Source of the DNA: Planctomycetaceae bacterium
GTDB taxonomy: Bacteria > Planctomycetota > Planctomycetia > Pirellulales > Thermoguttaceae
NCBI GenBank assembly: GCA_012719125.1
Contig: JAAYAY010000013.1
Location: 1 to 64,000 of the forward strand
DNA length: 64,000 nt
Reading direction: 5' to 3'
A program made the position numbers and the translations under genes. Under the pieces are notes generated by a model. It made no database searches. It had not been told where the DNA came from and saw only the letters and a program-made list of their open reading frames with translations. Positions 1-64,000 of the stretch are shown one piece after another. Positions within the stretch are counted from its first letter, which is position 1; the number at the start of each line of letters is the position of its first letter.

Positions 1-2
1 TC

Positions 3-221
3 GAAAGCACACCGGGGGTCTGTGGGGGCGAGCCTTGCATCGTACGGACCAGGGTTCCCGTCTGGATTCTGGAGCAGATGCGGCGGCAGGGGGTCAACGA
101 GGCGGAGATTCTGCGAAGCTATCCCACCCTGCGGGCGGAAGATTTGGTGGCGGCCTGGGCGTTCGTCCGTGGCCACCGCGAGGATATCGATCGGCAGATT
201 CGCGAGAATGAGGAGGCCTGA
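3..221 (+). CDS. DUF433 domain protein, 5' partial (antitoxin-like partner of the DUF5615 protein)
   Basis: The ORF runs in from the left edge, so it has no M start in the track. C-terminus reads '...LEQMRRQGVNEAEILRSYPTLRAEDLVAAWAFVRGHREDIDRQIRENEEA*', typical of the DUF433 C-terminal region. Stop at 219-221, 3 nt before the GTG of the next gene. Confidence 0.55.
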   Translation, partial: ESTPGVCGGEPCIVRTRVPVWILEQMRRQGVNEAEILRSYPTLRAEDLVAAWAFVRGHREDIDRQIRENEEA

Positions 222-224
222 TCG

Positions 225-566
225 GTGGCGAGACTGTATGCCAACGAGAACTTCCCACTGCCCGTGGTGGAAGGATTGCGGCAGTTTGGCCACGATGTGA
301 TCACGATTCAGGAAACCGGCAAGGCCGAGCAACGAACGTCCGATGACGACGTACTTCAGTTCACCATGGCAGACGACCGCGCCGTATTGACCCTGAACCG
401 CAAGCATTTCATCCGTCTTCATCAAGAGCAGCCCGGTCATGCGGGGATCATCGTGTGCATCGTCGACCCGGACTTCGCGGGCCAAGCGGCCCGTATTCAC
501 GCGGCCGTCGAAACGGCTGCCGACCTTCAGGGTCAGCTCATTCGTGTCAATCGCCCCTCGATGTAG
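225..566 (+). CDS. DUF5615 (Mut7-C/PIN-like) domain protein, putative toxin partner of the DUF433 protein
   Basis: 113 aa with a GTG start 3 nt after the upstream stop. 'MARLYANENFPLPVVEGLRQFGHDVITIQETG' is the DUF5615 N-terminus; gene pairing with DUF433 is the common arrangement. Confidence 0.6.
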   Translation: MARLYANENFPLPVVEGLRQFGHDVITIQETGKAEQRTSDDDVLQFTMADDRAVLTLNRKHFIRLHQEQPGHAGIIVCIVDPDFAGQAARIHAAVETAADLQGQLIRVNRPSM

Positions 567-739
567 TACGCCTTCGGCGTACAGGTTGCGGGAAGAGAAC
601 AACACAGAGGCACAGGGGGCACGGAGAAAGAGGAGAGGAAAGGGTGGGGGCAACCGAAAAGCGGCGACGAGTCGCACGCACTCCAAATGATGTAGTACGT
701 CTTCGGCGTAGAGATTGGCGGGGGATGGGTAACGGAGGA

Positions 740-2161
740 TCAATGCTCCCGTGCCGTGCGGGCGGGGAGGAATCCTTTGAGGGCGGCTGCGTCGGACATG
801 CCGCGGATCTTGGCGAGGGCTGCTTGCTCGACCTGGCGGACGCGCTCGCGGGTGACGCCGAGGAAGGCGCCCACTTCTTTGAGGGTCTGGCTTTCGCGGA
901 TTCCGAGGCCGAACCGACGCCGGATGACCTCGCGTTCCTGCGTGTTGAGGTGGCTCATGATCCGGCCGATGTGCGTCTGGAGGATTTGGTGGTCCATCTG
1001 CGCTTCGAGATCGTCGGACGACTCGCAGGGGAGAATCCGGGAGAATTCGCCTTCGTCGTTCATGTCGGGATGGTTCAGCGACAAGGTCGGGGCGTCGATG
1101 CGGAGGAGGAGTTCCGTTTCCTTGGGAGCCAGGCCGACGGCGTCGGCGGCCTCTTCGAGGTTCGGCGCGTAGCCGTTGGCGTGGCCGACCGAGTGCAGGG
1201 TTGAGCGGATCCGGCCTGCCTTTTCGGCTTTCTGCGAGGGGACGTGGACGGTCCGCGAGTGTTCGCGAATGGCGCGGCTGATCCCCTGGCGGATCCACCA
1301 GGTGGCGTAGGTCGAGAATTTCAGGCCCCGGGCACTTTCGAACTTGTCGACGGCCTTCAGCAAGCCGCCGTTTCCCTCCTGGATCAGATCGAGGAAGCTC
1401 AGGCCTCGTTCGCGATAGCGTTTGGCGATGGAGATCACCAGCCGGAGGTTGGCGGCCGCCAGGTGGTGCCTCGCCTCGTGGTAGCGTTCCTGCCATTGCC
1501 TGGCTTCGTCCACTCGTCGCCGGAGGGAGCCGGGCGACTCCTGGAGGATCTCGATCAGGCGGCGGCGTCTTCGTTTCAGAGCGATCAGGCGTGGGGAGTT
1601 GCCGCCCGAGGTTCGGGCCGCCTGTTGCTGACGGGCGATCCGTTCGAAGCGGCGCAGGCCCCGGGCGAGCCGCGTCAGGAGGGGTTCCAGGTGTTCCATG
1701 CGGAACTGGATACGTTCCATGACGGCCGCCGCAACTTCGCGGTTGCGGGCCGAGTTCCGGAGGTAATTACGCCGCACCGGGAGCGACGCCCCCGGCGTCG
1801 CCGATCGAGCCAGTTGCGTCCGGCTGCGATTCATGTCGCGTTCGATCTCTTGGACGTTCCTGGTGAGTGCCCGGCGCAACCGGCATTTCTCGGCAACGTC
1901 GTTGAAGGGGACGTCGAGTAGGTGTTCGATCCGCAGCGTGCCCTCCTCGACTCGTTTTAATTGCCTGAGCAGAGACCGCTCGGCGAACCCGCTGTGGAGA
2001 ATCAGCCGGCACAGTTCCGCGCGGGATCGCTCCACGCGACGGGCTGTGGCCAGTTCTTCCTCTCGCGAGAGCATGGGGATCCTGTTGACTTCGGCCAGGT
2101 ATTCCCGAATTGTATCCGAAGGCGCAGCAACCATCGGCGGCCTCCTCTTCCTTTCGGACAA
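740..2161 (-). CDS. RNA polymerase sigma factor, sigma-70 family (RpoD/SigA-like, regions 1.2, 2, 3, 4)
   Basis: Region 1.2 '[25 protein letters not shown]', region 2 '[41 protein letters not shown]', region 4 '[28 protein letters not shown]'. Confidence 0.9.
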
Positions 2162-2245
2162 CTGGTTATCGGAGATGAGATCGTCGGTGAAAAGTGGGAA
2201 TGGCTCGGTTCCGGCGAGCCATTCCCTTGGACAACACTCACTCGC

Positions 2246-3769
2246 TCACTCACTCGCCTTGAGGACGACGAATCGCGATCCCTGTTCCGAGCGGACCAGG
2301 AGCAGGACGCTGCCGTCCTTTGCTTCTTCGACGGCTTTCTTCAGGTCGGCGACCGACTTGACGGGGGACCGGCCCGCCTCGACGATTACCATGCCGCTCT
2401 CCAGGCCGGCACGATCGGCTGGGCTGCCGGAGAGGACGTCACTAATTACTACGCCGTGATCGGCGTTGACGTTCAACTGCTCGGCAATCTCGGGGGTGAG
2501 CGTTTCGACTTCCAGCCCGAGGTTTTCCAGCCGAGACGGATTTGAGCGCTCCAATCTGGTTTCACCCGATTGGGCCGGTTGGTCATTCGACTCGCGGGGG
2601 ACCGCGTGCAGGGTTTGTTGCTTTCCGTCGCGCCAAATCTTCACTTCATGCTTGGCGCCGATCTCGGAGCGTTCGACGATTTCCTGAAGTTCGCGGGGGG
2701 TCGAGACCTTCTGCCCGCCGTACTCGAGGATCACGTCGCCCGCCTTGAGGCCTGCCTTGGCGGCGGGCGTGTTGTCCATGACGTCGCTCACGGCGACGCC
2801 CTCGGGGGCCTTCAAGCCGAACTGGGCGGCCAGTTCATGGGTCATGGGCTGGATCATGACGCCCAATTGGGCACGCTGGACGACGCCGTCTTTCATCAGC
2901 TCTCCGCTTACCCATTTGGCCAGATTCACCGGAATGGCGAACCCGACGCCCTGGTTTCCGCCATTGCTGGAGGAGATGGCTGTGTTGATGCCGACGACCT
3001 CGCCGTCGAGGTTGATCAGGGGGCCGCCGCTATTGCCGGGGTTGATGGCGGCATCGGTCTGGATGAAGGTCGCCCGGGCCGGCATGCCGATTCCGCGTCC
3101 TTTCGCGCTGACGATGCCCGAGGTGAGCGTGCCTTCGAGGCCGAAGGGATGGCCCAGGGCCAGCACCCAGTCGCCGACCTCGAGCAGGTCGCTGTCGCCG
3201 AGCCGGGCCGGTTTGAGGTCTTTGGCGCCCTCGATGCGAAGGATGGCCAGATCGGTATTGGGATCGGTCTGGACGCCGGTGGCTTTGAACTCGCGTCCGT
3301 CGTGCAAGCGGACCGTGATGTCGTTGCGTCCTTCAACCACGTGGTTGTTGGTGAGGATCACTCCGCCGGCGTCGATAATCACGCCCGAGCCGATTCCGCT
3401 ACGACCGCCGTGGGGTGACTGGGGCATCTGGGGCATGTCTTCGAAGAACCGCCTCAGTTCGGGGATGTTTCCGAAGGGCGTTCCTTCGAACGGATTCTCG
3501 GGTGCTTCACCTTTCGGCATCCTGCCGCGATCGTTCCATTGGACGGGCATGACCGGATCGGCCTTGATCAGCACGACCGAGTCCTGAACGTCTTGCGCGG
3601 CGTCGCGGAATGCCTGCGACAGGTTCTTCGCGTAGCTGGCGGCGGCGCTACGGTCGGTCTTCGGGGCGTCGGTGGGCAGTGTGGCGGCGGCCGCCACGGC
3701 GAGCACCAGGGGCACGACCGCCAAGGCCGCCCAGGTCTTCATTGATTTCCAGTACTTCATGTTTCTCAC
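2246..3769 (-). CDS. Periplasmic serine endoprotease DegP/HtrA family, two PDZ domains
   Basis: N-terminal signal peptide; trypsin-like motifs 'GSGVIIDAGGVILTNNHVV' and 'GNSGGPLINLDGEVVGINTAI'; C-terminal PDZ segments. Confidence 0.9.
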   Translation of the reverse strand: MRNMKYWKSMKTWAALAVVPLVLAVAAAATLPTDAPKTDRSAAASYAKNLSQAFRDAAQDVQDSVVLIKADPVMPVQWNDRGRMPKGEAPENPFEGTPFGNIPELRRFFEDMPQMPQSPHGGRSGIGSGVIIDAGGVILTNNHVVEGRNDITVRLHDGREFKATGVQTDPNTDLAILRIEGAKDLKPARLGDSDLLEVGDWVLALGHPFGLEGTLTSGIVSAKGRGIGMPARATFIQTDAAINPGNSGGPLINLDGEVVGINTAISSSNGGNQGVGFAIPVNLAKWVSGELMKDGVVQRAQLGVMIQPMTHELAAQFGLKAPEGVAVSDVMDNTPAAKAGLKAGDVILEYGGQKVSTPRELQEIVERSEIGAKHEVKIWRDGKQQTLHAVPRESNDQPAQSGETRLERSNPSRLENLGLEVETLTPEIAEQLNVNADHGVVISDVLSGSPADRAGLESGMVIVEAGRSPVKSVADLKKAVEEAKDGSVLLLVRSEQGSRFVVLKASE

Positions 3770-3914
3770 GACAGTTCTCCTCTTCTGTTAGTGCACATGA
3801 CCATGTCATGCAGGGCACGGGTTGGCGTCCCTGCTGCCGTTGGCGATAATGCACGTGCCGTGCCAATCCGGGTCGGCGTTTGGCGAGCCGTTTGCATTGC
3901 CAAAGATCGCGGAG

Positions 3915-4335
3915 GAAATGACTGTCGCCTTTCGCTTTGCGAAAGCGGCGATGCTTTCGCGGAGCGAAAGGCGACAATAATTCCGGCCTTCGCGGGAATG
4001 ACGGGCGAAGGAGCGCGGGGCAAGCCCACGGGGCTATTTGGATCGGATTGCGGAGAATTCGGCGGCGCCCGAATTCTCCGGACTAACGCGACGGACGAGC
4101 CAGACGGCAACGGCCGGGCGCGCCCCATAATTCCACGGTGTGGCAGAATGCCGCGCGCGGCATGGAGGCAGGCGGACGAAAGAAATCTACCCGTTAGACG
4201 CACAAATGGGGCTGGACAGTCGATGAGAGTGCGAAACGTCAAGCCGCAGCGAGCATCACCAGCAGTGGTCCATGTCTACGCCTTCTTCCTATCCTAGAGC
4301 GTCTAACGGGTAGATTTCTTTCGTCTGCCTGCCCG
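3915..4335. repeat. Repeat-dense structured intergenic region with nested hairpins and a 35-bp inverted repeat flanking about 99 bp
   Basis: Hairpin 3925-3976 (13-bp arms 'gtcgcctttcgct'/'agcgaaaggcgac' with inner 8-bp IR 'gcgaaagc'/'gctttcgc'). Hairpin 4051-4080 'cggagaattcgg..ccgaattctccg'. 35-bp inverted repeat arms at 4167-4201 and 4301-4335 with 1 mismatch. The 'PAFAGMTGEG' pseudo-ORF is typical of repeat elements. Confidence 0.55.
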
Positions 4336-4351
4336 ACAGGAGGCATGTTCC

Positions 4352-5818
4352 ATGAAACTCGCATTCAAACTCGTTTCGGTCTTCATGGTCTCGACGATCG
4401 TGCTGACTTCGGCGCACGCCTACTTCGTGATCCAGCGGCAATCGCGGGCTTTCGAACAAGAGGCGGAGGCAGACGCGGAGGCGCTTGCCGGATCGCTCGA
4501 GGGCCGAATTCCGCAGGTGTTGCAGCAGGAGGGCCCTGAAGGGCTGGCAAAGCTGGTTCACAACGCAGAGGTCTACTCGGTCACCACCCGCGTCCGCTGG
4601 GTCTGGTTCGACGCCCAGCCTGGTACTCCTCACAGCCCTTCGGTGCCTCCCGAACAACTTCAAGCCTTCGTCGTGGAACGGTTCGTGTCGATTCCCGCGC
4701 AGGGATCGGACGGTTCGCGTCACCTGTTCACCTACTGCCCGATCGCCGTTGATGCCGAACGGAAGGGGGGGCTGGAGGTGACCCATCCGATGACGAAGCT
4801 GGAGCAGGAGAAGCGAGAGGTCATTTGGCAGACGATCCGGCTCATGGTTTCGATGCTGGTGCTGACGGGCGGGGTGGCCGTGGTGCTGGGGGTGCGGATG
4901 ATCGGCCGCCCCTTGAACCGGCTGATCGAGAAGACCCACCGCATCTCCGCCGGAGATCTGAGCGGACCGATCGTTATGCGCACGGGCGATGAGCTGGCCC
5001 AGTTGGGGAACAGTCTTAACGAGATGTGCGACGCTCTCAGTGCGTCGAAACAGAGAGTTCGCGAGGAGACCGAGGCTCGAACGGCCGTCATGACGCAGCT
5101 TCGTCATGCCGATCGGCTGAAGACCGTGGGCCGGCTGGCTTCGGGCATGGCCCACGAGTTGGGGACTCCGCTGAACGTCGTGTCGGGTCGGGCGGGGCTG
5201 ATCGCTTCGGGGAAACTCTCGCCGGACGAGGTTGCGCGGAGTGCCTCGGCGATCCAGGCCGAGGCCAACAAGATGACTGCCATCATTCGCCAGCTTCTCG
5301 ATTTCGCCCGGCGGAATGCGCCCCACCGCGTCGAGGCCGACCTATGGCGGATCGTGGGCGATACGGTCGAACTGCTCGGGCCGCTGGCCCAGAAACAGAA
5401 TGTGGCGGTCCGCCTGCCCGGCGACCGGGAACCGATGACGGCCTTGGTCGATCCGGCCCAATTCCAGCAAGTTCTCACCAATCTGATCGTCAATGGGATC
5501 CAGGCCATGCCCGACGGCGGCGAGGTCAGGATCTCCGTCGAAACCGAGCTCGCTGCTCCTCCGGGCGACTCGGAGGTTGCTGCAAGGGAGTTCATTCGAA
5601 TCGATGTGGAGGATGGAGGGGTGGGTATCGCCGAATCGGATCTCGACCAGCTTTTCGAGCCATTCTTCACGACCAAGGACGTGGGCCAAGGCACCGGGCT
5701 GGGATTGTCGATCGCTTATGGAATCGTGCAAGAGCACGGCGGCTGGATTGCCGTTAGCAGTCAACTCGGCCAAGGGAGCCGCTTCTCCGTCTATCTGCCC
5801 AAGGAGCCCCGAGCGTGA
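4352..5818 (+). CDS. Sensor histidine kinase (TM–HAMP–HisKA–HATPase; NtrB/AtoS-like)
   Basis: N-terminal TM 'LVSVFMVSTIVLTSAHA'; H-box 'LASGMAHELGTPLNVVSGRAGLI'; HATPase G-boxes 'DGGVGI' and 'GQGTGLGLSIAYGIVQEHGG'. Confidence 0.9.
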   Translation: MKLAFKLVSVFMVSTIVLTSAHAYFVIQRQSRAFEQEAEADAEALAGSLEGRIPQVLQQEGPEGLAKLVHNAEVYSVTTRVRWVWFDAQPGTPHSPSVPPEQLQAFVVERFVSIPAQGSDGSRHLFTYCPIAVDAERKGGLEVTHPMTKLEQEKREVIWQTIRLMVSMLVLTGGVAVVLGVRMIGRPLNRLIEKTHRISAGDLSGPIVMRTGDELAQLGNSLNEMCDALSASKQRVREETEARTAVMTQLRHADRLKTVGRLASGMAHELGTPLNVVSGRAGLIASGKLSPDEVARSASAIQAEANKMTAIIRQLLDFARRNAPHRVEADLWRIVGDTVELLGPLAQKQNVAVRLPGDREPMTALVDPAQFQQVLTNLIVNGIQAMPDGGEVRISVETELAAPPGDSEVAAREFIRIDVEDGGVGIAESDLDQLFEPFFTTKDVGQGTGLGLSIAYGIVQEHGGWIAVSSQLGQGSRFSVYLPKEPRA

Positions 5819-7161
5819 GACCTCTCGTGCTGATTGTCGATGACGAACGCAGCATGTGCGAACTGCTGGAAACGGATCTCAAGTTGCGCCAGTTCGACGT
5901 GGTCTGGCACACGTCGGCGGAGGAGGGCATTCGCACGGTGCTCGAACAGCCGGTCGATACCGTGCTGACCGATCTGAAGATGCCGGGAATTGACGGGCTG
6001 GAGTTCTGCCGGCGGATCGTCGAGAACCGGCCCGACATTCCGGTGGTCGTGATGACGGCCTTCGGCAGTCTGGACACGGCCGTGGCCGCGATCCGGGCCG
6101 GGGCCTACGACTTCGTCACCAAACCGGTGGAGATGGACCTGCTTGCACTCACTCTGCAGCGGGCGGTCGATCACCGCGAACTTCAGGAGAAGGTCAAGAT
6201 TCTCAGCCAGGCGGCGGAGCGAGCGACCCGGTTCGAGGAGTTGATCGGAGCCAGCCCGGCCATGCAGAGGCTTTACGATCAGCTTGCCCGAGTGGCGGAC
6301 ACTGAGACGTCGATTCTCATTACCGGCGAGAGCGGGACGGGCAAGGAACTGGTGGCCCGCTCGCTGCATGCCCGGTCGCGGCGGCGGGACCGGCCTTTCG
6401 TGGCTGTCAATTGCGCTGCACTCCCCGACACGTTGCTCGAGAGCGAGCTGTTCGGGCACTCCAAAGGCGCCTTCACCGACGCGCGGAGCGACCGGAAGGG
6501 GCTGTTTGCCCAGGCGGAAGGCGGAACGCTGCTGCTCGACGAGATCGGCGAGATGCCGCTGGCCATGCAGCCGAAACTTCTGCGGGCCCTGGAGGAGGGC
6601 AAGGTGCGCCCGGTGGGCAGCGATCGGGAGTTGTCGTTCGACGTGCGGCTCGTGACGGCCACCAATCGGGACCTGGAGACGGCCGTCGAAGAAGGGCGAT
6701 TTCGCGAGGATCTGTTCTTTCGCATCAACGTCATCCAGCTCGACATGCCGCCGCTGCGGTCGCGAGGGACCGATACGCTGCTTCTGGCCCAGCATTACCT
6801 CGAGTTGTTCGCCGCGCGAGCGGGCAAGGCGGTCGAAGGGCTTTCAGGGGCGGTGGCCGAGAAGCTGCTCAACTACTCGTGGCCGGGGAACGTCCGCGAA
6901 TTGCGAAACGTCGTCGAGCGGGCCGTCGCCCTGACTCGGTTCAACAAGCTGGCGGTCGAGGATTTGCCCGAGAAGGTTCGCGAATACCGCAGTTCGCAGG
7001 TCTTCATCGGGGGCGACGATCCGAGCGAACTGGTGCCGCTTGAAGAGGTGGAACGCCGTTATATCGATCACGTGCTCCGAGCCGTCGACGGCAACAAGAC
7101 GGTTGCGGCACGCATTCTCGGGCTGGACCGGAAGACGCTTTATCGGAAGCTGCAGCACTGA
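5815..7161 (+). CDS. Sigma-54-dependent response regulator (NtrC family: REC–AAA+–Fis HTH)
   Basis: REC 'VLIVDDERSMCELL...DLKMPGIDG'; Walker A 'GESGTGKELVARSLH'; GAFTGA-type loop 'GAFTDA'; C-terminal HTH 'TVAARILGLDRKTLYRKL'. 4-bp overlap with the kinase gene. Confidence 0.92.
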   Translation: MRPLVLIVDDERSMCELLETDLKLRQFDVVWHTSAEEGIRTVLEQPVDTVLTDLKMPGIDGLEFCRRIVENRPDIPVVVMTAFGSLDTAVAAIRAGAYDFVTKPVEMDLLALTLQRAVDHRELQEKVKILSQAAERATRFEELIGASPAMQRLYDQLARVADTETSILITGESGTGKELVARSLHARSRRRDRPFVAVNCAALPDTLLESELFGHSKGAFTDARSDRKGLFAQAEGGTLLLDEIGEMPLAMQPKLLRALEEGKVRPVGSDRELSFDVRLVTATNRDLETAVEEGRFREDLFFRINVIQLDMPPLRSRGTDTLLLAQHYLELFAARAGKAVEGLSGAVAEKLLNYSWPGNVRELRNVVERAVALTRFNKLAVEDLPEKVREYRSSQVFIGGDDPSELVPLEEVERRYIDHVLRAVDGNKTVAARILGLDRKTLYRKLQH

Positions 7162-7166
7162 GGCGC

Positions 7167-7300
7167 GGGTGGCACGCCCAGAGCGGAGCGATGGGCGTGG
7201 ATACTCAGGTCACCACGCCCATCGCTCCGCTCTGGGCGTGCCACCCACGAGTGATGACCAGACCATCCACGCCCATCGCTCAGCTCTGGGCGTGCCACCC
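7167..7300. repeat. Three copies of a REP-like hairpin element (stem CACGCCCA/TGGGCGTG, 11-nt loop); one inverted, two direct
   Basis: Copy A 7167-7200 'gggtggcacgcccagagcggagcgatgggcgtgg'. Copies B (7213-7246) and C (7267-7300) are its reverse complement 'ccacgcccatcgctc[c/a]gctctgggcgtgccaccc'. They sit in the convergent gap between the NtrC-like gene and the MBL gene. Confidence 0.65.
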
Positions 7301-7314
7301 ACGAATAGTCGAGG

Positions 7315-8262
7315 TTAGAACAGCCGAGCCTGCCAGGGGCGGTCGAGGGGCCAGGCGTCGACGCCGCGCCGGCGGAGGCAATCGACGAAGGATTCCGGCC
7401 CGTGGGTGCAATAGACCTTCTTGGCGCCGACCCGTTGGACGGCTTCGAACAGATCGTCGTAATCGGCGTGGTCGGAGAGGGGCAGGGCGTGGTCGACCTT
7501 GAGGCGGTACTTGGCTCGCGGATCCTGGGCCCAGCCTGTCAGGGCAAACCGTACTACCGGGCCTTTTAGATCGACGCTATGGCCGGGCGGCACGACGACC
7601 ACTTCACCCGGTTCGAGTTGGCCCGCCCAGCGGCGATAATTGCCCAGGGGCACGCCAAGCTGTTCGTAGACCTGGCTGATCGGGTAGACCAGGCCGTGTT
7701 GGACGACGGGGAAGCCGGCGCCGGTGAGAATACGAGTGACCTCTTGGGATTTTCCCAAGGCGTAGGCGACGACCATGGGGGCGGCGCCGCCGGCGATCGT
7801 CTTCTCGACCAGTTCGAGGAACTGGGCGACGACCGAATCGCGATCGGGCAGCCGGTATTCGGGCGAGCCGAACGTGCTTTCGAGGACGAAGATGTCGGCG
7901 GGAACCAACTCAGCCGGTTCGGCGGTCAAGGAGGGCCGGAGTTGGAAGTCGCCCGAATAGAGCAGCGACTGGCCCGCGTCTTCGGCCAGCAGCATGGCCG
8001 AGCCGAGGCAATGTCCGGCGGGGTAGGTGGTGAGCCGCACGCCGCCCCAATCGACCGGCTCGCGGTACGGCAGTTCGCGAACGGGTCGTTTCCCCAGCCG
8101 CAGATGGTAGAGGGCCGCCGTAGCGGGCGTGCACAAGGCGTATTGATGGCGCGCCATGTGGTCGGCGTGGGCATGGGAGATGAAGGCCCGAGGCTGTCGC
8201 CGGCGAAAGTCGATCGCCAGGTCGGGTGTGGTCAGTTTGAGCCCGCCGTCCCAATGAAACAC
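7315..8262 (-). CDS. MBL-fold metallo-hydrolase (beta-CASP-like)
   Basis: Metallo-beta-lactamase motif 'ISHAHADHM'; C-terminal 'LSDHADYDDL...YCTHGPE' resembles beta-CASP motifs B/C. Confidence 0.75.
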   Translation of the reverse strand: MFHWDGGLKLTTPDLAIDFRRRQPRAFISHAHADHMARHQYALCTPATAALYHLRLGKRPVRELPYREPVDWGGVRLTTYPAGHCLGSAMLLAEDAGQSLLYSGDFQLRPSLTAEPAELVPADIFVLESTFGSPEYRLPDRDSVVAQFLELVEKTIAGGAAPMVVAYALGKSQEVTRILTGAGFPVVQHGLVYPISQVYEQLGVPLGNYRRWAGQLEPGEVVVVPPGHSVDLKGPVVRFALTGWAQDPRAKYRLKVDHALPLSDHADYDDLFEAVQRVGAKKVYCTHGPESFVDCLRRRGVDAWPLDRPWQARLF

Positions 8263-8264
8263 GT

Positions 8265-8954
8265 TTAGCAGGCCGACGCCGCAGGGGCTTCCTGTGTGGA
8301 CCTGATCATGTCGATCAACGGCATGGTCAACTGGACCAATTCGACCACGGAATTGACTTCCAGCTTGCGCATGAGCCGTGCGCGACGATCTTCGACGGTC
8401 CGGATACTCAGATTCAGTTGAGCGGCGATCTCTTTGTTGAACATCCCTTCCAGGATCAGGGCCAAGACTTCGCGTTCTCCCGGCGCGAGCTTGGATACTC
8501 GCTGCTCACCGTCGGTTCGGCCGACGCGTTCTTTTCGCCGTTTGCGATCCAGATCCAGGGCGTGGCGGACACTTTCCCAGAGTTCCTGTTCACGGAACGG
8601 CTTTTCCAGGAAATTGACGGCCCCGGCCTGCATCGCCCCCACCGCCATCTGCACGTTGGCGTGACCGGTGAGAAAAACGATAGGCAACTGAATACCCCTG
8701 TCGACAAGCGTTCTTTGCAGTTCGAGTCCACTCATGCCCGGCATGGCAACATCCAGGACCAGGCAACCCGGGCGACCATTTTCGTAGGCGTCCAGGAATT
8801 CGGCGGCCGATTCAAACGCCTGAACGTAAGGAAAAATCGCCTCCAAGAGACTCGCAATCAAACGTCGTGACGCAGCATCGTCATCGACCACATAGACCGT
8901 GGATGTCATCTCCTCGGTCATCCGCGCATGTTCGTTTGGCAGCAGCATCGCCAC
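8265..8954 (-). CDS. Response regulator, REC + LuxR/FixJ-type HTH
   Basis: REC 'VYVVDDDAASRRLIASLLE...LDVAMPGMSGLEL'; LuxR HTH 'LAPGEREVLALILEGMFNKEIAAQLNLSIRTVEDRRARLMRKL'. Start could be GTG 8954 or ATG 8948/8921. Confidence 0.85.
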   Translation of the reverse strand: MAMLLPNEHARMTEEMTSTVYVVDDDAASRRLIASLLEAIFPYVQAFESAAEFLDAYENGRPGCLVLDVAMPGMSGLELQRTLVDRGIQLPIVFLTGHANVQMAVGAMQAGAVNFLEKPFREQELWESVRHALDLDRKRRKERVGRTDGEQRVSKLAPGEREVLALILEGMFNKEIAAQLNLSIRTVEDRRARLMRKLEVNSVVELVQLTMPLIDMIRSTQEAPAASAC

Positions 8955-9741
8955 ACTCGTTCATCTGGGAAGAAAAGGTGTCCGATTTCGGGCAATCGTG
9001 ATGATGTGAAAAGGTGGATCCCAGTCGGCCCAAACCACCGCGACCCACAGACGCCGTTGAGCGTGAAAGCCCCATACCACGTGGTACGCACAGACACACC
9101 CGGACAACCTCTGTCCGACAGGTACGCCTCTGTTGCTTCGCTCGCCCCAAAAAGACTCTCTGCATCACGTCGCCATACGCAAAGGATCGCCTGCCCTACC
9201 AACGTGCCCTCGCCTGACTCGGCATCATCCCAGCCAAACGGGGCGGTGGCTCTCCCAAATCCTGATGGAATATAACAGATCGACGCGTCGGACGTAAACA
9301 CCGGCTATGGAAATTACTGCTTCCCTCCCTCTTCGTGCGGTTCCCATCGAGCAGCCGCCCTTCCCTTCGTCAACCGTTTGGAGTAAATTCGCGCAAACCG
9401 ACTCCGGGCGTAGTCTTGTTTCCGTTTTTCCGTGACGAATGCTGCGTGTAAACCATTCACCTCCAACGGGTTGCGGCCGAAACGAACCGAATTGCCGTGG
9501 GCGTGTGGAATCTGGGCTGGGATTTTTCTCCCCCCCTGGTGTGGCACTCACATGGACAGACCAACACAGTTACCTCCCCTATCATGGTGGAACGCCGCAA
9601 TCGCTAGCCGTGGTGTCTCCCGGCACGTTCAGTACCGTTTTTTCTTCTGACTGACAGTTGCCACATCCCTGCCGAAGACGTGAGAGGCAACCGCCAAGCG
9701 AATCGTCCCGCTTCTCCAACACTCTGTCAGAGGTCCAGCCA

Positions 9742-10716
9742 GTGCCAAAAATCAAGCGAATTCTCGTGACCGGCGGTGCCGGCTTTCTGGGTTCCCATCT
9801 CTGCGAACGATTGGTCGAGCGAGGCCACGACGTAATCTGCCTGGACAACTTCTTCACCAGCCAGAAATCAAACGTGGTACATCTTCTCGACTACCCCAAT
9901 TTCGAACTGATCCGCCACGACGTGACTCTGCCGATCTACCTCGAGGTGGACGAAATCTACAATCTGGCATGTCCGGCGGCCCCAGGCCACTACCAATACA
10001 ACCCGATCAAGACCCTCAAGACCTCGATGGCGGGCGCCATCAACGTCCTGGGAATGGCCAAGCGCTGCCGGGCTCGGGTCTTTCAGGCTTCCACCAGTGA
10101 GATTTACGGCGACCCTGAGGTTCACCCCCAACCGGAATCGTATCGCGGCTCCGTCAATCCCATCGGCCCAAGGGCCTGCTACGACGAAGGCAAGCGAGCC
10201 GCCGAATCGTTATTCATGGACTACCACCGCATGAACCGCGTGGATATTCGGATTGTACGGATTTTCAATACGTACGGGCCCCGAATGCATCCTTTCGACG
10301 GACGGGTGATATCGAACTTCATCCGTCAAGCTCTCCAGCGAGAGGACATCACCCTTTTCGGAGACGGCAGCCAGACTCGCTCATTCTGTTATCGGGACGA
10401 TATGGTGGACGGCTTCATTCGCATGATGGAAAACGAAGAGGGCTTTATCGGTCCGGTGAACTTAGGCAATCAAGGCGAGTATACCATTCGCCAACTGGCC
10501 GAAACCGTGCTGGAATTGACCTGCTCGAAGAGCAAGATCGTTTACCGCGACTTGCCGGCCGACGATCCGAAGAGACGACGTCCCGATATCAGCCTAGCCC
10601 GGGAGAAGCTTGGCTGGCAGCCGACGGTTTCCCTTGCCGACGGTTTGGCCAAGACAATCCAGTGGTTCCAGTCCATCGACATCGGCGACTACCGGCCGCC
10701 CACGCCAAGCTACTGA
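9742..10716 (+). CDS. UDP-glucuronate decarboxylase (UDP-xylose synthase), NAD-dependent epimerase/dehydratase family
   Basis: Rossmann '[34 protein letters not shown]' and catalytic 'YDEGKRAAE'. GTG start at 9742 (RBS 'gagg') gives 324 aa; the track ATG at 9658 adds an implausible R-rich 28 aa. Confidence 0.85.
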
Positions 10717-10728
10717 CGGCCGGCTGCT

Positions 10729-12054
10729 TCAGGTCAGCTCCGTGATCCCCGGTCGAGGAAGGGGATAGTTGCCGGTTTCGTCGGGTACTGTCGGCGGCTG
10801 GATGTCGAAACTGGCTTCTTCCGGTGCGGGGCCATATTGCAGGTTGGACTTGTGAGCGTCGTCCCAGGTGGTTGCCTTGCCGGAATAGCAGGCCATCTGG
10901 CCGAGCACGCCGATCATGGTGCTGTTGGCCATATAGCTGCCGCTGTTGATCGGCTTGCCGTCGCGGACCGAATCGATCAGCGCCTTCTGCTCAGCATCGT
11001 AGGGATTGTTGGGCTGGCCCTCGAACTGCCAGTTGGTTTCTCCCTCGAATCGCGGCTTCCTCGGGTCCAGATAGCACACGCCCTTCGTGCCCATGATGAT
11101 GTCGCTCGAGTTGCCGTAGCAGTTCTTCTGCGTGCGGCAGAGGGCGTATAGCCGGGTGCCGCTTTCGTATTCGTAGACGACCGTATGGTGGTCGAACATG
11201 TCGCCGTAGATCTCGCCGAAGGAGGCGGATCGCCCGCCCAGGCCGAAGGCCCATTTGGGCATTTCGCCTTGCATGATCCAGGAGATCCGGTCGACGTTAT
11301 GGACCAGGGATTGGGGCACGTCGTCGCCGGAAAGCCAGCAGAAATGATACCAGTTCCAGAAATGGAACTCGATCTCGCTCAACCCGGTACGCCGGGCTTC
11401 GAGTTGATAGGGACCGCGGAGGAACATCGACTGGGCGGCCACGATGTCGCCGATGGCGCCGTCGTGAATTCGCTTGACCGTTTCCTGCCATCCGGCGTGG
11501 TAGCGGCTTTGCAGCCCGGAAACCAGGCTCAGACCCTTCTGTTCCGCCAACTTGGCGGTTTCCTCCACACGGCGTACGCCCACCGGATCGATGGCGTGGG
11601 GTTTCTCGACAAAGCAGTGCTTGCCGGCCTTGACGGCTGCTTCGGAGTACATGGGATGGAACTTCGACGCGCAGGCGATCAGCACCACGTCGACCGAATC
11701 GATCACCTTTTGATAGCCGTCGAATCCCACGAAGCAATGATCGTCGTCGACGGCCACCTGGTCGCCGAACTGGGTCTTGAGATTCGTGCGGCTGGCTTGC
11801 AGGCGGCTGTCGAAGACGTCGCACATGGCGACGAGTTTGACGTCGGCGCCGGCCTTGAGGGCCTGGGCGGCCGCACCGGAGCAGCGCCCGCCGCAGCCGA
11901 TCATGCCGATCTTGATGCTGCCGTCGCCGGCCGCGTGAGCCGATCGGCCAAGGGTCAGACTGGCGGTACCGGCCAGCGAGGCGGCGACTGCCGATTGTCT
12001 GAGAAAACCGCGACGAGAAATCGTGCCGTTTGTTTTCGCTGGTTGCTGGGTCAT
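10729..12054 (-). CDS. Gfo/Idh/MocA family oxidoreductase with twin-arginine (Tat) signal peptide
   Basis: Tat motif 'SRRGFLRQSAVAASLAGTASLTLGRSAHA'; Rossmann 'KIGMIGCGGRCSGAAAQAL'; 'FVEKPHAIDP'. Start chosen at 'MTQQPAKTNG' (RBS aaagga). Paralog of 14972-16276. Confidence 0.85.
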   Translation of the reverse strand: MTQQPAKTNGTISRRGFLRQSAVAASLAGTASLTLGRSAHAAGDGSIKIGMIGCGGRCSGAAAQALKAGADVKLVAMCDVFDSRLQASRTNLKTQFGDQVAVDDDHCFVGFDGYQKVIDSVDVVLIACASKFHPMYSEAAVKAGKHCFVEKPHAIDPVGVRRVEETAKLAEQKGLSLVSGLQSRYHAGWQETVKRIHDGAIGDIVAAQSMFLRGPYQLEARRTGLSEIEFHFWNWYHFCWLSGDDVPQSLVHNVDRISWIMQGEMPKWAFGLGGRSASFGEIYGDMFDHHTVVYEYESGTRLYALCRTQKNCYGNSSDIIMGTKGVCYLDPRKPRFEGETNWQFEGQPNNPYDAEQKALIDSVRDGKPINSGSYMANSTMIGVLGQMACYSGKATTWDDAHKSNLQYGPAPEEASFDIQPPTVPDETGNYPLPRPGITELT

Positions 12055-12088
12055 GGTCGTGTCCTTTGCAGGTGGGGGACAGGAGTAA

Positions 12089-12166
12089 GGTGCGTCAAGA
12101 CGCACCCTATGTGCTGGGGGCCGTGTTGGCAAATCCTGGTGCGTCAAGACGCACCCTACGTGCTGG
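12089..12166. promoter_or_regulatory. Duplicated 29-bp motif with internal hairpin upstream of the Tat oxidoreductase gene (candidate operator pair)
   Basis: 'ggtgcgtcaagacgcaccctatgtgctgg' at 12089-12117 and 'ggtgcgtcaagacgcaccctacgtgctgg' at 12138-12166. Each contains the palindrome GGTGCGTC-aaga-CGCACC; they lie 35-110 nt upstream of the 12054 start. Confidence 0.45.
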
Positions 12167-12349
12167 AGGGGTGACAGGGGAATATCAGGTGGAATGGTGG
12201 GGTGGTGGAACGATGGAATAATGGAATGGCGGAATGGTGTCGACGGACAGGAACAGCTCGGAAGAGAAGACGAGGAAGCACAGCATCCTTCCAGTATTCC
12301 AACGTTCCAGTATTCCCTTTGACCGAGGGGGTTCTTGCTCTCGCCCCGT

Positions 12350-13222
12350 TCACTCCTTTTCTTCCGGGATGTGAAGCTCTTGCATGGTTCGTCGCAGCCA
12401 GGCCAGGGATTTCTCGATCAGCGGGCCGCCCTGGCCTTCGCATTCCATGCTCAAGACGCCGTCAAAGCCATGATCGCGAAGCATTTCCAGGCATTGGCGG
12501 ATGTTGTCGGCGTTGACGCCGTCGCCGATGGCGCAATGGCTGATGGCAATTCCGGTATCCTTGCCGCGCAGCGACTCGGCCAGCGACGGGCTGACGTCTT
12601 TGACATGCACGTGGTCGATCTTGTGGATGAAGCGGCGGCAGAACTCGACGGGGTCCTGGCCGGCGATGAAGGAATTGCCCGTGTCGAAGTTCATCCGCAG
12701 GTTCGGTGAATCGACAAAGCCGAGCATGGCTTCGGCCTTATCCGGATCGGTGGTGAAGTAGCCGTGGACCTCGATGGTTGCCGTCACTCCGTAGGCTTCG
12801 GCCGTTCTCACGATCTGCTCGTAGCACCGCTGCATCATCACCATGGCCTGATCGTCCGAGAGGCCCTCGGGCGCGTGGAGCCCGTCGGTCGTGGCCACGT
12901 GATCGCAGCCGGCGTGGGCGGCCCACGGAATCGACTTGAGCACGTAGGGCAGGCCGATCGACGGACCGTCCTTGCCGCTGAGCGGATAGGCCGCGTCGAC
13001 CTGGCTGAACCGAACGCCGTACTTTGCCATCTTCTGCCGCAACAGCGCGGGGTCCTGGTAGAGGGCTACGTGGGGAAAGTAGCCCAGGCCGTGGATCCAG
13101 CAAGCGCCGTCGATCAGGCCGGGCTCGATGAAGTGCACGTCGTTGCGTTGAGCCCAGGCCAGCGCTTTCTCGAAAGAGAACGCGAACGAGTTGAACGCGT
13201 CGGTGTGGAATCCGATTTTCAT
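12350..13222 (-). CDS. Sugar phosphate isomerase/epimerase (xylose isomerase-like TIM barrel)
   Basis: 'MKIGFHTDAFNSFAFSFEKALAWAQRNDVHFIEPG' and later 'HVHVKDV' are typical of the AP endonuclease 2/xylose isomerase-like TIM family. Start at MKIG (RBS ggga). Confidence 0.8.
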   Translation of the reverse strand: MKIGFHTDAFNSFAFSFEKALAWAQRNDVHFIEPGLIDGACWIHGLGYFPHVALYQDPALLRQKMAKYGVRFSQVDAAYPLSGKDGPSIGLPYVLKSIPWAAHAGCDHVATTDGLHAPEGLSDDQAMVMMQRCYEQIVRTAEAYGVTATIEVHGYFTTDPDKAEAMLGFVDSPNLRMNFDTGNSFIAGQDPVEFCRRFIHKIDHVHVKDVSPSLAESLRGKDTGIAISHCAIGDGVNADNIRQCLEMLRDHGFDGVLSMECEGQGGPLIEKSLAWLRRTMQELHIPEEKE

Positions 13223-13357
13223 GTTCACTTTCCCTCGTGATGAAGGGCCAGTTTCGCGAAACGGCGTATGTTGCAGCGTCCCTGGCGTGTTGGGTTCAGT
13301 TCCGGAAACTCGGTTCTTCCTGGTTCCAGTGACACTCGGCAAGAGTCAGCCGCGGGG

Positions 13358-14149
13358 TTACTTTCTGGGCCCGGGCTCCAACCCGGCGGTCCAGGCACAT
13401 CCGCGGCGGTGCAGTTCCGCGGGACCTTCGGCCGCAAAGGCCGCCGTGTCGTGGCCGAGAACGGAATGGAAGACGCGGCCTTTGCCGTACTGGAGTACGA
13501 AGACCATCGGATAGACCTTGTGGTCGACCTTGGAGACGGCGGTGGCCAGCACGGTGATGGGAGTCTCGCCTTCCAGGCAGGAGTAGAGTTCGTCGACCGT
13601 GGTGAAATCTTCCATTCCCTTCACGATCGGATGGTCGACCTTGGCGGTGTTCACGGTGAACTCGCCGTGAGGGTCATGGCCCCGCCTGCCGGGAGGCGTC
13701 TTCGCGCCGAACCACACGCGGCCGGCGAGCCTGGTGAAATCGTCCTTGAATTCCTCGAACGCCCCGCAACCGAAGTGGAGGATCGTCAACCCGCCGCCTT
13801 GTTCGACGAACCCGGCCAGGTTGTCGAATCCCTTCCTGCCGGGCACCTCGGGATCGTAGTTTTTGAAGTGCAGGACGGCTGCGTCGTAGTCGGAAAGCCG
13901 AACCGTGGCCAGCGATTTCAGGTCGGTTAGGACGTCGACCGTCAGTCGGGGATCCTTTTCGAGTTCGGCCTTGACGACCGGATAGGTTTCCTTCCATTTA
14001 TGGCCCGGATAGTCTTCGCCGGTGATGAGGAGGATGCGTGCGCTCTCCTTTGCAGCCTCTCCGGCAGATGACTGGGCGGCAGGGAGAGCTACCAGGGCAC
14101 AGAAGCCCAGCATGAACAAGGCGGTTGTTACGCATCGATTCGCAGCCAT
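13358..14149 (-). CDS. ThuA-like (trehalose-utilisation ThuA / GATase1-like) domain protein, secreted
   Basis: Signal peptide 'TALFMLGFCALVALPAAQSSA'; ThuA-like core 'ILLITGEDYPGHKW...LHFKNYD...GGGLTILHFGCGAF...HPIVKGMEDF...VLGHD'. Confidence 0.8.
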   Translation of the reverse strand: MAANRCVTTALFMLGFCALVALPAAQSSAGEAAKESARILLITGEDYPGHKWKETYPVVKAELEKDPRLTVDVLTDLKSLATVRLSDYDAAVLHFKNYDPEVPGRKGFDNLAGFVEQGGGLTILHFGCGAFEEFKDDFTRLAGRVWFGAKTPPGRRGHDPHGEFTVNTAKVDHPIVKGMEDFTTVDELYSCLEGETPITVLATAVSKVDHKVYPMVFVLQYGKGRVFHSVLGHDTAAFAAEGPAELHRRGCAWTAGLEPGPRK

Positions 14150-14153
14150 GATG

Positions 14154-14765
14154 TCACCTGTTGCCTGGTTGTGGACAAGTTTGCCCCTGAAGGATGCTCA
14201 TAAGACCTCCGACGATCGTTCGTTGTTCTGCCGGGCAGGCGATGTGCGGCTCGTAGACGGCCCGCAGTTTGACTCCTTCGATGGCTGCCAGCATCAAGTC
14301 GACGGCAGCACGCGGATCGTCGACATGGGCCTGGCCGGCAGCCTTGGCGGCCGCGAGCAGCCCAATGTACAGTTCGCGCACCGAGTCGTAGAACTGCAAC
14401 CAGCCGGAGCGGACCTGTTCGTCCTTGAGCGAAAGGGCGAAGATCTCGGTGGTGAAGACTCGCGTGCTCTGATCGACGACGCAAGTCCGCACCGACATCT
14501 CGACGATGGCACGCAAACGCTGCAAGGGATCTCTCAAGCCCGCAATCGCGCGGTGCGCATTCTGTTGGTAAGCTCGATAGTAGTGCTGGCATGCGGCCAG
14601 CACAATCTCTCGCTTCGACTTGTAGTGGCTGTAGAAACTGCCCTTGGTCACACCCGCCCTGGCGGCGATCTCGTCGATCGTCACGGCATCGAATCCGTTC
14701 CGCCCGAACAGCGCGAAGGCGTTTTCGGCCAGGACGGCGGGCATTTGGGGCGCCAGACGGGGCAT
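14154..14765 (-). CDS. TetR/AcrR family transcriptional regulator
   Basis: N-terminal HTH 'FGRNGFDAVTIDEIAARAGVTKGSFYSHYKSKREIV'. It lies 5 bp upstream of the ThuA-like gene on the same strand. Confidence 0.85.
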   Translation of the reverse strand: MPRLAPQMPAVLAENAFALFGRNGFDAVTIDEIAARAGVTKGSFYSHYKSKREIVLAACQHYYRAYQQNAHRAIAGLRDPLQRLRAIVEMSVRTCVVDQSTRVFTTEIFALSLKDEQVRSGWLQFYDSVRELYIGLLAAAKAAGQAHVDDPRAAVDLMLAAIEGVKLRAVYEPHIACPAEQRTIVGGLMSILQGQTCPQPGNR

Positions 14766-14811
14766 TCAGGTCTCCTTGGAACCGAAGGATCTATCGTACC
14801 GCGACGTTTAA

Positions 14812-14827
14812 GATACTCATGGGTATC
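14812..14827. promoter_or_regulatory. Imperfect 16-bp palindrome in the divergent TetR / Tat-oxidoreductase promoter region (candidate TetR operator)
   Basis: 'gatactcatgggtatc' (GATAC-N6-GTATC) between the TetR start (14765, minus) and the oxidoreductase start (14972, plus). Confidence 0.35.
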
Positions 14828-14971
14828 CTACATGTCAACAGGCGAGCCAGCAGCGGCCGCTGTGGAGTTCCGCAGGAATGGTTGACAGGGAACCTGCCGA
14901 GGGACTACGATCAGCCTCGTCGGTCCCGGTACAATACTGCCAGGTATGCCCATTGTTGTCAGGAGTCGGCC

Positions 14972-16276
14972 ATGGCAAACACGCATCGCATTCCATCGCG
15001 TCGGGACTTTTTGAAGGCGTCGGCCACGGCCGGAGTGGCCGCCTGCGGCCTGTCGGTCGTCCGTGGGGCCCATGCAGCCGGGAACGAATCGATCAAGGTC
15101 GGGATGATCGGCTGCGGCGGGCGGTGCAGCGGGGCGGGCGCCCAGGCCCTGAGTGCCGGCCCGGATGTGAAGTTGGCCGCCATGACCGACGTTTTCGAGA
15201 ACCGCATGCGGGCCAAGCAGCAGTACTTCAAGACGAAGTACCCCGACCAGTTCGTCGCCAAGGACGACGCTTGCGTGTTCGGTTTGGACGGGTACAAGCG
15301 GGTGATCGAGGAATCGGACGCGGTGCTCATTGCCTGCGCGTCGAAGTTTCATGCCTACTATGCCGAGAAGGCAATCGAGGCCGGCAAGCACGTGTTTATT
15401 GAAAAGCCCCACGCCATCGATCCGGGCGGCTGCCGGCGGCTGAAGCGGGTTGCCAGGATGGCTGCAGAGAAGGGGCTCTCCTTCGTGTCGGGCCACGAGA
15501 GCCGCTACAGTTTCCCGTACCAGGAACAGGTCAAACGGATTCACGACGGGGCGATCGGCGACGTGGTGGCGATCCAGTCGATGTTTCTTCGCGCGCCCTA
15601 TCGCGTGGTCGCCCGCGATCCGAAGCTGAGCGAGACGGAGTACCAGTTCTCCAATTTCTACCACTTCCGCTGGCTGTCGGGCGACGACGTGCCGCAGTCC
15701 TTGGTACACAACCTGGATCGCATGCGGTGGGTGCTCCACGAGGAGAATCCCACCTGGTGCTTCGGGCTCGGCGGCCGCTCGAGTTCCTTTGGCGAGGTGT
15801 TCGGCGACATGTTCGACCACGGCACGGTGGTTTACGAAATGCCCAGCGGGGTCCGCGTCTACGCCATGTGCCAGACGCAGGCCGGCTGTTATCCCAATTG
15901 GGACGACATCATCATGGGCACCAAGGGGACCTGCCACTGGACGGCCTGCAAGATCGAGGGCGAAACGAGTTGGCGGTACGAAGGTCCGAAGAACGATCCG
16001 CACACCGAAGAGCAGAAGATCCTCATCGGGTCGATCCGCGCCGGCCAGCCCGTCAATCACCAGGACACGATGATCGACAGCACCTACATGGGCGTGATGG
16101 GGCAGATTGCCGTCTACACGGGCAAACAGGTCACGTGGGACCAGGTGCAGGCCGCCGACTTCGAGTTCGGTCCCAAAGTGGATGAAGTCACGCTCGACAT
16201 GGCCCCGCCGACTGTGCCGGACGAGACGGGCAATTACCCGCTGCCGTTGCCGGGGATCACGAGCTTTGAGCTGTGA
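14972..16276 (+). CDS. Gfo/Idh/MocA family oxidoreductase with Tat signal peptide (paralog of 10729-12054)
   Basis: RBS 'aggag' 7 nt upstream of ATG 14972; Tat 'SRRDFLKASATAGVAACGLSVVRGAHA'; 'KVGMIGCGGRCSGAGAQAL'; C-terminus 'PDETGNYPLPLPGITSFEL' parallels the paralog. Confidence 0.85.
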   Translation: MANTHRIPSRRDFLKASATAGVAACGLSVVRGAHAAGNESIKVGMIGCGGRCSGAGAQALSAGPDVKLAAMTDVFENRMRAKQQYFKTKYPDQFVAKDDACVFGLDGYKRVIEESDAVLIACASKFHAYYAEKAIEAGKHVFIEKPHAIDPGGCRRLKRVARMAAEKGLSFVSGHESRYSFPYQEQVKRIHDGAIGDVVAIQSMFLRAPYRVVARDPKLSETEYQFSNFYHFRWLSGDDVPQSLVHNLDRMRWVLHEENPTWCFGLGGRSSSFGEVFGDMFDHGTVVYEMPSGVRVYAMCQTQAGCYPNWDDIIMGTKGTCHWTACKIEGETSWRYEGPKNDPHTEEQKILIGSIRAGQPVNHQDTMIDSTYMGVMGQIAVYTGKQVTWDQVQAADFEFGPKVDEVTLDMAPPTVPDETGNYPLPLPGITSFEL

Positions 16277-16321
16277 GCTATGAGCTGTGAGCTGTGAGGG
16301 AGCGGGGGATGGCAAGACCGG

Positions 16322-17356
16322 TCAGAGGATTTCGTCCATGGGGACGCGGCGGCCGGTCTTGACGGACATCTGGGTGGCCAGGCACATGGCGACGGACCAC
16401 TTGCCGTCTTCGCCCGTGCAGGGGGAGGGGGTCCCATCGCGGACGGCGGAAACCATGGCGGCGATCTGCTCCTCCAATTCGTAGAGTTCACCGGCGCCGC
16501 GGGTGACGGGGATCTCTTCGAGTTTTTCGCCGTCAAACGCCTTGAGGAAGAAGGAGGCCTTGCGCACCCGGTCCATGGCGCCGCTCCAACTGGCCCAGAT
16601 GGCGCCTTTCGTACCGGTCAGCTTGACGGTCTGGTGGTGTTCGAAGGCGGCCAGGGTTTGCGAGACGACGGCGTAGGCACCGCCGGTGAAGTGCATGATG
16701 GCGCTGCAGTTGTCCTGCAGTTCCGGATGGTCGGGCTGGCGGGAGTTGGCGGCGGCATAGACCGATTCGGGCTGCCCCACGCTGCTCAGGTACCAGCGGG
16801 CCAGATCGAAGAAGTGGATCGGCTCTTCCAGGATCCAGTCGCCGACACGATTGATGTCGAAACGCCAGCCATCGGAGCCCAGCCGATAGGGGTTTCGCGA
16901 CAGCTCGACCAGCACGTATTGAGGATCGCCCACGACGCCGTCGTCGATCAGTTTCTTCACCGTGCCCCAGAGAGACGAGAGGCGGAACTCGTGGTTGACG
17001 GCGATCCGCAGATTCTTCGCCTTGGCCAGTTGCAGGAGATCGTCGCACTCCTTCATGGTCAGGCACATCGGTTTTTCGAGCAACAGGTGCTTGCCCGAGG
17101 AGAGGACGGCCGAGGCGACTTCGTGGTGCAGGCGATTGGGCACGATGACGTCGACGACGTCGAGGTCGTCGCGCCCGACGAGTTCCCGATAGTCGGCCAC
17201 AACGGCTGCCTCGGGATGGGCCTGTTGGGCGGCGTTCCTGGATTCTTCCGACCGTTCGGCGATAGCGACGAGTTGGGCATCCTCCGCCTTGGCGATCGAG
17301 GCGGCATGGTGCTGTCCCCAGGCGCCGTAGCCGATGAGTCCGAAACGTATGGGCAT
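16322..17356 (-). CDS. Gfo/Idh/MocA family oxidoreductase (cytoplasmic, no signal peptide)
   Basis: 'MPIRFGLIGYGAWGQHHAASIAKAEDAQLVAIAER' Rossmann N-terminus; 'LLEKPMCLTMKECDDL'. Confidence 0.85.
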   Translation of the reverse strand: MPIRFGLIGYGAWGQHHAASIAKAEDAQLVAIAERSEESRNAAQQAHPEAAVVADYRELVGRDDLDVVDVIVPNRLHHEVASAVLSSGKHLLLEKPMCLTMKECDDLLQLAKAKNLRIAVNHEFRLSSLWGTVKKLIDDGVVGDPQYVLVELSRNPYRLGSDGWRFDINRVGDWILEEPIHFFDLARWYLSSVGQPESVYAAANSRQPDHPELQDNCSAIMHFTGGAYAVVSQTLAAFEHHQTVKLTGTKGAIWASWSGAMDRVRKASFFLKAFDGEKLEEIPVTRGAGELYELEEQIAAMVSAVRDGTPSPCTGEDGKWSVAMCLATQMSVKTGRRVPMDEIL

Positions 17357-17597
17357 GGTGTGGTCCTTTCTTCATCAACCGCTATTGGACGCCAATGTCC
17401 AAGATGGTGTCTGTACCGCCCTTTCAGGGCTGCTTTGGTGTTGGATTCGTGCCCCAGGGCGGCGCTTCGCTCTGCCCTGGGCTGATATGTTGCTGCCCCT
17501 GTCGGGGCGACGGACTTTGCAGAGGAAGAGGATCGGCTGTGATCGTGTCTATCCTCGTTTCTGTTTCTCTCCCCTTATCAGCGTCTATCAGCGTTCA

Positions 17598-19136
17598 TCA
17601 GCGGTGCCCTAGACGAACTTCGTCACGCCGGGCACGGCGAGGGGATAGCTCCCGTCGTCGTTGGGCAGGATGGGCGGATTGGCGCCAGGGATTCTCGCCC
17701 TCGATTCGGTTTTTCATCAGGTCGCAGGTGCCTTTGGTGCCGAGGATGATGTCGGACGTCTCGTTGGCGCAGCCGGCCATCCGGCGGCAGTGGGAGTAGA
17801 GCCGCCTTCCGCCGGCGAATTCGTAGGTCACGCAATGGTGGTCGAAGATATGGCCGATGGTGATCTCCGAACGAACCTGGCGGCCGCCGGTGCCCCAGAT
17901 TTTTTCGGGGAGCTGCTGGTTCAGCCAATCGCCGCCGGGGGCCAGGGGGTCCTGGACGTCGGGCTGAACCTTCGATGCGTAGAAGGCCGCCGTTCCACCG
18001 GCAATTCGCAGAACCGCCATATTGATCCCGAGCCGTTTCAACTCCGGCATCACCGTCTTGGGGTGTCGATCCTCGCGCACATGGAGCCAGACTCCACGGA
18101 CCTCCTCGTTCGGCGGTTCCGCATAGACGGCATTTACGTCGACCGTTTGTTCCAGAACGCTGTCGCCCAAGTGCGCACGCACGACGAGTTGGCGCCGGCC
18201 GTTCACCTTGGCCGCTGTCGGTACCTTGATCGAGAAATGCCGGACCGTGGCGCCGGCCATCGTCGCATCGGGTCGGTTCGCGTTCTCCACCTCGATCGTC
18301 GCGCCGTCGCATTCCAGGCGGACCTCCGGCGTGCCGGCACATCCGGCGGCGGCGTGATAGACGGCATCCAGTCCGGCAGCAACGAGGCATTCCGAGGGGG
18401 AAATGCACAGTTGAGGCGTCTTGATGATGGCGGCGATACGTTCTTCCGCCGGTACGTCGGGTCGCAGCCAGGCCAGGAACCCCTTGAGCAGTCTTGCGTC
18501 GTCGCCGCGCGGGGCCGCCGAAGCGCTGCCGCCCGGGATCGCCAAGGCCAGGCCGGTGCTGATCACCTTTCCGCGGCCCAATTGGCCGGCGACGGCCACG
18601 GGTTGGCCGTGTTCGTTTTCGATGAGGATTGCGCCTTTGGGACCGACGCGTTCGACGATGTGATCCTCATAGCTCGACTGGAAGTCCTTCATTCCCTTCA
18701 CAGCCGGATGGTCGGCTCGCACGTGCATCGCGCGACTGCCGTAGACCCGCTGCACCCCCGCGCCGACTTCCGAGAAGATGTGATGGTGCCAGGTTTGGAG
18801 GACGCTTCCACCGGCCTCGACGTAATCGTTGAGACTCTTTCGCCACTGCTTGTGCACGTTGCCCGGATTATGCATGTCGGAGAGATAGACCAGGTCGAAC
18901 ACGCACAACGTGACCGGCTGCAGATCGGCAATGCGCCGGGCATCGTATCCCTGCGATTGCAGCCCTTGCAGCAGGCCGTCGACGGCTGCGCCTTGTCCGC
19001 CCGCGGCCTGCTGGTCGAAAACGGCGATCTTCAGCCTCGTTTCCGCGTCTGCCGAAAACGCGTTCTCTTTGGCCGCAGCAACCAGGCCGACGAATGTCGA
19101 CAACAAGACAGCAAGCACGAATCGGATGGTTCTCAT
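17598..19136 (-). CDS. Secreted ThuA-like domain protein with truncated GHL10 (DUF4015-like) start, chimeric with the oxidoreductase remnant at its 3' end
   Basis: Signal 'MRTIRFVLAVLLSTFVGLVAAA'; ThuA-like/GATase1-like 'LKIAVFDQQAAGG...VFDLVYLSDMHN...GGSVLQTWHHH'. GHL10-like start 'EVRGVWLHVREDRHPKTVMPELKRLGINMAVL', then merges into the Gfo/Idh/MocA-like tail from about 17990 downwards. Confidence 0.6.
   Translation of the reverse strand: MRTIRFVLAVLLSTFVGLVAAAKENAFSADAETRLKIAVFDQQAAGGQGAAVDGLLQGLQSQGYDARRIADLQPVTLCVFDLVYLSDMHNPGNVHKQWRKSLNDYVEAGGSVLQTWHHHIFSEVGAGVQRVYGSRAMHVRADHPAVKGMKDFQSSYEDHIVERVGPKGAILIENEHGQPVAVAGQLGRGKVISTGLALAIPGGSASAAPRGDDARLLKGFLAWLRPDVPAEERIAAIIKTPQLCISPSECLVAAGLDAVYHAAAGCAGTPEVRLECDGATIEVENANRPDATMAGATVRHFSIKVPTAAKVNGRRQLVVRAHLGDSVLEQTVDVNAVYAEPPNEEVRGVWLHVREDRHPKTVMPELKRLGINMAVLRIAGGTAAFYASKVQPDVQDPLAPGGDWLNQQLPEKIWGTGGRQVRSEITIGHIFDHHCVTYEFAGGRRLYSHCRRMAGCANETSDIILGTKGTCDLMKNRIEGENPWRQSAHPAQRRRELSPRRARRDEVRLGHR
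17609..17990 (-). pseudogene. Frameshifted C-terminal remnant of a Tat-type Gfo/Idh/MocA oxidoreductase, read through by the upstream ORF
   Basis: In the 17598-19136 frame: 'WGTGGRQVRSEITIGHIFDHHCVTYEFAGGRRLYSHCRRMAGCANETSDIILGTKGTCDL..RIEGENPW' aligns with the paralog C-termini ('GLGGRSASFGEIYGDMFDHHTVVYE...IIMGTKG...FEGETNW'). The final 'PNDDGSYPLAVPGVTKFV*' lies in a different frame (stop 17609-17611), matching 'PDETGNYPLPRPGITELT*'. Confidence 0.5.
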
Positions 19137-19196
19137 GGGTGACTTTCCTGCTTTGCACGGCGTGGAAGTCCAGCAGCTTTCGTCAACGGTTTGCAG

Positions 19197-20111
19197 TCAA
19201 CCCGGTCTAGCGGCCGCCTTCTTCTGCACGGACAATTGCCATTCCATTCGAATTAGGATGGCCAGCGAAGCGAGGATGATCGCACCTCCGAGCCATTGCA
19301 GAGGCGACATGTTCATTCCCCAGAGGGGCCATTCCACGGCCGCGGTCAGGACGGGACCGGCGAGCATGAACATTCGCAACTTCCAGACGTCCAGGCGCCG
19401 CAGGGCGAAGTAGTACAAGGGGAGCGACAGCGCAACCAGTGCACCGAGGGTGAGGAAGGACAGGGCGGCCATTGGCGAGGCGAACACATCGGTCAGGCGG
19501 GCAAAGTCGCCGCCCACAAGGCCGAGGCCGATGAAGCCCAGCATGCTGCCGGCGTGGTTGTAGAATGCAACGGGCGATTCTTCCATCGTCCGCATGATGT
19601 GGCGGATGATGAAGGCGTTGACGGAGAATCCGAAGGCCGCGCCGACGGTCATGGCGTCGCCGAGAATATGCCCGCCCCAGTCGAACGCGTGAATCTCCAC
19701 GAGGAGAGCGAGCCCGACGGCCATCACCGGAATCAGAGCCAGTTGGCGCAGACCGATGCGTTCCAGCCCCAATGCGGACCCGATGAGGACGACAAAGACG
19801 ACATCGCATCGGATCAGCATGCCGACGTTCGTTGCCGTGGTCCATCGCACGGCGTTGAACCAGAGGAGGTTGATGAAGACGGCGATCAGCGCCATGAGAA
19901 TCAGCCAGCCGCCCTGGCCCCGCGGCCGCAGGCTTCGCCATCCCGCTCCGAATGCGGCGATCCAGAGGAGGAGCAGCGGCAACGACACGGCACGGGAAGA
20001 CGCGCCTACCAGCCCGACGGGCCACCCTTGGATGCTGATCAGCCAGCGCACCATGAGCGTCACGGCGACCCAGGGGACGATGGCGAGTGAGGCGTAGAAG
20101 GCGGTCTTCAT
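19197..20111 (-). CDS. DMT superfamily (EamA-like) transporter
   Basis: About 10 hydrophobic helices across 304 aa, EamA-like duplication; 'MKTAFYASLAIVPWVAVTLMV...'. Confidence 0.75.
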   Translation of the reverse strand: MKTAFYASLAIVPWVAVTLMVRWLISIQGWPVGLVGASSRAVSLPLLLLWIAAFGAGWRSLRPRGQGGWLILMALIAVFINLLWFNAVRWTTATNVGMLIRCDVVFVVLIGSALGLERIGLRQLALIPVMAVGLALLVEIHAFDWGGHILGDAMTVGAAFGFSVNAFIIRHIMRTMEESPVAFYNHAGSMLGFIGLGLVGGDFARLTDVFASPMAALSFLTLGALVALSLPLYYFALRRLDVWKLRMFMLAGPVLTAAVEWPLWGMNMSPLQWLGGAIILASLAILIRMEWQLSVQKKAAARPG

Positions 20112-20203
20112 ATTCGGGCATTCTGATTCCCGGTTCTGAATCGGTGTCGCATCTCGTGTTCTCGCGGCTCAAAGGACGCGTCTCGGCGCCGATCGCCGGT
20201 GCC

Positions 20204-21646
20204 CTACGCATCGACTCCCAGGCTGATGTGTTTCGTTTCCAGGTAGGCGTCGATCCCCTCGACGCCGAGTTCGCGTCCCCAGCCGCTCTCTTTCAGACCG
20301 CCGAAGGGGCACTGGCTGGTGGCGGGAACCGTGTCGTTGATCCCGATCGTGCCGGCCTCCAGTCCCTCGGCCAGCCGCCAGGAGCGCGACAGGTCTCGCG
20401 TGAATGCGTAAGCCGCCAGGCCGTATCGGGTGTCGTTGGCCTTGCGGATAACCTCCGCTTCTTCGTCGAAGACACAGACCGGGAGCACGGGCGCGAAGGT
20501 CTCTTCTCGCATGCAAAGGGCCTGGTCGGACATGTCGGCGAGAACGGTCGGTTCGAGGAAGTAGCCGGGGGCGCCCTCCCAACGCTTTCCGCCGCAGAGA
20601 ACCTGAGCACCGCGGCCGGTGGCATCTTCCAGGTGTTTCAGGGCGTTTTCGAGTGAGGGCTCGTCGATGAGAGGACCGATTTCGACGCCTTCTTCCAGGC
20701 CGGGGCCGACTTTCAATTGTCTCGCGGCATCGACCAACGCAGGAATGAACCGGTCGGCAACCGAACGCTGGACATAGACGCGGTTGGCGGCGATGCACGA
20801 CTGGCCCGTATTGCGGAATTTGGCGATGATCGTGCCCTGAACCGCCTTGTCGAGATCGGCGTCGTCGAAGACGATGACGGGCGCGTGGCCGCCCATTTCG
20901 AGGGAGAGCTTCGTCACGTTGTCGGCGGCGCCTCGAATGAGCTGTTTGCCGACGACCGTCGAACCGGTGAAACTGATCTTGCGGCACAGCGGATTGCCGA
21001 GCATTTCGGCGCCGATCTGGCTCGAACTGCCGACGACAAGCTGAAACACGCCGGCCGGAAGCTTTGCTTCGTCGACGGCTTCGGCCAGCATGACGGCGCT
21101 GAGCGGGGTGGCGCTAGCCGGCTTGAGAACGACCGGACAGCCGGCGGCCAGTGCGGGAGCAACCTTGCGGGCGGCGAGGACCAAAGGGAAGTTCCAGGGG
21201 GGAATCGCTCCGACAACGCCGATGGGCGAACGAATGACGAGGTGCCGCTTGCTGCCCGCCTGTTGGGGAACGACGCGGCCGTAGATGCGCTGGGCCTCGC
21301 CGGCAAACCAGCGGAAATGGTCGACCGTCATCGCCACTTCGCCGCGGCTCTGAGGGAGCGGTTTGCCGTTTTCGAGCGTGATCGTGTGAGCAATTTCCTC
21401 GCTTCGGCGCTCGAGGATGTCGGCGATCCCGGCGAGGTAGCGTCCCCGATCGCGACCGGGCGTGTTGCGCCAGGCGGGCCAGGCAGCGGCCGCGTCTTGA
21501 ATTGCCTGAGCGACGGTCTCGCGAGGGACGGTGCCCACATGGGCGAAGACCTCGGTGGTGGCCGGGTTTGTTACCGGGAGCGGGTCCTGGGGCTCCAGCC
21601 ACCGGCCGTTCAGATACAAGCGGCGAATGTCGGTGTTTCCTGACAT
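20204..21646 (-). CDS. NAD(P)-dependent aldehyde dehydrogenase (succinate/malonate-semialdehyde dehydrogenase-like)
   Basis: 'FTGSTVVGKQL', 'LEMGGHAPVIVFDDADLDKA', catalytic 'GQSCIAANRVYV'. Start at 'MSGNTDIRRLYLNGRW' with RBS aggag; the upstream 161 aa of the track ORF are an R-rich artefact. Confidence 0.85.
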   Translation of the reverse strand: MSGNTDIRRLYLNGRWLEPQDPLPVTNPATTEVFAHVGTVPRETVAQAIQDAAAAWPAWRNTPGRDRGRYLAGIADILERRSEEIAHTITLENGKPLPQSRGEVAMTVDHFRWFAGEAQRIYGRVVPQQAGSKRHLVIRSPIGVVGAIPPWNFPLVLAARKVAPALAAGCPVVLKPASATPLSAVMLAEAVDEAKLPAGVFQLVVGSSSQIGAEMLGNPLCRKISFTGSTVVGKQLIRGAADNVTKLSLEMGGHAPVIVFDDADLDKAVQGTIIAKFRNTGQSCIAANRVYVQRSVADRFIPALVDAARQLKVGPGLEEGVEIGPLIDEPSLENALKHLEDATGRGAQVLCGGKRWEGAPGYFLEPTVLADMSDQALCMREETFAPVLPVCVFDEEAEVIRKANDTRYGLAAYAFTRDLSRSWRLAEGLEAGTIGINDTVPATSQCPFGGLKESGWGRELGVEGIDAYLETKHISLGVDA

Positions 21647-21666
21647 GATGGAGGCTCCTTGCTCAA

Positions 21667-22329
21667 CTACTGTTCCGGAGTGGCGTTCCAGGCGTTCTGG
21701 AAGAGCTGTTCTCCCATGGTGGTGTAAGGGTTGCGGAAGCTGTCCTGGTAAACGGCCATACCGGCGGTGATGCAATGGGCGCCGGCCAGAGCGGCTTCGG
21801 CGATGTGGCGGCTGTTGCGGACGGCAGCGGCGATGATCTCGGCGCGATAGTCGTAGTTCTCGAGCATGACGGCCACCTCGGGGATCAGCGACTCGACCGG
21901 GTCGCCGTACTGTTCCTTCCAGCCGACGAACGGACTGACGAAGGCCGCACCGGCTCGGGCCGCCTGCCACGCCTGCGCCACGGAGAAGATCAGGGTCGCA
22001 TTGACCCGTACGCCCCGGTTGGTCAGTTCGCGAATCGCCTTGAAGCCCTGTTCGCTCACGCCGACCTTGATGACGAAGTTGGGCGAGATCTTCGACAGTT
22101 CCAGCCCTTGGTCGACCATTTTCTCCCAATCGGCGAGGTTCGGATCGACTTCGACGCTGACCTCCTTCGTCGTGCCGTCAAACAGTCCGGCGATTTCTTC
22201 GATCACCGTGCGGAAGGGTTTGCCCGAGTCTTTCACATGCTTGGGATTCGTGGTGATGCCGTCGATATCCCACAGATCGAGGGCGTAGCGAATCTCGTCC
22301 GTCTTCGCGCTGTCGAGAAACATCTTCAT
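21667..22329 (-). CDS. Transaldolase-family aldolase (fructose-6-phosphate aldolase / TalC-like, MipB family)
   Basis: 'MKMFLDSAKTDEIRYALDLWDIDGITTNPKHV' ... Schiff-base lysine context 'NFVIKVGVSEQG' ... 'NATLIFSVAQAW'. 220 aa. Confidence 0.85.
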   Translation of the reverse strand: MKMFLDSAKTDEIRYALDLWDIDGITTNPKHVKDSGKPFRTVIEEIAGLFDGTTKEVSVEVDPNLADWEKMVDQGLELSKISPNFVIKVGVSEQGFKAIRELTNRGVRVNATLIFSVAQAWQAARAGAAFVSPFVGWKEQYGDPVESLIPEVAVMLENYDYRAEIIAAAVRNSRHIAEAALAGAHCITAGMAVYQDSFRNPYTTMGEQLFQNAWNATPEQ

Positions 22330-23198
22330 GATTGGATCAGCCTCTGCAAGTATTGGTTGTTTTTCTTCGTATCTTCGATACAGTCTTCGATGCTGTCGTG
22401 GCCCGTCTCGTAGACGTACCAGCCGTCGTAGCCGATTTCGTGGAACGAGCGGAACGCCGCGGGCCAGTCGATCGGCCCCGGCTGTTCGATCAGGTCGTTG
22501 CCGTTCTTGACATGGACCATGGCGATCCGCTTCTTGCCGAGCAGTTCGATGCCGGGAACGGCCTGGTCGCCGTGTCCGTAGAAGTCCATGTTGTGAAGGT
22601 CGTAGTAGACGCCGACGCCCGGATGGTCGACCAGATCGACGAGCTTCTTGTTCTCGGCCGGGCTGAGCGAGTTCTCCAGGCCGATGACGACACCGGCGTC
22701 GGCGGCCTTTGGGGCCACCTTCTTGAGCATGGAGACGATCGGGCCATAGGACGCCTCGTCGGCCATATCGGGAGCGTCGCCGCGGAAGAAGGCAGCGAGG
22801 ATCACGCCGGCGCCGAGCATTTCGGCGGCGCGGATCGAGGCGAGGATGCTCTCGGCGGCGCCGGGGCTGTGGATCGTGACCCCGCGATCCAAGATCCCGG
22901 CCAGGGACGGGACCTTCATGCCGTGGCGTTCGGCCTCCTTCTTGTAGTGGCGAACGGTGTCCCAGTCGCGCAGGTTGGGTGAGCCGGCCGTGGCCTGCAG
23001 TTCGACGCCGCGAAGGCCGGGAATGCTGGCGGCCACCTTAAACACTTCGGGCGTGCCCGCCATCTTCATGCTGGCGGCCCGGATACCGATCTTCAACGGC
23101 TCCGGCTGTGCCGCAGACGCGCTGCGGACGAAACACGCCGAAACGGTTGTGAACGCGGTTGCCTGGAGGAATCTGCGACGCGTTAGCCTGGTTGACAT
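22326..23198 (-). CDS. Sugar phosphate isomerase/epimerase (xylose isomerase-like TIM barrel) with Tat signal peptide
   Basis: Tat 'TRRRFLQATAFTTVSACFVRSASAAQ'; TIM-barrel motifs 'GLRGVELQ', 'HVKNGND'. 4-bp ATGA overlap with the downstream aldolase gene. Confidence 0.8.
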   Translation of the reverse strand: MSTRLTRRRFLQATAFTTVSACFVRSASAAQPEPLKIGIRAASMKMAGTPEVFKVAASIPGLRGVELQATAGSPNLRDWDTVRHYKKEAERHGMKVPSLAGILDRGVTIHSPGAAESILASIRAAEMLGAGVILAAFFRGDAPDMADEASYGPIVSMLKKVAPKAADAGVVIGLENSLSPAENKKLVDLVDHPGVGVYYDLHNMDFYGHGDQAVPGIELLGKKRIAMVHVKNGNDLIEQPGPIDWPAAFRSFHEIGYDGWYVYETGHDSIEDCIEDTKKNNQYLQRLIQS

Positions 23199-23243
23199 TC
23201 CACACCTCCTGTTTCGAGCATTTGTAATTCGGGATTAGGGTTT

Positions 23244-23265
23244 GTTTCGTATTTCGAGATTCGGA
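23244..23265. promoter_or_regulatory. Conserved motif 'GTTTCGTATTTCG(A/G)GATT' upstream of the TIM-barrel/aldolase/ALDH operon; second copy at 24137-24154
   Basis: 'gtttcgtatttcgagattcgga' at 23244-23265 and 'gtttcgtatttcggattt' at 24137-24154, the latter preceded by the half-copy 'ggttcgtattgcgag'. They occur only in these two minus-strand promoter regions, directly downstream of the ROK regulator. Confidence 0.45.
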
Positions 23266-23306
23266 CATCGTCGTGCAAGATAAGGGAAAACTGCCCATGA
23301 CACAAC

Positions 23307-24113
23307 TCACGTGGTCAGCTCATCCACCGACGCATTCATGAACTCCTTGTGTTTGTCGCCGACCCAATACCGGGCGCCGGCAAGGCACCAGAGGAAGTGC
23401 AGCTCTTCCTCCTGGCTGAAGACGGGATGGTAGTTGAGCAGCGGAATCGTGGCCGCGTCCATCGTTTCCATGCTGTGCACGAAGGTCTTTGATTTTTCGT
23501 CGGCATAGACCTCGATCGCCCCGCGACCTTGGGTGAACAGATAGATCTCCTCCTGGTCGGTGTGGTTGTGGGGCGGCCAGGCCCGCGTGTAGGGCTCGTA
23601 GATCGTGTAGCCGGCCATCAGCCGGTCGGCCCCTTCGGTCACGTCGAACATGAGGAAGACGTCCTTGCCGTCGAGGTGGCGAATGCGTGCCTCGTTGGTG
23701 CGAAACTCGTTCCACACGGAGTGGAACACGGGATGACGCTTCTCCGCCGGCGCTCGGCAGACGACCAGCGATTGAGTCTCACTGGTTGGGTTCTGGATTC
23801 GGTAGGGCGTCGCCATGGGGACATAGAGCGTGTCGTAGTGCGCCATGGAATACCCTTGGCCATCGACTTCCACGGCGAGCGGTTCCGAGGTCATGCAGAA
23901 GAGGAGGGCCTCCTCGCTGCGGTGAAACAGTTCATCGGACGACGTCCCGGGCGCGACTCGATAAACGCCGTAGGTGAGCAGGTCGAGGTTCGAGTTGGCC
24001 GGGTTGGACTTCTGTCGGTATTCGAATTGCCAGTCGTCCGCCCGAAGCAGATTGGCCGGCTTGACCGCCGGTTCCGCTCCGGACGACGGGTCTGAGACAT
24101 TTGCGTTTTGCAT
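23307..24113 (-). CDS. KduI/IolB-family cupin isomerase (5-deoxy-glucuronate isomerase-like)
   Basis: 268 aa, two cupin-like halves; 'LAVEVDGQGYSMAHYDTLYVP' and 'HNHTDQEEIYLFTQGRGAIEVYADEKSKTF' resemble the KduI/IolB family. Family-level call only. Confidence 0.55.
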   Translation of the reverse strand: MQNANVSDPSSGAEPAVKPANLLRADDWQFEYRQKSNPANSNLDLLTYGVYRVAPGTSSDELFHRSEEALLFCMTSEPLAVEVDGQGYSMAHYDTLYVPMATPYRIQNPTSETQSLVVCRAPAEKRHPVFHSVWNEFRTNEARIRHLDGKDVFLMFDVTEGADRLMAGYTIYEPYTRAWPPHNHTDQEEIYLFTQGRGAIEVYADEKSKTFVHSMETMDAATIPLLNYHPVFSQEEELHFLWCLAGARYWVGDKHKEFMNASVDELTT

Positions 24114-24161
24114 TTTGGACTTGGTTCGTATTGCGAGTTTCGTATTTCGGATTTGAAGCGA

Positions 24162-25415
24162 CTACGGCGTTGCTCTGACCGGTTCCGCAACGCAAGCCGT
24201 TTCGTGGTGGTTGTTTCGCTGATCGACCAGCGTCGTTTCGTCTTCGGGGTGGAGCCTGGCGAAACCGAGGTACGCGACGCCCAGGGCTCCTGCGAAGCTG
24301 CCCAACGATCCGGTCTGCAGGGAGGTGACTTCGAGGATCTGCGGAAGGGTGAACTTCCGGAAGGTACGCTCCATCTTCCGGCTCACACGTTCGCAGCAAC
24401 TGGGGACCTCACCGGCCAGGATGATCGTTTCGGGTGAGAACAGGTTGGCCAGGTTGGCGGTGACCATTCCCAGGTGGGTGCCCAGCAGTTCCAGGCGATC
24501 TTGCAGCAGTTCGTCGCCGGCTTCCGCGGCCGCGATGATGTCGCCCAGCGAGAGATCGTCGGCTTTGTCGAGCAGGGCCTGACGCTTTGCCTCGCCTTGA
24601 CGGGAGCGGAGCAGCCGCAGTGTGTCTTCGACGAAACCCGTGGCCGAGATCAGGTCGGTCATGGCCTGGGGGCCGTCGCCCGATGGAAACACGGTGTAAC
24701 CAATTTCGCCCGCGAAGCTCCCAGCACCGGCGTAAAGCTTGCCGCTGATGACGATGCCGAGACCGACGCCGGACCGAACCGCCAGGCAGAGGAAGTTATG
24801 GCGACCGCGACCGGCCCCGCGCAACAGTTCGCCGTAGGCAACGGCGCGGATGTTGTCTTCGACGAACACGGGTACGTCGAAGGCCTGCTGGAAGTGCTGA
24901 AGCAGCGGCACGTCGTCGAAATCGGGGAGCAGCCCGTAGTGGAGTACCCGTCCGCCCAGACAATCGACCTGGCCGGGGGCAGCAACTCCAACGGACAGCA
25001 ACGGGCGATCGGCCCGCCCGGCGAGTTGCCGAGACAGGTCGACGATCCTCTGCAGGACGGTCTTGCGGGCGAGGTGCGAGCGAAAGGGAATTTCCTCCCG
25101 GCAGAGCGGGTTGCCGGCAAAGTCGCAGAGCACGGCGCGTGCCCGCAAGGCCTCGAAATCGAGCCCTAGAAAACAGCCGTGGTCCGGATTGAGTTGCAAG
25201 GGGACGGGTGTGCGTCCACGCCGCGTGGGCGACGATTCGCCTTCCAGCAGCACACACTCTCGGAGGAAGTCGCCCACATAGGTCCCCACCATGGCGGCAT
25301 TGATATTGAGCCGTCTTGCCAAGTCGAACCGCGAGCACCCACCGCCACGAAACAACTCGTTGAGGATGCGGTTTTTTTTGGCGGCAAGCTTGGTTTCGCG
25401 AGGTTTGGGACGCAT
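24162..25415 (-). CDS. ROK family transcriptional regulator (NagC/XylR-like; N-terminal wHTH + ROK sugar-kinase-like domain)
   Basis: wHTH 'RILNELFRGGGCSRFDLARRLNINAAMVGTYVGDFL'; ROK core 'LGLDFEALRARAVLCDFAGN', 'GSGVGLGIVISGKLYAGAGSFAGEIGY'. Confidence 0.85.
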   Translation of the reverse strand: MRPKPRETKLAAKKNRILNELFRGGGCSRFDLARRLNINAAMVGTYVGDFLRECVLLEGESSPTRRGRTPVPLQLNPDHGCFLGLDFEALRARAVLCDFAGNPLCREEIPFRSHLARKTVLQRIVDLSRQLAGRADRPLLSVGVAAPGQVDCLGGRVLHYGLLPDFDDVPLLQHFQQAFDVPVFVEDNIRAVAYGELLRGAGRGRHNFLCLAVRSGVGLGIVISGKLYAGAGSFAGEIGYTVFPSGDGPQAMTDLISATGFVEDTLRLLRSRQGEAKRQALLDKADDLSLGDIIAAAEAGDELLQDRLELLGTHLGMVTANLANLFSPETIILAGEVPSCCERVSRKMERTFRKFTLPQILEVTSLQTGSLGSFAGALGVAYLGFARLHPEDETTLVDQRNNHHETACVAEPVRATP

Positions 25416-25776
25416 GAGGCAACCTGGGGCGAGAACGTGAGCGGCGGCTATTTAATATGATAACAAAAATAATATTGTCAAGACGCCCGCTCAGGGGAAG
25501 CTGGGCGTGCGAAACCGAGAAGGGTGCAGAGAGGTGCCACCCAAACTCCCTGGGGCACCGAAGAGACACGTGGGCCGGAAGAGCTGCCACCGCCGCGAGG
25601 GATTCGGAGCGTATTACCCCTTTTCTGGTGGCAGGGTCAACACTATGGGTGTTGCCCTTCCGTTCTCGCCACGATGATGGGGGGCACCTTCCAGGGAAAC
25701 CGAGAGAGACGGCGCCCAGTTCCGGGGGCCGTTGCCCGAACGGCGGTTAGGGGGCTGATTAGCGATCGGGGAGAAT

Positions 25777-26211
25777 TCAGCAAGCGCCGGCCGTCGTTTG
25801 ACGCTGCCGGGCGCGATCCTCGGCCAGTTGCGGCATCCACAACGCCTTGTCGACCAGTTCGACCAGAACGCCGGGATCAAACGGCTTCCGCAGGTAGTAG
25901 GTGCCGCCCACTGCATGGCTGCGCCGGATGATGTCGGGGATCTGGGCTCCGGAGAGGAACATCACCGGCACGCTTTTCAGTTCAGCGTCTTCTTTGATCC
26001 GCTCGCACATTTCCAGTCCGCTGTGGCCGCCCAGATTGATGTCGGAGAGGATCATATCGGGCGTGTGCATGGCGGCAAACTCGATGGCCGCCTGGGCCGT
26101 GTCGCAGCACTGGCAATCGAACCCGGCCTCGGTCAACACATTGGCCACGTTCTCCAGCACTTCCTTCTCGTCATCCACGACCAGAATCAACGGGGCTTCT
26201 TGAGTCTTCAT
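25777..26211 (-). CDS. Stand-alone response regulator receiver (CheY-like)
   Basis: 'LILVVDDEKEVLENV...DMILSDINLGGHSGLEMCERIK...VMFLSGAQ'; 144 aa, no output domain. Confidence 0.8.
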   Translation of the reverse strand: MKTQEAPLILVVDDEKEVLENVANVLTEAGFDCQCCDTAQAAIEFAAMHTPDMILSDINLGGHSGLEMCERIKEDAELKSVPVMFLSGAQIPDIIRRSHAVGGTYYLRKPFDPGVLVELVDKALWMPQLAEDRARQRQTTAGAC

Positions 26212-26454
26212 CTGCCTGTTGTGTCTCCGAGAAAGAACGGGGGCCGAACACGGCGAGCAGCGTGTCTAGCTGCTCTGCCAATCGTTGTTTCGGTTCTCGA
26301 CCGCCGGACAAGTTAGCCTGGCTTGCCCTGCCCCCCTGATCAAAAAAGCCGGATCTTCCAGAACGGGATCGGCGGCACGATCTGCAGAATCGACCCCCTT
26401 GACGGAGGAGTCGTTTGTTTCTCCGCGAAGTCCGGAAGCCATCGTCTCAAACCG

Positions 26455-26485
26455 CAGATATTGATATCTGCCTCAATACTATTGA
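26455..26485. promoter_or_regulatory. Two adjacent palindromes upstream of the XRE regulator gene (candidate autoregulatory operators)
   Basis: 'cagatat-tg-atatctg' (26455-26470) and 'tcaata-c-tattga' (26473-26485); followed by TTGACT -35-like. Confidence 0.4.
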
Positions 26486-26530
26486 CTTCGACATCAATAT
26501 CGTGTAGGCTTGTTGTCTCGGAGGTGAGCG

Positions 26531-26947
26531 ATGAGCAAGAAAGTGCTGAAGACGCCGGATTACCGTCGCGTCGAACTGGACGGCGTTGAATATGTCATCC
26601 TGCGCGAGTCGATTTTCGAGGAGCTTTGTCGCCGGGCAGAAGTCGGGCTGGAAGCCACGGTCGAACCCGGTGCCGAGGCAGACGCGCTCGACGGGGCGAC
26701 GCTAGCCGAGAAGCTCGTTCGGCGACGTCGCGCGTCGGGGCTGAGCCAGGCTGAACTGGCCCGTCGTGCGGGCATCCGGCCGGAGACGCTCAACCGTATC
26801 GAACGAGGCCGGACGACCCCCGACTTCGCAACCGTTCGCAAACTGGTGCTCGCCATGAATGCGGCCGAAGAGGCCGCGGCACAGACCTCCCTGGCTGATG
26901 CGTCCCGAGAAAACGAGTCAACGAAACGAACCCAGAAGCAGGAGTGA
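26531..26947 (+). CDS. XRE-family HTH transcriptional regulator
   Basis: 'LVRRRRASGLSQAELARRAGIRPETLNRIERGRTTPDFATVRKLVLAM' is a Cro/C1-type HTH. Confidence 0.75.
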   Translation: MSKKVLKTPDYRRVELDGVEYVILRESIFEELCRRAEVGLEATVEPGAEADALDGATLAEKLVRRRRASGLSQAELARRAGIRPETLNRIERGRTTPDFATVRKLVLAMNAAEEAAAQTSLADASRENESTKRTQKQE

Positions 26948-26951
26948 TACG

Positions 26952-27242
26952 ATGAGTCAAGGCAATGCGTTTTCCACACGGCGCTCCCTTACGCGAGACG
27001 AGGTTGCCGCTCGTGTGATTCCCATTCTCGCCGAGCAGGCCGGGATGGCTCCAGAGGAGCTGCGTGATTCCCATTCGCTCATTGACGACCTGCTGTACGA
27101 CAGCCTTACGGTTGTGGAAACGGTCATGGAACTGGAGGAGGAATTCGACGTCGAGATCGCGGACGACGCTGCCGACGGAATGCGAACCGTGGGCGATGTG
27201 ATCGACGGGATGTGCCGATTGTTGGAAGATCGGGCTGACTGA
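26952..27242 (+). CDS. Acyl carrier protein (stand-alone ACP)
   Basis: Phosphopantetheine attachment motif 'LIDDLLYDSLTVVETVMELEEEFDVEI' (DSL). RBS 'ggagtga'; start 4 nt after the XRE stop. Confidence 0.75.
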   Translation: MSQGNAFSTRRSLTRDEVAARVIPILAEQAGMAPEELRDSHSLIDDLLYDSLTVVETVMELEEEFDVEIADDAADGMRTVGDVIDGMCRLLEDRAD

Positions 27243-27244
27243 AG

Positions 27245-27931
27245 TCAGCCGGATTGTCGGCCGGCCAGTTCGGCTATGCCGTCGCGAAGAAACTCGTTGA
27301 CTTCCTTGGCGTGGGTCATGGGCAGCACGTGGCCACCACCCGGGACGAGCCGATCCGGGGTCGTGAGCGTGTGGGGCAGCACGCGATCACGGTCCCCATG
27401 GATTTGCCTGATCGGAACCGTCAGGCCGTCGTTGTGAGGTTTCCAGCGCAGAAGGGCCATCGACGCCCAGCGCAGGAATCGGGCGTCGGCATCCGCCAGT
27501 TGTTGCAGGAGGTTCCTGGAGACGGGGCTGAGAAACCGACCACCCAGGAATAGAGCCGCTCTGGCGGCCAGGGGAGGCACGCCGCCGCTGCCGGGCGGAA
27601 GCAGCAAAGCCGCGGGCTTCATGACCCTTGCTCGCCAAGGCAATTCGTGAGGGGAACGGACACTCGCGATCAGAAAACAACCGCGGCAATCGAGATGCCG
27701 AGCCATTTCGACGGCGATCATCCCGCCGAGCGAAAGCCCGCCCACGAAACAAGGTTCGCCCGGATCGACTCGCTGAGCCATACGCCGGGCATAGCCAGGG
27801 AGGTCGTCGCCTGGTTGGGGAGCGCTCCAACCGGGCAGGATCAAATCGGGGAATTGCTCGCGTTGGAGCCGGAACACCCGCTCATCGGCTCCCATTCCCG
27901 ACAGCAGAATCAGCGGCAGCGAACGGGTCAC
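27245..27931 (-). CDS. Alpha/beta hydrolase (thioesterase-like)
   Basis: 'LILLSGMGADERVF' (HG-like), nucleophile elbow 'GGLSLGGMIAVEMARHL', C-terminal 'GGGHVLPMTHAKEV'. GTG start. Confidence 0.75.
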   Translation of the reverse strand: MTRSLPLILLSGMGADERVFRLQREQFPDLILPGWSAPQPGDDLPGYARRMAQRVDPGEPCFVGGLSLGGMIAVEMARHLDCRGCFLIASVRSPHELPWRARVMKPAALLLPPGSGGVPPLAARAALFLGGRFLSPVSRNLLQQLADADARFLRWASMALLRWKPHNDGLTVPIRQIHGDRDRVLPHTLTTPDRLVPGGGHVLPMTHAKEVNEFLRDGIAELAGRQSG

Positions 27932-28014
27932 TTGCGATGACGAATCTTGGACCGCATCCGACGCTTCTTACGACCGAGTTTACGACGACCTTTCCCAGAC
28001 TTCTTCGTTCCCAC
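27928..28014 (-). CDS. 28-aa Lys/Arg-rich small ORF translationally coupled (GTGA overlap) to the alpha/beta hydrolase gene
   Basis: GTG start 4 nt after 'aagggagga'; peptide 'MGTKKSGKGRRKLGRKKRRMRSKIRHRK'. Stop TGA shares GTGA with the hydrolase GTG start. Confidence 0.3.
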   Translation of the reverse strand: MGTKKSGKGRRKLGRKKRRMRSKIRHRK

Positions 28015-28284
28015 GCATTCCTCCCTTGTGTTGGTTGCGATCACGTTCAGTCAACAATGCACATAATTAGGTCGGCTGGCACGCGGGACGGCGGCCAGCG
28101 CAGCCGCTCAGTATAGCAGAAGGCGCCTTGGGGAGGCAACCGGGTGGCACCGGCCGCCCTCAACCGGCGGGGCAGCTAGGCTTATGGCGGGGCGACGCTC
28201 CCTTGGGGTTTGGAGTGCTGCCTCGCTCGTCCGATCTGACATTCGGATCGAGGGGTCAAGATGATTCTGGCGTGTCTCAGGGGA

Positions 28285-28326
28285 CTAAGAAACGAAGAAA
28301 GCCGGGAAGCTCTCGCTTCCCGGCTT
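28285..28326 (-). terminator. Rho-independent terminator downstream of the flotillin gene
   Basis: 12-bp stem 'aagccgggaagc'/'gcttcccggctt' (28299-28326) with tetraloop, followed on the minus strand by U-rich 'uucuucguuucuu'. Confidence 0.5.
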
Positions 28327-28356
28327 TCGGAGTCCGGCAAATCAAGGTTGACTGGT

Positions 28357-29970
28357 TCAGGCACCTTGACTGGCCGGTTTGGCTTGCTTGGAATTCTCCG
28401 AGGTCGAAGACTCCCGCGTGCCGTCGAGACTCGAGAGGATCTCCGGTATCTCGATTCCGCCGACATCTTTCATCACCTGCATCATGGGGGGGAGGGTGCG
28501 AGCCATGTTGTGGAGCCAGTTGGCGGTGGCGGTGGTGCCGTCCTTGCCGCCGCCTTCCCAAACCACCACCTTGTCGAACTTGATGTTCGAGATTGCCTTG
28601 GCGGAGGCGTCGACCAGATCGTCGAAGTGTTCGAGCATCATCATCTGGAAGGCTTCCTTGGCGCCGCCGCAGGCGTTGACAATCTCGCGAAGACCATCGC
28701 CCTTTTTCTTCAAGATCTCGTATTGTCCGCGAGCTTCGGCCTCGAGCCTGGCGTAGATTGCGGACGCTTCGCCTTCGGCCTCGATGCGGCGTTTGGCCGC
28801 TTCGGCTTCGGCTTCCACCTGGATCCGGGCCTTTTCGGCCTTGGCGGGAGCTTCCACCTCTGCACGGCGTTTCGCCTCGATGCGTTCGGCCTCCGCCAAA
28901 TTGGCCTTCGCCCGGGCGCGGTGTTCGATCTCGAGCACCGCGGCCTCGGCCTGACGCTTTCGTGCTTCACCCACTTGGTAGGCCTCTGCTTCCTTGACCT
29001 GCAGGGCGGCTTGCGAGGCGGCGATGACCGCCTTGGCTTCGTTCTCGCCCTCGACGGCCTTGGCCTCGGCGTCGGCAAGCCGCACACGCATCGCCCGTTG
29101 AGCGTCCTTGACCTGGGCGTCTCGTTCGAACTTGGCCGCCTCTTCGCGAACGGCCTGCTCGCGGTCCATGTCGGCGATGCTGATGGCTTGATCGCGGTGC
29201 GCCTCTCGGGTGCCGATTTCGCGGATCTTGGTGGCATTGGCGACCTGGACGGCCTTTTCCTTCTCCGCCTCGGCGACGCGGATCTCGCCCATCTTCTCGT
29301 TGTCGGCCACGTCGCCGCGGGCTTTCTGGATCGCCTGGGAGGCCGCCTTCTGCCCGATGGCTTCGATGTAGCCCGACTCGTCGGTGATGTCGGTGATATT
29401 CACATTGATCAGCACCAGGCCGATCTTGAGGAGTTCCGGTTCGAGCGACGCCTGAATGCTGGTGAGAAACTTGTCGCGATCGCGGTTGATGTCTTCGATC
29501 GCCATCGAGGCGATCACCTGGCGGAGTTGACCGAAGATGATATCCTCGGCCTGTTTCTTGATCTCGGAACTGGTCAAGTCGAGCAGACGGATGGCCGCGT
29601 TCTGCATCAATTCGGGCGTGGTCCCGATTGCCACGGTGAACACGCTAGGCACGTTGACGCGGATGTTTTCCATCGACAGGGCGCCGCGCAAGGGAATCTC
29701 GATCTGCATGGGTTCGAGACTCAACAACCTGCATTTCTGGAAGACCGGAAAGACCAGACGGGCACCGCCATGGAGGCACAGAGACGACCTTCCCTTGCCT
29801 CCTGCCCAACCATAAATCACCATAACGCGGTTGCTCGGGCATACGCGGTAACACTTCAGGGCCATCATGAAGACCATGAAGACCAAGCCAACGGCAATGA
29901 CAACACCCGCGATGACCGGAATGGCAAACTGAGGGTTGTCCAGAAGAGCTGCAAGCGGGAGACTAGTCAT
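28357..29970 (-). CDS. Flotillin-like SPFH/band-7 protein (FloT/YuaG-like)
   Basis: N-terminal TM, SPFH domain 'RVMVIYGWAGG...PMQIEIPLRGALSMENI', then a long EA-rich coiled-coil 'AEAEKEKAVQVANA...AEAKAVEGENEAKAV'. Confidence 0.9.
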   Translation of the reverse strand: MTSLPLAALLDNPQFAIPVIAGVVIAVGLVFMVFMMALKCYRVCPSNRVMVIYGWAGGKGRSSLCLHGGARLVFPVFQKCRLLSLEPMQIEIPLRGALSMENIRVNVPSVFTVAIGTTPELMQNAAIRLLDLTSSEIKKQAEDIIFGQLRQVIASMAIEDINRDRDKFLTSIQASLEPELLKIGLVLINVNITDITDESGYIEAIGQKAASQAIQKARGDVADNEKMGEIRVAEAEKEKAVQVANATKIREIGTREAHRDQAISIADMDREQAVREEAAKFERDAQVKDAQRAMRVRLADAEAKAVEGENEAKAVIAASQAALQVKEAEAYQVGEARKRQAEAAVLEIEHRARAKANLAEAERIEAKRRAEVEAPAKAEKARIQVEAEAEAAKRRIEAEGEASAIYARLEAEARGQYEILKKKGDGLREIVNACGGAKEAFQMMMLEHFDDLVDASAKAISNIKFDKVVVWEGGGKDGTTATANWLHNMARTLPPMMQVMKDVGGIEIPEILSSLDGTRESSTSENSKQAKPASQGA

Positions 29971-30643
29971 GGTCGCTCCTTTCCGGTTCGCAAACCGGTT
30001 CTACTTGAACGGTCGACGGCGTCAGCACGTCGACGACGATAATCTTGGTCCCTGTGGGCAGTTGCTCACCCTCGGTCATGGCCAGGTATTCCGCTGTTCG
30101 CGATTGTACGCACACATGGATCTTGCCTGCTCCTGCGTTGTTTCCTGGAACTCGAAGATAGACGGTTCCGCGACAACCGACTGCGTTTGTGATGTGAACA
30201 GTTCCATCATTTTTGAGCGTGTAAAGAACGCGAAACATCCAGTAGACCACATAGATCGCTGCGGTTCCGCAGCCGATCGCGACAAACCACACCATGAGGG
30301 GAGAGGCTTCCGTCGCATCAGCCGCCCGACCTCCCAGTCCGAAAAACGTCATACCGGCAATGACGGTCCGGAAGGACAAGACTCTTAAACCGGATGCTGC
30401 GTCGTCATGGCTGTGGCCATCTCCGCCCCCATGATCTCCACCGCCGTGAACATCGCTGCTCACGTCGCCACCGGCGTCCACGTGCACGTCGCCGCCAACG
30501 TCCAAGTCTAGGTCACCGACATCCCCCATGTCGCCGGATACGTCCACGTGGCCGTCGCCACCCATCCCCACCAAGGTCATGATGATCTGGCAGGCGAGAA
30601 AAGTCCCGCCGATGACTGCACAGAACAGAAACACGGTAGACAT
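29963..30643 (-). CDS. NfeD-like membrane protein (flotillin partner) with Asp/Gly/His-rich insert
   Basis: RBS aaggag before 'MSTVFLFCAVIGGTF'; TM segments; C-terminal OB-like 'GTVYLRVPGNNAGAGKIHV...TGTKIIVVDV'. 8-bp overlap with the flotillin start. Insert 'GDGHVDVSGDMGDVGDLDLDVGGDVHVDAGGDVSSDVHGGGDHGGGDGHSHDD'. Confidence 0.8.
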   Translation of the reverse strand: MSTVFLFCAVIGGTFLACQIIMTLVGMGGDGHVDVSGDMGDVGDLDLDVGGDVHVDAGGDVSSDVHGGGDHGGGDGHSHDDAASGLRVLSFRTVIAGMTFFGLGGRAADATEASPLMVWFVAIGCGTAAIYVVYWMFRVLYTLKNDGTVHITNAVGCRGTVYLRVPGNNAGAGKIHVCVQSRTAEYLAMTEGEQLPTGTKIIVVDVLTPSTVQVEPVCEPERSDHD

Positions 30644-30983
30644 GGCGATCACTCCTTCAGGATCAACCGGAATTTCGGGATCGACCGGCATGGCAATGCT
30701 TCGTGCCGATCCGGTAGGGGGAAGTCCGGTCGCAGCATACCAGGCGGGACACCGGAAATGCACCCGGTCCGCGCTATTTGTTCGCCGGGCTCGGGGAGTT
30801 CTTGGTCGTTGCCCCGGGAGTCGATTGGATTGCCGCTGTGCGGCCCCTGGATGGCGGGGTGCTAAAGGCGAGCAGCTCCCTAGTTCTAGGGGTTCTGTCG
30901 GAAGTCAGCGAGGAGCGGCGAACAAAGATTCAGGGCACCTGGCAGTGCACACCACGTACTCGACGTGGATTCCCGCATAGAAT

Positions 30984-31400
30984 TCACCGGAGTCTCTTCT
31001 CAGCGAGCGGCTCCAGGAGGTCAGTCAGCTTGATCTCCTCTAGTCGGGCGCGAACGCCTTCGGTGATTCCCTCGAGTGCCGTACGCACTTGCCGATCCGT
31101 TTCGCCGGGGAAGTTTATCCGTGAAGGCAATCCGCTGGTGATCGGACCGTCGATTGCCTCCATGACCTGGAGCAGGGAGATTTCGCTCGGCGAGCGGGCG
31201 AGCATGAAGCCTCCTCCTCCTCCTCGCGTCGATTGCAGAATCCGTTGCTTCGACAAGTCGCGGAGAATTTGCAGCAGGAACCTTTCCGGCATGTTTCCGT
31301 CAGCGGCCAAATGGTTGCAGGAAACGGGTTGTTGTTCCCTCATCTCGGCGAGCCGCAGGACCGCCTGGAGGGCATAAGTGACACTCTGCGATAGTCTCAT
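30984..31400 (-). CDS. Rrf2 family transcriptional regulator (single Cys; not an IscR-type Fe-S form)
   Basis: 'MRLSQSVTYALQAVLRLAEMREQQPVSCNHLAADGNMPERFLLQILRDLSKQRILQSTRGGGGGFMLARSP' is the Rrf2 wHTH. Confidence 0.8.
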   Translation of the reverse strand: MRLSQSVTYALQAVLRLAEMREQQPVSCNHLAADGNMPERFLLQILRDLSKQRILQSTRGGGGGFMLARSPSEISLLQVMEAIDGPITSGLPSRINFPGETDRQVRTALEGITEGVRARLEEIKLTDLLEPLAEKRLR

Positions 31401-31584
31401 CTCAACGGACCTTCCGAAACAAGATCGCTCAAGCCGACGTCCCGACGGCCTGCCGCTGCCACACGGCAACGGGCTTGCCTGTTCAATGCACCTGAAGCGA
31501 GTCAAACCCGCAACCCAATCTGCCCGAGAATATGTGCGCACCGCTTGCACAAGTCTTAGACTACGCCTCGAAAACGCTGTTCGC

Positions 31585-31640
31585 ACGCAAAAAAAAGGCC
31601 CCCAAGAAATGCGCACACTCGCGCATCGCGGGGGCTTTCA
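31585..31640 (-). terminator. Terminator-like GC hairpin followed by U8 (minus-strand sense) in the Rrf2 upstream region
   Basis: Plus strand 'aaaaaaaaggcccccaagaaatgcgcacactcgcgcatcgcgggggcttt': stem GCCCCC...GGGGGC with inner ATGCGC/GCGCAT hairpin, A8 on plus = U8 on minus. Confidence 0.45.
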
Positions 31641-31855
31641 TAGCCGATTTCGCTGCCGGCGTGCCTCTTAGGCCCGGTGTGATAAACCGCGGAGAATCGC
31701 CCGCCGTCCCCTCCGGTCGGCGGGCAACGACGCTAGCAGCGAAAGCATCATACCTAATCAACCGGACGCTGTTAAGCCAATCCCGAAAAATCCAGGAAAA
31801 ACACGATTTTTTCGGCGTGGACCCAGGTTGCCCGAGCAGCCGTCCGTGGTGAAAA

Positions 31856-31907
31856 GACATGTGGTTGACGGTAACACCCACATGTCAAGAGCATGTAGAC
31901 CATGCTC
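31856..31907. promoter_or_regulatory. Two tandem palindromes in the Rrf2 / ANTAR-regulator intergenic region
   Basis: 'gacatgtgg-N13-ccacatgtc' (31856-31886) and 'gagcatg-tagac-catgctc' (31889-31907). Confidence 0.4.
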
Positions 31908-32267
31908 GTCCTGGCACTTCCAGCGAGAGAAACCTCAATTCTCGTGCGAAAATTGCCGGGGGCGGCCGCTGGAACACGTCCTTCGTGCCTCCCCGTCCGG
32001 CCTCAGCCAAGCGTGACTACCTCTACAATGGGGGAAAACGTGCCGAGATTGTTTCCAATACAATCATGCGCAATTAGGATAGAACTTGGGATTGGGGCAT
32101 CGGTCGGCGGAGAATTGTGCTCGGTTGGTCGCTCTCCCCTCCCTCCGCCTTCTGCCGGGGATGGCTTGGGGCTGCATGTTGGCGATACGGTCTGCCTGGA
32201 CACATCCAGTCGCTCCGTTTGCTTCCGTGCGTTGCCCGGCAACCAGCGCTTGATATTGCGAACGTTG

Positions 32268-32861
32268 ATGGTCCACGCTCTGAGAATAGCTGTTGCTGAC
32301 GACGACGCCGACATGCGGACTCTGCTGGACCGGATACTGTCGCGTCTGGGGCACACGATCGTGGCCTCGGTGGGTGACGGAGATGCCCTGGTGGAGCAGT
32401 GTTGCCTGCATCATCCGGACTTGGTGATCAGTGATATCCGCATGCCTCGCCGCGACGGGTTGAGCGCTGCGTCGAATCTGTGCAAGATCGATCCCGTGCC
32501 CGTCATTGTGGTAACGGCATACACAGATCGCGAACTGATGCGACGCGCGTGCGAGAGCGACGTCATGGCTTATCTTGTCAAGCCACTGAAGGTGCCGGAA
32601 GTCGAGGCGGCAATCGCCATCGTAACGGCGAGATTCTCCGAGTTTGTGAGACTCCGAAAAGAGGCGAACGACCTTCGCCAGGCGTTGGAAGACCGCAAGA
32701 CAATCGAAAGGGCCAAGGGCATACTGATGAAACGAGTTTCGCTGGACGAACCGGACGCCTTTCGGCGTCTGCAGAAGCTGGCCAGCGCGCGGAACATGCG
32801 GCTGGCCGAACTGGCCAAACGTGTGTGCGAAGCCGAGGAAACCGTCGATTGGTCCGAGTAG
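32268..32861 (+). CDS. ANTAR-domain response regulator (REC + ANTAR; AmiR/NasT-like RNA-binding antiterminator)
   Basis: REC 'LRIAVADDDADMRTLLDRILSRLGHTIV...LVISDIRMPRRDGL'; ANTAR 'EDRKTIERAKGILMKRVSLDEPDAFRRLQKLASARNMRLAELAKRV'. Confidence 0.8.
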   Translation: MVHALRIAVADDDADMRTLLDRILSRLGHTIVASVGDGDALVEQCCLHHPDLVISDIRMPRRDGLSAASNLCKIDPVPVIVVTAYTDRELMRRACESDVMAYLVKPLKVPEVEAAIAIVTARFSEFVRLRKEANDLRQALEDRKTIERAKGILMKRVSLDEPDAFRRLQKLASARNMRLAELAKRVCEAEETVDWSE

Positions 32862-32879
32862 TAGCGGCTGGCAGCCGGC

Positions 32880-33836
32880 TCATTTCCGCCTCCACAGCAC
32901 GTCGTCATTGATCCCCAACCGGCGCTGTCTGTCGGCGATCTCCCTCTTGAATCGCCTGGCATCCTGCGGATAGCCGGCCGTGGGCCGAAGGCCTTCGATC
33001 TGACTGCACCAGAAGCGGTTAAACGCACGCATGGATAGCTCGCGAAGGTACTTCGAGACCATCGAGGCGAGACCGACGGCCAAGACACTCTCCGCTCTGG
33101 TGCGGAAGCAGACGTCGATCCGCCGATCTTCTCGCCCGAAGGCATAAATGCTTCGTTCGCGGCACTCCCCATGAATCTCGATGAAGGCGTCGGGGAAGTG
33201 CTCAGCAAGCAAATCGGCGTAACGATTTCGCCCGCCGTGCTTGTCGCAGATGATCGAAACGGCGCCCTCCAACGGCGCCGCCAGGTCCGCTGCCAGGCTG
33301 AGGGTGACGTGGGAGAGCAGTTCGCCTTTGCCCCAAGAAGCGAGCATGCCGTTGAACTCGGGCGGATAGACGACCCGGCTCTGCATCCCGTGAAGCTGGA
33401 CTCCATGGTTTCTTGTGACCTCCAGGAATCGCCGGCACAACGGCTCTAATTCCTCGTCGGATGCGTCGAGCGGAATCGGTTCGTCGTAGCCCGCGTACCA
33501 GGGAATGGAATCACGATATTCGGAGGAACAGGGATCCAATCCGTCGAACAGGGCTCGCCAGTTCTGCGGACATTTCTGAAGCGAACGGAGGGCAACGAGC
33601 ACTCCCCGTTCGAGGTGCAGTCGACCACCCCCGGGCCGGTAGAGTTGTTTGGAGTCGGCCACAGCAAACCGATCGGCGTCGGCCTCGGCGGCCGTAGAAA
33701 CGATCGAGTCGCCCAGAACCTCAGAGAGGTCGCCCGCAGCCATCCCTTCCGGCAGTTCCCAGACCGTGGCCGACACGACCAGCGGCCCCAGGTTGGGCCC
33801 CAGCCCGGCTTCGTCGGTGGCAATCAGGTACGGCAT
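32880..33836 (-). CDS. RNase HII-like (RNase H2 family) protein, divergent, with long insertion
   Basis: RBS gaaggag; 'MPYLIATDEAGLGPNLGPLVVSATV' matches the RNase HII 'DEAGRGPLAGPVV' motif, 'VADSKQL' matches 'DSK', and the C-terminus 'AVGLASMVSKYLRELSM' matches 'AASIIAKVTRDRLM'. At 318 aa it is longer than canonical RNase HII. Confidence 0.45.
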   Translation of the reverse strand: MPYLIATDEAGLGPNLGPLVVSATVWELPEGMAAGDLSEVLGDSIVSTAAEADADRFAVADSKQLYRPGGGRLHLERGVLVALRSLQKCPQNWRALFDGLDPCSSEYRDSIPWYAGYDEPIPLDASDEELEPLCRRFLEVTRNHGVQLHGMQSRVVYPPEFNGMLASWGKGELLSHVTLSLAADLAAPLEGAVSIICDKHGGRNRYADLLAEHFPDAFIEIHGECRERSIYAFGREDRRIDVCFRTRAESVLAVGLASMVSKYLRELSMRAFNRFWCSQIEGLRPTAGYPQDARRFKREIADRQRRLGINDDVLWRRK

Positions 33837-33985
33837 CAGAACTCCTTCGACGTCAGACAAGCGGGCCTCATTGTAGCGGAATGCGGAAGAAGTACGCCAC
33901 ACGTTACAATGGGGCCGGCGAATACCTGCCGCTCGGAAACTGGTACCACAAACACGAATCCCGCAAACGCATTGGAGTGTCCAAG

Positions 33986-36325
33986 ATGCTCACCGTTGTC
34001 TGCCGGAATAGTCGCTCGCTGACGAGCATGCTTCTGTTGACGGCACTATCTCTCACGGCCGCGACGGCCCAGGAGATTCCGTTTACCATCTCCAATCCGG
34101 CCTCCGTGCCGGCAACCACGGTGGCAAGAGTTTCCCTGCCGGTTCCTGCGGGTGTTATGCTCGGAGAACCGCGGGCGTACGCTTGGCTCGGCGGCGAGAC
34201 CGTGGCGGTGCAGGCCAAGGCGGTCACCCGCCATGGGGACGGCTCGCTGCGTCGTGTCATGCTCAGTATTCCGGTGAGTCTGAACGCCCGCGACACCGTC
34301 GAGGGCGTCTACCCAGCCGGCGGCTCGGCGGTGTCGCCGGGTAAGCAAGATCTTGCCGCCATCACGACCGACCACTGGAAAGTCGTGCCTGGCATGGACC
34401 GAATTGAGATACGCGGCGACGGCGGGAAGCTGTTGGCGGCCGTGGAGACCTTTGGGCCGCAAACCGGTCAAGCGGAAGACGTTCTCAGTGTGATTGACAG
34501 CGGACCTCAGTTTGTCTGGCTGCGATACGACCGTGCGGGCAAGGAATGGGGTCGCCAGTGCGACGTCCAGGTCTTTCGCACCGGCGAAGTGCGTCTTGTC
34601 CACCGCATCCAGGCGAAGCTCGACGGCGATCACTGGACGCCCGACTTCGGTTGGACGCTCACTGCCCCAGGCGCACGAGTTTCGAACGTGCCCCCCGGGC
34701 CGGTGCACGTGCTGGGCCGCGATCCAAATTCACACTTCAGCGACGACGGTAACGCCGACCTGCTTGCAGAGATCACTGCCAACGACAGCCGAACGGTTTG
34801 CGTCGCCAATCCCGTAGCGCTGCGGCAGAACCGAGGCACGTTCGAGGTGACGCAGGCCCCCGAGGCGGTGACGGTGCGTTCGAACCGGAACGAGCCGGTG
34901 GACGATCTCGAGACACAAGGTCTGATGATTCAGGAGGGGGCATGGCGGTTCAGCGAACTGGTCATCGCGCCGCTCGGCCGAGCCGAACTTGCCGCGCAAC
35001 TCGATGCGCCCGTCTACGGCCATGCCGGCTGGCAGGCCTACGACGCGGTCTATCACACCGGTCCGCCGCTGCAGCTTCAACATCCTGTTTTGCGCGACTG
35101 TGTGGAGAAGACGACTCGTGCTCTGCAGGACATGCAGATGAAGGGCGACGACCTCGGTTCCATGCCGTGGCACTGGTCGCCCGGGCAGACCAAGCCCGAC
35201 TACACGTCCGCGGTGCGGCTGAACCATGCACTCTATGTCTGGGAGGATTGGTTCCGCGGCGGCGATCCGAGAATGAGGGGAGTGGCCCACGACTGGTGCC
35301 GCAACTATTTCGACTTGGGAATGTATTGGGGACCGGACCCGAAATACGTCGGTGCGTGCCGCCGCGGCAATGCCTGGCGCGACAGACCCGGCCACGGTCC
35401 GGGAACCTTCAATCCGCGTTTCGACAACGCGCCCATCTACGTCCACAAGGGCTGGAGCAACTTCTGGCTGATGTATGAGGAGACCGGCGACCCGCGATAC
35501 CGCCGGGCAGCCGAGGCGGCCGCCGATTGGTCGATCCGCGAGCAGAATGCCGGGCTGAGCTACACGCGAACCATCGGCGTGGTGACCGACGCGGTGAAAA
35601 TGTACGAGTATGCGGGCGATCGCAAGCATCTGGAGAATGCCGTCCGCCTATGGAAGACCTTCCAACCGACACAGGGCGAGGACCTGCTGTTCACCGAGAG
35701 CGGCAAGCCGGCAGTAGGCAACGATCTCTACATCAGCAACGACAAGCTCGGCTACAAGACCCCGTTCGTGAAACCTTACATCGTGCAGTATGCCACCAAT
35801 GCCTTGCCTTATCTGCTGAGCCACACGCCGGAGGACCAGCGGCTGCACGACACGATCCTGGCTCTGAACGATTGGATGGCACGGGTGCAGCAGCCCGGCG
35901 GCGGCTGGGGCTATCCTCACCCGGCGACGGCCGGAGCCGCGTGGAACCTGGAGTATGTGCATGGACTGCTGCTGGCCTATGAGGTTGCGGCCAAGGCGGA
36001 GTATCTGGATGCGGCGGCACGCAATCTTCGGCCGACGGTGCAACTCTGCGCACTGCACGGCTGGCCCGCATCGGGACTTGATCCGTGGGAGTTCGGAGCG
36101 AGAATTGACGCCGATCAGCGGCAGCAGCAATACCGGCTGGCGGCCGATCGCGATCCGGCGCGAGACTATGCGGAGGGCCGCATCAGGTTTGGCAGAGGGC
36201 CAGACAATACCGTCTACTTCCCGGTCGTTCTGCGCGATTACCTGAGACACCGATCCGAAGCATCGCTGCTGGAGGCCGATGAGATCATGGAGCAGCTCAA
36301 ACGGCTGCCGGCCACCTTGCCGTGA
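33986..36325 (+). CDS. Secreted hypothetical protein, possible alpha/alpha-toroid polysaccharide lyase/hydrolase-like C-terminal domain
   Basis: Signal peptide 'MLTVVCRNSRSLTSMLLLTALSLTAATAQE'; C-terminal half is rich in W/Y/H/D ('WHWSPGQTKPDYTS', 'HKGWSNFWLMYEETGDPRYRRAAEAAADW'). The function call is inference. Confidence 0.55.
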   Translation: MLTVVCRNSRSLTSMLLLTALSLTAATAQEIPFTISNPASVPATTVARVSLPVPAGVMLGEPRAYAWLGGETVAVQAKAVTRHGDGSLRRVMLSIPVSLNARDTVEGVYPAGGSAVSPGKQDLAAITTDHWKVVPGMDRIEIRGDGGKLLAAVETFGPQTGQAEDVLSVIDSGPQFVWLRYDRAGKEWGRQCDVQVFRTGEVRLVHRIQAKLDGDHWTPDFGWTLTAPGARVSNVPPGPVHVLGRDPNSHFSDDGNADLLAEITANDSRTVCVANPVALRQNRGTFEVTQAPEAVTVRSNRNEPVDDLETQGLMIQEGAWRFSELVIAPLGRAELAAQLDAPVYGHAGWQAYDAVYHTGPPLQLQHPVLRDCVEKTTRALQDMQMKGDDLGSMPWHWSPGQTKPDYTSAVRLNHALYVWEDWFRGGDPRMRGVAHDWCRNYFDLGMYWGPDPKYVGACRRGNAWRDRPGHGPGTFNPRFDNAPIYVHKGWSNFWLMYEETGDPRYRRAAEAAADWSIREQNAGLSYTRTIGVVTDAVKMYEYAGDRKHLENAVRLWKTFQPTQGEDLLFTESGKPAVGNDLYISNDKLGYKTPFVKPYIVQYATNALPYLLSHTPEDQRLHDTILALNDWMARVQQPGGGWGYPHPATAGAAWNLEYVHGLLLAYEVAAKAEYLDAAARNLRPTVQLCALHGWPASGLDPWEFGARIDADQRQQQYRLAADRDPARDYAEGRIRFGRGPDNTVYFPVVLRDYLRHRSEASLLEADEIMEQLKRLPATLP

Positions 36326-36334
36326 GTACTTCGA

Positions 36335-39061
36335 TCAGGTCGACTCGGCGACCAGCTTTCGAAGGACCGTCTGAAGGATCCCGCCGTTGCGGTAGTATTG
36401 CAGCTCGACCGGTGTGTCGATCCGGACCTTCACCTCGAATCGGATGCTCGAACCATCGGCCGCGGCCGCAGTGACCGTCAGAGCCCCGCCGGGTTTGAGC
36501 GTCACGTCGGACTGGGGAATGTCGAAGACCTCCTCGCCCGTCAAACCGAGTGATTGCCACGTGGCCCCGCCGGTCAGTTCGAGCGGCAAGACCCCCATGC
36601 CCACCAGGTTGCTGCGGTGAATCCTTTCGAAGCTGCCGGCAATCACGGCCCGAACGCCAAGCAACTGGGTCCCCTTGGCGGCCCAATCCCGGCTGCTGCC
36701 CGTGCCGTATTCGCTGCCGGCCAGCACGATGAGCGGCACTCCCTCCTCCGCGTACTGCATGGCGGCTTCGTAAATCGTCGTTTCCGTGCCGTCGGGCAGA
36801 TGGCGGGTAAGGCCCCCTTCCGTACCCGGCGCCAGCAGGTTGCGTATGCGGATGTTGGCGAAGGTGCCGCGCGTCATCACCCGATCGTTGCCGCGGCGAG
36901 ATCCGTAACTGTTGAAGTCCACCGGCCCAACGCCGTGCTCCTGCAAGTACTTGCCGGCCGGCCCGTCGGGCTTGATGGCGCCCGCCGGCGAAATGTGGTC
37001 GGTGGTCACCGAGTCGCCCAAGGCAGCCAGCACGCGAGCGCCTTGGATGGGCTCGATCGGCCCCGGTTCGGACGCCAGATCCAGAAGGAAAGGCGGTTCC
37101 TGAATGTATGTGCTGGCCTCGTCCCAGGCGAACAGGCTTCCGCCTGTCACCTGGATGGCGTTCCAGCGAGGATTCGACGAGAAGACGTCGGCATACTGCT
37201 TGCCGAACATCTCGGCCCGCACGACTCGGGCGGCAACCTCGTTCACCTCTTCCGCGCTCGGCCAGATGTCCTTGAGATAAACGGGCCGGCCGTCGTTGCC
37301 GGTACCCAGAGGGGAACTCGTCAGGTCGATATCGACCGTGCCGGCCAGGGCGTAGACGACGACCAGCGGGGGGCTGGCCAGATAGTTTGCCTTGACCAGC
37401 GGGTTGACCCGCCCTTCAAAGTTGCGATTTCCGCTTAGAACGGCCGAGGCCACAAGATTACCCTCGGTGACGGCCTTGGCGACGGGGTCCGGAAGCGGAC
37501 CGCTGTTGCCAATGCACGTCATGCAACCATAACCGACCGTGGCGAACCCCAGAGCGTCGAGCGGCCTGTCCAGTCCGGCCGCCTCCAGATAGTCGGTGAC
37601 CACCCGGGATCCGGGGGCCAGGCTGGTCTTCACGTGGCACGGAACCCGCAATCCCTTCTCGACCGCCTTCCGGGCAACAAGCCCCGCGGCAAGCATCACG
37701 CTTGGATTGCTCGTGTTCGTGCAACTGGTGATCGATGCAATGACCACCGCCCCGTGCCCGATCCGGCTCACTTCGCCGTCCGTCTTGACCTCCGCCTCGG
37801 CATCCAGTGCTGCATCTGCCAGGGCGAATCCTCGCTGGGCAACCGGGGCACGAAGCGACTTGTGGAACGCCGACTGCATTTGCGAGAGCGGCACGCGATC
37901 CTGGGGGCGTTTCGGACCGGCCAGACTCGGCTCGATCCGCCCGAGGTCGAGACTCAGGATCTTGGTATACTTGGGAGTCGGGCTCGCAGGGGTGCGGAAG
38001 AGTCCCTGCTCCCTCGTGTAGCGCTCGACCAGTTCAAGCTCTGCTGCTGTGCGACCGGTTTCGCGAAGGTATTCGATTGTCTGACGATCCACTGGGAAGA
38101 ACCCCATGGTGGCGCCGTATTCGGGGCCCATGTTCGCCAGCGTCGCCCGGTCCGCCAGCTTCATGAAATCGACGCCCTCGCCGAAGTACTCGACGAACTT
38201 GCCGACCACCCCTTCTTTTCGAAGCAGTTCCACCACGGTCAAGACAAGATCCGTGGCATTGGCGCCGGCGGGCAACTGCCCGGAGAGTTCCAGGCCCACA
38301 ACGTCGGGCATCAGCATGTAGAGCGGCTGACCGAGCATCATCGCCTCGGCCTCGATGCCGCCGACCCCCCAGCCAAGCACTCCGAGACCGTTGATCATGG
38401 TGGTGTGGCTGTCGGTGCCGACCAACGAATCCGGGAAGGCGACGGGGCCCTGAGCATCCTCGCGCACGAAGACGCCCTTCGCCAGAAACTCCAGGTTGAC
38501 CTGGTGAATGATCCCGACCGAGGGGGGGACGACACGGAAATTGTCGAAGGCGCTCTGCGCCCAGCGGAGCAGTTCGTAGCGTTCCCGATTCCGCTCGAAT
38601 TCCAGGGCCACATTCGCCTCCAAAGCATCGGCCGTGCCGAAGCGATCGGTTTGGATCGAGTGGTCGATCACCAGATCGACGGGGATCAGAGGATTGATCT
38701 TCGTCGGGTTCCCCCCCAGTCGCTGCATGGCGCTCCGCATGGCGGCCAGATCGACGACGGCCGGAACCCCGGTGAAATCCTGGAGGATCACCCGTGCCGG
38801 CTTGAAGGGAATCTCCAACGGCTCACCCGAACGAGAGGCCCAGCCCGCCAGGTTGCGAACGTCCTCTTCCCGCACGGCGAACCCGTCGCAGTTTCGCAGC
38901 ACCGATTCGAGAAGCACCCGGATGGAATAGGGAAGATCGTCGATCCGGGTCAGGCCGGCCCGCTCCAGGGCCGAGAGCCGGTAGATCCCCATCGGACCCG
39001 ATGAAGTCTGGAAAGTGTCACGTGCCCCAAAGGGGTCTGCTGTTGCCTGCGTCGATGTCAT
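36335..39061 (-). CDS. acnA: Aconitate hydratase A
   Basis: 908 aa; '[23 protein letters not shown]', Fe-S ligand region '[11 protein letters not shown]', 'CMTCIGNSG', C-terminal swivel domain. Confidence 0.95.
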
Positions 39062-39534
39062 CGGTGGGACGATCTCCAGGGAAGAATTCGTGGTGTTTCA
39101 AGGTCCTGCAGGTACCGGGTGCTGCACAGCTCCTCTGTTCGGTGGGTACCGGGCGCCCGGTACCTACGAAAATCCTATCCGCCGAGAGGATTTCATGGAA
39201 CCGGTGTGAGGCGGGAGCGTTCGTCGGCGTGAATCCTGTGGGGTTGGGAGTTGGTCAACGGAGAGTGATTTCTGCCAATATCACTGGCCGAGGCTTCGTC
39301 CGAAGTGGGGGTTGTGTTGTCTAGATTCTCTGCTCCATAGATTTCCATTGATGTCATTGATTTCACCGAATATTTCGTACACTTCCGGCTCACAAGAGGG
39401 GGTGGCGACTTGAGGGCGCCATCGGCCCAGGGCGACCGTGCGTAAGTATACATATTTACAGTATTCTGTCAAGGGGAAAACTGAACACCTTGGGAGAATT
39501 GCTGCTGCGTCCGCCTGTCATGCAGCGAGTGGAT

Positions 39535-40236
39535 TCACGGGTTGACGCCGGTGGCGATCCAGGGCCGCGGCAGGGGAGCTACGTACGACATTGGCAGATG
39601 CGTCATCGGGTGGTCGAAGGCCAAAAACCGGGAGTGCAGGGCGATGGCGCGAAGTCGCTGATCTTCGTATTGTTCGCCAAAAGCGGTGGTGGCCCCGTAT
39701 TGCACGTCGCCCAGCAAGGGATGGCCCCGCGAGGCGCACTGGATACGGATCTGGTGCATCCTTCCCGTTTCCAGGCGGATCTCCAGCCAAGAGAACGCGG
39801 CAGACTGATCGAGGGTGCGGTAATGCATCACGGCCTCGCGAGCATCCGCGTGGTCTGCGGGCACGATCTCGGCCTGGGCGACGTCGGGGATCTTTCGGAG
39901 GTGGTCGAGCCAGGTGCCTTCTCTCGGAGTGACATGGCCTTCCAAGAGGGCCCAGTAGACCTTCTCCACACGTCGCGACTCGAACTGCTCGGACAACCTC
40001 CGGGCTGCCCGAGCGTGCTTGGCGAACACCATGGCCCCGCTCACCGGCCGGTCGAGTCGCTGGGGGACACCCAGATAGACGCCGCCGGGTTTCTGATCGC
40101 GGACCTTGATGAACTGTTTGATACGCGTCTCCAGGCTGTCGATTCCCTGCGGAGCTTGCGTCAGTAGGCCGGGGGGCTTTGAGACCACCAAGCAAGGGCC
40201 GATTTCTCCCAGGATTTCAAAATCAGGCTCGATCAT
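39535..40236 (-). CDS. RluA-family pseudouridine synthase
   Basis: 'CLVVSKPPGLLTQ', catalytic Asp 'VPQRLDRPVSGAMVFAK', 'HQIRIQCASRGHPLLGDVQYGA'. Start at 'MIEPDFEIL'. Confidence 0.85.
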   Translation of the reverse strand: MIEPDFEILGEIGPCLVVSKPPGLLTQAPQGIDSLETRIKQFIKVRDQKPGGVYLGVPQRLDRPVSGAMVFAKHARAARRLSEQFESRRVEKVYWALLEGHVTPREGTWLDHLRKIPDVAQAEIVPADHADAREAVMHYRTLDQSAAFSWLEIRLETGRMHQIRIQCASRGHPLLGDVQYGATTAFGEQYEDQRLRAIALHSRFLAFDHPMTHLPMSYVAPLPRPWIATGVNP

Positions 40237-40376
40237 AGTCCAACCATTGTACTCCACAGCCCGAAGGTTGCAGCGGCGCGGGGCGGATTCTAAATTGGGG
40301 TGTCTGGGCAATACCGGCTCGGCACACCGTATTGGCTTTCGGCGTTGTCGCTTCTGGTAACACGGTGAGGAAGAAC

Positions 40377-41063
40377 ATGAACTTCTTGTACTCAGCGTCG
40401 GCATCGATGTTCACGGCCTGTTTGGCTTCTTCGTTGCTTCTGGCCGCCGAGCCGAAAACACCAGCGGTCGACATGTTCGGCCCGGAGGCCGCCAAGACGG
40501 TCACTTGGACGGCCTTCAGTGAAGACAAAGCCGCGAAGCAGGACGACGTCTGGCAGATCGGTCCGGAGTTGATCCTCTGCAAGGGTACGCCCCGCGGCTA
40601 TCTGCGAACGGTCGAGGATTTCACCGATTTCACTCTGGAGTTGGACTGGCGCTGGCCCAAAGACCGACCCGGAAAGGGCGGGGTCTTGATCCGGACCACG
40701 GGCGACGACAAGATCTGGCCGAAGAGCCTGGAGGCTCAGATCAATGCGGGCGATGCCGGCGACTTCTGGGGATTGGGCGGCTATCGGCTGGCCGGACCTG
40801 CGGAGCGAATGAAAACGCTCGAAAGCGAGCAGTTCGGAACGCTGACCAATTTGAAGAAGAACGAGTCGTGTGAGCGCGAACCCGGTGAGTGGAACCATTA
40901 TGAGATTGTCGCCCGGGGCGGCGAAGTCACGCTGAAGATCAACGGTCGACTGGTCAACAAGACCACATCCAGCGACGTCGCTGCCGGCAAGATCTGTCTG
41001 ACGTCAGAAGGGAGCGAGATCCATTTCCGCAACGTGAAAATTACCGTGCCGAACAAGCCGTGA
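40377..41063 (+). CDS. DUF1080 (3-keto-disaccharide hydrolase-like, LamG fold) secreted protein
   Basis: Signal 'MNFLYSASASMFTACLASSLLLAA'; 'FTLELDWRW...GGVLIRT', 'NAGDAGDFWGLGG', 'NHYEIVARGGEVTLKINGRLVNK', 'GKICLTSEGSEIHFRNVKI'. Confidence 0.85.
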   Translation: MNFLYSASASMFTACLASSLLLAAEPKTPAVDMFGPEAAKTVTWTAFSEDKAAKQDDVWQIGPELILCKGTPRGYLRTVEDFTDFTLELDWRWPKDRPGKGGVLIRTTGDDKIWPKSLEAQINAGDAGDFWGLGGYRLAGPAERMKTLESEQFGTLTNLKKNESCEREPGEWNHYEIVARGGEVTLKINGRLVNKTTSSDVAAGKICLTSEGSEIHFRNVKITVPNKP

Positions 41064-41158
41064 GCTTTGAGCCATGAACAGTGAGCGTTCGGCAGAGTTG
41101 CGGAATTCTCACTTTGAGCTCAACGCTTCCGTTTCTGAACCCTGTCTTGGAGAGAACC

Positions 41159-41851
41159 ATGCGAAGACGATCGATGTATAGCAGCCTGATTGCCCTGTTG
41201 GTCCTGACGGGCGCACCGCTCTCGGCGGAAGAGAAGTGCGTGGCCGATGTGAAAGAACCCGTCGAACTGTTCAACGGCAAGGACCTGAGCGGGTGGAGTT
41301 GCTTCCTCGTGGATGCAAATGCCAAGATGGAAGACGTCTGGAGCGTCAAGGACGGCATCCTGATCTGCAAGGGCGAGCCCCACGGCTACCTGGCCACGGA
41401 GAACCGGTACGAGAACTTCAAACTGATCGTGGAGTGGCGCTGGGCGCCGGGCAAAGAACCGGGCAACAGCGGTGTGCTGATGCGGATCACGGGCGAAGAG
41501 ATGATGCTGCCCAACTGCGTCGAAGCCCAATTGAAGAGCGGCGACGCCGGTGCCATGTACGGTTTCCAAGGCTTCAAGATCGACGGACCGGCCGAACGCA
41601 AGACGGAAACCAAGGGCCACAAGCTGGGCGGCGACTTGACGGGCCTGAAGAAGCTGGAGGCCGCCGAGAACACGCCTCCCGAGTGGAACCGCTACGAGAT
41701 CACGGCCAGCGGCGACAAGATCGCGGTCAAGGTGAACGGCAAGAAGGTCAATGAAGCGTTCGGCTGTGACGTGCGCTGCGGCAAGATCGCCGTCCAGTCG
41801 GAAGGCGGCGAGATTCACTTCCGCAAGATCTCGCTCCAGCCCGTCAATTGA
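41159..41851 (+). CDS. DUF1080 (3-keto-disaccharide hydrolase-like) secreted protein, tandem paralog
   Basis: RBS ggagag; signal 'MRRRSMYSSLIALLVLTGAPLSA'; 'FKLIVEWRW...SGVLMRI', 'KSGDAGAMYGFQG', 'NRYEITASGDKIAVKVNGKKVNE', 'GKIAVQSEGGEIHFRKISL'. Confidence 0.85.
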   Translation: MRRRSMYSSLIALLVLTGAPLSAEEKCVADVKEPVELFNGKDLSGWSCFLVDANAKMEDVWSVKDGILICKGEPHGYLATENRYENFKLIVEWRWAPGKEPGNSGVLMRITGEEMMLPNCVEAQLKSGDAGAMYGFQGFKIDGPAERKTETKGHKLGGDLTGLKKLEAAENTPPEWNRYEITASGDKIAVKVNGKKVNEAFGCDVRCGKIAVQSEGGEIHFRKISLQPVN

Positions 41852-42237
41852 CGCCCCGTCCTGCCTGAGTCTTCTATCCGAAACGGCCCCGGTTTCGTCC
41901 GCTCGAAGCCGGGGCCGGCTTGCATTGAGAGACGATCGCCAAGACGCGACCCATATCCCCCGAAAGAGCTAGATTTGCGATTGTGTTGCCGAAACGCAAC
42001 GCGGCAAGAATTCCCCATCTACTCTGATCGTAAAATCCTGCGCCGAAATCTCTCCGCAGCAGCCAAGAATGTCCCTTTCGGCTGATCCAATTTCGTGCGA
42101 GTTCGATTACACTCGGAACTATCGGACGCTGGATTTCGTCCTTAGGGACAGTGTAGGATTGTTATGGCTCTGCGCCAGTTGGCGGGCGATCGGTGGGTTC
42201 TGCAAGCCCGAACAGACACTCAGGTACGGCAGAAGAG

Positions 42238-45200
42238 ATGAGTACAGTCCAAGGTTTTCGTTTTCCGCAGCAGCGTACAAAGAAAGCCACGACAGCCCGG
42301 TCTTCCCGCGTCGAGGCCCTCGAACCTCGGCGGGTCCTGGCGGCGCCGACGCTGGCAGATCTCCCCAGCGAGATCAACATCTACGCGGGTGCTCCCGTCC
42401 ACCTCGCTCTGGGCGGCGCGGATGCGGACGGCGACAGTCTTACCTATACGGTTTCCAGCACGAATCCCCAGATCAGCGCATCGATCCCCAAGCAGGAGGC
42501 CCCCAACGGCAACCGGAGCATGCGGATTACGGTGCAGGGGTACGGGCAAATGGTGTTCGAATTGTTCGAAGGCCGCGCTCCCGAGACGACCTCGCGCATC
42601 ATCGAGATCGCCGAATCCGACTGGTACGACGACCGGATCTTCCACCGCGTCATCGACGGTTTCATGATTCAGGGCGGTTCCCGCGACGGGCTGGGCATCA
42701 ACGGAACGGGCACCCAGTTCGACGACGAATACGACGTGGAACTCCAGTTCACCTCCTCGGGGCTTCTGGCGATGGCCAAGGCCGGCGACGACACGAACGA
42801 TTCCCAATTCTTTATCACCGACGTGCCCTCGGGCGGCTATTCCTATCCGCGCTGGCTGGACTTCAACCACACGATCTTCGGCAAGCTGACTTCCGGCGAC
42901 AACGTTCGCGAAGCCATTTCGGCCGCCGCGACCAATTCGAGCGATCGTCCGACCACAGACATCGTCATCGAGTCGGTCGAGATCTTTCAAGACACCCAGA
43001 ATGCCGTGATGATGATTGCGGCGCCGCACGGCACCTACGACACGGGCAATATCACGGTCACCGTGAGCGACGGAAAAGGAGGTACGGCCAGCAAGACGGT
43101 CCAGGTCAACGTCCTGCCGGACGGCAACAACAACAACCCGTTCCTCGGCCCGATCGATCCCATTCGACTGGCGATCGACCAGCCTTACAGTTTCCAACTC
43201 AACGCCACGGACGTCGAAGGCGACAAGATCTACTACCAGGCCGAATTGCTCACCGACACGGACGATATCACGGTCGAGGTTTCGGAGTCCGGGCTGGTGA
43301 CGATCACGCCCAAGAACGAAGTCGTCGGCGTGGCCGAAATCGCCTTCCGCGTGGGTCCCACTGCCGCGTCGCTCGTTCCCGACGAATACGGGGACTATGA
43401 AGAGGCAACGATCGACGCGCAAATCGTGACGATTGAGATCCCCCCGGCAAAACCCGTCATCAGCTTTGCGCCCGGGGCGGACACGGGCGTTCTGGACGGC
43501 AACACCTCCAAAGACAATTCCTCGGGCAAGGAACTCTTCTTTGAGGTCAAGAACCTCCAGGCCACGTCGGAACTGGCCATCTATCTCCAGGGGGTGCAGG
43601 TGGGTTACGAGCAAATCGCCCGGATTCCCCAAGGGGACGGCACCAGCAATTTCGTGGCGACCATCCGCTTGCGATCGGAGATGGTGCTGGACGACGGGAA
43701 CTACACCCTCCACATCCAGCAACTTCTGCCGCTCGACTCGGAACTGTATGGCGACCAGAAGTTGGCAAGCGACGTGTCGGAACCTCTCGAGTTCTCCGTC
43801 GACACCGCGCCCCCCGTCATCACTTCCGAGGCGGTGGATGTCGCCTTCCAGGGAGAAGAGTACTTCTACGACGTCGACTCCGACGACGAAGGCGACGACG
43901 ACGTCTACTACGAACTGCAGATTCCGTTTCCCGCGGGGATGACCATCGATTCCGCCACCGGTGAGATCCGCTGGACTCCCGCAGCGACGGCCGGTTTCAC
44001 CGAGGAAGTCGTCGTCCGAGTGACCGACGGTGCGGGAAACAAGGGCGAGCAATCCTTCGAGATCACGGTTTACGCTCCCCTCGAGATCAGTCTCGAAGAA
44101 GGCGACACCAGCGTCGACGAACTGCAGACCGTGACCCTGATCCTCGAGGCCTCCAATCCCGCGGATTCGGCCTCGTCGCTGGTCATCACCTTGCAGGACG
44201 GGGTGTTGCCGGCCGAGGCCTATACCCTCGAACAACTGGACGGAAATCGTGCCCGCTTCACCTGGACGACCGGGGAAGCGGACGGACCCGGGGTCTACGA
44301 TCTGGTGTTCGGCGCCAACGACGGCGCCGATGCGCGCGGCAGTGAGACCATTCGAATCACGGTGAGCGAAGTCAACCAGGCACCCGAGTTCACCGAGGTC
44401 TTCGACGAGTGGACCGGGGCGGAAGAAGAACGAATCGATCTGCAATTCGTGGCGTCTGACGGCGATCTGCCCGCCAACGAATTGCTCTTCAACCTGTTTG
44501 GCGAAGTCCCCGACGGAGCGGTGATCGACGAAACCAGCGGCCTCCTCTCCTGGACCCCGGATGAGATCGACGGTGGGCGGACCTTCGAGTTCGGGGTCCG
44601 CGTGACCGATTCGGGCGGCCTGTCGGACGAACACACCATCGTCATCACCGTCGTCGAGAACCAGAAGGCGCCTGTCTTCGATCCCACGCCTCCTCAGCGA
44701 GTGACCGAAGGGGAGGTCCTTGATTTCGTCGTCGCGGCGCACGATCCCGACGTCCCCGCCCACGCCCTTGAGTATCAACTCGAAGGGGATGTGCCGGCGG
44801 GCCTTACCATCGACGCGCAAACGGGCCGCATCCGTTGGGATGTGCCGGAGGGGTATCTTCCCGGCACGACTCTGGAAGGCACTCTCGAACTGACCGTCGT
44901 CGCACGCGAAGTCGTGGCGGCCACGGAAGTTGGGCAGATCGCTCGGCAAACCGTGGAAATCACGGTGGTCGACGGCCTGGCCGATCTCGTCGCTGCCACA
45001 CTCACGCTGGCAGAGACGGCAATCTCCGATCCATTGGCCGGGCCGACAACCGTCTCGCTCACCGCGTTGACGCTCGATCGAGGATCGGAAGTACCCACGG
45101 TCTCGCAGAAGGCCGAGTTCTATGACGATCGAGGGTTCTTCGGGACCCTGTTCGGTCCGATCGGCACCGGCGGTGGAATCGAGCCTGGGACCAAGGAGAA

Positions 45201-45534
45201 GTCGGATTCCGAGGGCGAGACCGATCCCGGGGCAAACGGCGAGGGAGAACAAACCTCGGCCCTCGAACGACTGCTCGACGAGATCGCGGGCGACGTGAGC
45301 ACCAGCGTCTTCGACGCCCTCCTCTACGCCAAGACTGTTCCCGCCGACGCGCGCGAAGAACCGCCGGTTCCCGCTGACGAATCCCAGCCGGTTCCCCTGC
45401 CCACCGAGGAAGCGGCTCCTCCTGCTGAAGCCTCTGGGGCCGGGCAAACCCAGTCGGCTGCGGAGACCGAACTGGCCTCTGAGAAGCCCGAGAAGCCCGA
45501 AAAGGCTCCGCAAGGAGAGACCGTCAACTCCTAG
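42238..45534 (+). CDS. Giant secreted protein: N-terminal cyclophilin-type PPIase domain fused to multiple He_PIG/cadherin-like Ig repeats, acidic C-terminal tail
   Basis: Planctomycete-type N-terminal motif 'RVEALEPRRVLAAP'. Cyclophilin core 'MVFELFEGRAPETTSRIIEIAESDWYDDRIFHRVIDGFMIQGG...SGLLAMAKAG..NDSQFFIT...HTIFGKL'. Repeated 'PAGMTIDSATGEIRWTP', 'VIDETSGLLSWTP', 'PAGLTIDAQTGRIRWDVP' (He_PIG-like). Acidic tail rich in E/P/A. Confidence 0.8.
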   Translation: MSTVQGFRFPQQRTKKATTARSSRVEALEPRRVLAAPTLADLPSEINIYAGAPVHLALGGADADGDSLTYTVSSTNPQISASIPKQEAPNGNRSMRITVQGYGQMVFELFEGRAPETTSRIIEIAESDWYDDRIFHRVIDGFMIQGGSRDGLGINGTGTQFDDEYDVELQFTSSGLLAMAKAGDDTNDSQFFITDVPSGGYSYPRWLDFNHTIFGKLTSGDNVREAISAAATNSSDRPTTDIVIESVEIFQDTQNAVMMIAAPHGTYDTGNITVTVSDGKGGTASKTVQVNVLPDGNNNNPFLGPIDPIRLAIDQPYSFQLNATDVEGDKIYYQAELLTDTDDITVEVSESGLVTITPKNEVVGVAEIAFRVGPTAASLVPDEYGDYEEATIDAQIVTIEIPPAKPVISFAPGADTGVLDGNTSKDNSSGKELFFEVKNLQATSELAIYLQGVQVGYEQIARIPQGDGTSNFVATIRLRSEMVLDDGNYTLHIQQLLPLDSELYGDQKLASDVSEPLEFSVDTAPPVITSEAVDVAFQGEEYFYDVDSDDEGDDDVYYELQIPFPAGMTIDSATGEIRWTPAATAGFTEEVVVRVTDGAGNKGEQSFEITVYAPLEISLEEGDTSVDELQTVTLILEASNPADSASSLVITLQDGVLPAEAYTLEQLDGNRARFTWTTGEADGPGVYDLVFGANDGADARGSETIRITVSEVNQAPEFTEVFDEWTGAEEERIDLQFVASDGDLPANELLFNLFGEVPDGAVIDETSGLLSWTPDEIDGGRTFEFGVRVTDSGGLSDEHTIVITVVENQKAPVFDPTPPQRVTEGEVLDFVVAAHDPDVPAHALEYQLEGDVPAGLTIDAQTGRIRWDVPEGYLPGTTLEGTLELTVVAREVVAATEVGQIARQTVEITVVDGLADLVAATLTLAETAISDPLAGPTTVSLTALTLDRGSEVPTVSQKAEFYDDRGFFGTLFGPIGTGGGIEPGTKEKSDSEGETDPGANGEGEQTSALERLLDEIAGDVSTSVFDALLYAKTVPADAREEPPVPADESQPVPLPTEEAAPPAEASGAGQTQSAAETELASEKPEKPEKAPQGETVNS

Positions 45535-45741
45535 CATCTCGCACCGGAAACACGCCGGGATCATCGGCCGGTCTCCAGCTTTCTATCATTCCAAGTTCTT
45601 GTCGGGGAATAGGTTGCGCTTCCTGATCCAGGACCGGCAGCCTGCAAGACGCTTGATCTAGTGGCATACCACGCCCGACCTGAGAGGGAGTTTTTTTGGG
45701 GATCGGGCTGAAGGTCTGGATAAAGTTTGTCGATTATTCCT

Positions 45742-45751
45742 ATCACGTGAT
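45742..45751. promoter_or_regulatory. Perfect 10-bp palindrome ATCACGTGAT upstream of the secretin gene
   Basis: 'atcacgtgat' lies in an AT-richer stretch about 70 nt upstream of the secretin start at 45820. Confidence 0.3.
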
Positions 45752-45819
45752 CTTTGCGGATTGCGCTCAGATTTCGTGTTGACCCCCAAACATGGTGATG
45801 GGTTCCGGGAAACCAGACA

Positions 45820-48800
45820 ATGACCAGACCGCTAACGTGCGCTTCAGACAGGGTAGTTGGTGTTCGTTGGTGGGCCTTGGCAGCAACAGCGTTGGCAGTT
45901 GTGCCTTGGAGTTGCCCAGGATTGCACGCTGCGGAGTATCAGCGGCCGGTCTACCCGGCCACTCAAGGCGCGTATCAGGCACAGGTCCCTGTTTCGCGAG
46001 CGGCGACGCCCGTGCAGCGGATCCCGGCCTACGCCTCGAATCCTCCTCAGGGAATGCAGCAGGCCACGTACTCAGACGCGTTGGCCGGTGGGACGGAGCC
46101 GGTCCTGCGGGCCTATTCCTGCACGCCGGCCCAGGGTGCCGTGCTCGACGCCACTCTGAACGAGCAGTTCAGAGGCCAAGGCAATGTGCGGATCGTCCTC
46201 GACCGCGGAGCCAGCCAACTTTTGGTCATGGCGCCCGAGCCGATCCAGCAACAGATCGCGGCCCAGATTCGAGCGGTGACCGCGGTCGCGGCAACGGTGC
46301 CCCAGCCCATGCCCGTGCAGCCGGTCGGCACCACTCCCATCGCGGCGCCTGCGAATGCTCAACGCCGCGAGTATCAACTCAGATATCTGACGGCAGCACG
46401 GCTGGAGGCGATTCTCCAGACCGCACTCGGGAATCGTTGGAGCCCGCTCCAGCAACCTGCCGGGGCACCGCCGGCTTATCACCTCCTGGTCGGGGGACGA
46501 CCCGATTTCACCATCTGGCTCGACCACGGTCGGAACCGATTGCTGCTCCAAGGCCCCGGGGGAAAGCCCTATGAGTCCTGTGCTCGACTGATCGAGTTGC
46601 TTGACACGCCCAACTCTTCGGACGGCTCGAGCCGCTGCCTGGTGTCGCTCACTACGGTCAGCACCGACGATCTCACTGCGGTCGTCAACGCCATTCATAC
46701 GACCAACGGTCCGGTGTCGCCCCGCAGGAGTGCGATCGGGCCCGCCAATGTCGTTCTGGCGCAGGCTACCGGACCGGCCGAGCAGCCGGCTGCTCTCGCG
46801 GCGCCGGGCGACCGCGAAGAAGTCACGGCCACCGTACCGTTTCCGGGCGGCGCCGAGCCTTCTGCCGGCACCGGGTTGATGGGGCCCGTTCAGATCGAAA
46901 TGGTCGAAGGCCTCGGTGTGCTCGTCATCAAGGGCGACAAACGCGACGTGGCCCAGGTGGTGAAACTGATCCAGGAAATCCAACAGATGAGCGATTTGAC
47001 CGAACCATCGGTCGTCGTGCACCCGCTCACTCACGTGAACTGCGAAGCGCTGGCCACTTTGGTGAGCACCCTCTACAGCGAAGTCTTCTCCACCCGGCAG
47101 GGGACGGTGAGCATCACCGCCCTGGTGAAGCCGAACGCCCTGCTGTTGATCGGACGCCCCGAGAACGTCGATACGGTCGTCAACCTGGTCAAACGCCTGG
47201 ACCGCCCGGTCCCACCGGAATCGCAGTTCAAAGTGTTTCGTCTCCGCCACGCCGCGGCGGCGACTGCCCAGGAAACGATCGAGCAGTTCTTCCAGGACAG
47301 CGAAGGGGAGCAACTGGCCGGATTGGGAACGCGGGTCCATGTGCTTGCCGATTTCCGCTCCAACTCGCTGATCGTCCGGGCGAGCCCCCGCGATATGCTC
47401 GAAGTCGAGCGCATGATCAACGAGATCGACACGCGCGACGCTACGGCCGTCAACGATCTGCGCGTCTTCAAATTGAAGAACTCCCTGGCCGAAGACCTGG
47501 AACCCATCCTGCAAAACGCCATCGCCGGGCAGCAAACGGGGCAGGCCCAACAGAACGTCGAGCAGAAATCGATCGGTCTGCGGCTAGTGACCATCGATTC
47601 GGCCGGGCAGAAACTGCTCAGTTCGGGTATCCTCACCGACGTGCGCGTGACCGCGGATCCGCGAGCCAACGCCCTGTTGATCTCGGCCCCGGCCGAAAGC
47701 ATGCCGCTGATCGAGGCCCTGATCAACCAGCTCGATCAACTGCCCGTCGCCGAAGCCCAGTTGAAGGTCTTCACGATCGTTAATGGCGATGCGGCCGCCC
47801 TGGTCGACATGCTCGAAGCCCTGTTCGGCCAGACCACCACGAACCAGAGCGAACCGCCGGTTCGCACCGGGGCTGCTGAGGGCGACAGCTCGCTCGTCTC
47901 GCTGCGATTTGCCACCGACGTCCGCACCAACAGCATCATCGCATCGGGCAGCCTGGGCGATCTGGCCGTGGTCGAGGCCATTCTGTTGCGGCTGGACGAA
48001 AGCGATGTTCGCGAGCGGAAGACCACGGTCTATCGCTTGAAGAACGCGCCGGCTCCCGACGTGGAGACCGCCATCAACGAATACCTCGATCAGGAGCAGC
48101 AGCTTCCCAACATCGGCGAAGGCCTGTTCAGCACCTTCGAGCTTCTCGATCGGGAAGTCATCGTGGTCGCCGAAACGGTCAGCAACAGCCTGATCGTCAG
48201 CGCCACGCCCAAGTACTACGACGAAATCAAATCCCTGGTCGAACAGCTCGACGAACGGCCCGGCATGGTCATGATCCAGGTGCTGATCGCCGAGGTCTAC
48301 CTCAACGACACTGAAGAGTTCGGCATCGAACTCGGCTTGCAGGACTCCGTTCTGTTCGATCGCAGCCTGCTGGGCGATATCACGACCATTAGCCGCACCA
48401 CCCAGGAGCCTGGCCTGGCGCAGGTCGTCACCCAGCAGATCGTCACTGCCACGAACGAACCGGGCTTTCTGTTCAACGACCTGACAAGTCCCCTGGGCAA
48501 CAGCGGGGCGTCGAACGCACTGGCCCAGTCTAATGTGGTCGGAGGTCAAGGCCTCTCCAACTTCGGCGTGGGGCGAATCAACAGCGAGCTCGGATTCGGC
48601 GGGCTGGTCATGTCGGCTTCGAGCGAGTCGGTGAGCGTGCTTCTGAGAGCCCTCAAGGAAGACCGGCGGATCAACATCCTCAGCCGGCCCCAGGTCATGA
48701 CCCTCGACAATCAGCCCGCCTCCATCCAGGTCGGCGAACGCGTTCCCACCATTAGCGGCAGCGAGACCAACGATGCGGGCGGGTTGACCAACCAGATCGA

Positions 48801-49602
48801 TTTCCAGGACGTCGGCCTGATTGTCGGGGTGACGCCCCGCATCAGCCCCGACGGGCTGGTGGTGATGGAGATCGACGCCGAGAAGTCGGAAGTCGGCCCC
48901 GAAGCCGAAGGCATTCCCGTTTCGGTCTCCGAAGGGGTGACCATTCGCAGCCCGCGAATCAAAACAATCACCGCCGCGACAACGGTCAGTGCGTTGGACG
49001 GGCAGACGGTGGTGCTCGGCGGTCTGATCACGTCGAACAAGACCAAGGTCGATCGGCGCGTGCCCTGGCTGTGCGAGATTCCGATCCTCGGTCAACTCTT
49101 CCGCTACCAAGGGTATACGTCCAAGAGGAGCGAACTGCTGATCATCATGACGCCGCGAATTGTGAAAAACGAGCAGGATGCCGAAATCGTCATGCAAACG
49201 GAAGCCGCTCGCATGAGTTGGTGTCTCAACGACGTGCTCGAACTTCACGAAGACGTCGCTCTCCGCCCACGCGGCGGCGAGTGGAAAGACGACGAAACGA
49301 CCACGATCTATCCCGACGGAAAGCCGACACCCGAGGAACTCGACAGCCTCGACAAGACTCCTCTCGATCCCCCCGCCTCGCCCACCGTGGCGCCTCCGGC
49401 GGATCCCTCGGCCGGCGCCCAACGCGGACGTTTCACGCCGGCAAACCGCCCCGGGACTTCCTATGTCGCCCCGGCCAACTATGAATCGAACCTGGACGCC
49501 GCGGCCCGCCCAACCGGCGGGGTTTATCCGGCCACGGGTTCCTACAGTTCCGCCGGACAAGCCTCTCCAACCGCCTCGTCCTATCCGTCAACAGGCTATT
49601 GA
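45820..49602 (+). CDS. Type II/III secretion-system secretin family protein (GspD/PilQ-like), unusually long (1,260 aa) with Pro/Ser/Tyr-rich C-terminal extension
   Basis: Signal 'WWALAATALAVVPWSCPGLHA'; repeated N-domains ('LRVFKLKNSLAEDLEPIL', 'LKVFTIVNGDAAALVDML', 'TVYRLKNAPAPDVETAI'). Secretin domain 'TTVSALDGQTVVLGGLITSNKTKVDRRVPWLCEIPILGQLFRYQGYTSKRSELLIIMTPRIV'. Confidence 0.9.
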   Translation: MTRPLTCASDRVVGVRWWALAATALAVVPWSCPGLHAAEYQRPVYPATQGAYQAQVPVSRAATPVQRIPAYASNPPQGMQQATYSDALAGGTEPVLRAYSCTPAQGAVLDATLNEQFRGQGNVRIVLDRGASQLLVMAPEPIQQQIAAQIRAVTAVAATVPQPMPVQPVGTTPIAAPANAQRREYQLRYLTAARLEAILQTALGNRWSPLQQPAGAPPAYHLLVGGRPDFTIWLDHGRNRLLLQGPGGKPYESCARLIELLDTPNSSDGSSRCLVSLTTVSTDDLTAVVNAIHTTNGPVSPRRSAIGPANVVLAQATGPAEQPAALAAPGDREEVTATVPFPGGAEPSAGTGLMGPVQIEMVEGLGVLVIKGDKRDVAQVVKLIQEIQQMSDLTEPSVVVHPLTHVNCEALATLVSTLYSEVFSTRQGTVSITALVKPNALLLIGRPENVDTVVNLVKRLDRPVPPESQFKVFRLRHAAAATAQETIEQFFQDSEGEQLAGLGTRVHVLADFRSNSLIVRASPRDMLEVERMINEIDTRDATAVNDLRVFKLKNSLAEDLEPILQNAIAGQQTGQAQQNVEQKSIGLRLVTIDSAGQKLLSSGILTDVRVTADPRANALLISAPAESMPLIEALINQLDQLPVAEAQLKVFTIVNGDAAALVDMLEALFGQTTTNQSEPPVRTGAAEGDSSLVSLRFATDVRTNSIIASGSLGDLAVVEAILLRLDESDVRERKTTVYRLKNAPAPDVETAINEYLDQEQQLPNIGEGLFSTFELLDREVIVVAETVSNSLIVSATPKYYDEIKSLVEQLDERPGMVMIQVLIAEVYLNDTEEFGIELGLQDSVLFDRSLLGDITTISRTTQEPGLAQVVTQQIVTATNEPGFLFNDLTSPLGNSGASNALAQSNVVGGQGLSNFGVGRINSELGFGGLVMSASSESVSVLLRALKEDRRINILSRPQVMTLDNQPASIQVGERVPTISGSETNDAGGLTNQIDFQDVGLIVGVTPRISPDGLVVMEIDAEKSEVGPEAEGIPVSVSEGVTIRSPRIKTITAATTVSALDGQTVVLGGLITSNKTKVDRRVPWLCEIPILGQLFRYQGYTSKRSELLIIMTPRIVKNEQDAEIVMQTEAARMSWCLNDVLELHEDVALRPRGGEWKDDETTTIYPDGKPTPEELDSLDKTPLDPPASPTVAPPADPSAGAQRGRFTPANRPGTSYVAPANYESNLDAAARPTGGVYPATGSYSSAGQASPTASSYPSTGY

Positions 49603-49631
49603 TGCACTTTCGCTGCAAGGATATCGTTCCA

Positions 49632-50585
49632 ATGACACTCCGGATTCGTGAAACGGCGGTCCGCTCTTGGTGCGTGCTTCTGGTGGTCACGGCCTGTCTG
49701 GCAAGCGGCTGTGCCCAATGGGACTTGAAGAAGTCCTGGACGCCCTCCCTGTTCGGTGACGGCAACGACAAGCCTCAGATACCTAACCGGGTCGTTGCCG
49801 TGTGGGTCGACACGATCCGCTACACCCAGGGCCAACCTCCCACGCGAGGATTCGGCGGTCGCTTGATGTTCTACCAGAAGGACGAAGAGAAGCCGGTCAA
49901 GGTCGAAGGCGAACTGGTGGTCTACGCCTTTGACGAAGAAGATCGGAAGCCCACCGATCCGCGCCCGACACGCAAGTATGTCTTCCCGGCCGACCAAATC
50001 GACGCGTACTACAGCGAGTCGAAGATCGGGCACTCCTACAGCTTCTTTGTGCCCTGGGACGAAGTGGGCGGATATCGCAAGAACATCAGTCTGATTGCTC
50101 GCTTCCAGCCGAAACTGGGACCGGTCGTTGTCGGCGAGCAGACCCACCACATCCTGCCCGGCAAACCGTTGCCGGAGGATCTGCAGAACGCGAGTGCGGA
50201 AACAGACTACGCAGGCTCGGTACGGGCAGCCTCATTCAGTTCGCCCACGCCGGAGGAAAAGCCATACGACCCGAACCGCGCGCGAATGAAATCGACCACC
50301 ATCCCGCTGTCGCCCTCGTTCGGCCGGCAGACGCCTAAGGCCGAGGTCCGGCGCCGCTCGGTGGGCTCGCAGACTAGGGCGTCGGTTCCAGCAACGCAGG
50401 CGCTTCCTGAGAATCCGGACTCGCCGCAACCTTCAACTGATTCTCAACTTTCCAGATCCCGGCCTCAAGCATCGCCAATCGTTCGGCGAGAAGGCGATCG
50501 TGCTCTGTCGACACCACGCCTCGCAGCGTGGCGGTCCCCTGGTCGACCGACACTTCCAAAGGCGTCCGGTTCTGAATCCAAGTAG
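49632..50585 (+). CDS. Lipoprotein of unknown function immediately downstream of the secretin (pilotin-like position), low-complexity C-terminus
   Basis: Lipobox 'LLVVTACLASGCAQ'; starts about 30 nt after the secretin stop. Conserved-looking core 'VVAVWVDTIRYTQG...RLMFYQKDEEKPVKVEGELVVYAFDE'; the C-terminal S/P/R-rich tail overlaps a convergent gene. Confidence 0.6.
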   Translation: MTLRIRETAVRSWCVLLVVTACLASGCAQWDLKKSWTPSLFGDGNDKPQIPNRVVAVWVDTIRYTQGQPPTRGFGGRLMFYQKDEEKPVKVEGELVVYAFDEEDRKPTDPRPTRKYVFPADQIDAYYSESKIGHSYSFFVPWDEVGGYRKNISLIARFQPKLGPVVVGEQTHHILPGKPLPEDLQNASAETDYAGSVRAASFSSPTPEEKPYDPNRARMKSTTIPLSPSFGRQTPKAEVRRRSVGSQTRASVPATQALPENPDSPQPSTDSQLSRSRPQASPIVRREGDRALSTPRLAAWRSPGRPTLPKASGSESK

Positions 50586-51072
50586 AGTTCGTCATCCGTT
50601 CGGCAAGCCGCGAGGCAACCGCAGACGGCGCCCGTGACGGCGCAATCGTGCTGGGCTTGGGCGGAGTGAAGCCGAGTTGCAGGACAACGCGAACCTCGTC
50701 CCGCTGTCGCCCGCGTCCGCCGCTCCGATTGACGTTGGCGCTGCTCGCGCCGCCACCCCGGCGGATATTGCGACTGCGAGAACTCTGGTTTCCTCCGTCG
50801 GCGGAAGCGGCGCCGACAAAACCCGCGTCCGCCGAATCGGCCCCCACGAAGGCGTTTTGGCGGTTGTCGCGCATGAACCGCGCATTCGTGTCGACCTGAC
50901 CCGCGCTGCCGACGCCAAAGCTGCCCGCGCTGCCCTGACCGCCTGTCTGGCCACTGACCTGGAACCCGGCCTGATTGCTTCGCGCGCCGCCCGCTCGCTG
51001 CTGGGCAAACGACTCCTGCCCCACAAAACCGGCGACTGATACAACGGCTGCAATGATCAGATAGCGACGCAT
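50374..51072 (-). CDS. Secreted BON-domain protein with Gly/Ser/Ala-rich linker
   Basis: Signal 'MRRYLIIAAVVSVAGFVGQESFA'; C-terminal BON domain 'LEVSVDQGTATLRGVVSTEHDRLLAERLAMLEAGIWKVENQLKV'. Confidence 0.65.
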   Translation of the reverse strand: MRRYLIIAAVVSVAGFVGQESFAQQRAGGARSNQAGFQVSGQTGGQGSAGSFGVGSAGQVDTNARFMRDNRQNAFVGADSADAGFVGAASADGGNQSSRSRNIRRGGGASSANVNRSGGRGRQRDEVRVVLQLGFTPPKPSTIAPSRAPSAVASRLAERMTNSTWIQNRTPLEVSVDQGTATLRGVVSTEHDRLLAERLAMLEAGIWKVENQLKVAASPDSQEAPALLEPTP

Positions 51073-51394
51073 CGGATTCTCCCCTCGGAAACTCATCCTT
51101 CGGAAAGGCGGTGATCCTTACCTACATCGTACACCTCGGCCAGCAAAGCACAATATGCACCCGGGCTTCAGCACAACGGGAGCGACCGACGAACCTTGCC
51201 GAACCTACCACCGATGGGTGTCAACGATCGTAACGGCCATGCAGATGGTCGGGGTAATCCGTGCCATGGCGAAGGTGACGCCTTTCCGGTCGGCACCGTC
51301 GTCAAACCCCGCATATTCCTACGTAGCCGAGTCTCTCCAAGACTCAACACCGATCCGATCGCGAAGTCTCGCCACGCTTTTTCGGGGGCCAACG

Positions 51395-52753
51395 TCACAT
51401 GGCCCTCGTCGACGGGTAGATCGGAATCGAACCGCCGGTCAGGGGGGAGAAAACCGGGACTCGCACGGATCGGTCGACCGGCGGCAAGGGCGCGAACCCG
51501 GGCGGCGCAGAAGACGCCATAGAACGGCGATTCTGCCCGGAGTAGCCGGTGGAGACGGAACTGCGGCCATAGCCGTCGTCTGATCGGGAGTAGCCCCAGC
51601 TCTCCGTCGACCGGGGTTCATTCTCAACCGGCACAAGTCCCAGATTGCTGCTGGCGGGAACGGCGCCGGCGGAGGCTGCTGCCGAGTCCTCATACGAGGG
51701 GGGACTGTACGCGTAAGGGCCCGACGGCAGCGCGGTAACGGATTCGCCGCCCGGCCAGGTGCTGGAATCGTCGGCAGCAGCCTCCTGCCGTTCGCCGTAG
51801 CGAGTGGGAGAACGGTCGTTGTCGAACGATGAGTCGTTCCCGTAGGAATCACTCAGAGAGTTGTCCCGAGAGTTGTTGTTGCCGTAGGTGTTTTCGTCGG
51901 TGTTGCTATAGGTGTTGCCGTAGCTGTCGGAACTGTCGCCATAGGACGAGTCATCCCGGTGGGAGTAGCTGTCGTCGGCATAGGAATTCGTTCCATACGG
52001 ATCGTATTCTGAATCCCCGTTCGACTCGTCCCTGCTCGAGTCGTTCCAGGAATAGTCGTTTCCCGTCTCTGTGTCGTCCCCGGCCAGAGTCGCCCGCGAT
52101 TTCCCGCTGCTCCCCCCCGAACCATAAGTGTCGGACTTGGCTCGGCTCTTGTTGCGACGATTGCGTTTGGCACTTGCAGAATCGTCCTGGTTGGACGAAT
52201 CCTTGCTCCCGTAGCCGTCGTACCCGTCCTTGGAGGACGTGGAATCCTCGTCGCAGTAACCATAGGAATCGCCGCGGCTGTCCGAAGCGTCTTCGTCCGA
52301 GCTGTCTTCTTCCTCGTGGCTCTTTCCAGACGAGTAGCGATTACTCGCGTAGCTGGAGCCGTATAACGAAGAGTACTTGCTTGACGACTCCTCTTCATTC
52401 AACTCGTCCGATTCTTCTTCCTCTTCTTCCCCGTAGGAACGATGCGAACCGTAGGAATACGAACTGTATTCGGATTTTCCCTCCGAATCGTCGTTCCCGT
52501 AGCTCGACCAACTGGAGCGGCAGCCGGACGACGATACCTCCGCGGCTTCATCGGTGTCGGCCCCGTAACGGCCCCCTGCCTTGTCCGAATCTGTCGCATC
52601 GCCGGTCGATTCGGCACAAACCACCACCCGCGTCGAAGAAGACGCTTCCGGGACTGCAGCCATCTCGAGGACCACGGGGAATCGGGCCGTATTGAACCCG
52701 ATACACGTGGCCACGAGCATCACGACGGCGATGGCGGCAGGGATTCTTGGCAT
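51395..52753 (-). CDS. Secreted, strongly acidic Ser/Asp/Tyr/Gly-rich low-complexity protein (452 aa)
   Basis: Signal/TM 'MPRIPAAIAVVMLVATCIGF'; then near-continuous S/D/Y/G/E/N repeats ('SEYSSYSYGSHRSYGEEEEEESDELNEEESSSKYSSLYGSSYASNRYSSGKS', 'DSSYGDSSDSYGNTYSNTDENTYGNNNSRDNSLSDSYGNDSSFDND'). Uninterrupted 1.36-kb ORF despite lower local GC. Confidence 0.55.
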   Translation of the reverse strand: MPRIPAAIAVVMLVATCIGFNTARFPVVLEMAAVPEASSSTRVVVCAESTGDATDSDKAGGRYGADTDEAAEVSSSGCRSSWSSYGNDDSEGKSEYSSYSYGSHRSYGEEEEEESDELNEEESSSKYSSLYGSSYASNRYSSGKSHEEEDSSDEDASDSRGDSYGYCDEDSTSSKDGYDGYGSKDSSNQDDSASAKRNRRNKSRAKSDTYGSGGSSGKSRATLAGDDTETGNDYSWNDSSRDESNGDSEYDPYGTNSYADDSYSHRDDSSYGDSSDSYGNTYSNTDENTYGNNNSRDNSLSDSYGNDSSFDNDRSPTRYGERQEAAADDSSTWPGGESVTALPSGPYAYSPPSYEDSAAASAGAVPASSNLGLVPVENEPRSTESWGYSRSDDGYGRSSVSTGYSGQNRRSMASSAPPGFAPLPPVDRSVRVPVFSPLTGGSIPIYPSTRAM

Positions 52754-53183
52754 GGTCTTGTTTTCTCGTTTCCGTCGCTCCAAGCGACCGAGAAAACATA
52801 CACGCCGAGCCGAGCGCTGCAAGCGCGGAACAGACCAAATCGCAGGGTTTTTCTCCGCCCTGGCACGGCACGAGTCGGTTAGCGAAACCTTGCCGTTTTT
52901 CGGCGGAGGTTCACATCGAAAGCACCAGGAATTCGGGCAAGGCAAGAGAGAGAAGAGACGTAATCACGGCACTGTGAACCGATGAATCCGTACGGTAAGG
53001 CTGTAGCAGATGGGCGCTCTCCGGGGTAGGACTCTGCCGAGTTTGTGGGTGGGACCGTCGCGGCGGTTCTCTCGGATATCTACGTAGCCTTGATCTCCTC
53101 CGGGCTCGTTCCGATGGACAGCGTCACCTCGCCCCATTCCTCGGGCGCAAGGCGTTCCACAAGAACGGACCAGATCAGATCGT

Positions 53184-55700
53184 TCACTCCTTCAGTTCCA
53201 CTACATCTTTCCCCTGGGAACGCACGCCGATGATGCGGCGGCCGTCGACAATCACCTGGTACGTCACGCCGTTTTCGCCCTCGATGATGGCCTGGTCGCC
53301 CTGAAGGGTGACGGGAAACGGTGCTGCCACCCGGTGCGTCTTGTCGGCCGCCACCGAAATCGCGTCGAGTTTGCCCTCCAGCACGAGGCGCAAGCTGACC
53401 AGCGCGCAGGGATTGATCGTCCAGGGACGACGTTCCTGGGTCTCCAGCGCCAACGCGTCCGGAAGAAGGCCCGCGTAGTCGCCGTCGGGATACTGCATCT
53501 GCTCGCCCGCAATCAGAATCCCCCAGGCGAGGTGTTTCCAGTCGAGCGTGTCGTCGTAGGGTGCCAGCTTCGTGAGGGCATAGGCATACACTAGTCCGAC
53601 CCATTGGACCGGGAGTCCGAACCAGACGGGGGCTCGCCAGTTGGTCGCTCCCAGAACGGGAACCGTCCCGTAGACCATGATCGGTTGATTGCCCCACTGG
53701 TAGACGAACGGTACTCCGGAAATCGCCCACCGGCGCGCCTCGTCGAGATAGCTCTTGTCGCCCGTCAGTTCATAGCCTCGCACGTAGGCCCAGACGAGAT
53801 AGGCCGACGCCAGTTGGTCGGGAGTGTGCAAGGGAATCTCCCAAACTTGGGCGCCGCGAGGCGTGCGGAACCGCTTCATGTACTCCAACGTGCGGACACC
53901 AGCCTCCAGGGCGCGGGGGTCCGCCGTAATCCAGGCGTATTCCAGCAGGCCGGCCGCCGGCCTGGCGCAAACGCCGCTTGCCGTGTCTTCGTGGTGGCCC
54001 TGGGCGAACTTGCCCTGATAGCGAAAAGAACCGTCCTCCTGCTGCTGTTTCAGCAATCCGTCGATCTGCGCAAGCTGCTTCTCCTTCCATTCGAAGGCCT
54101 GATTGGTCAGGAAGAAAATCGATTCGTTGGCGATATGGGCGCCGCGCATCGTGAAGTCGCGCCGTCTGGGCACCTGGCCCGTGAGTCGGAAAAGCGTGGA
54201 AACCATGTCGGCGAAGTACTGCCTCGGCCAGCGGTCTTCGACGCAATGGCCCCATCCCTCGGTGGATCGCAGGGGACCATTGAGCGCTTGCAGGCAGAGT
54301 CGGTACTGGGCCTCGGAGCTGCGTGGGGCGTCTGGTAAGGGAGGAAGCCCGCGGCGCTTCACCGCCCAAACGATCTGATCCTCCAGAGAGCCGCCGGCCA
54401 CTCGCAGGACCGCCTTGATCGTGGAACCCTGCAAGGCCATGCGGTGATCGTCGGCCGCGTCGAAGAAATTGGGTGTGGCAAAGATCGGTTGCAGGCCCAT
54501 GTCGTCCCAGGTCAGCGAGACCGACGCTCGGTCGGTGACAAACGACATGAGCGGCATGGTCACGTCGAGCGGCTTGGGGGCGAAGCGGAGGTGGGCTTCT
54601 GTTTCCACGTCGAGCTTGGTGGAACTGTGTTCTCCCTTTCCGAGGTGTTCCAGGCCGGCGAGCAGGCCCTGCTCCAGGCCGCCCAAGACTCGGACCACCG
54701 GGCCTTCACACACGCTCTCGCTCTCGATGACGATATGAATCTCGTTGCCGGCGGTCGAAAGCGTCAACGCAACTCCCTCACCGCGAAACTGAAGGGATTG
54801 AGGCGTGGACGTCAAGTTGAACGACGGGATCCGGTAATCGCAGTGAACCAGCGGCGCCAACAGGGCGACCACCTGGTCGTTCCGAAAAACGCGAGCCGCC
54901 TTGCCGTCCGGAGCGACCTGCAGCTTTCCGCCCTCCAAGGGCATGTCCAGCCACTGGACCGGCGCCTCCGGATGCACGACGAAAAGCGAGCGGCTCACGT
55001 CGGGCAGACCCTCGGCCTGAAGGTCGATCCGAATCGGTTCGATGAGTTGCTTGGCGTCGGTGCCGATCGCGATCACCTTCTCGGTCCCGGGCTGCAGCAA
55101 GAGTACCTGCCCGGCGGCGGTGAACTGTCTCGGTGAGGTCCCATGATTCTTGATCGTGAATTCCGCCCCCGCCTCCGTTAACGCGATACGATCAATCGAC
55201 AACGGGTGCTCGCCCAGGTGGACGAGGCGAATCCAGTCGATCTCGATTTCCCCGGCGCCGTCGGCCGGATCAAGCCGGATGTCGGTCAAATGCCCGGGAG
55301 CGTGGAAGTCGACCTTGTATTCGTGCCACTCATTGTCGGGAATCACTTCGAGGGAACGCGCCTTGTCGTCGCCCCGGCGCGGCGACTCCCGGGTGATCCA
55401 ATAGACCTGGGCAGGCCCTGGAGCCGTGCCGCGGGCGCGGTACTCGAGAGCCATCTGCCCCCCGGAAGTGTCAACGCGGGCGTGCATGTAGGGATCCTTG
55501 CCGGTTGTGTGGACGAGCAGATTGCCGTCGCGGGTCGTCAGCTCGCAACGAGCTTCCGCAAACCAGCCCTTCGTCCCCTCGGAGAAGTCCCACTCCGCCA
55601 CCACTTCGCGGAGTGTTGGACGTGGCATCGGATTGATCTGAGGCAACGGTTCGTCGAACCCCGGCAAGCAGAGCAGACAGATAATGGCGGCGTGGTGCAT
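53184..55700 (-). CDS. Large secreted hypothetical protein (839 aa), possible glycan-active alpha/alpha-toroid-like C-terminal region
   Basis: RBS ggagg before 'MHHAAIICLLCLPGFDEP'; no named motif recognised. C-terminal third is W/Y-rich ('YLVWAYVRGYELTGDKSYLDEARRWAISGVPFVYQWGNQ'). The function is inference only. Confidence 0.55.
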   Translation of the reverse strand: MHHAAIICLLCLPGFDEPLPQINPMPRPTLREVVAEWDFSEGTKGWFAEARCELTTRDGNLLVHTTGKDPYMHARVDTSGGQMALEYRARGTAPGPAQVYWITRESPRRGDDKARSLEVIPDNEWHEYKVDFHAPGHLTDIRLDPADGAGEIEIDWIRLVHLGEHPLSIDRIALTEAGAEFTIKNHGTSPRQFTAAGQVLLLQPGTEKVIAIGTDAKQLIEPIRIDLQAEGLPDVSRSLFVVHPEAPVQWLDMPLEGGKLQVAPDGKAARVFRNDQVVALLAPLVHCDYRIPSFNLTSTPQSLQFRGEGVALTLSTAGNEIHIVIESESVCEGPVVRVLGGLEQGLLAGLEHLGKGEHSSTKLDVETEAHLRFAPKPLDVTMPLMSFVTDRASVSLTWDDMGLQPIFATPNFFDAADDHRMALQGSTIKAVLRVAGGSLEDQIVWAVKRRGLPPLPDAPRSSEAQYRLCLQALNGPLRSTEGWGHCVEDRWPRQYFADMVSTLFRLTGQVPRRRDFTMRGAHIANESIFFLTNQAFEWKEKQLAQIDGLLKQQQEDGSFRYQGKFAQGHHEDTASGVCARPAAGLLEYAWITADPRALEAGVRTLEYMKRFRTPRGAQVWEIPLHTPDQLASAYLVWAYVRGYELTGDKSYLDEARRWAISGVPFVYQWGNQPIMVYGTVPVLGATNWRAPVWFGLPVQWVGLVYAYALTKLAPYDDTLDWKHLAWGILIAGEQMQYPDGDYAGLLPDALALETQERRPWTINPCALVSLRLVLEGKLDAISVAADKTHRVAAPFPVTLQGDQAIIEGENGVTYQVIVDGRRIIGVRSQGKDVVELKE

Positions 55701-56146
55701 CGGTTCCTCCAGACATCCCTGTTGGGCAGTCGGCCGCCCGCCACAGAGCCCGACGCGGACGGCGAAAACGCCAGTGTAGCAGATCCCCCGGCAAGCCGCG
55801 CACCGGCCGACGGGCTCTCGAAGAGAATCTGCGGGCTGACGGGCCCAGCGTTGGGCTGATGGACGGACTCCATGCGTCCCAAGGGCCCTGGCTGACCCAC
55901 TGGACGCCGAAATTCTGTCTCGCCTTGTGGCGAACGCGGTGAGCCAATTACGATAGGAGATATCACCGGCCATCCATCGGCGATTGGAGTCGGATCGTCT
56001 GTCTTGTGCTTGCCCTACTCCGTCTGGGTTCCAGCTTCTCGTTCGATCGGGGGGCAAAAACCGCCGGAGCCCCCAACCCCACTGGTTGGGCGGATTGGGT
56101 GGCCGGAGGCGGGAATCGGAACCTCGCAACCCCTCGGAGTGCGGCA

Positions 56147-57469
56147 ATGCCCCGACGCAATCTACGCGTTCTCGTCCTGGCGTTGCTGGTGTGCCTCCTC
56201 TGCGCGCCACGCGTCTCCCGATCCGGTCGCGTCCTCTGGTTTGCCATGCGCCACATCGAGGCCCACTACCTCACCTCCGTCGACGAAGAAAAACTGTTTC
56301 AAGGGGCCATGGACGGGATGACGAAGGCATTGGGCGACCCCTATTCAGCCTATATTCCCCCCGAAGTTCTCCCCGAATTCAATGAGCAAATCGATCGCCA
56401 GTTCGGCGGGCTGGGAATCGAGATCCGGATCGACCACGATACCAAGTACCTTACCGTCGCCAGCCCACTCGTTGGCACGCCGGCAGCCGAGGCCGGTCTG
56501 CTTGCCGGCGATCGAATCCTGCGAATCGATGATGAAAGCACTCAAGGCCTTTCCATCGAGGACGCCGCCAAACTGCTTCGCGGCCTGCCCGGGGAACCGG
56601 TGACGCTGACCATCTCGAGGAAGGGTGCGAAAGAGACTCGCCAGGTTGAGGTCGTTCGTGCCGAGATTCAGGTCGGTACGGTGTTGGGAGACACGCGCGA
56701 TGCGGACGGCTCCTGGAACTACTACCTCGACGGGTATCCCGGAATCGGATACCTGCGACTCGATTCTTTCGGCGAGAACACCGGGGCGCAGATGCGCGAG
56801 GTGATCGCCGATCTGAAGAAACAGGGCCTGAAAGGTCTGATTCTGGACATGCGGGGCAACCCGGGCGGCCTGCTGCCCGCGGCAATCGACGTCTGCGACC
56901 TGTTCGTTTCTCCCGACGATCCCCCCTCGACCGGGCCCGGCGGTGAACACATTTCGTCCGGCCTGATCCTCACGACACGCGATCGCCGGGGACAGGTGAT
57001 CCAGGAATTCTACGCCCATGACGACGGAACCGTGAACGGCTTTCCCATGGCCGTGCTTGTCAACGGGGAGAGTGCCTCGGCCGCCGAGATCGTGGCCGCT
57101 TGCCTTCAGGATCACGGCAAGGCGATCGTCGTGGGGGAACGCTCGTTCGGAAAGGGCACCGTCCAGGAGATTCTCGACTTTCACCCGGACCAGGGGCTCC
57201 TCAAGCTGACCATGGCCAGTTATTGGCGTCCCAGCGGACGGAACATCAACCGCAGCGAAGGCGCGCAGGAATGGGGCGTATCGCCTAATGCCGGTTTTGC
57301 GGTCGCCCTCAACGATGAGGAACGGGTCAATCTTGCCGTCGCGCGGCGGATGCGCGACGTAGCCGAGTCCTACACCGACGAAGAACTGGCCGCAGAAGAA
57401 GTCCCCGAGTTCAACGATCGCCAGCGCAATGCGGCCGTCGAGTGGATCGAGGATCAGATCTCGAACTGA
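56147..57469 (+). CDS. Carboxyl-terminal processing protease (S41 family, CtpA/Prc-like) with PDZ domain
   Basis: Signal 'LVLALLVCLLCAPRVS'; PDZ 'LAGDRILRIDDESTQGLSIEDAAKLLRGLPGEPVTLTI'; S41 'GLILDMRGNPGGLL', catalytic Ser 'VLVNGESASAAEIVAACLQDHGKAIVVGERSFGKGTVQ'. Confidence 0.9.
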   Translation: MPRRNLRVLVLALLVCLLCAPRVSRSGRVLWFAMRHIEAHYLTSVDEEKLFQGAMDGMTKALGDPYSAYIPPEVLPEFNEQIDRQFGGLGIEIRIDHDTKYLTVASPLVGTPAAEAGLLAGDRILRIDDESTQGLSIEDAAKLLRGLPGEPVTLTISRKGAKETRQVEVVRAEIQVGTVLGDTRDADGSWNYYLDGYPGIGYLRLDSFGENTGAQMREVIADLKKQGLKGLILDMRGNPGGLLPAAIDVCDLFVSPDDPPSTGPGGEHISSGLILTTRDRRGQVIQEFYAHDDGTVNGFPMAVLVNGESASAAEIVAACLQDHGKAIVVGERSFGKGTVQEILDFHPDQGLLKLTMASYWRPSGRNINRSEGAQEWGVSPNAGFAVALNDEERVNLAVARRMRDVAESYTDEELAAEEVPEFNDRQRNAAVEWIEDQISN

Positions 57470-60315
57470 ACGCTGCCGACGTTGTCGGCTACGATCGTGG
57501 TGATCCCGGTGATGTAGAACCCGCCTTCCAGGTTACCCGAAGCGTCGTTGCCCACGATCAGGTTGTCGTTGGCCGTGCCGTACTCCGACACGCCAAACTT
57601 CTGCGTCGTCCGGCTGCCGCCCGTCCCGATTGTGTTGTCGGCGACAAGGACAAACGTGCAATTGACCAGCAAGATACCGCTGAAATCCCCCGTTCGACGC
57701 AGGGAATTGTCGACGACGGTGTTCCGGTAAATCGCGTTGTCGCTGCCTCCGTTGACCAGGATGCCTTCCCGGGCATTTCCGCGGATGAGATTGTCGGCCA
57801 CGGTATTGAACATGTCGGCGAAGGAGCCACCCAGACCCAGGCCGCCCACGCCGTACCTCCCGTTGTCTTCCAGCACGTTGCCGGTGACGAGAATGTCGAA
57901 ATTGTCGAAGCAGAAATGGAAGCCGTTGTCGCCGTTGTTACGGCTGACGTTGTTGATCCAGAGCCCGCCGCGATTCAAGTCGCCTCCGGGGTGCAAACCG
58001 TGGCGACGGCTCCCTACGACCAGTGAATTCTCCACGATCACGTCGCTGCTTCCCGCGACTAGAATCCCGTCGCCGGAATCCCCCCGGGTCGCGTAGCCCG
58101 CCTGGCGGATGGTCGCTCCGGAAATCACGGCGTCGGCTTCCACGTTGACGAGGATGCCGTGTCCCCGGACCTTCTCGATGGTAACGTTCTCGATGCGATT
58201 GTCGTGTCCGCCCGTGAGATAGATCCCGCCGCCGTTGGATTCGCGGACGGTCACGTTGCGAACCGCGCCGTCGACCGCCTTTTCCAGATGAATGAGCGCT
58301 GGACTGGCGAGACGCCAGGCCTCGGAGAGTTCGTCCAGGTTCCCGTCGAGAGTCAGGTCCTCCACGACCACGTCCGCCGTCGAGCCGGCTTCGTAGTACC
58401 AGGCGGTGCGGACCAGCGGGAAGTAGTTGACCACGCTGGCCGTGGCGACCGGCGCGTACGTTCCGACAACGGCAATCGGACTGTCAAGATAGAGCTTGCC
58501 GGACTCGATCTTCACGATCGTGTGGCATGCCACAGCACTCTGCCCGTAGGCCAGAATCGCAATGTCGTCGCCGACCGTGAAACCCTTGGTTGATTCCACT
58601 TGCACAAACGTCGCGCCGGTGGCTGCCGTGACCGTGAGCCGCGTCTCGACGTGGTCGGGACGCTCGAGGATCGTCTTCTCCCCTGCTCCGCGCAGGGTCA
58701 CGCCGTCGCGTAGCACAAGCCCCTGCCGCAGGGTAAACGTTCCCTCGGGAAGAACCACCACGCCCCCTTCCTCGGGCAAGGCGTCGATCGCAGCCTGGAA
58801 GCCCCAGGCGGGGTCGCTCGAGTCAAGGAATGCGCTGGCGTAGATCGTCGTTTCCGCTCCCGGACGCTCGACCACAAGCGCGATCCCCGGCTCGGCAACG
58901 TCGACCGTCTGGTCGCCCTCCTCACTCAACCTGGCCGTGACGACGTTAAACCCCTGGGCCCGGCGCACCGTGCCGGACGGATCCTCCGTGAGGGTCACGC
59001 AACGTTCCTCGACCGTAAGGGTGTCGGTGCCGTCCGAATCGTAGACCAGGGCCTCGTCGACCCCCACACTTGCCTTGGCCTGAACGAAGTCAAAGCCTCC
59101 CACTCGGTGCTCGTACCCGGCGCCCCGGAGCCAACTGTGAGTCGAACGGCTTTCGAACGAGTCGGCTCCCGCGGTCCCGCGCAGTTCCGCCTCGTCGTTT
59201 CCGCCCGAGTCGGCATAGGCGTGAACGGAGTCGAACAGCTTGGCGCGGATGAAGTAGTCCTCGCCCAGAAGCTTCCCCCATTCAGAAGTACCGATATAGC
59301 GGTCGTCGCCGGCCGAATCGTGAAGGTTGGCGATATCGTATCCGCCGCCTCGCGCATAGGCGTTGACGACGTCGAATCCATCGGCCCGGTTGATGTACCC
59401 GCTGCCATACAGCGTGGTTTGAGCCGGCGTGCCATGGAGAACGTCGTTACCCGCCGAGTCGACCAGTTCCGCGCAATCGAATCCGCGGCTCGCATAGGCG
59501 GTTACCGAATCGAAACCCACGGCCGCGTTGGAGAAGCCCCGGCCCGACAGGGTCGCACTCTCCGGCGTGGCGCTCAAGTAGTCGTCGCCCGCCGAATCGT
59601 AGATTCTCGCATGGTCGCTGCCGCCGCCCGCATACGCCACCACCTCGCCAAAGAACTTGACTCGGATCGCGTAATTCTCGCCCGACAATCGGCTCCAAGT
59701 TTCCCTTCCCACGAACAGTTCATCGGCATCCGAGCCGGAGATCTCGGCTCGATCGTTACCCCCGGATCGAGCATAGGCGTGCACGTACTCGACCGATTCG
59801 ACGCGAAACGCGAAGCCGTCGCCCGACAGGGTGGAAACGTCCGGGCTGCCGGTGAAAACGTCGTCACCCGCCGAGTCGTTCAGGTACGCTTCGTCAATGC
59901 CGCCGGCATCGGCGACGACCGTCACTTCGCCCGCTCCGGTGGCGACCACCGTCAAACCGTCGGCAACCAGGCGAGTCTCGGCGGGATCGGCGTAGATTGT
60001 GTCGTTGCCGGCCGTATCGTGAAGGACGACGGTGTCGTCTTCTCCGGCGATCAAGGTGATCTCATCAATCGAGTCAACGGCAAACTGCCGGCTGACTCCG
60101 TTCAGCGTGACTCGATATTCGCCGTCGGTGGCGAACTCGAACGCATCCTCCCCGTCCGTGCTGCGGACGGTCAAATGCGTTCCTTCCACGGTGATCTGGT
60201 CGTCGATCGACCACGGCGAAACGGCCAGCAGCAGTCGCGACTCGAGGGGTTCGATCGAGAGCCGCTGGCCGAGGCCCGACCGGCGGGGACGACGGGAATC
60301 CGGGTGCATTCTCAT
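57454..60315 (-). CDS. Secreted repeat protein: planctomycete N-terminal motif, about 7 tandem 37-aa 'DSAGDD' repeats, C-terminal right-handed parallel beta-helix
   Basis: N-terminal 'LSIEPLESRLLLAVSPW'; repeats such as 'AYARSGGNDRAEISGSDADELF', 'AYAGGGSDHARIYDSAGDDYLSATPESATLSGRGF', 'AYASRGFDCAELVDSAGNDVLHGTPAQTTLYGSGY'. Beta-helix 'NVTVRESNGGGIYLTGGHDNRIENVTIEKVRGHGILV...NNGDNGFHF...LIRGNAREGILVNGGSDNAIYRNTV'. Confidence 0.75.
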   Translation of the reverse strand: MRMHPDSRRPRRSGLGQRLSIEPLESRLLLAVSPWSIDDQITVEGTHLTVRSTDGEDAFEFATDGEYRVTLNGVSRQFAVDSIDEITLIAGEDDTVVLHDTAGNDTIYADPAETRLVADGLTVVATGAGEVTVVADAGGIDEAYLNDSAGDDVFTGSPDVSTLSGDGFAFRVESVEYVHAYARSGGNDRAEISGSDADELFVGRETWSRLSGENYAIRVKFFGEVVAYAGGGSDHARIYDSAGDDYLSATPESATLSGRGFSNAAVGFDSVTAYASRGFDCAELVDSAGNDVLHGTPAQTTLYGSGYINRADGFDVVNAYARGGGYDIANLHDSAGDDRYIGTSEWGKLLGEDYFIRAKLFDSVHAYADSGGNDEAELRGTAGADSFESRSTHSWLRGAGYEHRVGGFDFVQAKASVGVDEALVYDSDGTDTLTVEERCVTLTEDPSGTVRRAQGFNVVTARLSEEGDQTVDVAEPGIALVVERPGAETTIYASAFLDSSDPAWGFQAAIDALPEEGGVVVLPEGTFTLRQGLVLRDGVTLRGAGEKTILERPDHVETRLTVTAATGATFVQVESTKGFTVGDDIAILAYGQSAVACHTIVKIESGKLYLDSPIAVVGTYAPVATASVVNYFPLVRTAWYYEAGSTADVVVEDLTLDGNLDELSEAWRLASPALIHLEKAVDGAVRNVTVRESNGGGIYLTGGHDNRIENVTIEKVRGHGILVNVEADAVISGATIRQAGYATRGDSGDGILVAGSSDVIVENSLVVGSRRHGLHPGGDLNRGGLWINNVSRNNGDNGFHFCFDNFDILVTGNVLEDNGRYGVGGLGLGGSFADMFNTVADNLIRGNAREGILVNGGSDNAIYRNTVVDNSLRRTGDFSGILLVNCTFVLVADNTIGTGGSRTTQKFGVSEYGTANDNLIVGNDASGNLEGGFYITGITTIVADNVGSVQFEI

Positions 60316-60824
60316 GGCTGCAATCGCTGAAGTGCCGAAGGGAGGAGCTCTCGCGGGTTCCTTCCCGACTGGCCGCCGCACTCTCCATTCTGATTGGAGC
60401 GCGCAGGAATCTCCAAGGTTTTGTACTGGAGGATGCAAACTCGGGACCGAACAAGAAAGATCCGCCCGTCACCGACTCAGATGCCTAGCCGTTTTGAGGG
60501 GTGAGCAGCCGTGTGCCCGGAAGCAATCGGCACAATCCGCATATTTCGAACCGCAACATCCGAGCAATCGTTCGAATGCCAGCCGTGCGGTCCGTCCCGT
60601 GCCGCGGGCTTTTCGCATACCGGCTCTGCCCGCGAAGCAAGAAGGCAGCGTACTCCGTCCTTGTGTTGCCAAAAGACAACACGCCGCGAAATTCATGCCG
60701 CAGAAGGACTCCCGATTATCCGACCTGCGGCACGGAAACGTTCTATGTTTACTCAGATAGTGGCGTTGTTTCCTCCGCCAGCCAACAAGCAAACACCAAC
60801 CAGTCCCACCACGCGAGGACGGCC

Positions 60825-61385
60825 ATGAAGCCGACAATCATCATCGCAGTATCGCTCATCACCGTGACCGTCATTGCCGTCGGCAGCCTGCAATTCCACC
60901 GAAGCCAGCCGTCCGAAGATCCTGGAATGCCCAAATACGTTCCCTTCTCCGAATCGGCCGCTCCAGTTGCAGACGCGCCGGCACCAGCACCAGCGGACTC
61001 GACTCCAAACCGTCCGACACCTGAAACGCCGGCCGAGACAGACACCAGTCCCATTTCGCCGGCTACCAGCCGGACAGGCCAAAAAGACTGTCTCACGCTC
61101 CTGAGCGTTGCCGAGCGGAGACTGGGGCAATTCGACGACCACGACAAGCGGGCGTGGCGGGTCGAAGTGAAAAACGAGAGCGATCAGAACCGCTATTGCT
61201 ACGTGGAAGTGGAGTGGCTCGATGAAGCCGGATCGCACGTCGACGGCGCCCATACGCTGAGACGGATCGCCCCCGGCACCTGCTCCATTTCCGTGGTCCA
61301 TCCGATGGCCCCGGAAACCGCCGCCAGGGCCAAGTCGATTCGGGTTGTCGAACTTCAAACGCGATCGACGCCCGCGGACGAGTAG
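60825..61385 (+). CDS. Membrane-anchored hypothetical protein (single N-terminal TM, Pro/Ala/Thr-rich linker, small C-terminal domain)
   Basis: 'MKPTIIIAVSLITVTVIAVGSL' TM; linker 'APVADAPAPAPADSTPNRPTPETPAETDTSP'; C-terminal 'WRVEVKNESDQNRYCYVEVEWLDEAGSHVDG'. Confidence 0.5.
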   Translation: MKPTIIIAVSLITVTVIAVGSLQFHRSQPSEDPGMPKYVPFSESAAPVADAPAPAPADSTPNRPTPETPAETDTSPISPATSRTGQKDCLTLLSVAERRLGQFDDHDKRAWRVEVKNESDQNRYCYVEVEWLDEAGSHVDGAHTLRRIAPGTCSISVVHPMAPETAARAKSIRVVELQTRSTPADE

Positions 61386-61762
61386 AACAAGACGGCGGTT
61401 CATGCCCTGTCCTCCTGCGACTGCTCTCCGAACACCTTGCGGTCTTCACAGCGGCCCTCTCGTCGGCGTTTGTATTCTCACGCCGCGCGGAGTTTCAGAC
61501 CGACATTAGCCTCCCGGAACCGCGCGACCGCACCCGAGATTTGTCGGATGACTGTTCGGGTAGCGGACAAACCTGATCGCCGCGCTGCAAGAGTCGCCCT
61601 CGCCATCGTCCGCAGGCGGTTGGCAGCCTGATGCGATTGAGAAACTCGCATCTCGGGGAGAAGGCTAGTGCAGTGGAAGGGGTCGCTTGCTCTCCGCAGG
61701 TCGTTTGGTATCGTAAGACCTTGTACAGTAACACGTTATAGTGTCTTGCGCCGTCCTTTTGC

Positions 61763-61791
61763 TTGACAGATTTCCTGTATTATTGTATTTT
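61763..61791 (+). promoter_or_regulatory. Sigma-70-like promoter (TTGACA-17 nt-TATTTT) for the islet's first gene
   Basis: 'ttgaca gatttcctgtattattg tatttt' in an AT-rich stretch, followed by RBS 'aggaaa' and ATG 61805. Confidence 0.45.
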
Positions 61792-61804
61792 CCAAAATAG
61801 GAAA

Positions 61805-62914
61805 ATGAGTAATTTCAGGAAAACACCTACCGAATCGGACATCCTTGAGCGACTTCGCCGTGGCGAAGTCGCCCTGCCACCGTTGCGTCTGGAAATCGTC
61901 GAAACAGGAAAATGGTCCGACCGGGGATCGGCCGTGTGGGACGCTGTTGTTGTTGCGTCGTACAACGACCAACAGGCTGAATTCGTCGTCGAGTGCAAAG
62001 CCCTGTCGACTCCAAAGGGATTTGACGACGCCGTTCGGCAGTTTCAAGGCCAGCCATTGCCGTCTGACGCCCTGCCGATGGTGATCATGCCCTATCTGCG
62101 TGAATCTCAACTCCGAGAGCTGGAGGCACTGGGGATCAGCGGCGTGGATCTGTGTGGTAACGGCATCGTCGTGGCCCCGGGGCGTTTCACCGTGTCTCGG
62201 ACTGGTGAAAAGAACCAGTTTTCGACGTATTCGCCGATTAAGAATATCTACCGCAAGAACTCCTCGATGGTCGGCCGAGTGTTTCTTGCAACGCCTTTCT
62301 TTGAGAGCGTTCAGCAGATCCGTGAGTCGATCAACGCCAGAAACCTGCTTCTGTCGCGTTGGAGGAAGACACCAATGGGGCTGAGCACCGTCTCAAAGGT
62401 GCTCAAGGTGCTTGAGGAGGATCTCATTGTCGAACGAAGCCAACGAATTCGGCTCCTCCAGCCGGATAAGCTGTTGGAATCCTTGAAAGACAATTTTGTT
62501 CAGCCAAGCGACCCGCCTCGGATTCGGCTAAAACTCGAAGGTGATAGGGCAACCTTGTTGCGGCTGCTGACGGAGCAAGCCAACGCGGCCTCGGTTCCCA
62601 TGGTAGCGACTGGCTTGTCGTCCGTTTCGCGGTATGCCGTCATGCAGCGAGAAGACATACTGTCGGTCTACTGCCCACGAATTGCAGCCTTGCGAGAACG
62701 CCTGGACGGCAAGGCGACCGACCGATTCCACAATGTCGAGTTGATCGAGACCGACGAGCAGCCCCTGTATTTCGACACGCGGGAAGCGGACGGGTTTCAT
62801 TGGGCGTCACCAGTGCAAACGTTCCTTGAACTCACGGCGGGCGACAAACGCGACAAGGAAACCGCTGAACAGGTGAAAGCCCATCTTCTCCGCAGCTTGG
62901 GAGTCACGGATTGA
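61805..62914 (+). CDS. Hypothetical protein with N-terminal PD-(D/E)xK nuclease-like motif and central wHTH-like segment; upstream partner of the AbiEii-like gene
   Basis: 'GSAVWDAVVVASYNDQQAEFVVECKAL' shows D...E-x-K spacing typical of the PD-(D/E)xK fold. 'LSTVSKVLKVLEEDLIVER' is wHTH-like. 4-bp ATGA overlap with the next gene. Lower GC than the rest of the window. Confidence 0.55.
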   Translation: MSNFRKTPTESDILERLRRGEVALPPLRLEIVETGKWSDRGSAVWDAVVVASYNDQQAEFVVECKALSTPKGFDDAVRQFQGQPLPSDALPMVIMPYLRESQLRELEALGISGVDLCGNGIVVAPGRFTVSRTGEKNQFSTYSPIKNIYRKNSSMVGRVFLATPFFESVQQIRESINARNLLLSRWRKTPMGLSTVSKVLKVLEEDLIVERSQRIRLLQPDKLLESLKDNFVQPSDPPRIRLKLEGDRATLLRLLTEQANAASVPMVATGLSSVSRYAVMQREDILSVYCPRIAALRERLDGKATDRFHNVELIETDEQPLYFDTREADGFHWASPVQTFLELTAGDKRDKETAEQVKAHLLRSLGVTD

Positions 62915-63780
62915 TGAACCTCATGCCGACGCTTCAGAGGGCGCTGACCGACGTCCTCTACGAGACAAAGGACGAGGCACTGCGACTGATCGTTGGCGGC
63001 GGTTACGGCATCTACCTCAAACGAGAATACGTCCGAGACAATGGGATTCGGACACTACTGCGTGAGTGGCCGGAAGCCCAATCCACGAACGATCTCGATC
63101 TCTTCTTGCCGCCGGAGTTGCTCGTCGATTCAGCACGATTGAAGCCGCTTGGGTCGGCGCTCCAGCGTCTCGGTTACAAAGTCATCCGTGGAGCGGAGAA
63201 ATTCCAGTTTGCCAAACTGGGACCGGACGGGGGACAGGCGGGTAGCCTCAAAATCGACCTATTGACAGGCCCCAGAAGCAGTTTCGCAGGGACTTCCGCC
63301 CGAGTCGACGAAAGGCGAGTTCGGCCACGTCCGTCAGTCGATGTCCATGCACACCCGGTCGATGAAGCATTGACACTCGAAGAAGGACTGTTGCCCCTGA
63401 CGCTCCATGGCGTCACGAGCGGCGGCATCGCCCATGATGCGACGGTGTACGTCCCGCATCCGCTGACATTCACCATGATGAAGCTGTTCGCATTTCGCGA
63501 CCGGCTGAACGACGAAAGCAAGGATTTCGCTCGCTATCATGCGCTGGACATCTATACGGTGCTGGCCACCACCACAGAGAAGGAGTGGGATGAGGCATTG
63601 GAGCTGAGTGAGACCTACCATGCGGCACCCGTCGTCATCGAAGCTGCCCAAGTCGTGAAAGACCATTTCGCCGGCCAGGACAGCCTGGGAATGCTGCGGC
63701 TCCGAGAGAGTCCATACGCCAGGCCGGAACTGCAACTGGGAGAATTCCTCGATGCGTTGCAAGAGCTTCTTCTGTCGTAG
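62911..63780 (+). CDS. Nucleotidyltransferase-fold protein, AbiEii/AbiGii toxin-like
   Basis: 'IVGGGYGIYLK...(about 25 aa)...NDLDLFL' fits the NTase 'hGG...DhDh' motif of the AbiEii family. 'KLFAFRDRLNDESKDFARYHALDIYTV' matches the AbiEii C-terminal 'K..R...aRDlYDl' motif. Confidence 0.6.
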   Translation: MMNLMPTLQRALTDVLYETKDEALRLIVGGGYGIYLKREYVRDNGIRTLLREWPEAQSTNDLDLFLPPELLVDSARLKPLGSALQRLGYKVIRGAEKFQFAKLGPDGGQAGSLKIDLLTGPRSSFAGTSARVDERRVRPRPSVDVHAHPVDEALTLEEGLLPLTLHGVTSGGIAHDATVYVPHPLTFTMMKLFAFRDRLNDESKDFARYHALDIYTVLATTTEKEWDEALELSETYHAAPVVIEAAQVVKDHFAGQDSLGMLRLRESPYARPELQLGEFLDALQELLLS

Positions 63781-63922
63781 ATCGGCTGGAACATCAAGTT
63801 AACCGGCTCCTCCCGAGGCATCATCGTACCCAAGCAGACCCGCTCTCCTCGCACTCGCTGAAGACCGTAGAAGTCCACTGCGTCGCACGGAATTGCTCCT
63901 CATGTCTCGGGTTACCTGCCTC

Positions 63923-64000
63923 TCACCCCGTCTCCAGGATGTAGGTGGGCAGGTTCACGCCTCGATAGGGTTGATGAGGACCGAGGGTCTGGCCGAAGTG
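63923..64000 (-). CDS. 3' end of an unidentified minus-strand gene running off the window edge
   Basis: Open frame from the window edge ending '...VNLPTYILETG*'; GC returns to the high background. Too short to identify. Confidence 0.25.
   Translation of the reverse strand, partial: HFGQTLGPHQPYRGVNLPTYILETG

Follow-up and report, generated by a model that had tools for sequence, protein, structure and literature searches.

The ORF considered here lies at positions 17598–19136, on the minus strand of the window, the whole 64,000-nt stretch of DNA that was analysed, and derives from a planctomycete from bioreactor metagenomes. The list of ORFs and their translations confirmed that it begins with ATG and encodes 512 amino acids, as an earlier note on this DNA had described. 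The product is an exact match to P0001 and is held at NCBI as NLS90835.1 ('hypothetical protein GXX96_01440', from a Planctomycetaceae MAG). Profile scans of the protein gave no match in Pfam (E < 0.1) or NCBIfam, and consequently its domains were assigned from homologues and from structure. On this basis, the protein consists of a signal peptide followed by a ThuA-like and an Ig-like domain, then 61 residues of a GHL10 domain, 80 residues of an oxidoreductase and 27 out-of-frame residues (Table 1). A Shine–Dalgarno-like sequence (AGGAAAG) is present upstream, in the ORF's own upstream region, and an Rfam scan of 17200–19400 returned only one sub-threshold chance match.

The earlier note claimed a signal peptide and a ThuA-like domain. 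The putative signal peptide was recognised by inspection; no twin-arginine motif was seen in it by eye, and its residues 2–27 form a lone helix in the AlphaFold model. The domain that follows has the three-layer alpha/beta fold of ThuA/GATase1-like proteins, carries the family-invariant QTWHHH motif and seems intact. Identity to the known members (PF06283; PDB 1T0B, 4JQS, 4E5V and 3RHT) is only 14–19%, and the ORF gave no PF06283 match at E < 0.1 in the same search that scored the neighbouring gene at 13358–14149 at 89.7 bits. Here the fold is also one domain of a larger secreted protein and not a stand-alone enzyme. For the Ig-like domain, the best Foldseek matches in the PDB were themselves Ig-like domains (E ∼4e-5). 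The GHL10 part keeps the characteristic beginning of the barrel (RGVWLHV...MPELKRLGINMAVLRIAGGTAAFYAS) and reaches as far as the loop at 'GDWL', taking in approximately the first pair of beta-strands and helix 1, with about 271 barrel residues gone; this stub is modelled with a pLDDT of 36–68.

Table 1. Features of the ORF at 17598–19136 and of the adjoining spacer (positions in the window).
Feature	Position	Strand	Description
Sec-type signal peptide, predicted	19056..19136	−	residues 1 to ∼27; inspection of MRTIRFVLAVLLSTFVGLVAAAKEN
ThuA-like / class-I glutamine-amidotransferase-like alpha/beta domain	18462..19034	−	residues ∼35–225
Ig-like beta-sandwich domain, intact	18126..18419	−	residues ∼240–337; all-beta, pLDDT ∼90
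GHL10 (PF02638) TIM-barrel stub	17922..18104	−	residues 345–405 (E345–L405)
Junction 1	17921..17923	−	2914-bp deletion relative to L001; blastn and base-level comparison
Oxidoreductase remnant A	17682..17921	−	ancestral codons 261–340, in frame as ORF residues 406–485
Junction 2	17681..17682	−	218-bp deletion relative to L001, frameshift
Oxidoreductase remnant B	17609..17681	−	ancestral last 23–24 codons (…NPPILPNDDGSYPLAVPGVTKFV) and TAG stop 17609–17611; out of ORF frame
Read-through tail	17598..17681	−	residues 486–512 (QSAHPAQRRRELSPRRARRDEVRLGHR) and stop; out of frame, no homologue
205-bp spacer	17372..17576	−	position of the relatives' 3-keto-disaccharide hydrolase gene

That the ORF contains the start of a GHL10 barrel was borne out by more than 80 homologues of ∼670 aa, in which the same RGVWLHV motif leads on to a PF02638 domain (∼270 more residues), but the stretch measured 61 residues and not the ∼45 previously estimated. 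The window ORF has 61 of ∼330 barrel residues and no PF02638 match at E < 0.1, whereas the intact orthologues (P0002 and others) have the domain. In every cleanly assembled full-length homologue the N-terminal module is joined to a complete GHL10 barrel, and the window protein was the only 512-aa, Pfam-less form among the homologues that a contig end or a frameshift could not explain. Three other short, Pfam-less proteins (P0008, P0068 and P0019) were considered as independent truncations but were not counted, as their sequences, from long-read or short contigs, suggest frameshifts or problems with the contig. The only characterised GHL10 (PF02638) member is Cwp19 of Clostridioides difficile (PDB 5OQ2; PMC5765458, PMC6016235), for which Arg132, Asp195/196 and Tyr297 are the putative active-site residues (PMC5765458). 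A profile of the homologue family matched Cwp19 at E 2.9e-8 over ∼300 residues, with positions 346–640 corresponding to Cwp19 50–354. On this alignment the retained part reaches only to about Cwp19 residue 100, and all of the putative active-site positions fall in the deleted part. The two proteins differ otherwise in that Cwp19 lacks the N-terminal ThuA-like and Ig-like extension, and the planctomycete family lacks the cell-wall-binding repeats of Cwp19.

The nearest relative locus, L001 (90% aa and 89–94% nt identity), carries in order a gene for a 676-aa GHL10 protein, a LarA-like gene, a gene for a 436-aa Tat oxidoreductase (GFO436) and then a 3-keto-disaccharide hydrolase gene. The unfused state that the earlier note proposed looking for in related genomes was therefore present: L001 and L007 (∼75% aa) each have an intact GHL10 gene (675–676 aa) and, apart from it, an intact 436-aa Tat Gfo/Idh/MocA gene. 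In two more distant loci, L008 and L009, the GHL10 gene is also intact and the genes upstream of it keep their order, with downstream genes that are fragmented or cut by the contig end, and the contig of P0003 stops directly after the GHL10 gene and so lacks downstream context. In all, the syntenic loci of five relatives show the unfused state, and the only database entry with the fused architecture was the identical sequence itself, so that no relative carried the same intact ORF with a conserved C-terminus. As the gene order is kept in L007, L008, L009 and L011 (70–75% aa relatives), the presence of these genes is ancestral and the state of the window is derived. The ancestral sugar-utilisation cluster comprised, in this order, an aldehyde dehydrogenase, a small ORF, a galactarate/altronate-dehydratase-like gene, another ORF, an EamA transporter, DUF4838, the ∼676-aa secreted protein (signal peptide, ThuA-like, Ig-like and GHL10), the LarA-like gene, the 436-aa Tat-exported Gfo/Idh/MocA oxidoreductase, the 3-keto-disaccharide hydrolase and a further oxidoreductase.

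After the GHL10 stub the ORF switches, as the earlier note had claimed, into sequence colinear with the C-termini of the neighbouring Tat oxidoreductases. By BLASTP, residues 404–485 align with residues ∼255–340 of both neighbours, at 40% identity for that encoded at 10729–12054 (E = 1e-20) and 43% for that at 14972–16276 (E = 5e-19), far beyond chance. Translation in frame 0 recovered the conserved oxidoreductase C-terminus (...PPILPNDDGSYPLAVPGVTKFV*, compared with PPTVPDETGNYPLPRPGITELT in a neighbour) and a TAG at 17609–17611, the position given earlier for the true stop; the end of the homology is thus indeed in a different frame, with a length of 23–24 residues rather than 18. Residues 406–485 and these out-of-frame codons correspond by homology to the C-terminal half of the Tat Gfo/Idh/MocA family. 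The remnant has neither a Tat signal nor a Rossmann NAD-binding domain (PF01408, no match), and even the C-terminal domain is incomplete, codons 261–340 being in frame and 413–436 out of frame, with 1–260 and 341–412 missing. The classic example of a periplasmic, Tat-exported member of this family is the glucose-fructose oxidoreductase of Zymomonas. An alignment of the full chimera would mislead, as MAFFT pushes the oxidoreductase tail onto GHL10 columns.

The colinearity with both neighbours would also be expected if the tail had been copied from 10729–12054 or 14972–16276 by recombination or gene conversion, that is, by paralogue turnover in the strict sense. This idea was refuted by the blastn synteny with L001 together with tblastn searches using GFO436, and we regard it as having next to no chance of being correct. 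Residues 256–340 of the L001 protein matched the window at 94% identity (E 5e-51), which corresponds to remnant A, and residues 413–436 matched at 100% (E 7e-10) in a frame different from that of remnant A, whereas the two neighbouring oxidoreductases show only 40–46% amino-acid identity to the tail (40–43% in the BLASTP alignments). Moreover, the tail occupies exactly the site of GFO436 in the relatives. Judged from its sequence and position, the tail is what remains of another, third paralogue, orthologous to L001 GFO436, and is not derived from a neighbour. The proposed 'deletion/recombination scar' accordingly stands as a deletion but not as recombination with the neighbouring oxidoreductases, as the tail is the GFO436 orthologue (94–100%).

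Comparison with L001 allowed both breakpoints to be mapped to the base (L001 10843/13758 and 13997/14216), which upheld the view that two genes were joined by deletion and that the oxidoreductase tail is pseudogenised. At junction 1, L001 10844–13757 (2914 bp) is absent, and GHL10 codon 405 is joined in frame to oxidoreductase codon 261; by blastn the breakpoint was identical against L006–L009 and L011. At junction 2, L001 13998–14215 (218 bp) is absent, equivalent to codons 341–412 plus 2 nt, which gives the frameshift; the gap is also 218 bp against L007 and is 217 bp against L008. The microhomology at junction 1 is 2 nt ('TG'), and junction 2 is flanked in L001 by an imperfect direct repeat (CCTGGCGC / CCTGGGACGC), both being read from a relative with 89–94% identity and not from the true ancestor. 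An insertion-sequence-mediated deletion was considered, as one relative has an ISKra4-family element ∼50 bp from the equivalent site, and was rejected for lack of evidence: the junction is clean and the window has no trace of that transposase. The cluster has lost three other blocks in the window, those of the dehydratase, of DUF4838 and of the 3-keto-disaccharide hydrolase. With breakpoints resolved to the base, the five deletions total ∼8.6 kb and removed six whole genes, for which tblastn found no second copy within the 64-kb window. The 205-bp spacer had no blastn match in L001 or L006–L011, and L001 14321–15400 is absent from the window. 'Recent paralog turnover', the term used in the earlier note, does not describe this well: the third-paralogue remnant is one of five losses, the whole LarA-like gene was also removed, and five losses from one ancestral cluster are better called module loss.

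In principle the junctions could have been created by a chimeric contig, or by collapse across repeated paralogue sequence, during assembly or binning. Several Gfo/Idh/MocA paralogues lie at the locus and might confuse an assembler, and the long-read homologues P0008 and P0068 do show plain frameshift artefacts. However, assemblies from ENA (ERZ27268613 and ERZ764778, which use unlike styles of contig naming) and JGI (3300009652 and 3300009647) agree at 100% identity over 13.5 kb, and both junctions lie inside 10.5–13.5 kb of such identity in these four independent assemblies, which argues against misassembly. The paralogues are also too divergent to collapse (40–46% protein and ∼63–68% DNA identity), and the two sides of junction 1 have only 2 nt in common. 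An artefact is thus very improbable. The ORF protein was indexed in 48 blocks of the sequence collection, and all of the known copies are clonal and identical, with no population-level signal of decay and no intermediate state among them. A degenerate pattern of the junction had no match in genome_contigs or metagenome_contigs and the exact left-flank 33-mer had none in metagenome_contigs, the strain evidently not being in these collections; a protein-guided scan of genome_contigs found only relatives at 55–58% and no intermediate state.

Comparison with L001 gave dN/dS values of 0.07 for the 80-codon remnant, which has three amino-acid changes (Poisson upper 95% bound 8.8), and 0.16 for the N-terminal part, with 0.04–0.08 for the intact neighbouring genes. 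Both retained segments are free of internal stops. The window branch has 17 amino-acid changes and the L001 branch 10 (p = 0.25), and these are mostly conservative. That dN/dS is still low (0.07–0.16) suggests that the deletion was recent; these values and the branch counts fit a very recent event, but they do not demonstrate relaxed selection.

Two observations count against reading the ORF as a remnant: the fusion is in frame, and the N-terminal 340 residues are wholly intact, with a high-confidence model. Together with the unaccelerated branch, they mean that there is no proof that the truncated protein is unmade or useless. It could be, then, that domains were lost and function was kept, the product being a useful secreted protein of ThuA-like and Ig-like domains that tolerates the stub and the oxidoreductase fragment as a disordered C-terminal tail. 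Besides an N-terminal part without lesion and confidently modelled, a dN/dS of 0.16, well under 1, and a window branch that is not significantly accelerated would agree with this, as would the ORF's own upstream region with its Shine–Dalgarno-like sequence and a strain abundant enough to be assembled from many samples. However, a recent deletion predicts a low dN/dS equally, and the value is lower still (0.07) for the 80-codon remnant, which is certainly dead. In addition, the clean full-length homologues all join the N-terminal module to a complete barrel, the deletion of the partner genes (DUF4838, LarA-like, GFO436 and 3-keto-disaccharide hydrolase) implies that the pathway was abandoned, and a 170-residue unfolded tail (pLDDT 36–68 where modelled) would favour degradation. 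We therefore consider retained function unlikely. Slightly less probable again is a form of domain shedding in which the secreted ThuA-like and Ig-like module became a stand-alone protein in its own right, perhaps one for binding or scaffolding, while the GHL10 barrel and the pathway were discarded; a related lead is the intact family, whose cluster may encode an unstudied route of oxidative glycan breakdown.

The explanation we favour, with a probability of roughly 85%, is that the ORF is what recent illegitimate (microhomology-level) deletion left behind, a gene remnant without function. The 2914-bp deletion removed 271 codons from the end of the GHL10 gene and 260 from the start of the oxidoreductase gene, together with the entire LarA-like gene, the in-frame joining of the two genes being a matter of chance, and the 218-bp deletion inside the oxidoreductase remnant shifted the frame and added 27 junk codons up to a new stop. 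The deletions may have arisen by replication slippage or illegitimate recombination. Presumably the whole module was dispensable and, after the first inactivating hit, the other losses were neutral. The product is predicted to have no glycosidase or oxidoreductase activity, because it has only about two of the eight barrel strands, no Rossmann domain and, of the C-terminal domain of the oxidoreductase, only 80 residues. The ORF shows truncation relative to syntenic intact orthologues, and its ancestral frame is disrupted by the 218-bp deletion. Deletion-made fusion pseudogenes and chimeric ORFs are a general phenomenon of gene decay in bacterial genomes, and the likeness is close: co-oriented genes joined by loss of the intervening DNA, short microhomology at the junctions, a secondary frameshifting deletion and the loss of neighbouring pathway genes. 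Nothing material differs, junction 1 being slightly unusual in that it is in frame, with the result that annotation pipelines call one clean 512-aa 'hypothetical protein'.

The finding is real, but what it shows is commonplace gene decay and no novel type of protein, and it leaves the present view of these enzyme families unchanged. A flag on NLS90835.1 should mark it as a chimera of the remains of two genes, lest false inferences of 'domain fusion' arise, for instance Rosetta-stone links that tie GHL10 to Gfo/Idh/MocA proteins. The locus provides an unusually clean example of the loss of a module, a conserved sugar-utilisation cluster, from a clonal planctomycete present in many metagenome assemblies. 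The intact ancestral family, with its signal peptide, ThuA-like domain with the invariant QTWHHH, Ig-like domain and GHL10 barrel, is uncharacterised, and its cluster with DUF4838, LarA-like, Tat Gfo/Idh/MocA and 3-keto-disaccharide hydrolase genes may represent an unstudied route of oxidative glycan breakdown.

The ORF is a chimera. Used as a BLASTP query, it gave a single strong local match to each neighbouring Tat-type Gfo/Idh/MocA protein: residues 404-510 aligned with residues 259-366 of the 10729-12054 product (40% identity, E = 1e-20) and residues 405-485 with residues 255-335 of the 14972-16276 product (43% identity, E = 5e-19), the colinearity proposed in the earlier note. Three-frame translation of 17400-18100 showed that the similarity ended in the ORF frame past ...IEGENPWR, and that the conserved Gfo/Idh/MocA C-terminus resumed in a different frame (...PPILPNDDGSYPLAVPGVTKFV*; neighbour equivalent, PPTVPDETGNYPLPRPGITELT) up to the ancestral oxidoreductase stop, a TAG at 17609-17611, exactly where that note had placed it. 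The two matches, together with a C-terminus and stop in another frame, therefore establish that the chimera is real, far beyond chance. Two lengths needed correction: the GHL10-like start comprises 61 residues (345-405), not about 45, and the out-of-frame conserved tail 23-24 residues, not 18.

Pfam and NCBIfam scans of the ORF returned zero matches. Residues 1-412 were used to search a 5.8-billion-protein collection, which yielded 101 proteins. One, P0001, is the identical sequence (NCBI NLS90835.1, 'hypothetical protein GXX96_01440, Planctomycetaceae bacterium'), and the nearest of the others, P0002 (676 aa), is 90% identical. Over 80 of the proteins, about 650-700 aa long, were colinear with the query and, past ...GDWL, ran on into a PF02638 (GHL10) domain. 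The family profile matched Cwp19 (E = 2.9e-8, about 300 residues aligned), a TIM barrel and the sole GHL10 protein characterised both structurally and biochemically (PDB 5OQ2; PMC5765458). Residues 1-405 were modelled confidently with AlphaFold from an alignment of 75 sequences; the mean pLDDT was 85, with values above 90 across most of residues 40-340 (Table). The 'ThuA-like' label is appropriate to the fold of the modelled alpha/beta domain, but not in the sense of belonging to the Pfam family. As it has none of the defining domain matches, the ORF falls outside GHL10, ThuA (in the Pfam sense) and Gfo/Idh/MocA; it descends from GHL10 and Gfo/Idh/MocA members and has a ThuA-like fold inside. 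It keeps about two of the eight barrel strands and has lost all positions that align with the active-site residues proposed for Cwp19 (PMC5765458). These losses, with those of the Rossmann domain and the greater part of the oxidoreductase C-terminal domain, make it highly probable that the product has neither glycosidase nor oxidoreductase activity. The ThuA-like + Ig-like module is intact and could still be expressed and of use.

The unfused arrangement was found on L001, the 17.9-kb contig that carries P0002 and is syntenic with the window; Pfam assignments were re-checked for the L001 genes absent from the window. By blastn the two consist of colinear blocks (79-97% identity) with five gaps on the window side (Table). 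Between the Aldedh stop and the point where the gene for the 344-aa oxidoreductase starts, L001 has about 11.5 kb and the window about 2.85 kb; there, six genes are absent from the window, two are truncated and fused, and EamA is the sole survivor of the ancestral middle block. Second copies of the lost genes were absent from the 64-kb window (tblastn, L001 proteins). Two adjoining distant paralogues of the lost 3-keto-disaccharide hydrolase lie at 40602-41845 (+; 23-26% identity, tblastn) and show that the window still has other members of this 'toolkit' family.

Coordinates of the chimeric ORF, its predicted parts, the L001 gene order and the five gaps
Feature	Location	Strand	Description
Chimeric ORF	17598-19136	minus	ATG start, 512 aa
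Signal-peptide helix	N-terminus of ORF	minus	AlphaFold model
Alpha/beta domain	residues about 35-225	minus	AlphaFold model
All-beta domain	residues about 240-337	minus	AlphaFold model
Poorly predicted stub	residues 340-405	minus	AlphaFold model, pLDDT 36-68
L001 order, part 1			AP_endonuc_2, TAL_FSA, Aldedh, orf99, GD_AH, orf211, EamA, DUF4838 (733 aa)
L001 order, part 2			GHL10 protein (676 aa), LarA-like (421 aa), GFO436 (Tat Gfo/Idh/MocA, 436 aa)
L001 order, part 3			3-keto-disaccharide hydrolase (271 aa), Gfo/Idh/MocA (344 aa), Gfo/Idh/MocA (432 aa, opposite strand)
Gap a	L001 3927-6418		orf99, GD_AH, orf211 lost from window
Gap b	L001 7314-9617		DUF4838 lost from window
Gap c	L001 10844-13757		GHL10 3' part, LarA-like, GFO436 5' part lost from window
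Gap d	L001 13998-14215		internal GFO436 part lost from window
Gap e	L001 14321-15400		3-keto-disaccharide hydrolase lost from window

Base-level inspection showed that gap c (2914 bp) joined the third position of GHL10 codon 405 to the first position of GFO436 codon 261, so that the fusion is in frame; only 'TG' is shared at this junction (17921/17922). Gap d (218 bp; junction 17681/17682) runs from the third position of GFO436 codon 340 to the third position of codon 413, so the frame is shifted, and in L001 an imperfect repeat is present at both its edges (CCTGGCGC / CCTGGGACGC). In tblastn against the whole window, GFO436 residues 256-340 matched 17933-17682 at 94% and residues 413-436 matched 17683-17612 at 100% in the other frame, whereas the intact neighbours were only 42-46% identical to GFO436, so the tail is the orthologue of a third paralogue and was not copied from the neighbours. 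Thus, the fusion of two genes by deletion stands, with a different source for the tail and with a LarA-like gene removed as well.

The chimeric ORF is not an artefact. The index of the assembly collection lists the exact 512-aa protein in 48 blocks, and four retrieved loci (ENA ERZ27268613, a 'k141_' contig; ENA ERZ764778, a 'NODE_' contig; JGI 3300009652 and JGI 3300009647) were 100% identical to the window across 10.5-13.5 kb, both junctions included. Assembly collapse across paralogues was ruled out, as these are too divergent (63-68% DNA identity). Clustered at 90% identity, the protein stands alone, and the residue 1-412 search found no homologues between 100% and 90% identity; no intermediate or variant forms are known from either source.

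Three more distant loci, L007 (75% aa), L008 (70%) and L009 (75%), run from Aldedh to GD_AH, EamA, DUF4838 and an intact GHL10 gene, as in L001. In L011 (73%) the L001-like order can be followed from GD_AH; because gene calling gave its GHL10 gene as a frameshifted ORF of 507 aa, it was left out of the intact count. Where the contig extends, the LarA-like, GFO436 and 3-keto-disaccharide hydrolase genes come next; those of L007 are intact, those of L008 and L009 fragmented. The alignments of these relatives to the window break at common bases (17922/17921 and about 17683), and L007 has the 218-bp interval as in L001. This shared order and these breakpoints indicate that presence of the cluster is ancestral and the window state derived by loss. 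The unfused state of L001, the separate and intact genes of L007, the mapped breakpoints and the out-of-frame C-terminus all bear out the earlier view of a deletion scar with a pseudogenised tail.

Frameshifted or fragmented homologues and adjoining LarA-like genes also occur in long-read-style contigs ('ctg...l'; P0008 of L011, P0068, P0019, and the genes downstream in L008 and L009). Such defects probably reflect indel errors in the assemblies, not biology, and they raise the count of seemingly truncated family members.

The age of the event was approached through Nei-Gojobori estimates against L001. The dN/dS was 0.16 for the N-terminal 405 codons (dS 0.33), 0.07 for the 80-codon oxidoreductase remnant (dS 0.24; 3 replacements, Poisson upper bound 8.8) and 0.04-0.08 for the intact neighbours (dS 0.14-0.33). 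Because its Rossmann domain and most of its C-terminal domain are gone, the remnant cannot be functional; its low dN/dS implies that nearly all divergence from L001 predates the deletion, which makes the event recent relative to that split. The low N-terminal value is uninformative, since the same pre-deletion divergence applies. Replacements, judged with five outgroups, were mostly conservative (17 on the window branch versus 10 on the L001 branch, p = 0.25). The event belongs to a five-deletion module loss, a better description than the 'paralog turnover' proposed earlier.

The two deletions, their breakpoints and the loss of flanking cluster genes are clear. Very short homologies were the probable sites of deletion, through replication slippage or illegitimate recombination, and the first junction was probably in frame by a one-in-three accident; the module had probably become dispensable, so that successive deletions would have been neutral. 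A related locus (L010/L012; GCA_040768665.1 JAXGMN010000029.1, Thermoguttaceae AnMBR.bin233) has its GHL10-family gene split into 391-aa and 310-aa ORFs by an insertion about 1.68 kb long (L010 9140-10821). Imperfect terminal inverted repeats of 22 nt are present, as is an ORF of 507 aa, which had no Pfam match and an NCBIfam match to ISKra4-family transposases (E 1.3e-81). This insertion lies about 50 bp from the equivalent of the first junction. An IS-mediated origin of the window deletion was rejected, as the window has neither an ISKra4-family transposase nor an IS scar.

Gap e is occupied in the window by an unrelated stretch of 205 bp (17372-17576), similar to none of the related loci, where relatives carry the 3-keto-disaccharide hydrolase and L007 and L008 additionally a PDDEXK_3 gene. 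Within this stretch lies a palindrome that is GC-rich and hairpin-like (CCCAGGGC...GCCCTGGG), and the only Rfam match was sub-threshold (gyrA RNA, E 0.72). Directly past the ancestral oxidoreductase stop is a triple 10-bp tandem motif (17577-17602, -; GCTGATGAAC GCTGATAGAC GCTGAT). The L001 hydrolase gene is flanked by this motif and by its reverse complement (L001 14295-14320, 15363-15385), that of L007 by similar copies; the motif may have a role in recombination or regulation. The EamA transporter gene (19197-20111, -) is 79% identical to L001 at both nucleotide and amino acid level (dS 0.76), versus 92-97% nucleotide identity (dS 0.14-0.33) for all genes flanking it, which suggests that in the window or in L001 the allele was replaced through recombination with a more distant lineage.

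The chimeric ORF is a textbook deletion-generated fusion remnant, an instance of a well-known kind; its main worth is in flagging a misleading 'hypothetical protein' annotation, and the locus is a tidy case of recent pathway loss. The conserved Planctomycetota cluster (L001 7415-15179, L007 7764-16109, with equivalents in L008, L009 and L011) comprises DUF4838, a secreted GHL10 protein, LarA-like, Tat Gfo/Idh/MocA and 3-keto-disaccharide hydrolase genes, with GD_AH dehydratase and EamA upstream. The secreted protein consists of a signal peptide, a ThuA-like domain with an invariant QTWHHH, an Ig-like domain and GHL10; no Pfam model covers its N-terminal domain pair. The cluster may represent an unstudied glycan-utilisation pathway, and it and the intact ancestral family, both uncharacterised, may deserve study of their own.

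Follow-up and report, generated by a model that had tools for sequence, protein, structure and literature searches.

The closest described counterpart of the locus analysed here is the sulfo-transaldolase (sulfo-TAL/sulfo-SFT) pathway of Bacillus aryabhattai SOS1 and B. megaterium DSM 1804, which involves SftI/SqvD, SftT/SqvA, SftD/SlaB and SftE (PMC7491151, PMC9594981) and has been reported in Firmicutes, Thermotogae and Chloroflexi (PMC12890257). Known sulfo-TAL clusters also conserve a DUF4867 cupin of unresolved function (PMC11968277, PMC9594981). Characterised sulfolactaldehyde (SLA) dehydrogenases are GabD-like (PMC10599462), and the residues given for the 6-deoxy-6-sulfofructose (SF) transaldolase BmSF-TAL are D6, E61, K89, N111, S133 and W138/R of a 'WAR' motif (PMC11659671).

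Other systems were compared with single genes of the locus. KduI is 5-dehydro-4-deoxy-D-glucuronate isomerase, IolB is 5-deoxy-glucuronate isomerase, and DgpA/DgpBC are C-glycoside deglycosidases. KduI and IolB are both aldose-ketose isomerases, and their substrates are sugars whose terminal group is anionic.

Organization of the operon

In the window (the whole 64,000-nt stretch of planctomycete DNA that was analysed), the original prediction had recognized a ROK, a cupin, a Tat TIM-barrel, a TAL_FSA and an aldehyde dehydrogenase (ALDH) gene, all of which were recovered at the same minus-strand coordinates. These five genes are co-directional behind one promoter-like site, in a run spanning 16322-25481:

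25454..25481, minus strand: sigma-70-like promoter (TTGACA, 16-nt spacer, CATATT; 10/12 matches)
24162..25415, minus strand: ROK-family transcription regulator (417 aa; PF00480, 118 bits)
24123..24149, minus strand: exact 13-mer CGAAATACGAAAC and adjacent degenerate copy, ROK-cupin spacer
23307..24113, minus strand: KduI/IolB-family bicupin (268 aa; PF04962, 46 bits)
23244..23256, minus strand: second exact copy of the 13-mer CGAAATACGAAAC, cupin-TIM spacer
22326..23198, minus strand: predicted Tat-exported, metal-dependent xylose-isomerase-like TIM barrel (290 aa; PF01261, 98 bits)
21667..22329, minus strand: TAL_FSA protein, predicted class-1 transaldolase (220 aa; PF00923, 139 bits)
20204..21646, minus strand: GabD/SSADH-like NAD(P)+ aldehyde dehydrogenase (480 aa; TIGR01780, 547 bits)
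19197..20111, minus strand: EamA/DMT-family membrane transporter (PF00892)
17598..19136, minus strand: chimeric or truncated ORF (part of a GHL10 protein and a Tat Gfo/Idh/MocA fragment)
16322..17356, minus strand: cytoplasmic Gfo/Idh/MocA oxidoreductase (GFO), conserved in the cupin neighbourhood

The promoter-like site, some 40 nt ahead of the ROK start codon, falls within an AT-rich segment and is the best-scoring one in 16000-26400. The TIM-barrel and TAL genes overlap by 4 nt, and no terminator-like site was found on the minus strand between 25415 and 16322. The unit extends beyond the five genes originally delimited, to the EamA gene (19197-20111) and probably on to 16322. The ATG behind an AAGGAG ribosome-binding site gives an ALDH of 480 aa and was preferred to the mechanically listed 641-aa ORF, an over-extension. 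As had been noted, the run holds no kinase and no IolD, and further GFO genes (14591-16276 and 10729-12147) lie near that at 16322-17356.

The ROK protein is regulator-sized, not kinase-sized, combines an N-terminal winged helix (HTH_24, 19.5 bits) with a ROK domain, and aligns over nearly its full length with the NagC and Mlc models. NagC/Mlc-type repressors share this architecture (winged helix and ROK sugar-binding domain, ~410 aa) and the position of their gene as the first of an operon for sugar catabolism. However, the window protein scores far under the equivalog cut-offs (98/650 bits for NagC, 96/530 for Mlc), and the typical ROK His/Cys zinc motif is not evident in its sequence. We presume that it represses the operon; a ROK gene is the neighbour of the cupin gene in 28 of the 85 related loci. 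The 13-mer and its degenerate copy at 24123..24149 form a candidate operator or leader motif. This region has no Rfam match, and two close relatives, L085 and L005, have similar CGAAA(T/C)ACGAA repeats ahead of their cupin genes.

Transaldolase and aldehyde dehydrogenase

The best PDB match of the TAL protein is BmSF-TAL (8bc3; 229 bits, 3e-67, 49% BLAST identity), against 149 bits for the T. maritima TAL and 72 bits for E. coli FSA. Its conserved D6, E60, K88, N110, S132, W137 and R171 cover all residues given for BmSF-TAL (PMC11659671), including the catalytic triad, the Trp of the sulfonate pocket and the accompanying Arg. Glu60 and Phe134 form the signature of a transaldolase and not that of an FSA aldolase, the class first suggested, and the protein is predicted to be a transaldolase-type enzyme closest to, and orthologue-like with, SF transaldolase (SftT/SqvA). 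In a second set of related clusters, the TAL is of the canonical type and has Arg at position 138.

The ALDH matches the SSADH model TIGR01780 best (547 bits, vs 388 for lactaldehyde dehydrogenase models and 284 for GAPN), and scores 480 bits against E. coli GabD and 435 bits against 8c54, which we take to be the SLA dehydrogenase RlGabD. No methylmalonate-semialdehyde (IolA-type) model appears among the 25 model matches listed, which speaks against the IolA-like enzyme originally proposed. Residues W151-N152-F153, R160, E250, R278 and C284 are spaced like the residues that form the catalytic and anion sites in RlGabD (PMC10599462), and the two-arginine anion site of known SLA dehydrogenases is retained. 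The protein shares 73% identity with the ALDH encoded in L003, a distant cluster. We propose, from this homology, that it is an SLA dehydrogenase of the same GabD-like group as the Bacillus enzyme.

A separate branch of KduI/IolB-like cupins

The cupin had been described as IolB/KduI-like, but it falls far short of both equivalog models: it reaches 29 bits on the IolB equivalog model (cut-off 205) and 22 bits on that of KduI (cut-off 250). By sequence, it is neither of the two and belongs to a separate, very conserved branch of the superfamily. Homologues number more than 1100, the best 120 of these being 63-93% identical to the window cupin, and the branch spans about 300 species genomes of Planctomycetota, Verrucomicrobiota, Lentisphaerota and Acidobacteriota. 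With KduI/IolB bicupins it shares PF04962, the bicupin fold, the HxH...E...H metal motif of the C-terminal barrel and an expected chemistry, in which a sugar that is anionic at its far end is isomerised between aldose and ketose. The ligands H182, H184, E189 and H229 align with those of KduI and are invariant in 54 homologues. KduI structures are the best fold and profile matches, although identity to them is only ~18-20%; the AF2 model of the conserved C-terminal half was poor (pLDDT <50). The gene partners also differ, being TAL and ALDH (SuyAB-like or TauE in relatives) and not KduD/KdgK/KdgA or iol genes.

We propose that this cupin converts sulfoquinovose (SQ) to sulfofructose in place of the known SQ isomerases, based on the chemistry of its family, its conserved metal ligands and its being the sole cytoplasmic isomerase candidate in the operon. 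The assignment is made by elimination, because known sulfo-TAL clusters have the SftI/SqvD isomerase and a DUF4867 protein, both of which are missing here; no YihS, SftI/FucI-type isomerase or kinase was found in the operon or in Pfam-annotated related clusters. Many homologues adjoin NagB-like and PIG-L deacetylase genes or stand alone, with no TAL or ALDH gene within 10 kb, so the substrate may be broader than or different from SQ.

Gene neighbourhoods in relatives

The grouping of cupin, ALDH and TAL genes is not due to chance: these genes adjoin, in varying order, in Planctomycetota, Verrucomicrobiota and Acidobacteriota. Where each flank covers at least 8 kb (33 loci), ALDH is present in 15 and TAL in 12. 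L085 reads ROK-cupin-TIM-TAL-ALDH-SAF/GD_AH (SuyAB-sized)-YeiH family-EamA, and L087 reads ROK-cupin-ALDH-TAL-TatGFO-TauE; in L001 and L087, cupin, ALDH and TAL are the only cytoplasmic enzymes. A related cluster is also carried by Kolteria novifilia Pan216. Across the 85 loci, we found GFO genes in 36, a NagB-like gene beside the cupin in 28, PIG-L deacetylase in 18, a SuyB-like gene in 8 and TauE in 7; PGDH-like, ThrC-like, RidA and YeiH 'sulfate exporter' family genes also occur. The window has neither a NagB-like nor a PIG-L gene.

SAF/GD_AH pairs (L085, L022, L024 and L003) comprise proteins of ~100 and ~389 aa, which match in size and family SuyA and SuyB, the (R)-sulfolactate sulfo-lyase found with the SuyZ exporter in Paracoccus pantotrophus, and in L085 a PF03601 (YeiH/SuyZ family) membrane protein follows. 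This likeness is one of size and family only: the pairs are ~35-45% identical to annotated UxaA-family proteins and match only the galactarate dehydratase model in NCBIfam, weakly. Such genes are present in relatives only and absent from the window. Through their SuyAB-like, TauE and YeiH/SuyZ-like genes, the neighbourhoods in relatives speak for organosulfonate metabolism and not for cyclitols or uronates.

The exported TIM barrel and accessory genes

The N-terminus of the TIM barrel, MSTRLTRRRFLQ...ASA-AQ, reads directly as a clear twin-arginine signal, in agreement with the original prediction. The gene occurs in only 9 of the 85 loci, with a Tat signal in every case inspected. The protein is assigned to the ketose 3-epimerase / 3-keto-glycoside epimerase or lyase superfamily and may perform a periplasmic step; the known sulfo-transaldolase pathway has no role for a periplasmic TIM barrel. 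Compared with the AL1-AL4/BT system of periplasmic 3-keto-glycoside cleavage (bioRxiv 10.1101/2024.03.25.586180) and with DgpA/DgpBC, sequence similarity is very low, ketose 3-epimerases and YcjR are equal or better fold matches, DUF1080 genes are missing from the operon and occur as two copies at a distance of 17 kb, and the Tat-Gfo of the run is reduced to a fragment.

This fragment (~85 aa) belongs to the ORF at 17598..19136, where it is joined to an N-terminal part (~437 aa) of a GHL10-domain protein of ~700 aa. The ORF has no Pfam match of its own, is 59% identical to L005 14030-16147 (PF02638 GHL10), and matches the Tat-GFO of L009 at residues 405-485. The GFO at 16322..17356 is 65% identical to that of the Luteitalea cupin cluster L002 and is not specifically SqgA-like (74 bits, vs 92 for 1,5-anhydrofructose reductase); it is a candidate for glycoside cleavage or 3-keto-sugar reduction. 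No known sulfoquinovosidase type (GH31 YihQ, specifically SqgA-like GFO) was found in the window. The EamA protein, encoded at the same place in L005 and L085, could import the substrate or export sulfolactate, either direction being possible.

Discussion

Homology and gene context make it probable that the operon encodes a variant of the kinase-free sulfo-TAL/SFT pathway for a 6-deoxy-6-sulfo-hexose, most likely SQ or its glycosides, in which the cupin replaces the known SQ isomerases, the ROK protein represses and the exported TIM barrel acts in the periplasm. The sulfosugar would be released and/or imported with the involvement of EamA, and the TIM barrel might cleave the glycoside by a 3-keto route, perhaps together with Tat and cytoplasmic Gfo/Idh/MocA proteins. 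The metal cupin would isomerise SQ, the aldose, to SF. The strong homology and conserved signature residues of the transaldolase suggest that it binds SF as a Schiff base through Lys88 and passes the C1-C3 dihydroxyacetone unit to glyceraldehyde-3-phosphate or erythrose-4-phosphate, releasing 3-sulfolactaldehyde and yielding fructose-6-phosphate or sedoheptulose-7-phosphate, respectively. Homology and the conserved anion site likewise suggest that the GabD-like dehydrogenase oxidises sulfolactaldehyde to sulfolactate, which would be exported or broken down elsewhere; in close relatives, genes for a SuyAB-like lyase and for a YeiH/SuyZ-like exporter come immediately downstream. Acting at the ~25470 promoter, the ROK protein would keep the unit repressed until it binds a sugar of the pathway.

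The proposed order isomerase, SF transaldolase, NAD(P)+ SLA dehydrogenase, plus a membrane transporter and no kinase, is shared with Bacillus. In contrast, the operon lacks the FucI-family isomerase (PF02952), DUF4867, GH31 sulfoquinovosidase and GntR/DeoR regulator, and has instead the KduI/IolB-like cupin, ROK, Tat TIM-barrel and Gfo/Idh/MocA genes, with EamA where TauE would be and a planctomycete as host.

A non-canonical, possibly non-phosphorylative cyclitol or uronate route had been envisaged, with the cupin as IolB/KduI, the TIM barrel as IolE/IolI, an FSA-type aldolase for IolJ and the ALDH as IolA. Its logic of kinase-free isomerisation, TAL/FSA-family C-C cleavage and aldehyde oxidation stands, as in sulfo-TAL, but its substrate and enzyme classes do not. 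The Pfam KduI/IolB match of the cupin, the TIM barrel's distant fold matches, which include IolI and IolE, and the nearby Gfo/Idh/MocA genes are set against the low equivalog scores, a GabD-like ALDH, a TAL closest to SF transaldolase, the export of the TIM barrel, the lack of iol and kdu/kdg genes (IolC, IolD, IolG, KduD, KdgK, KdgA) and the sulfonate contexts of relatives, which leave this route barely credible. The same three chemical steps would also suit a neutral 6-deoxyhexose (quinovose, fucose or rhamnose type), cleaved by the transaldolase, once isomerised to a 6-deoxy-ketose, to lactaldehyde for a lactaldehyde dehydrogenase, models of which score sizeably. We hold this to be very improbable, as the ALDH keeps both anion-site arginines and scores highest on SSADH models, the TAL retains sulfonate-pocket residues, and neutral sugars leave no role for the TauE, YeiH and SuyAB-like genes of relatives.

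PVC bacteria specialise in sulfated glycans, and a 6-O-sulfated hexose or hexosamine (glucose-6-sulfate, GlcNAc-6-sulfate) might be used without a sulfatase, its sulfate ester mimicking phosphate. The cupin or a NagB-like enzyme would then form fructose-6-sulfate, TAL glyceraldehyde-3-sulfate and ALDH 3-sulfoglycerate, and a beta-elimination enzyme (SuyAB-like, or a PGDH-like/aminotransferase/ThrC-like set) would remove the sulfate. The NagB-like, PIG-L, PGDH-like, ThrC-like, RidA and YeiH genes of relatives agree with this, as does the canonical TAL of many clusters, which keeps the phosphate-site Arg. However, the window TAL has the Trp138-type pocket, the ALDH is SSADH-like and not GAPN-like and is sized for a short substrate (succinic semialdehyde or sulfolactaldehyde), NagB-like and PIG-L genes are missing from the window, and we know of no precedent for such a pathway; we rate it as unlikely, though not negligible. 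It is also decidedly unlikely that, within an SQ sulfo-TAL route, the cupin merely assists, as a ring-opening or mutarotase-type protein comparable to SftX/SqvB, the DUF4867 cupin conserved in known clusters (PMC11968277, PMC9594981), with isomerisation by the TIM barrel, a NagB-like protein or another enzyme encoded elsewhere. The xylose-isomerase-like fold of the TIM barrel and the NagB-like genes beside many cupins would fit, but the TIM barrel is infrequent and Tat-signalled wherever inspected, the window has no NagB-like gene, L001 and L087 offer no other cytoplasmic enzyme, and the cupin is KduI-like, of an isomerase family, and not DUF4867.

If the sulfoquinovose reading is true, breakdown of this abundant plant and algal sulfosugar would extend to bacterial groups so far not counted as degraders, with an unusual cupin enzyme standing in for the known sugar isomerase.

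A run of eight co-directional genes

Eight genes form a single co-directional run on the minus strand, from a ROK regulator to a cytoplasmic Gfo/Idh/MocA oxidoreductase (Gfo), in a window with a G+C content of about 62%.

24162-25415, minus: ROK regulator
23307-24113, minus: bicupin of the KduI/IolB family
22326-23198, minus: xylose-isomerase-like TIM barrel with a twin-arginine signal (TRRRFLQ)
21667-22329, minus: TAL_FSA protein of 220 aa (transaldolase, TAL)
20204-21646, minus: aldehyde dehydrogenase (ALDH)
19197-20111, minus: EamA transporter
17598-19136, minus: odd 512-aa ORF
16322-17356, minus: cytoplasmic Gfo/Idh/MocA oxidoreductase

The top-scoring sigma-70-like site of the region (TTGACA-16 nt-CATATT, 25454-25481) is located about 40 nt 5' of the ROK start, and no minus-strand terminator-like site was found inside the run downstream of it. 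Furthermore, the TIM barrel and TAL genes overlap, at the stop codon of the former and the start of the latter, and the TIM barrel and ALDH genes are each preceded by a good ribosome-binding site. These features confirm the original prediction that the genes at 20204-25415 constitute an operon; its extent was underestimated, since the run continues beyond these positions.

A scan of the operon against Rfam gave no match. Two exact copies of the 13-mer CGAAATACGAAAC were found in the window (24123-24149 and 23244-23256, minus), both in intra-operon spacers, ahead of the cupin gene and of the TIM barrel gene, with a degenerate third copy beside the first. Similar CGAAA(T/C)ACGAA repeats were observed upstream of the cupin gene at two close relatives among the cupin loci of other genomes, L085 (9938-9966) and L005 (around 9826). 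The repeats may represent an operator or leader motif; their statistics alone are weak, because 5 of 100 shuffles gave an equal count when two mismatches were allowed. In the ROK regulator itself, the usual ROK His and the CxCGxxGC zinc motif seem to be missing, and the protein reads AGEIGYTVFPSGDG there.

The cleavage enzyme and the dehydrogenase carry anion-binding signatures

The best PDB sequence match of the 220-aa TAL is the 6-deoxy-6-sulfofructose (SF) transaldolase of Bacillus megaterium (BmSF-TAL, 8bc3/8bc4), which aligns over the full length (3e-67, 229 bits), compared to 149 bits for the small ordinary transaldolase of T. maritima and 72 bits for E. coli FSA. According to a published summary of the BmSF-TAL structure (PMC11659671), D6/K89/E61 form the triad, N111/S133 orient the sugar, and a 'WAR' motif containing W138 orients the sulfonate. 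The window TAL carries the corresponding catalytic and sulfonate set (D6, E60, K88, N110, S132, W137, R171). At about 220 aa, it has the small size of SF transaldolases along with their Asp-Lys-Glu triad and their Trp138/Arg sulfonate residues; position 30 is Lys, not Arg. The Trp position is occupied by a phosphate-binding Arg in ordinary transaldolases, and T. maritima reads GR there. The SF transaldolase structure of Snow et al. 2023 is said to display an 'Arg-Trp-Arg triad'.

The window TAL also has Glu60 and Phe134. According to engineering work on FSA and TalB, Glu/Phe is the transaldolase pair, whereas FSA has Gln59/Tyr131, which permits free dihydroxyacetone release. The dihydroxyacetone unit should therefore go to an acceptor aldehyde without free release. 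This signature and the relative scores exclude an FSA-type aldolase: of the non-phosphorylating FSA-type enzyme first proposed, kinase-free cleavage stands and the FSA kind does not. Strong homology and conserved signature residues point to an SF-type transaldolase.

The window ALDH scored best with the SSADH model TIGR01780 (547 bits), and reached 480 bits with E. coli GabD and 435 bits with 8c54, which we take to be the sulfolactaldehyde (SLA) dehydrogenase RlGabD of Rhizobium leguminosarum. In RlGabD, Asn163, Glu261 and Cys295 were proposed to act in catalysis, and Arg171 and Arg289 to bind the sulfonate (PMC10599462). The spacing of W151-N152-F153, R160, E250, R278 and C284 in the window ALDH equals that of the RlGabD residues. 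Its likeness to GabD/SlaB-type SLA dehydrogenases is thus one of homology, with the Cys, the Glu and the Arg160/Arg278 anion site conserved. These residues and scores suggest that the substrate is a short aldehyde whose end is anionic, and would fit an SLA dehydrogenase and a true SSADH alike. They argue against a lactaldehyde enzyme and against the IolA-like enzyme originally assigned.

The cupin is a candidate sulfoquinovose isomerase

The cupin scored 46 bits with Pfam PF04962 (KduI/IolB, gathering score 23.9), only 29 bits with the IolB equivalog TIGR04378 (cut-off 205) and 22 bits with the KduI equivalog NF002091 (cut-off 250). The window contains no iol genes (iolC, D, E, G, J, A), and no kdu or kdg genes lie near the cupin. 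Equivalog scores and gene context thus reject the initial IolB or KduI identification. More than 1100 homologues were found; the best 120 (63-93% identity) belong to Planctomycetota, Verrucomicrobiota and Acidobacteriota, the closest to Thermoguttaceae and other Planctomycetota. The cupin forms a separate branch within the KduI/IolB family.

Its membership in this bicupin family is supported by the gathering score, the fold and the HxH...E...H site. A 54-member profile matched KduI structures (E 9e-8), and the invariant H182, H184, E189 and H229 align with the KduI site. In the AF2 model, only the N-terminal barrel is confident; structurally, it is most similar to KduI and an IolB-like protein. 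DUF4867 (SftX/SqvB) was excluded, as PF16161 was not matched by the cupin at E up to 0.01, and neither a sequence match to a DUF4867 structure nor a fold match was obtained.

In sugars with an anionic far end, KduI and IolB both turn an aldose-type carbonyl into a ketose. Conversion of sulfoquinovose (SQ) to SF would by analogy be such an isomerisation, the anionic group being the C6 sulfonate, and the cupin stands where sulfo-TAL clusters have their SQ isomerase. We propose that it acts as SQ isomerase, given the family chemistry, the conserved ligands and the elimination of other candidates. That the cupin is a mere helper while another enzyme isomerises the sugar is a less likely possibility. 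Neither an SftI/SqvD-type (PF02952, FucI family) nor a YihS-type (PF07221) isomerase was detected in the operon, the scanned window ORFs or the annotated related clusters.

Gene neighbourhoods of the cupin in related loci

A scan of one genome per species revealed 301 relatives of the cupin. The best 80 of these 301 loci belong mainly to PVC bacteria, plus Acidobacteriota and one Bacteroidota, and include a single cultured carrier, Kolteria novifilia Pan216 (L036). BLAST of the ORFs within 10 kb of the cupin gene was carried out for 85 non-redundant loci, many of them incomplete. Neighbours were Gfo/Idh/MocA (36/85 loci), ALDH (34/85), TAL (32/85), ROK (28/85), NagB-like (28/85), MFS (19/85), PIG-L deacetylase (18/85), Tat TIM barrel (9/85), SuyB-like (8/85), TauE (7/85), ThrC-like (7/85) and YeiH family (4/85) genes. 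Gene order varies among phyla, which favours functional coupling over inherited synteny. Four loci with Pfam annotation illustrate these arrangements:

L085 (close relative): ROK-cupin-TIM-TAL-ALDH, 99-aa SAF, 389-aa GD_AH, PF03601 YeiH/SuyZ-family membrane protein, EamA
L087: ROK-cupin-ALDH-TAL-Tat Gfo-TauE
L003: cupin-SSF-Gfo-DUF1080-TIM-TAL-ALDH-NagB-like-PIG-L-SAF-GD_AH
L001: ROK-cupin-ALDH-TAL, then ThrC-like, PGDH-like and RidA, with an aminotransferase three genes on

All four lack an SQ isomerase of the YihS or FucI type, and likewise a kinase and a GH31 sulfoquinovosidase. The SAF and GD_AH proteins of L085 have the sizes and family of the sulfolactate (SL) sulfo-lyase SuyAB. For such pairs, NCBIfam gave only a weak galactarate dehydratase match, plasmid tblastn only the annotation 'UxaA family hydrolase' (identity ≤45%), and the PDB only galactarate dehydratase as relative. 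SuyAB-like genes are absent from the window.

Several verrucomicrobial clusters go on with a ThrC-like PLP enzyme bearing an N-terminal zinc ribbon (L001 13022-15763, L046 5408-6655, L020, L021, L025, L065, L076). Behind it comes a 2-hydroxyacid dehydrogenase of the PGDH-like kind, at some loci together with RidA. This PALP protein is not CuyA, as it is ThrC-like with its zinc ribbon and passes the threonine synthase model; its cysteate synthase score is 78 bits. Together with the PGDH-like enzyme, it may form a non-orthologous desulfonation route from SL through sulfopyruvate to cysteate, and the L001 set with RidA and the aminotransferase could continue to pyruvate.

At other loci, the cupin gene has as neighbours an N-deacetylase of the PIG-L/LmbE type and a NagB-like protein with the motifs MDEY and GIGINGHIAFNEP (e.g. 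L009 9746-11433, L046 10725-12314, L055-L058, L067, L068), at some of which the only further neighbour is an MFS transporter, with TAL and ALDH not nearby. This pairing hints at an N-acetylated amino (sulfo)sugar, outside the described sulfoglycolysis pathways. Furthermore, the cupin-adjacent TALs split into two classes. The first (e.g. L001, L005-L025, L036) is SF-TAL-like, with Trp138, P[R/K]H and 48-54% identity to BmSF-TAL. The second (e.g. L003, L024, L028, L042-L079) is canonical-like, with Arg138 in GRLD and 52-59% identity to T. maritima TAL; it is mainly verrucomicrobial and still found beside SuyAB-like or ThrC-like genes.

Exported enzymes and a possible oxidative release of the sulfosugar

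The TIM barrel of the operon yielded a model of pLDDT 89, its E175/D200/H229/E264 tetrad is invariant in 43 homologues, and fold searches matched epimerases, lyases and deglycosidases alike. Expected marks of the 3-keto-glycoside 1,2-lyase/hydratase TIM barrels (AL1/BT1, AtOGE, AtHYD) are secretion, an E-D-H-E metal site and a partner Tat Gfo 3-oxidoreductase. Tat-Gfo, TIM barrel and DUF1080 genes are found repeatedly near the cupin gene: L003 has the full trio, while L009, L036 and L087 have Tat-Gfo genes. In the window, two Tat-Gfo genes are intact and another is present as a fragment; it further contains a TIM barrel besides that of the operon, and two DUF1080 genes. A second sugar-oxidation module (10729-16276) adjoins the operon:

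10729-12147, minus: Tat Gfo/Idh/MocA
12350-13342, minus: TIM barrel
13358-14149, minus: ThuA
14154-14765, minus: TetR regulator
14591-16276, plus: second Tat Gfo/Idh/MocA, 59% identical to the first, its true start probably internal, near a Tat motif at residue ~136
40332-41063 and 41081-41851, plus (elsewhere in the window): two DUF1080 genes in tandem (family of 3-keto-disaccharide hydrolases)

In the 3-keto-glycoside pathway of gut bacteria, the alpha-glycoside lyase/hydratase comes from the DUF1080 family. The recurrence of Tat-Gfo, TIM barrel and DUF1080 genes makes periplasmic oxidative release of the sulfosugar from a glycoside a reasonable, if rather doubtful, guess, and the exported TIM barrel and Gfo pairs hint at a non-hydrolytic freeing of the sulfosugar from sulfolipid head groups. 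No GH31 sulfoquinovosidase gene was found in our searches. The conserved cytoplasmic Gfo scored 74 bits with FlSqgA versus 92 bits with anhydrofructose reductase; SqgA structures were matched by Gfo/Idh/MocA, yet not as best matches.

The 512-aa ORF at 17598-19136 (minus) has a signal peptide and no Pfam match. Over its first ~437 aa it resembles the N-terminal portion of a GHL10 (glycosyl-hydrolase-like 10) protein of ~700 aa located after EamA in L005, whereas residues 405-485 correspond to an inner segment of a Tat Gfo/Idh/MocA protein placed alike in L009; it seems to be a chimera of two genes joined by deletion or rearrangement. Three other long ORFs of the window with coding-like composition, 53184-56210 (1008 aa), 33881-36325 (814 aa) and 49599-50585 (328 aa), matched no Pfam family at E up to 1e-4.

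Proposed pathway and alternative substrates

We propose that a sulfosugar or its glycoside is taken up and that the cupin would convert SQ to SF. The transaldolase would then transfer C1-C3 of SF to GAP or E4P and release SLA, which the GabD-like dehydrogenase would oxidize to SL; strong homology and conserved signature residues argue for these two steps. SL would be exported, or desulfonated in carriers of SuyAB-like genes. The ROK protein presumably represses the operon, and a transport role is likewise presumed for EamA. Import by EamA is mildly favoured, because EamA is the only transporter of L085 besides the YeiH/SuyZ-family protein and SL is possibly degraded in place there.

Less likely substrates are 6-O-sulfated hexoses or hexosamines, whose sulfate ester would mimic phosphate. 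NagB-like, PIG-L, PGDH-like and ThrC-like genes in relatives would fit them, as would the phosphate-site Arg kept by the second TAL class; in the window, however, the transaldolase pocket is of the Trp type, the ALDH is sized like SSADH and unlike GAPN, and neither a NagB-like nor a PIG-L gene is present. Since the cupin is often paired with a deaminase/isomerase of the NagB-like kind and with a PIG-L N-deacetylase, and the TALs are of two classes (Trp138, Arg138), substrates beyond SQ are conceivable more widely: the cupin would mark a regulon, widespread in PVC bacteria and Acidobacteriota, for an N-acetylated amino-sulfosugar or a 6-O-sulfated hexosamine such as GlcNAc-6-sulfate, a sulfatase-independent 'glycolysis' in which the sulfo group is kept to the C3 acid and then eliminated. 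We regard this extension as improbable. The inositol or uronate route of the original prediction, with its missing iol, kdu and kdg partners, is poorly supported, and so is a neutral 6-deoxy-sugar route, given the anion site of the ALDH.

Discussion

The proposed SQ pathway has its working logic and its signature transaldolase in common with the sulfo-TAL pathway of Bacillus, whereas the gene clusters differ in isomerase family, DUF4867 protein, sulfoquinovosidase and regulator type. The reviews examined report sulfo-TAL from Firmicutes, Thermotogae and Chloroflexi only; they mention neither PVC bacteria nor a KduI/IolB-like isomerase in SQ degradation, and no paper making this link was found in the non-subscription literature.

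SQ output amounts to roughly 10 billion tonnes per year, a major organic-sulfur pool (PMC12890257, PMC13436972). Surveys of SQ degraders rest on the markers YihQ, SqgA, YihS, SftI and SftT and on pathways defined in Proteobacteria, Firmicutes and Actinobacteria. If our reading is true, the KduI/IolB-like cupin would be a third, unrelated type of SQ isomerase, and a sulfo-TAL-type route, largely overlooked by current marker sets, would be present in some 300 species-level genomes of Planctomycetota, Verrucomicrobiota, Lentisphaerota and Acidobacteriota, phyla abundant in soils, sediments and fresh water. Some carriers would couple this route to SL desulfonation, making them complete rather than partial SQ mineralisers, and the KduI/IolB family would gain a new substrate class.

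Follow-up and report, generated by a model that had tools for sequence, protein, structure and literature searches.

Few enzymes are as well studied as cyclophilins, and those of bacteria are seen as small stand-alone proteins. Some are exported or sit on the cell surface and combine peptidyl-prolyl isomerase (PPIase) with chaperone activity, such as PpiA of L. lactis (PMC3307742). The periplasmic PpiA of E. coli, L. lactis PpiA and SlrA of S. pneumoniae have their catalytic fold and active-site residues in common with the planctomycete protein described here (PMC3307742, PMC11853100). These three are extracytoplasmic, ATP-independent folding catalysts, and by analogy the planctomycete protein may be one as well. 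They are proteins of approximately 20–30 kDa with classical Sec signal peptides, either unattached in the periplasm or fixed through a lipid or TM anchor, whereas the protein described here has 1098 residues, a non-classical LE.R.LLA leader and no detectable anchor, and its enzyme is nested within one Ig-like domain and followed by a stalk of six more.

Multidomain cyclophilins offer a second comparison. In Cyp40 (TPR), PPWD1 (WD40), PPIL4 (RRM), PPIL2 (U-box) and TLP40/anaCyp40 (PsbQ-like), as in our protein, the cyclophilin is joined to non-catalytic partners that position it (PMC8967839). In these eukaryotic and cyanobacterial proteins, however, the partners are linked to the cyclophilin end to end and work intracellularly. 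Those named in that source (WD40, RRM, TPR, PsbQ-like, Zn finger 'and others') include neither Ig-like nor stalk domains, and the source presents none of them as the host of an inserted cyclophilin, unlike the first Ig-like domain (D1) of our protein. The AquaCyps of marine Alphaproteobacteria (AquaCyp293/300 of Hirschia baltica, PDB 5ex2/5ex1; PMC4898713) have as partner a novel mixed α/β NIC domain, which is assembled from extensions at both termini together with a central insertion within the cyclophilin, to which a disulfide ties it. Our protein is not of this type, as its partner is an Ig-like Big_9 sandwich, it has no Cys and a long stalk, and it comes from Planctomycetota. Fibrillar adhesins and periscope-type proteins resemble it in combining a repetitive, variable Ig-like stalk with one functional domain (PMC8286594, PMC9210967, PMC9704523). 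Under the definition of Monzon et al., it has the repeated stalk of a fibrillar adhesin, but neither a recognised adhesive domain nor a surface anchor was found. A literature search for cyclophilins together with planctomycetes, Ig-like domains, domain insertion or the secretome found nothing relevant.

The gene lies in a stretch of 64,000 nucleotides (the window) from a Planctomycetaceae genome. Its open reading frame (42193/42238..45534, forward strand) is uninterrupted and, from the ATG at 42238, encodes 1098 aa. The product is identical over its full length (100%) to a database protein that is found on 18 contigs and is named 'MAG: hypothetical protein GXX96_01545 [Planctomycetaceae bacterium]' by NCBI. 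GC3 reaches 0.77 in the gene and 0.65 in the shadow reading frame on the antisense strand. No promoter-like sites were found in a scan of 41700-46000, and the one terminator-like site in that interval falls within the gene, on the minus strand, below shuffle expectation. The features, all on the forward strand, are as follows.

42238..45534 (+), whole gene, stop codon included, for a predicted 1098-aa exported cyclophilin/Ig-stalk protein (open reading frame and identical database protein)
42238..42345 (+), aa 1-36, basic leader at the N-terminus with a pI of 12; the planctomycete motif forms its end, and it has no hydrophobic core
42313-42345 (+), planctomycete motif EALEPRRVLAA, aa 26-36, at the end of the leader
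42346..42510 (+), N-terminal half of D1, aa 37-91, four strands and a DADGD acidic loop (strands by pLDDT; Big_9 when spliced)
42511..42990 (+), aa 92-251, PPIase domain of the cyclophilin type, inserted in D1
42991..43125 (+), aa 252-296, remaining three strands of D1, its C-terminal half
43126..43803 (+), D2 (aa 297-402) and D3 (aa 403-522), Ig-like, both divergent (AF2 β-strand blocks)
within 43804..44973 (+), D4 (aa 523-613, He_PIG) and D5 (aa 614-711) (Pfam, AF2)
within 43804..44973 (+), D6 (aa 712-807, Cadherin_5/He_PIG) and D7 (aa 808-912, He_PIG) (Pfam, AF2)
44974..45531 (+), acidic Pro/Glu/Ala/Gly-rich disordered tail, aa 913-1098 (pLDDT, composition)

The cyclophilin and its split host domain

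A preliminary description of this DNA had placed a complete cyclophilin at the N-terminus. The enzyme does lie in the region of the first module, but inside D1, at aa ~92-251 between domain halves at aa ~37-91 and ~252-296. When the two flanks of the cyclophilin were spliced together they gave one Big_9 match (profile positions 11-89 of 89, 34.8 bits against a cut-off of 23.6), whereas tested singly the N-terminal flank gave no match and the C-terminal flank reached 22.6 bits. The tand_rpt_95 profile behaved in the same way on spliced and single flanks. The strands of the N-terminal half (aa 45-49, 54-57, 69-74 and 80-82) are predicted with a pLDDT of ~90, and the cyclophilin is inserted between the fourth and fifth strands of this Big_9/cadherin-like domain. 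Directly preceded by the leader, the resulting head (D1 with its nested enzyme) is predicted to be a single rigid body, with a pLDDT of 95.0 and a pTM of 0.92. Strand counting suggests that the cyclophilin is inserted at the D1 end opposite to D2, which would put the enzyme at one extremity of a rod ~25 nm long. The head is compact (~260 aa), free of cysteine and predicted at a pLDDT of 95, and should be easy to express.

The enzyme itself is complete, as the preliminary description held. Pfam Pro_isomerase (PF00160) matches aa 95-248 over nearly the full profile (positions 2-158 of 159) with 116.7 bits (cut-off 21.7, E 1.5e-33), and the domain has the eight-stranded β-barrel fold of a cyclophilin. 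Foldseek searches of the PDB returned matches to the cyclophilin only (TMq <=0.56); PPIL1, PPWD1 and PPIL2 are the closest matches of the core in both sequence and structure. We compared 12 active-site positions with hCypA: R55, F60, M61, Q63, A101, N102, A103, Q111, F113, W121, L122 and H126. Eleven are identical in our protein (R137, F142, M143, Q145, A180, A182, Q190, F192, W206, L207 and H211), and the sole change is N102 to K181. This position is also Lys in 92 of 120 homologues, and in E. coli PpiB it is Arg. Across the same 120 homologues R55, A101 and Q111 are invariant, and conservation is high at F60 (119), L122 (119), Q63 (118), F113 (118) and H126 (111). The W121 position is variable (W in 66, H in 34). 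Since 11 of the 12 residues are kept and three of them never vary, the domain is likely to be an active PPIase, as judged from sequence; a degenerate, non-catalytic cyclophilin-like domain was rejected on residue conservation. Because of the Lys at N102 and the variable W121, its kinetics and cyclosporin sensitivity may differ from those of hCypA.

Stalk, tail and export leader

Behind the head, the AF2 model brings the β-strand blocks to seven in all, giving a β-sandwich stalk. D2 and D3 are predicted at a pLDDT of 85-94 and are weakly similar to the other domains, with a tand_rpt_95 match at aa 321-373. D4-D7 are predicted at ~80-93, and D4, D6 and D7 are related to one another (E 1e-8 to 1e-10). 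The Pfam families noted earlier, Pro_isomerase, He_PIG and a cadherin-like one (here Cadherin_5), all occur along the protein above their cut-offs, together with Big_9: He_PIG in three stretches (119.9 bits, cut-off 24), Big_9 in four (76 bits, cut-off 23.6) and Cadherin_5 at aa 712-805 (38.7 bits, cut-off 26.5). The strings quoted in the preliminary description are present as well, namely EALEPRRVLAAP (aa 26-37), ATGEIRWTP (aa 573-581) and TGRIRWDVP (aa 862-870). The Ig-like repeats are thus real, but they do not extend over the 900 aa first proposed: the six domains behind D1 (aa 297-912) span ~620 aa, and the remaining 186 aa are tail. All-β stalk domains of this kind are typical of extracellular proteins; together with the lack of Cys and a pI of 4.05 they speak for export. 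No further cyclophilin or Ig-array paralogues were found in the window.

The tail is acidic and Pro/Glu-rich, as had been noted (D+E 19%, P 10%), and E, A, G and P are abundant in its final 138 aa. From ~aa 917 it has a pLDDT below 50 and is predicted to be disordered; short helices are predicted for aa 915-925, 1008-1018 and 1023-1030. It is poorly conserved, the weakly conserved motifs being D.G.FG.lFGP.G..GG and LD..A....DALL. A regular expression for a C-terminal acidic amphipathic helix matched 34 of 240 proteins, against 11.3 +/- 3.5 in shuffles, a modest enrichment across the family; our protein itself was unmatched.

The leader has a pLDDT below 50 across aa 1-33 and lacks a hydrophobic stretch, so that it is not a hydrophobic signal peptide. 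The previous in-frame stop is only 54 codons 5' of the motif, which makes a hidden signal peptide impossible. After its basic stretch, the leader matches the N-terminal consensus RRLxxExLExRxLLA given in PMC8567305, with SRVEALEPRRVLAA at aa 23-36. The core ExLExRxLLA motif is present; in an alignment of 40 homologues the conservation of E26, L28, E29, R31 and L34 is 90% or higher, and the leader motif was found in 96 of 120 homologues. The corresponding Pfam profile (PF07595, Planc_extracel) falls below its gathering threshold (13.0 vs 25.5 bits, E 0.086). In a six-frame scan of the window only two such motifs appeared, both at the starts of long open reading frames, and the second belongs to a β-helix protein. 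The LE.R.LLA motif is regarded as a planctomycete cell-surface export signal, and of 52 motif proteins in T. immobilis 20 were detected, 8 exclusively in the SDS fraction (PMC8567305). The supplementary tables of the T. immobilis proteome list small cyclophilins only. The planctomycete motif to which the preliminary description pointed is therefore present and conserved, and given the role that the literature assigns to it, the protein is probably exported; the leader would steer it through the non-classical planctomycete route.

No attachment point was found. There is no TM helix (Kyte-Doolittle scores over 19 residues peak at 1.52, where D7 meets the tail), and no C-terminal hydrophobic anchor segment, a hydrophobic C-terminus occurring in just 2 of 120 homologues. 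Searches for LPXTG, T1SS, autotransporter and other anchor or secretion signatures found none. Nor does the protein have a lipobox-bearing Sec signal peptide or a TM anchor at its N-terminus, the leader being non-hydrophobic and the protein free of Cys. The earlier view of a surface-tethered foldase thus loses its tether: with no anchor, hydrophobic signal peptide or membrane segment found, 'stalk-mounted' describes a stalk without a defined base.

Family, genomic context and possible functions

A search for homologous fusions in other Planctomycetota had been proposed. At E<=1e-30, at least 751 clusters formed at 50% identity contain a match to the head, and the whole head is covered in all of the top 150 cluster matches. 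A scan of genome contigs gave two loci only, in a Thermoguttaceae MAG and an uncultured Planctomycetaceae genome. With one exception the named family members are Planctomycetota, and the lone outsider is probably mis-binned. At the domain level, databases annotate relatives as 'peptidylprolyl isomerase'. The head was found in 120 of 120 homologues and is followed by 338 to 1413 aa. It is N-terminal in 86 of the 114 full-head members, but some proteins carry two heads and the head can be internal, as far as residue ~2117. Apart from PF00160, the precomputed Pfam lists of the homologues contain only stalk, β-sandwich or binding-type families, and the cyclophilin therefore seems to be the sole catalytic domain. 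These comparisons show that the head is what a large Planctomycetota family conserves, with exchangeable stalks attached behind it.

Taking these features together, we lean towards the view that the protein is an exported, soluble or loosely attached cyclophilin-type PPIase carried on an Ig-like stalk. Outside the cytoplasm, with no ATP, the enzyme would speed the switching of Xaa-Pro bonds between cis and trans. It would act in trans on other exported proteins and possibly in cis on its own emerging Ig domains.

A fibrillar adhesin, in which a cyclophilin tip on the Ig-like stalk binds proline-containing peptides on cells, prey or surfaces and turnover is incidental, is a possibility that we consider rather doubtful. 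One non-stalk domain with Big_9, He_PIG and cadherin-like repeats fits the definition of such adhesins, and Big_9 is named among their stalk domains (PMC8286594). The strand topology would set the head at the extremity of the rod, and, as in adhesins, the family members have stalks of freely varying length and type. Set against this, the functional domain here is a predicted enzyme, and the two adhesin surveys searched do not mention cyclophilins. No cell-wall or membrane anchor was found, internal or duplicated heads suit an enzyme module better than a tip, and every one of the 120 homologues keeps the catalytic R55, although binding alone would not need it.

The enzyme could instead be a built-in foldase that acts only in cis, the head emerging first and isomerising the Ig-like domains of its own chain, with no general clients. 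This reading would explain why the head is always accompanied by at least 338 further residues in the 120 homologues, with listed domains of β-sandwich types, why it is so often N-terminal, and why the stalk has many invariant prolines (P403, P406, P526, P716, P745, P758, P774, P812, P853 and P870). We think it unlikely, since many planctomycete Ig-array proteins with the same leader, such as the β-helix protein of the window, do without a cyclophilin, and since the deep internal heads would emerge after most of the array.

The preliminary description also proposed that the protein serves the substrates of the adjacent secretin, or the low-complexity protein nearby (51395-52945). The secretin (1260 aa) is encoded on the same strand and begins 286 bp downstream of the gene, the adjacency is preserved at 60-69% identity, and the leader of our protein is non-classical. 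However, among nine loci compared (L007 being on the same contig as L002) the adjacency is retained solely in those relatives (L001 and L002), in which the entire region is collinear, from aconitase, RluA and two DUF1080 genes through our gene and the secretin to a lipoprotein; it therefore carries no specific signal. No secretin was found within the available DNA around the 52% homologue (L008) or around L003-L006, L009 and L010 (34-45% identity or head-only similarity), which makes seven more distant loci, and the gene neighbourhoods of distant members had nothing informative in common. The intergenic gaps are long (286-475 bp), and the low-complexity protein, which has only 5.1% Pro, is encoded on the opposite strand with nothing linking it to our gene. 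Functional coupling to the secretin was rejected because linkage occurs only where the full neighbourhood is collinear, and we regard a secretin-linked accessory, with either client, as very improbable.

The chance that the fusion is an artefact, from chimeric assembly or from two genes mis-called as one, is negligible, as the reading frame is single, the identical protein on 18 contigs speaks against an assembly error, at least one full head recurs in all 120 homologues (239 of 240 proteins examined in total), and the halves of a single domain flank the cyclophilin, which end-to-end joining of two genes cannot produce.

A further reading goes beyond these, although we advance it only tentatively and think it doubtful. 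The half-Ig/cyclophilin/half-Ig head may be a Planctomycetota-specific extracellular module that has co-evolved with LE.R.LLA export, serving either as a dedicated folding catalyst for the many giant Ig-array surface proteins of the phylum or as the first cyclophilin-based adhesive tip for proline motifs on foreign surfaces. If true, either version would add a new functional class to the cell-surface cyclophilins. The head is in any case a clear natural example of domain insertion. If members of this family are exported foldases, they would bear on how very large planctomycete surface proteins are folded without ATP, and on the LE.R.LLA export leader itself.

A cyclophilin nested in the first Ig-like domain

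The target gene is one unbroken ORF on the + strand (42193/42238 to 45534), in which the ATG at 42238 gives a protein of 1,098 aa. A database entry listed on 18 contigs, with the NCBI name 'MAG: hypothetical protein GXX96_01545 [Planctomycetaceae bacterium]', matches it from end to end at 100% identity. GC3 in the + frame is 0.77. An antisense ORF mirroring the gene (42220-45564, - strand, 1,114 aa) has a GC3 of 0.65 and a GC1 of 0.77 and was rejected as a non-coding shadow, which is typical of high-GC DNA. The sequence strings quoted in the preliminary description were located at aa 26-37 (EALEPRRVLAAP), aa 573-581 (ATGEIRWTP) and aa 862-870 (TGRIRWDVP). Together, the uninterrupted frame, the Pfam domains and the identical protein on 18 contigs confirmed its proposal of a cyclophilin fused to Ig-like modules.

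The He_PIG, Big_9 and Cadherin_5 domains of the protein are genuine, and NCBIfam added tandem-95 repeat and PpiA/PpiB-like matches. We modelled the full-length protein with AlphaFold2 from a 40-sequence alignment (mean pLDDT 75.9) and delimited seven Ig-like domains (D1-D7) by strand pattern and Pfam boundaries.

Features of the target protein (amino-acid positions)
1-33, disordered leader (AlphaFold2)
about 37-912, well-folded region (AlphaFold2)
37-91 and 252-296, D1, Ig-like, split
95-248, Pro_isomerase (Pfam, 116.7 bits, E 1.5e-33)
297-402, D2, Ig-like
403-522, D3, Ig-like
523-613, D4, Ig-like
614-711, D5, Ig-like
712-807, D6, Ig-like
712-805, Cadherin_5 (Pfam, 38.7 bits)
808-912, D7, Ig-like
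from about 917, disordered tail, with short helices at 915-925, 1008-1018 and 1023-1030 (AlphaFold2)
three stretches, He_PIG (Pfam, 119.9 bits)
four stretches, Big_9 (Pfam, 76 bits)

Similarity is clear among D4, D6 and D7 (E 1e-8 to 1e-10), and D1, D2 and D3 are divergent. The protein has no cysteines and an overall pI of 4.05; the tail is acidic, and the leader by itself has a pI of 12. Two short helices were predicted by AlphaFold2 in the tail at aa ~1007-1030 (window ~45256-45327).

The cyclophilin is a complete domain, as the preliminary description held, but it does not simply sit at the N-terminus: it is nested in the first Ig-like domain. Profile searches and modelling support the view that the ~55 residues preceding the cyclophilin and the ~45 following it are halves of a single Ig-like domain. 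When spliced together, the two flanks (aa 36-92 and aa 255-301) gave a single Big_9 match spanning profile positions 11-89 of 89 at 34.8 bits (cut-off 23.6 bits). In the same test the N-terminal flank alone gave no match, and the C-terminal flank alone matched positions 64-89 only, at 22.6 bits, below the cut-off. The NCBIfam tandem-95 model behaved in the same way on splicing. The head (the two halves of D1 with the cyclophilin between them; aa 34-300), modelled with AlphaFold from a 64-sequence alignment, reached a pLDDT of 95.0 and a pTM of 0.92, which predicts one rigid two-domain body. Confident strands in this model number four before the cyclophilin and three after it, a topology that would place the insertion loop at the N-terminal end of D1, opposite D2. 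A Foldseek search of the head against the PDB returned no match beyond the cyclophilin portion (TMq <= 0.56); the nested arrangement is thus absent from solved structures.

Model score, residues and fold place the domain in the cyclophilin PPIase family; among solved structures, its sequence is closest to PPIL1 (E 1e-30) and M. tuberculosis PpiA. We aligned it with human CypA and E. coli PpiB reference sequences. Human CypA R55, F60, M61, Q63, A101, A103, Q111, F113, W121, L122 and H126 correspond to R137, F142, M143, Q145, A180, A182, Q190, F192, W206, L207 and H211. The sole active-site difference is N102, replaced by K181, at a position that is Arg in E. coli PpiB. Among the 120 homologues listed, R55, A101 and Q111 are invariant (120/120 each), F60 and L122 are kept in 119 and Q63 and F113 in 118, whereas H126 is found in 111, with Tyr in the remaining 9. 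The catalytic Arg, Phe and His, whose loss would have spoken against the preliminary description, are therefore retained, and the prediction of an intact foldase on an Ig scaffold holds up.

Distribution of the nested head

A word-indexed search identified 504 homologues of the target at E<=1e-5. All 120 of those listed combine PF00160 with Ig-like arrays, and all 120 match the head HMM, 114 of them over practically the full model and the other six to at least position 247. When the head was searched exhaustively with phmmer against 1.84 billion cluster representatives, 751 proteins matched at E<=1e-30, and the best 150 of these align across virtually the entire head. Homologous fusions in Planctomycetota, named in the preliminary description as something to look for, were thus recovered by both searches. 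What follows the head varies from 338 to 1,413 aa among the listed homologues, whose listed partner domains include He_PIG, Big_9, several Cadherin families, SdrD_B, PKD, dockerin, HemolysinCabind and LTD. These are all stalk, beta-sandwich or binding-type families, so that by those lists the cyclophilin is the sole catalytic domain. The nested head is therefore what is conserved as an evolutionary unit, and the stalk is interchangeable.

In the phmmer matches, which reach 2,479 aa, the head is N-terminal or internal, lying as far in as residue ~2117. Fifteen of the 240 proteins examined have two complete heads (P0121, P0030, P0053, P0122 and P0123 among them). Sources, where named, are Planctomycetaceae, Pirellulales, Planctomycetales, Thermoguttaceae and Rhodopirellula. 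The one entry labelled 'Candidatus Nealsonbacteria', the two-headed P0123 (NCBI NQU25738.1), probably comes from a mis-binned planctomycete contig, because it starts with a canonical planctomycete leader (FEPLEQRQLLTVAPTL).

Short acidic amphipathic helix motifs (D..LL / DALL) recur near the C-termini of head proteins with unrelated stalks: a regular expression for them hit 34 of the 240 proteins, compared with 11.3 +/- 3.5 after shuffling and 2% of internal windows, and had no match in the target itself. The motifs might represent a common element for attachment or secretion.

Gene neighbourhood

Genes around the target, in listed order
aconitase, - strand, first in the order
RluA-type pseudouridine synthase, - strand, after the aconitase
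40332-41063 and 41081-41851, + strand, two tandem DUF1080/3-keto-disaccharide-hydrolase paralogues just upstream of the target
starting 286 bp downstream of the target, + strand, secretin of 1,260 aa with five Secretin_N domains
49599-50585, + strand, lipoprotein ORF overlapping the secretin stop codon by 4 nt
51395-52945, - strand, low-complexity protein rich in S/D/Y/G, after the lipoprotein
53184-56210, - strand, 1,008-aa ORF without a Pfam match at E<=1e-3
S41 protease, between the 1,008-aa ORF and the beta-helix protein
57454-60438, - strand, beta-helix protein of ~950 aa, the one further ORF of the window with the leader

The order from aconitase to lipoprotein is exactly kept in relatives at 69% and 60% identity, and the DUF1080 pair likewise keeps its place where identity is 60-69%. 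This collinearity extends over the whole region and therefore says nothing specific about the target-secretin pair. By tblastn, the window secretin was found only at two homologue loci, L001 and L002 (L007 and L002 are one contig). It was not found at the locus of a 52% homologue, where 4.3 kb of downstream DNA was covered, nor at those of P0021 (45%), P0040 (40%), P0043 (39%), P0063 (36%) and P0089 (34%), nor at that of P0027, which shares only the head with the target. No gene family recurred around the distant members except CinA, upstream of P0043 and P0063, a pair of evident orthologues. Efflux-type genes lie downstream at both of these loci (L005 and L009), with an OEP/TolC-like gene 211 bp after P0063 and MFP and RND genes near P0043; this may be coincidence.

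The likely start of the lipoprotein ORF gives a lipoprotein signal peptide (MTLRIRETAVRSWCVLLVVTACLASGCAQ) with the lipobox LASGC. Pfam had no match to this ORF, which also follows the secretin directly in L001 and L002 (about 55% identity). It is a candidate for a pilotin-like partner of this unusually long secretin. The low-complexity protein has a likely start at M65 (MPRIPAAIAVVMLVATCIGF), predicted to form a TM segment or signal anchor, followed by about 400 aa rich in S, D, G, Y and E; Pfam again had no match. Its Pro content is only 5.1%, and its proposed role as a client of the isomerase is unsupported. The true start of the 1,008-aa ORF is probably internal, because a hydrophobic stretch (MHHAAIICLLCLPGF) lies near aa 171.

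Proposed export and function

The target leader fits the consensus ExLExRxLLA, with E26, L28, E29, R31 and L34 at least 90% conserved in the full-length alignment, and scores 13 bits against a threshold of 25.5 with the Pfam leader model, below the cut-off. The motif lies within the first 150 residues of 96 of the 120 listed homologues. In all six frames of the window it occurs at two sites only, in the target and at the start of the beta-helix protein (MRMHPDSRRPRRSGLGQRLSIEPLESRLLLA), which has 'DSAGDD'-type repeats in its N-terminal half and NosD/Beta_helix in its C-terminal half. In T. immobilis, 20 of 52 motif proteins were detected, 8 of them only in the SDS-soluble fraction (PMC8567305). 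The target leader has no hydrophobic core, and an in-frame stop 54 codons ahead of the motif leaves no room for a hidden one upstream. Export is a reasonable inference from these features. Surface tethering, which had also been suggested, found no support: the target has no TM segment or anchor (maximum 19-residue Kyte-Doolittle 1.52, at the D7/tail junction), and only 2 of the 120 listed homologues have a hydrophobic C-terminus.

We lean modestly towards an exported, ATP-independent prolyl isomerase at one end of an Ig-like rod. The protein would leave the cell by a planctomycete-specific route, and its cyclophilin would act as an ATP-independent isomerase held at one rod end. An Ig-like domain is about 4 nm long, which would make the rod roughly 25 nm. 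Substrates would be other exported proteins, possibly also its own stalk. The architecture favours a fibrillar adhesin with the cyclophilin as its tip, but the catalytic Arg is invariant, heads are internal and duplicated, and no anchor was found; we consider this reading unlikely. A built-in foldase acting purely in cis is rather improbable. Service to the substrates of the secretin, and with it a role as secretin accessory, is highly doubtful, since linkage is confined to the collinear L001 and L002 and is not seen at more distant loci. An artefact is practically out of the question. Of the preliminary description, then, the foldase, predicted intact on an exported Ig scaffold, survived, and tethering and the secretin and low-complexity links did not.

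The known systems nearest in function to the isomerase on a rod are cyclophilins of the periplasm or cell surface, among them E. coli PpiA, L. lactis PpiA (PMC3307742) and streptococcal SlrA; the target is set apart from these by its size, its leader, its domain nesting and the lack of an anchor. In topology the AquaCyps, an alphaproteobacterial family, come closest: their N- and C-terminal extensions likewise form a second domain, the novel NIC domain, which is disulfide-linked (PMC4898713). Partners named for multidomain cyclophilins are WD40, RRM, TPR, PsbQ-like, Zn-finger 'and others', and Ig-like stalks are not named among them (PMC8967839). The fibrillar-adhesin surveys searched do not mention cyclophilin, and targeted literature searches found no published description of the nested cyclophilin/Ig-stalk architecture. 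Relatives are already labelled 'peptidylprolyl isomerase' in databases at the domain level; what is novel is the nested head as a large, uncharacterised module that is apparently restricted to Planctomycetota.
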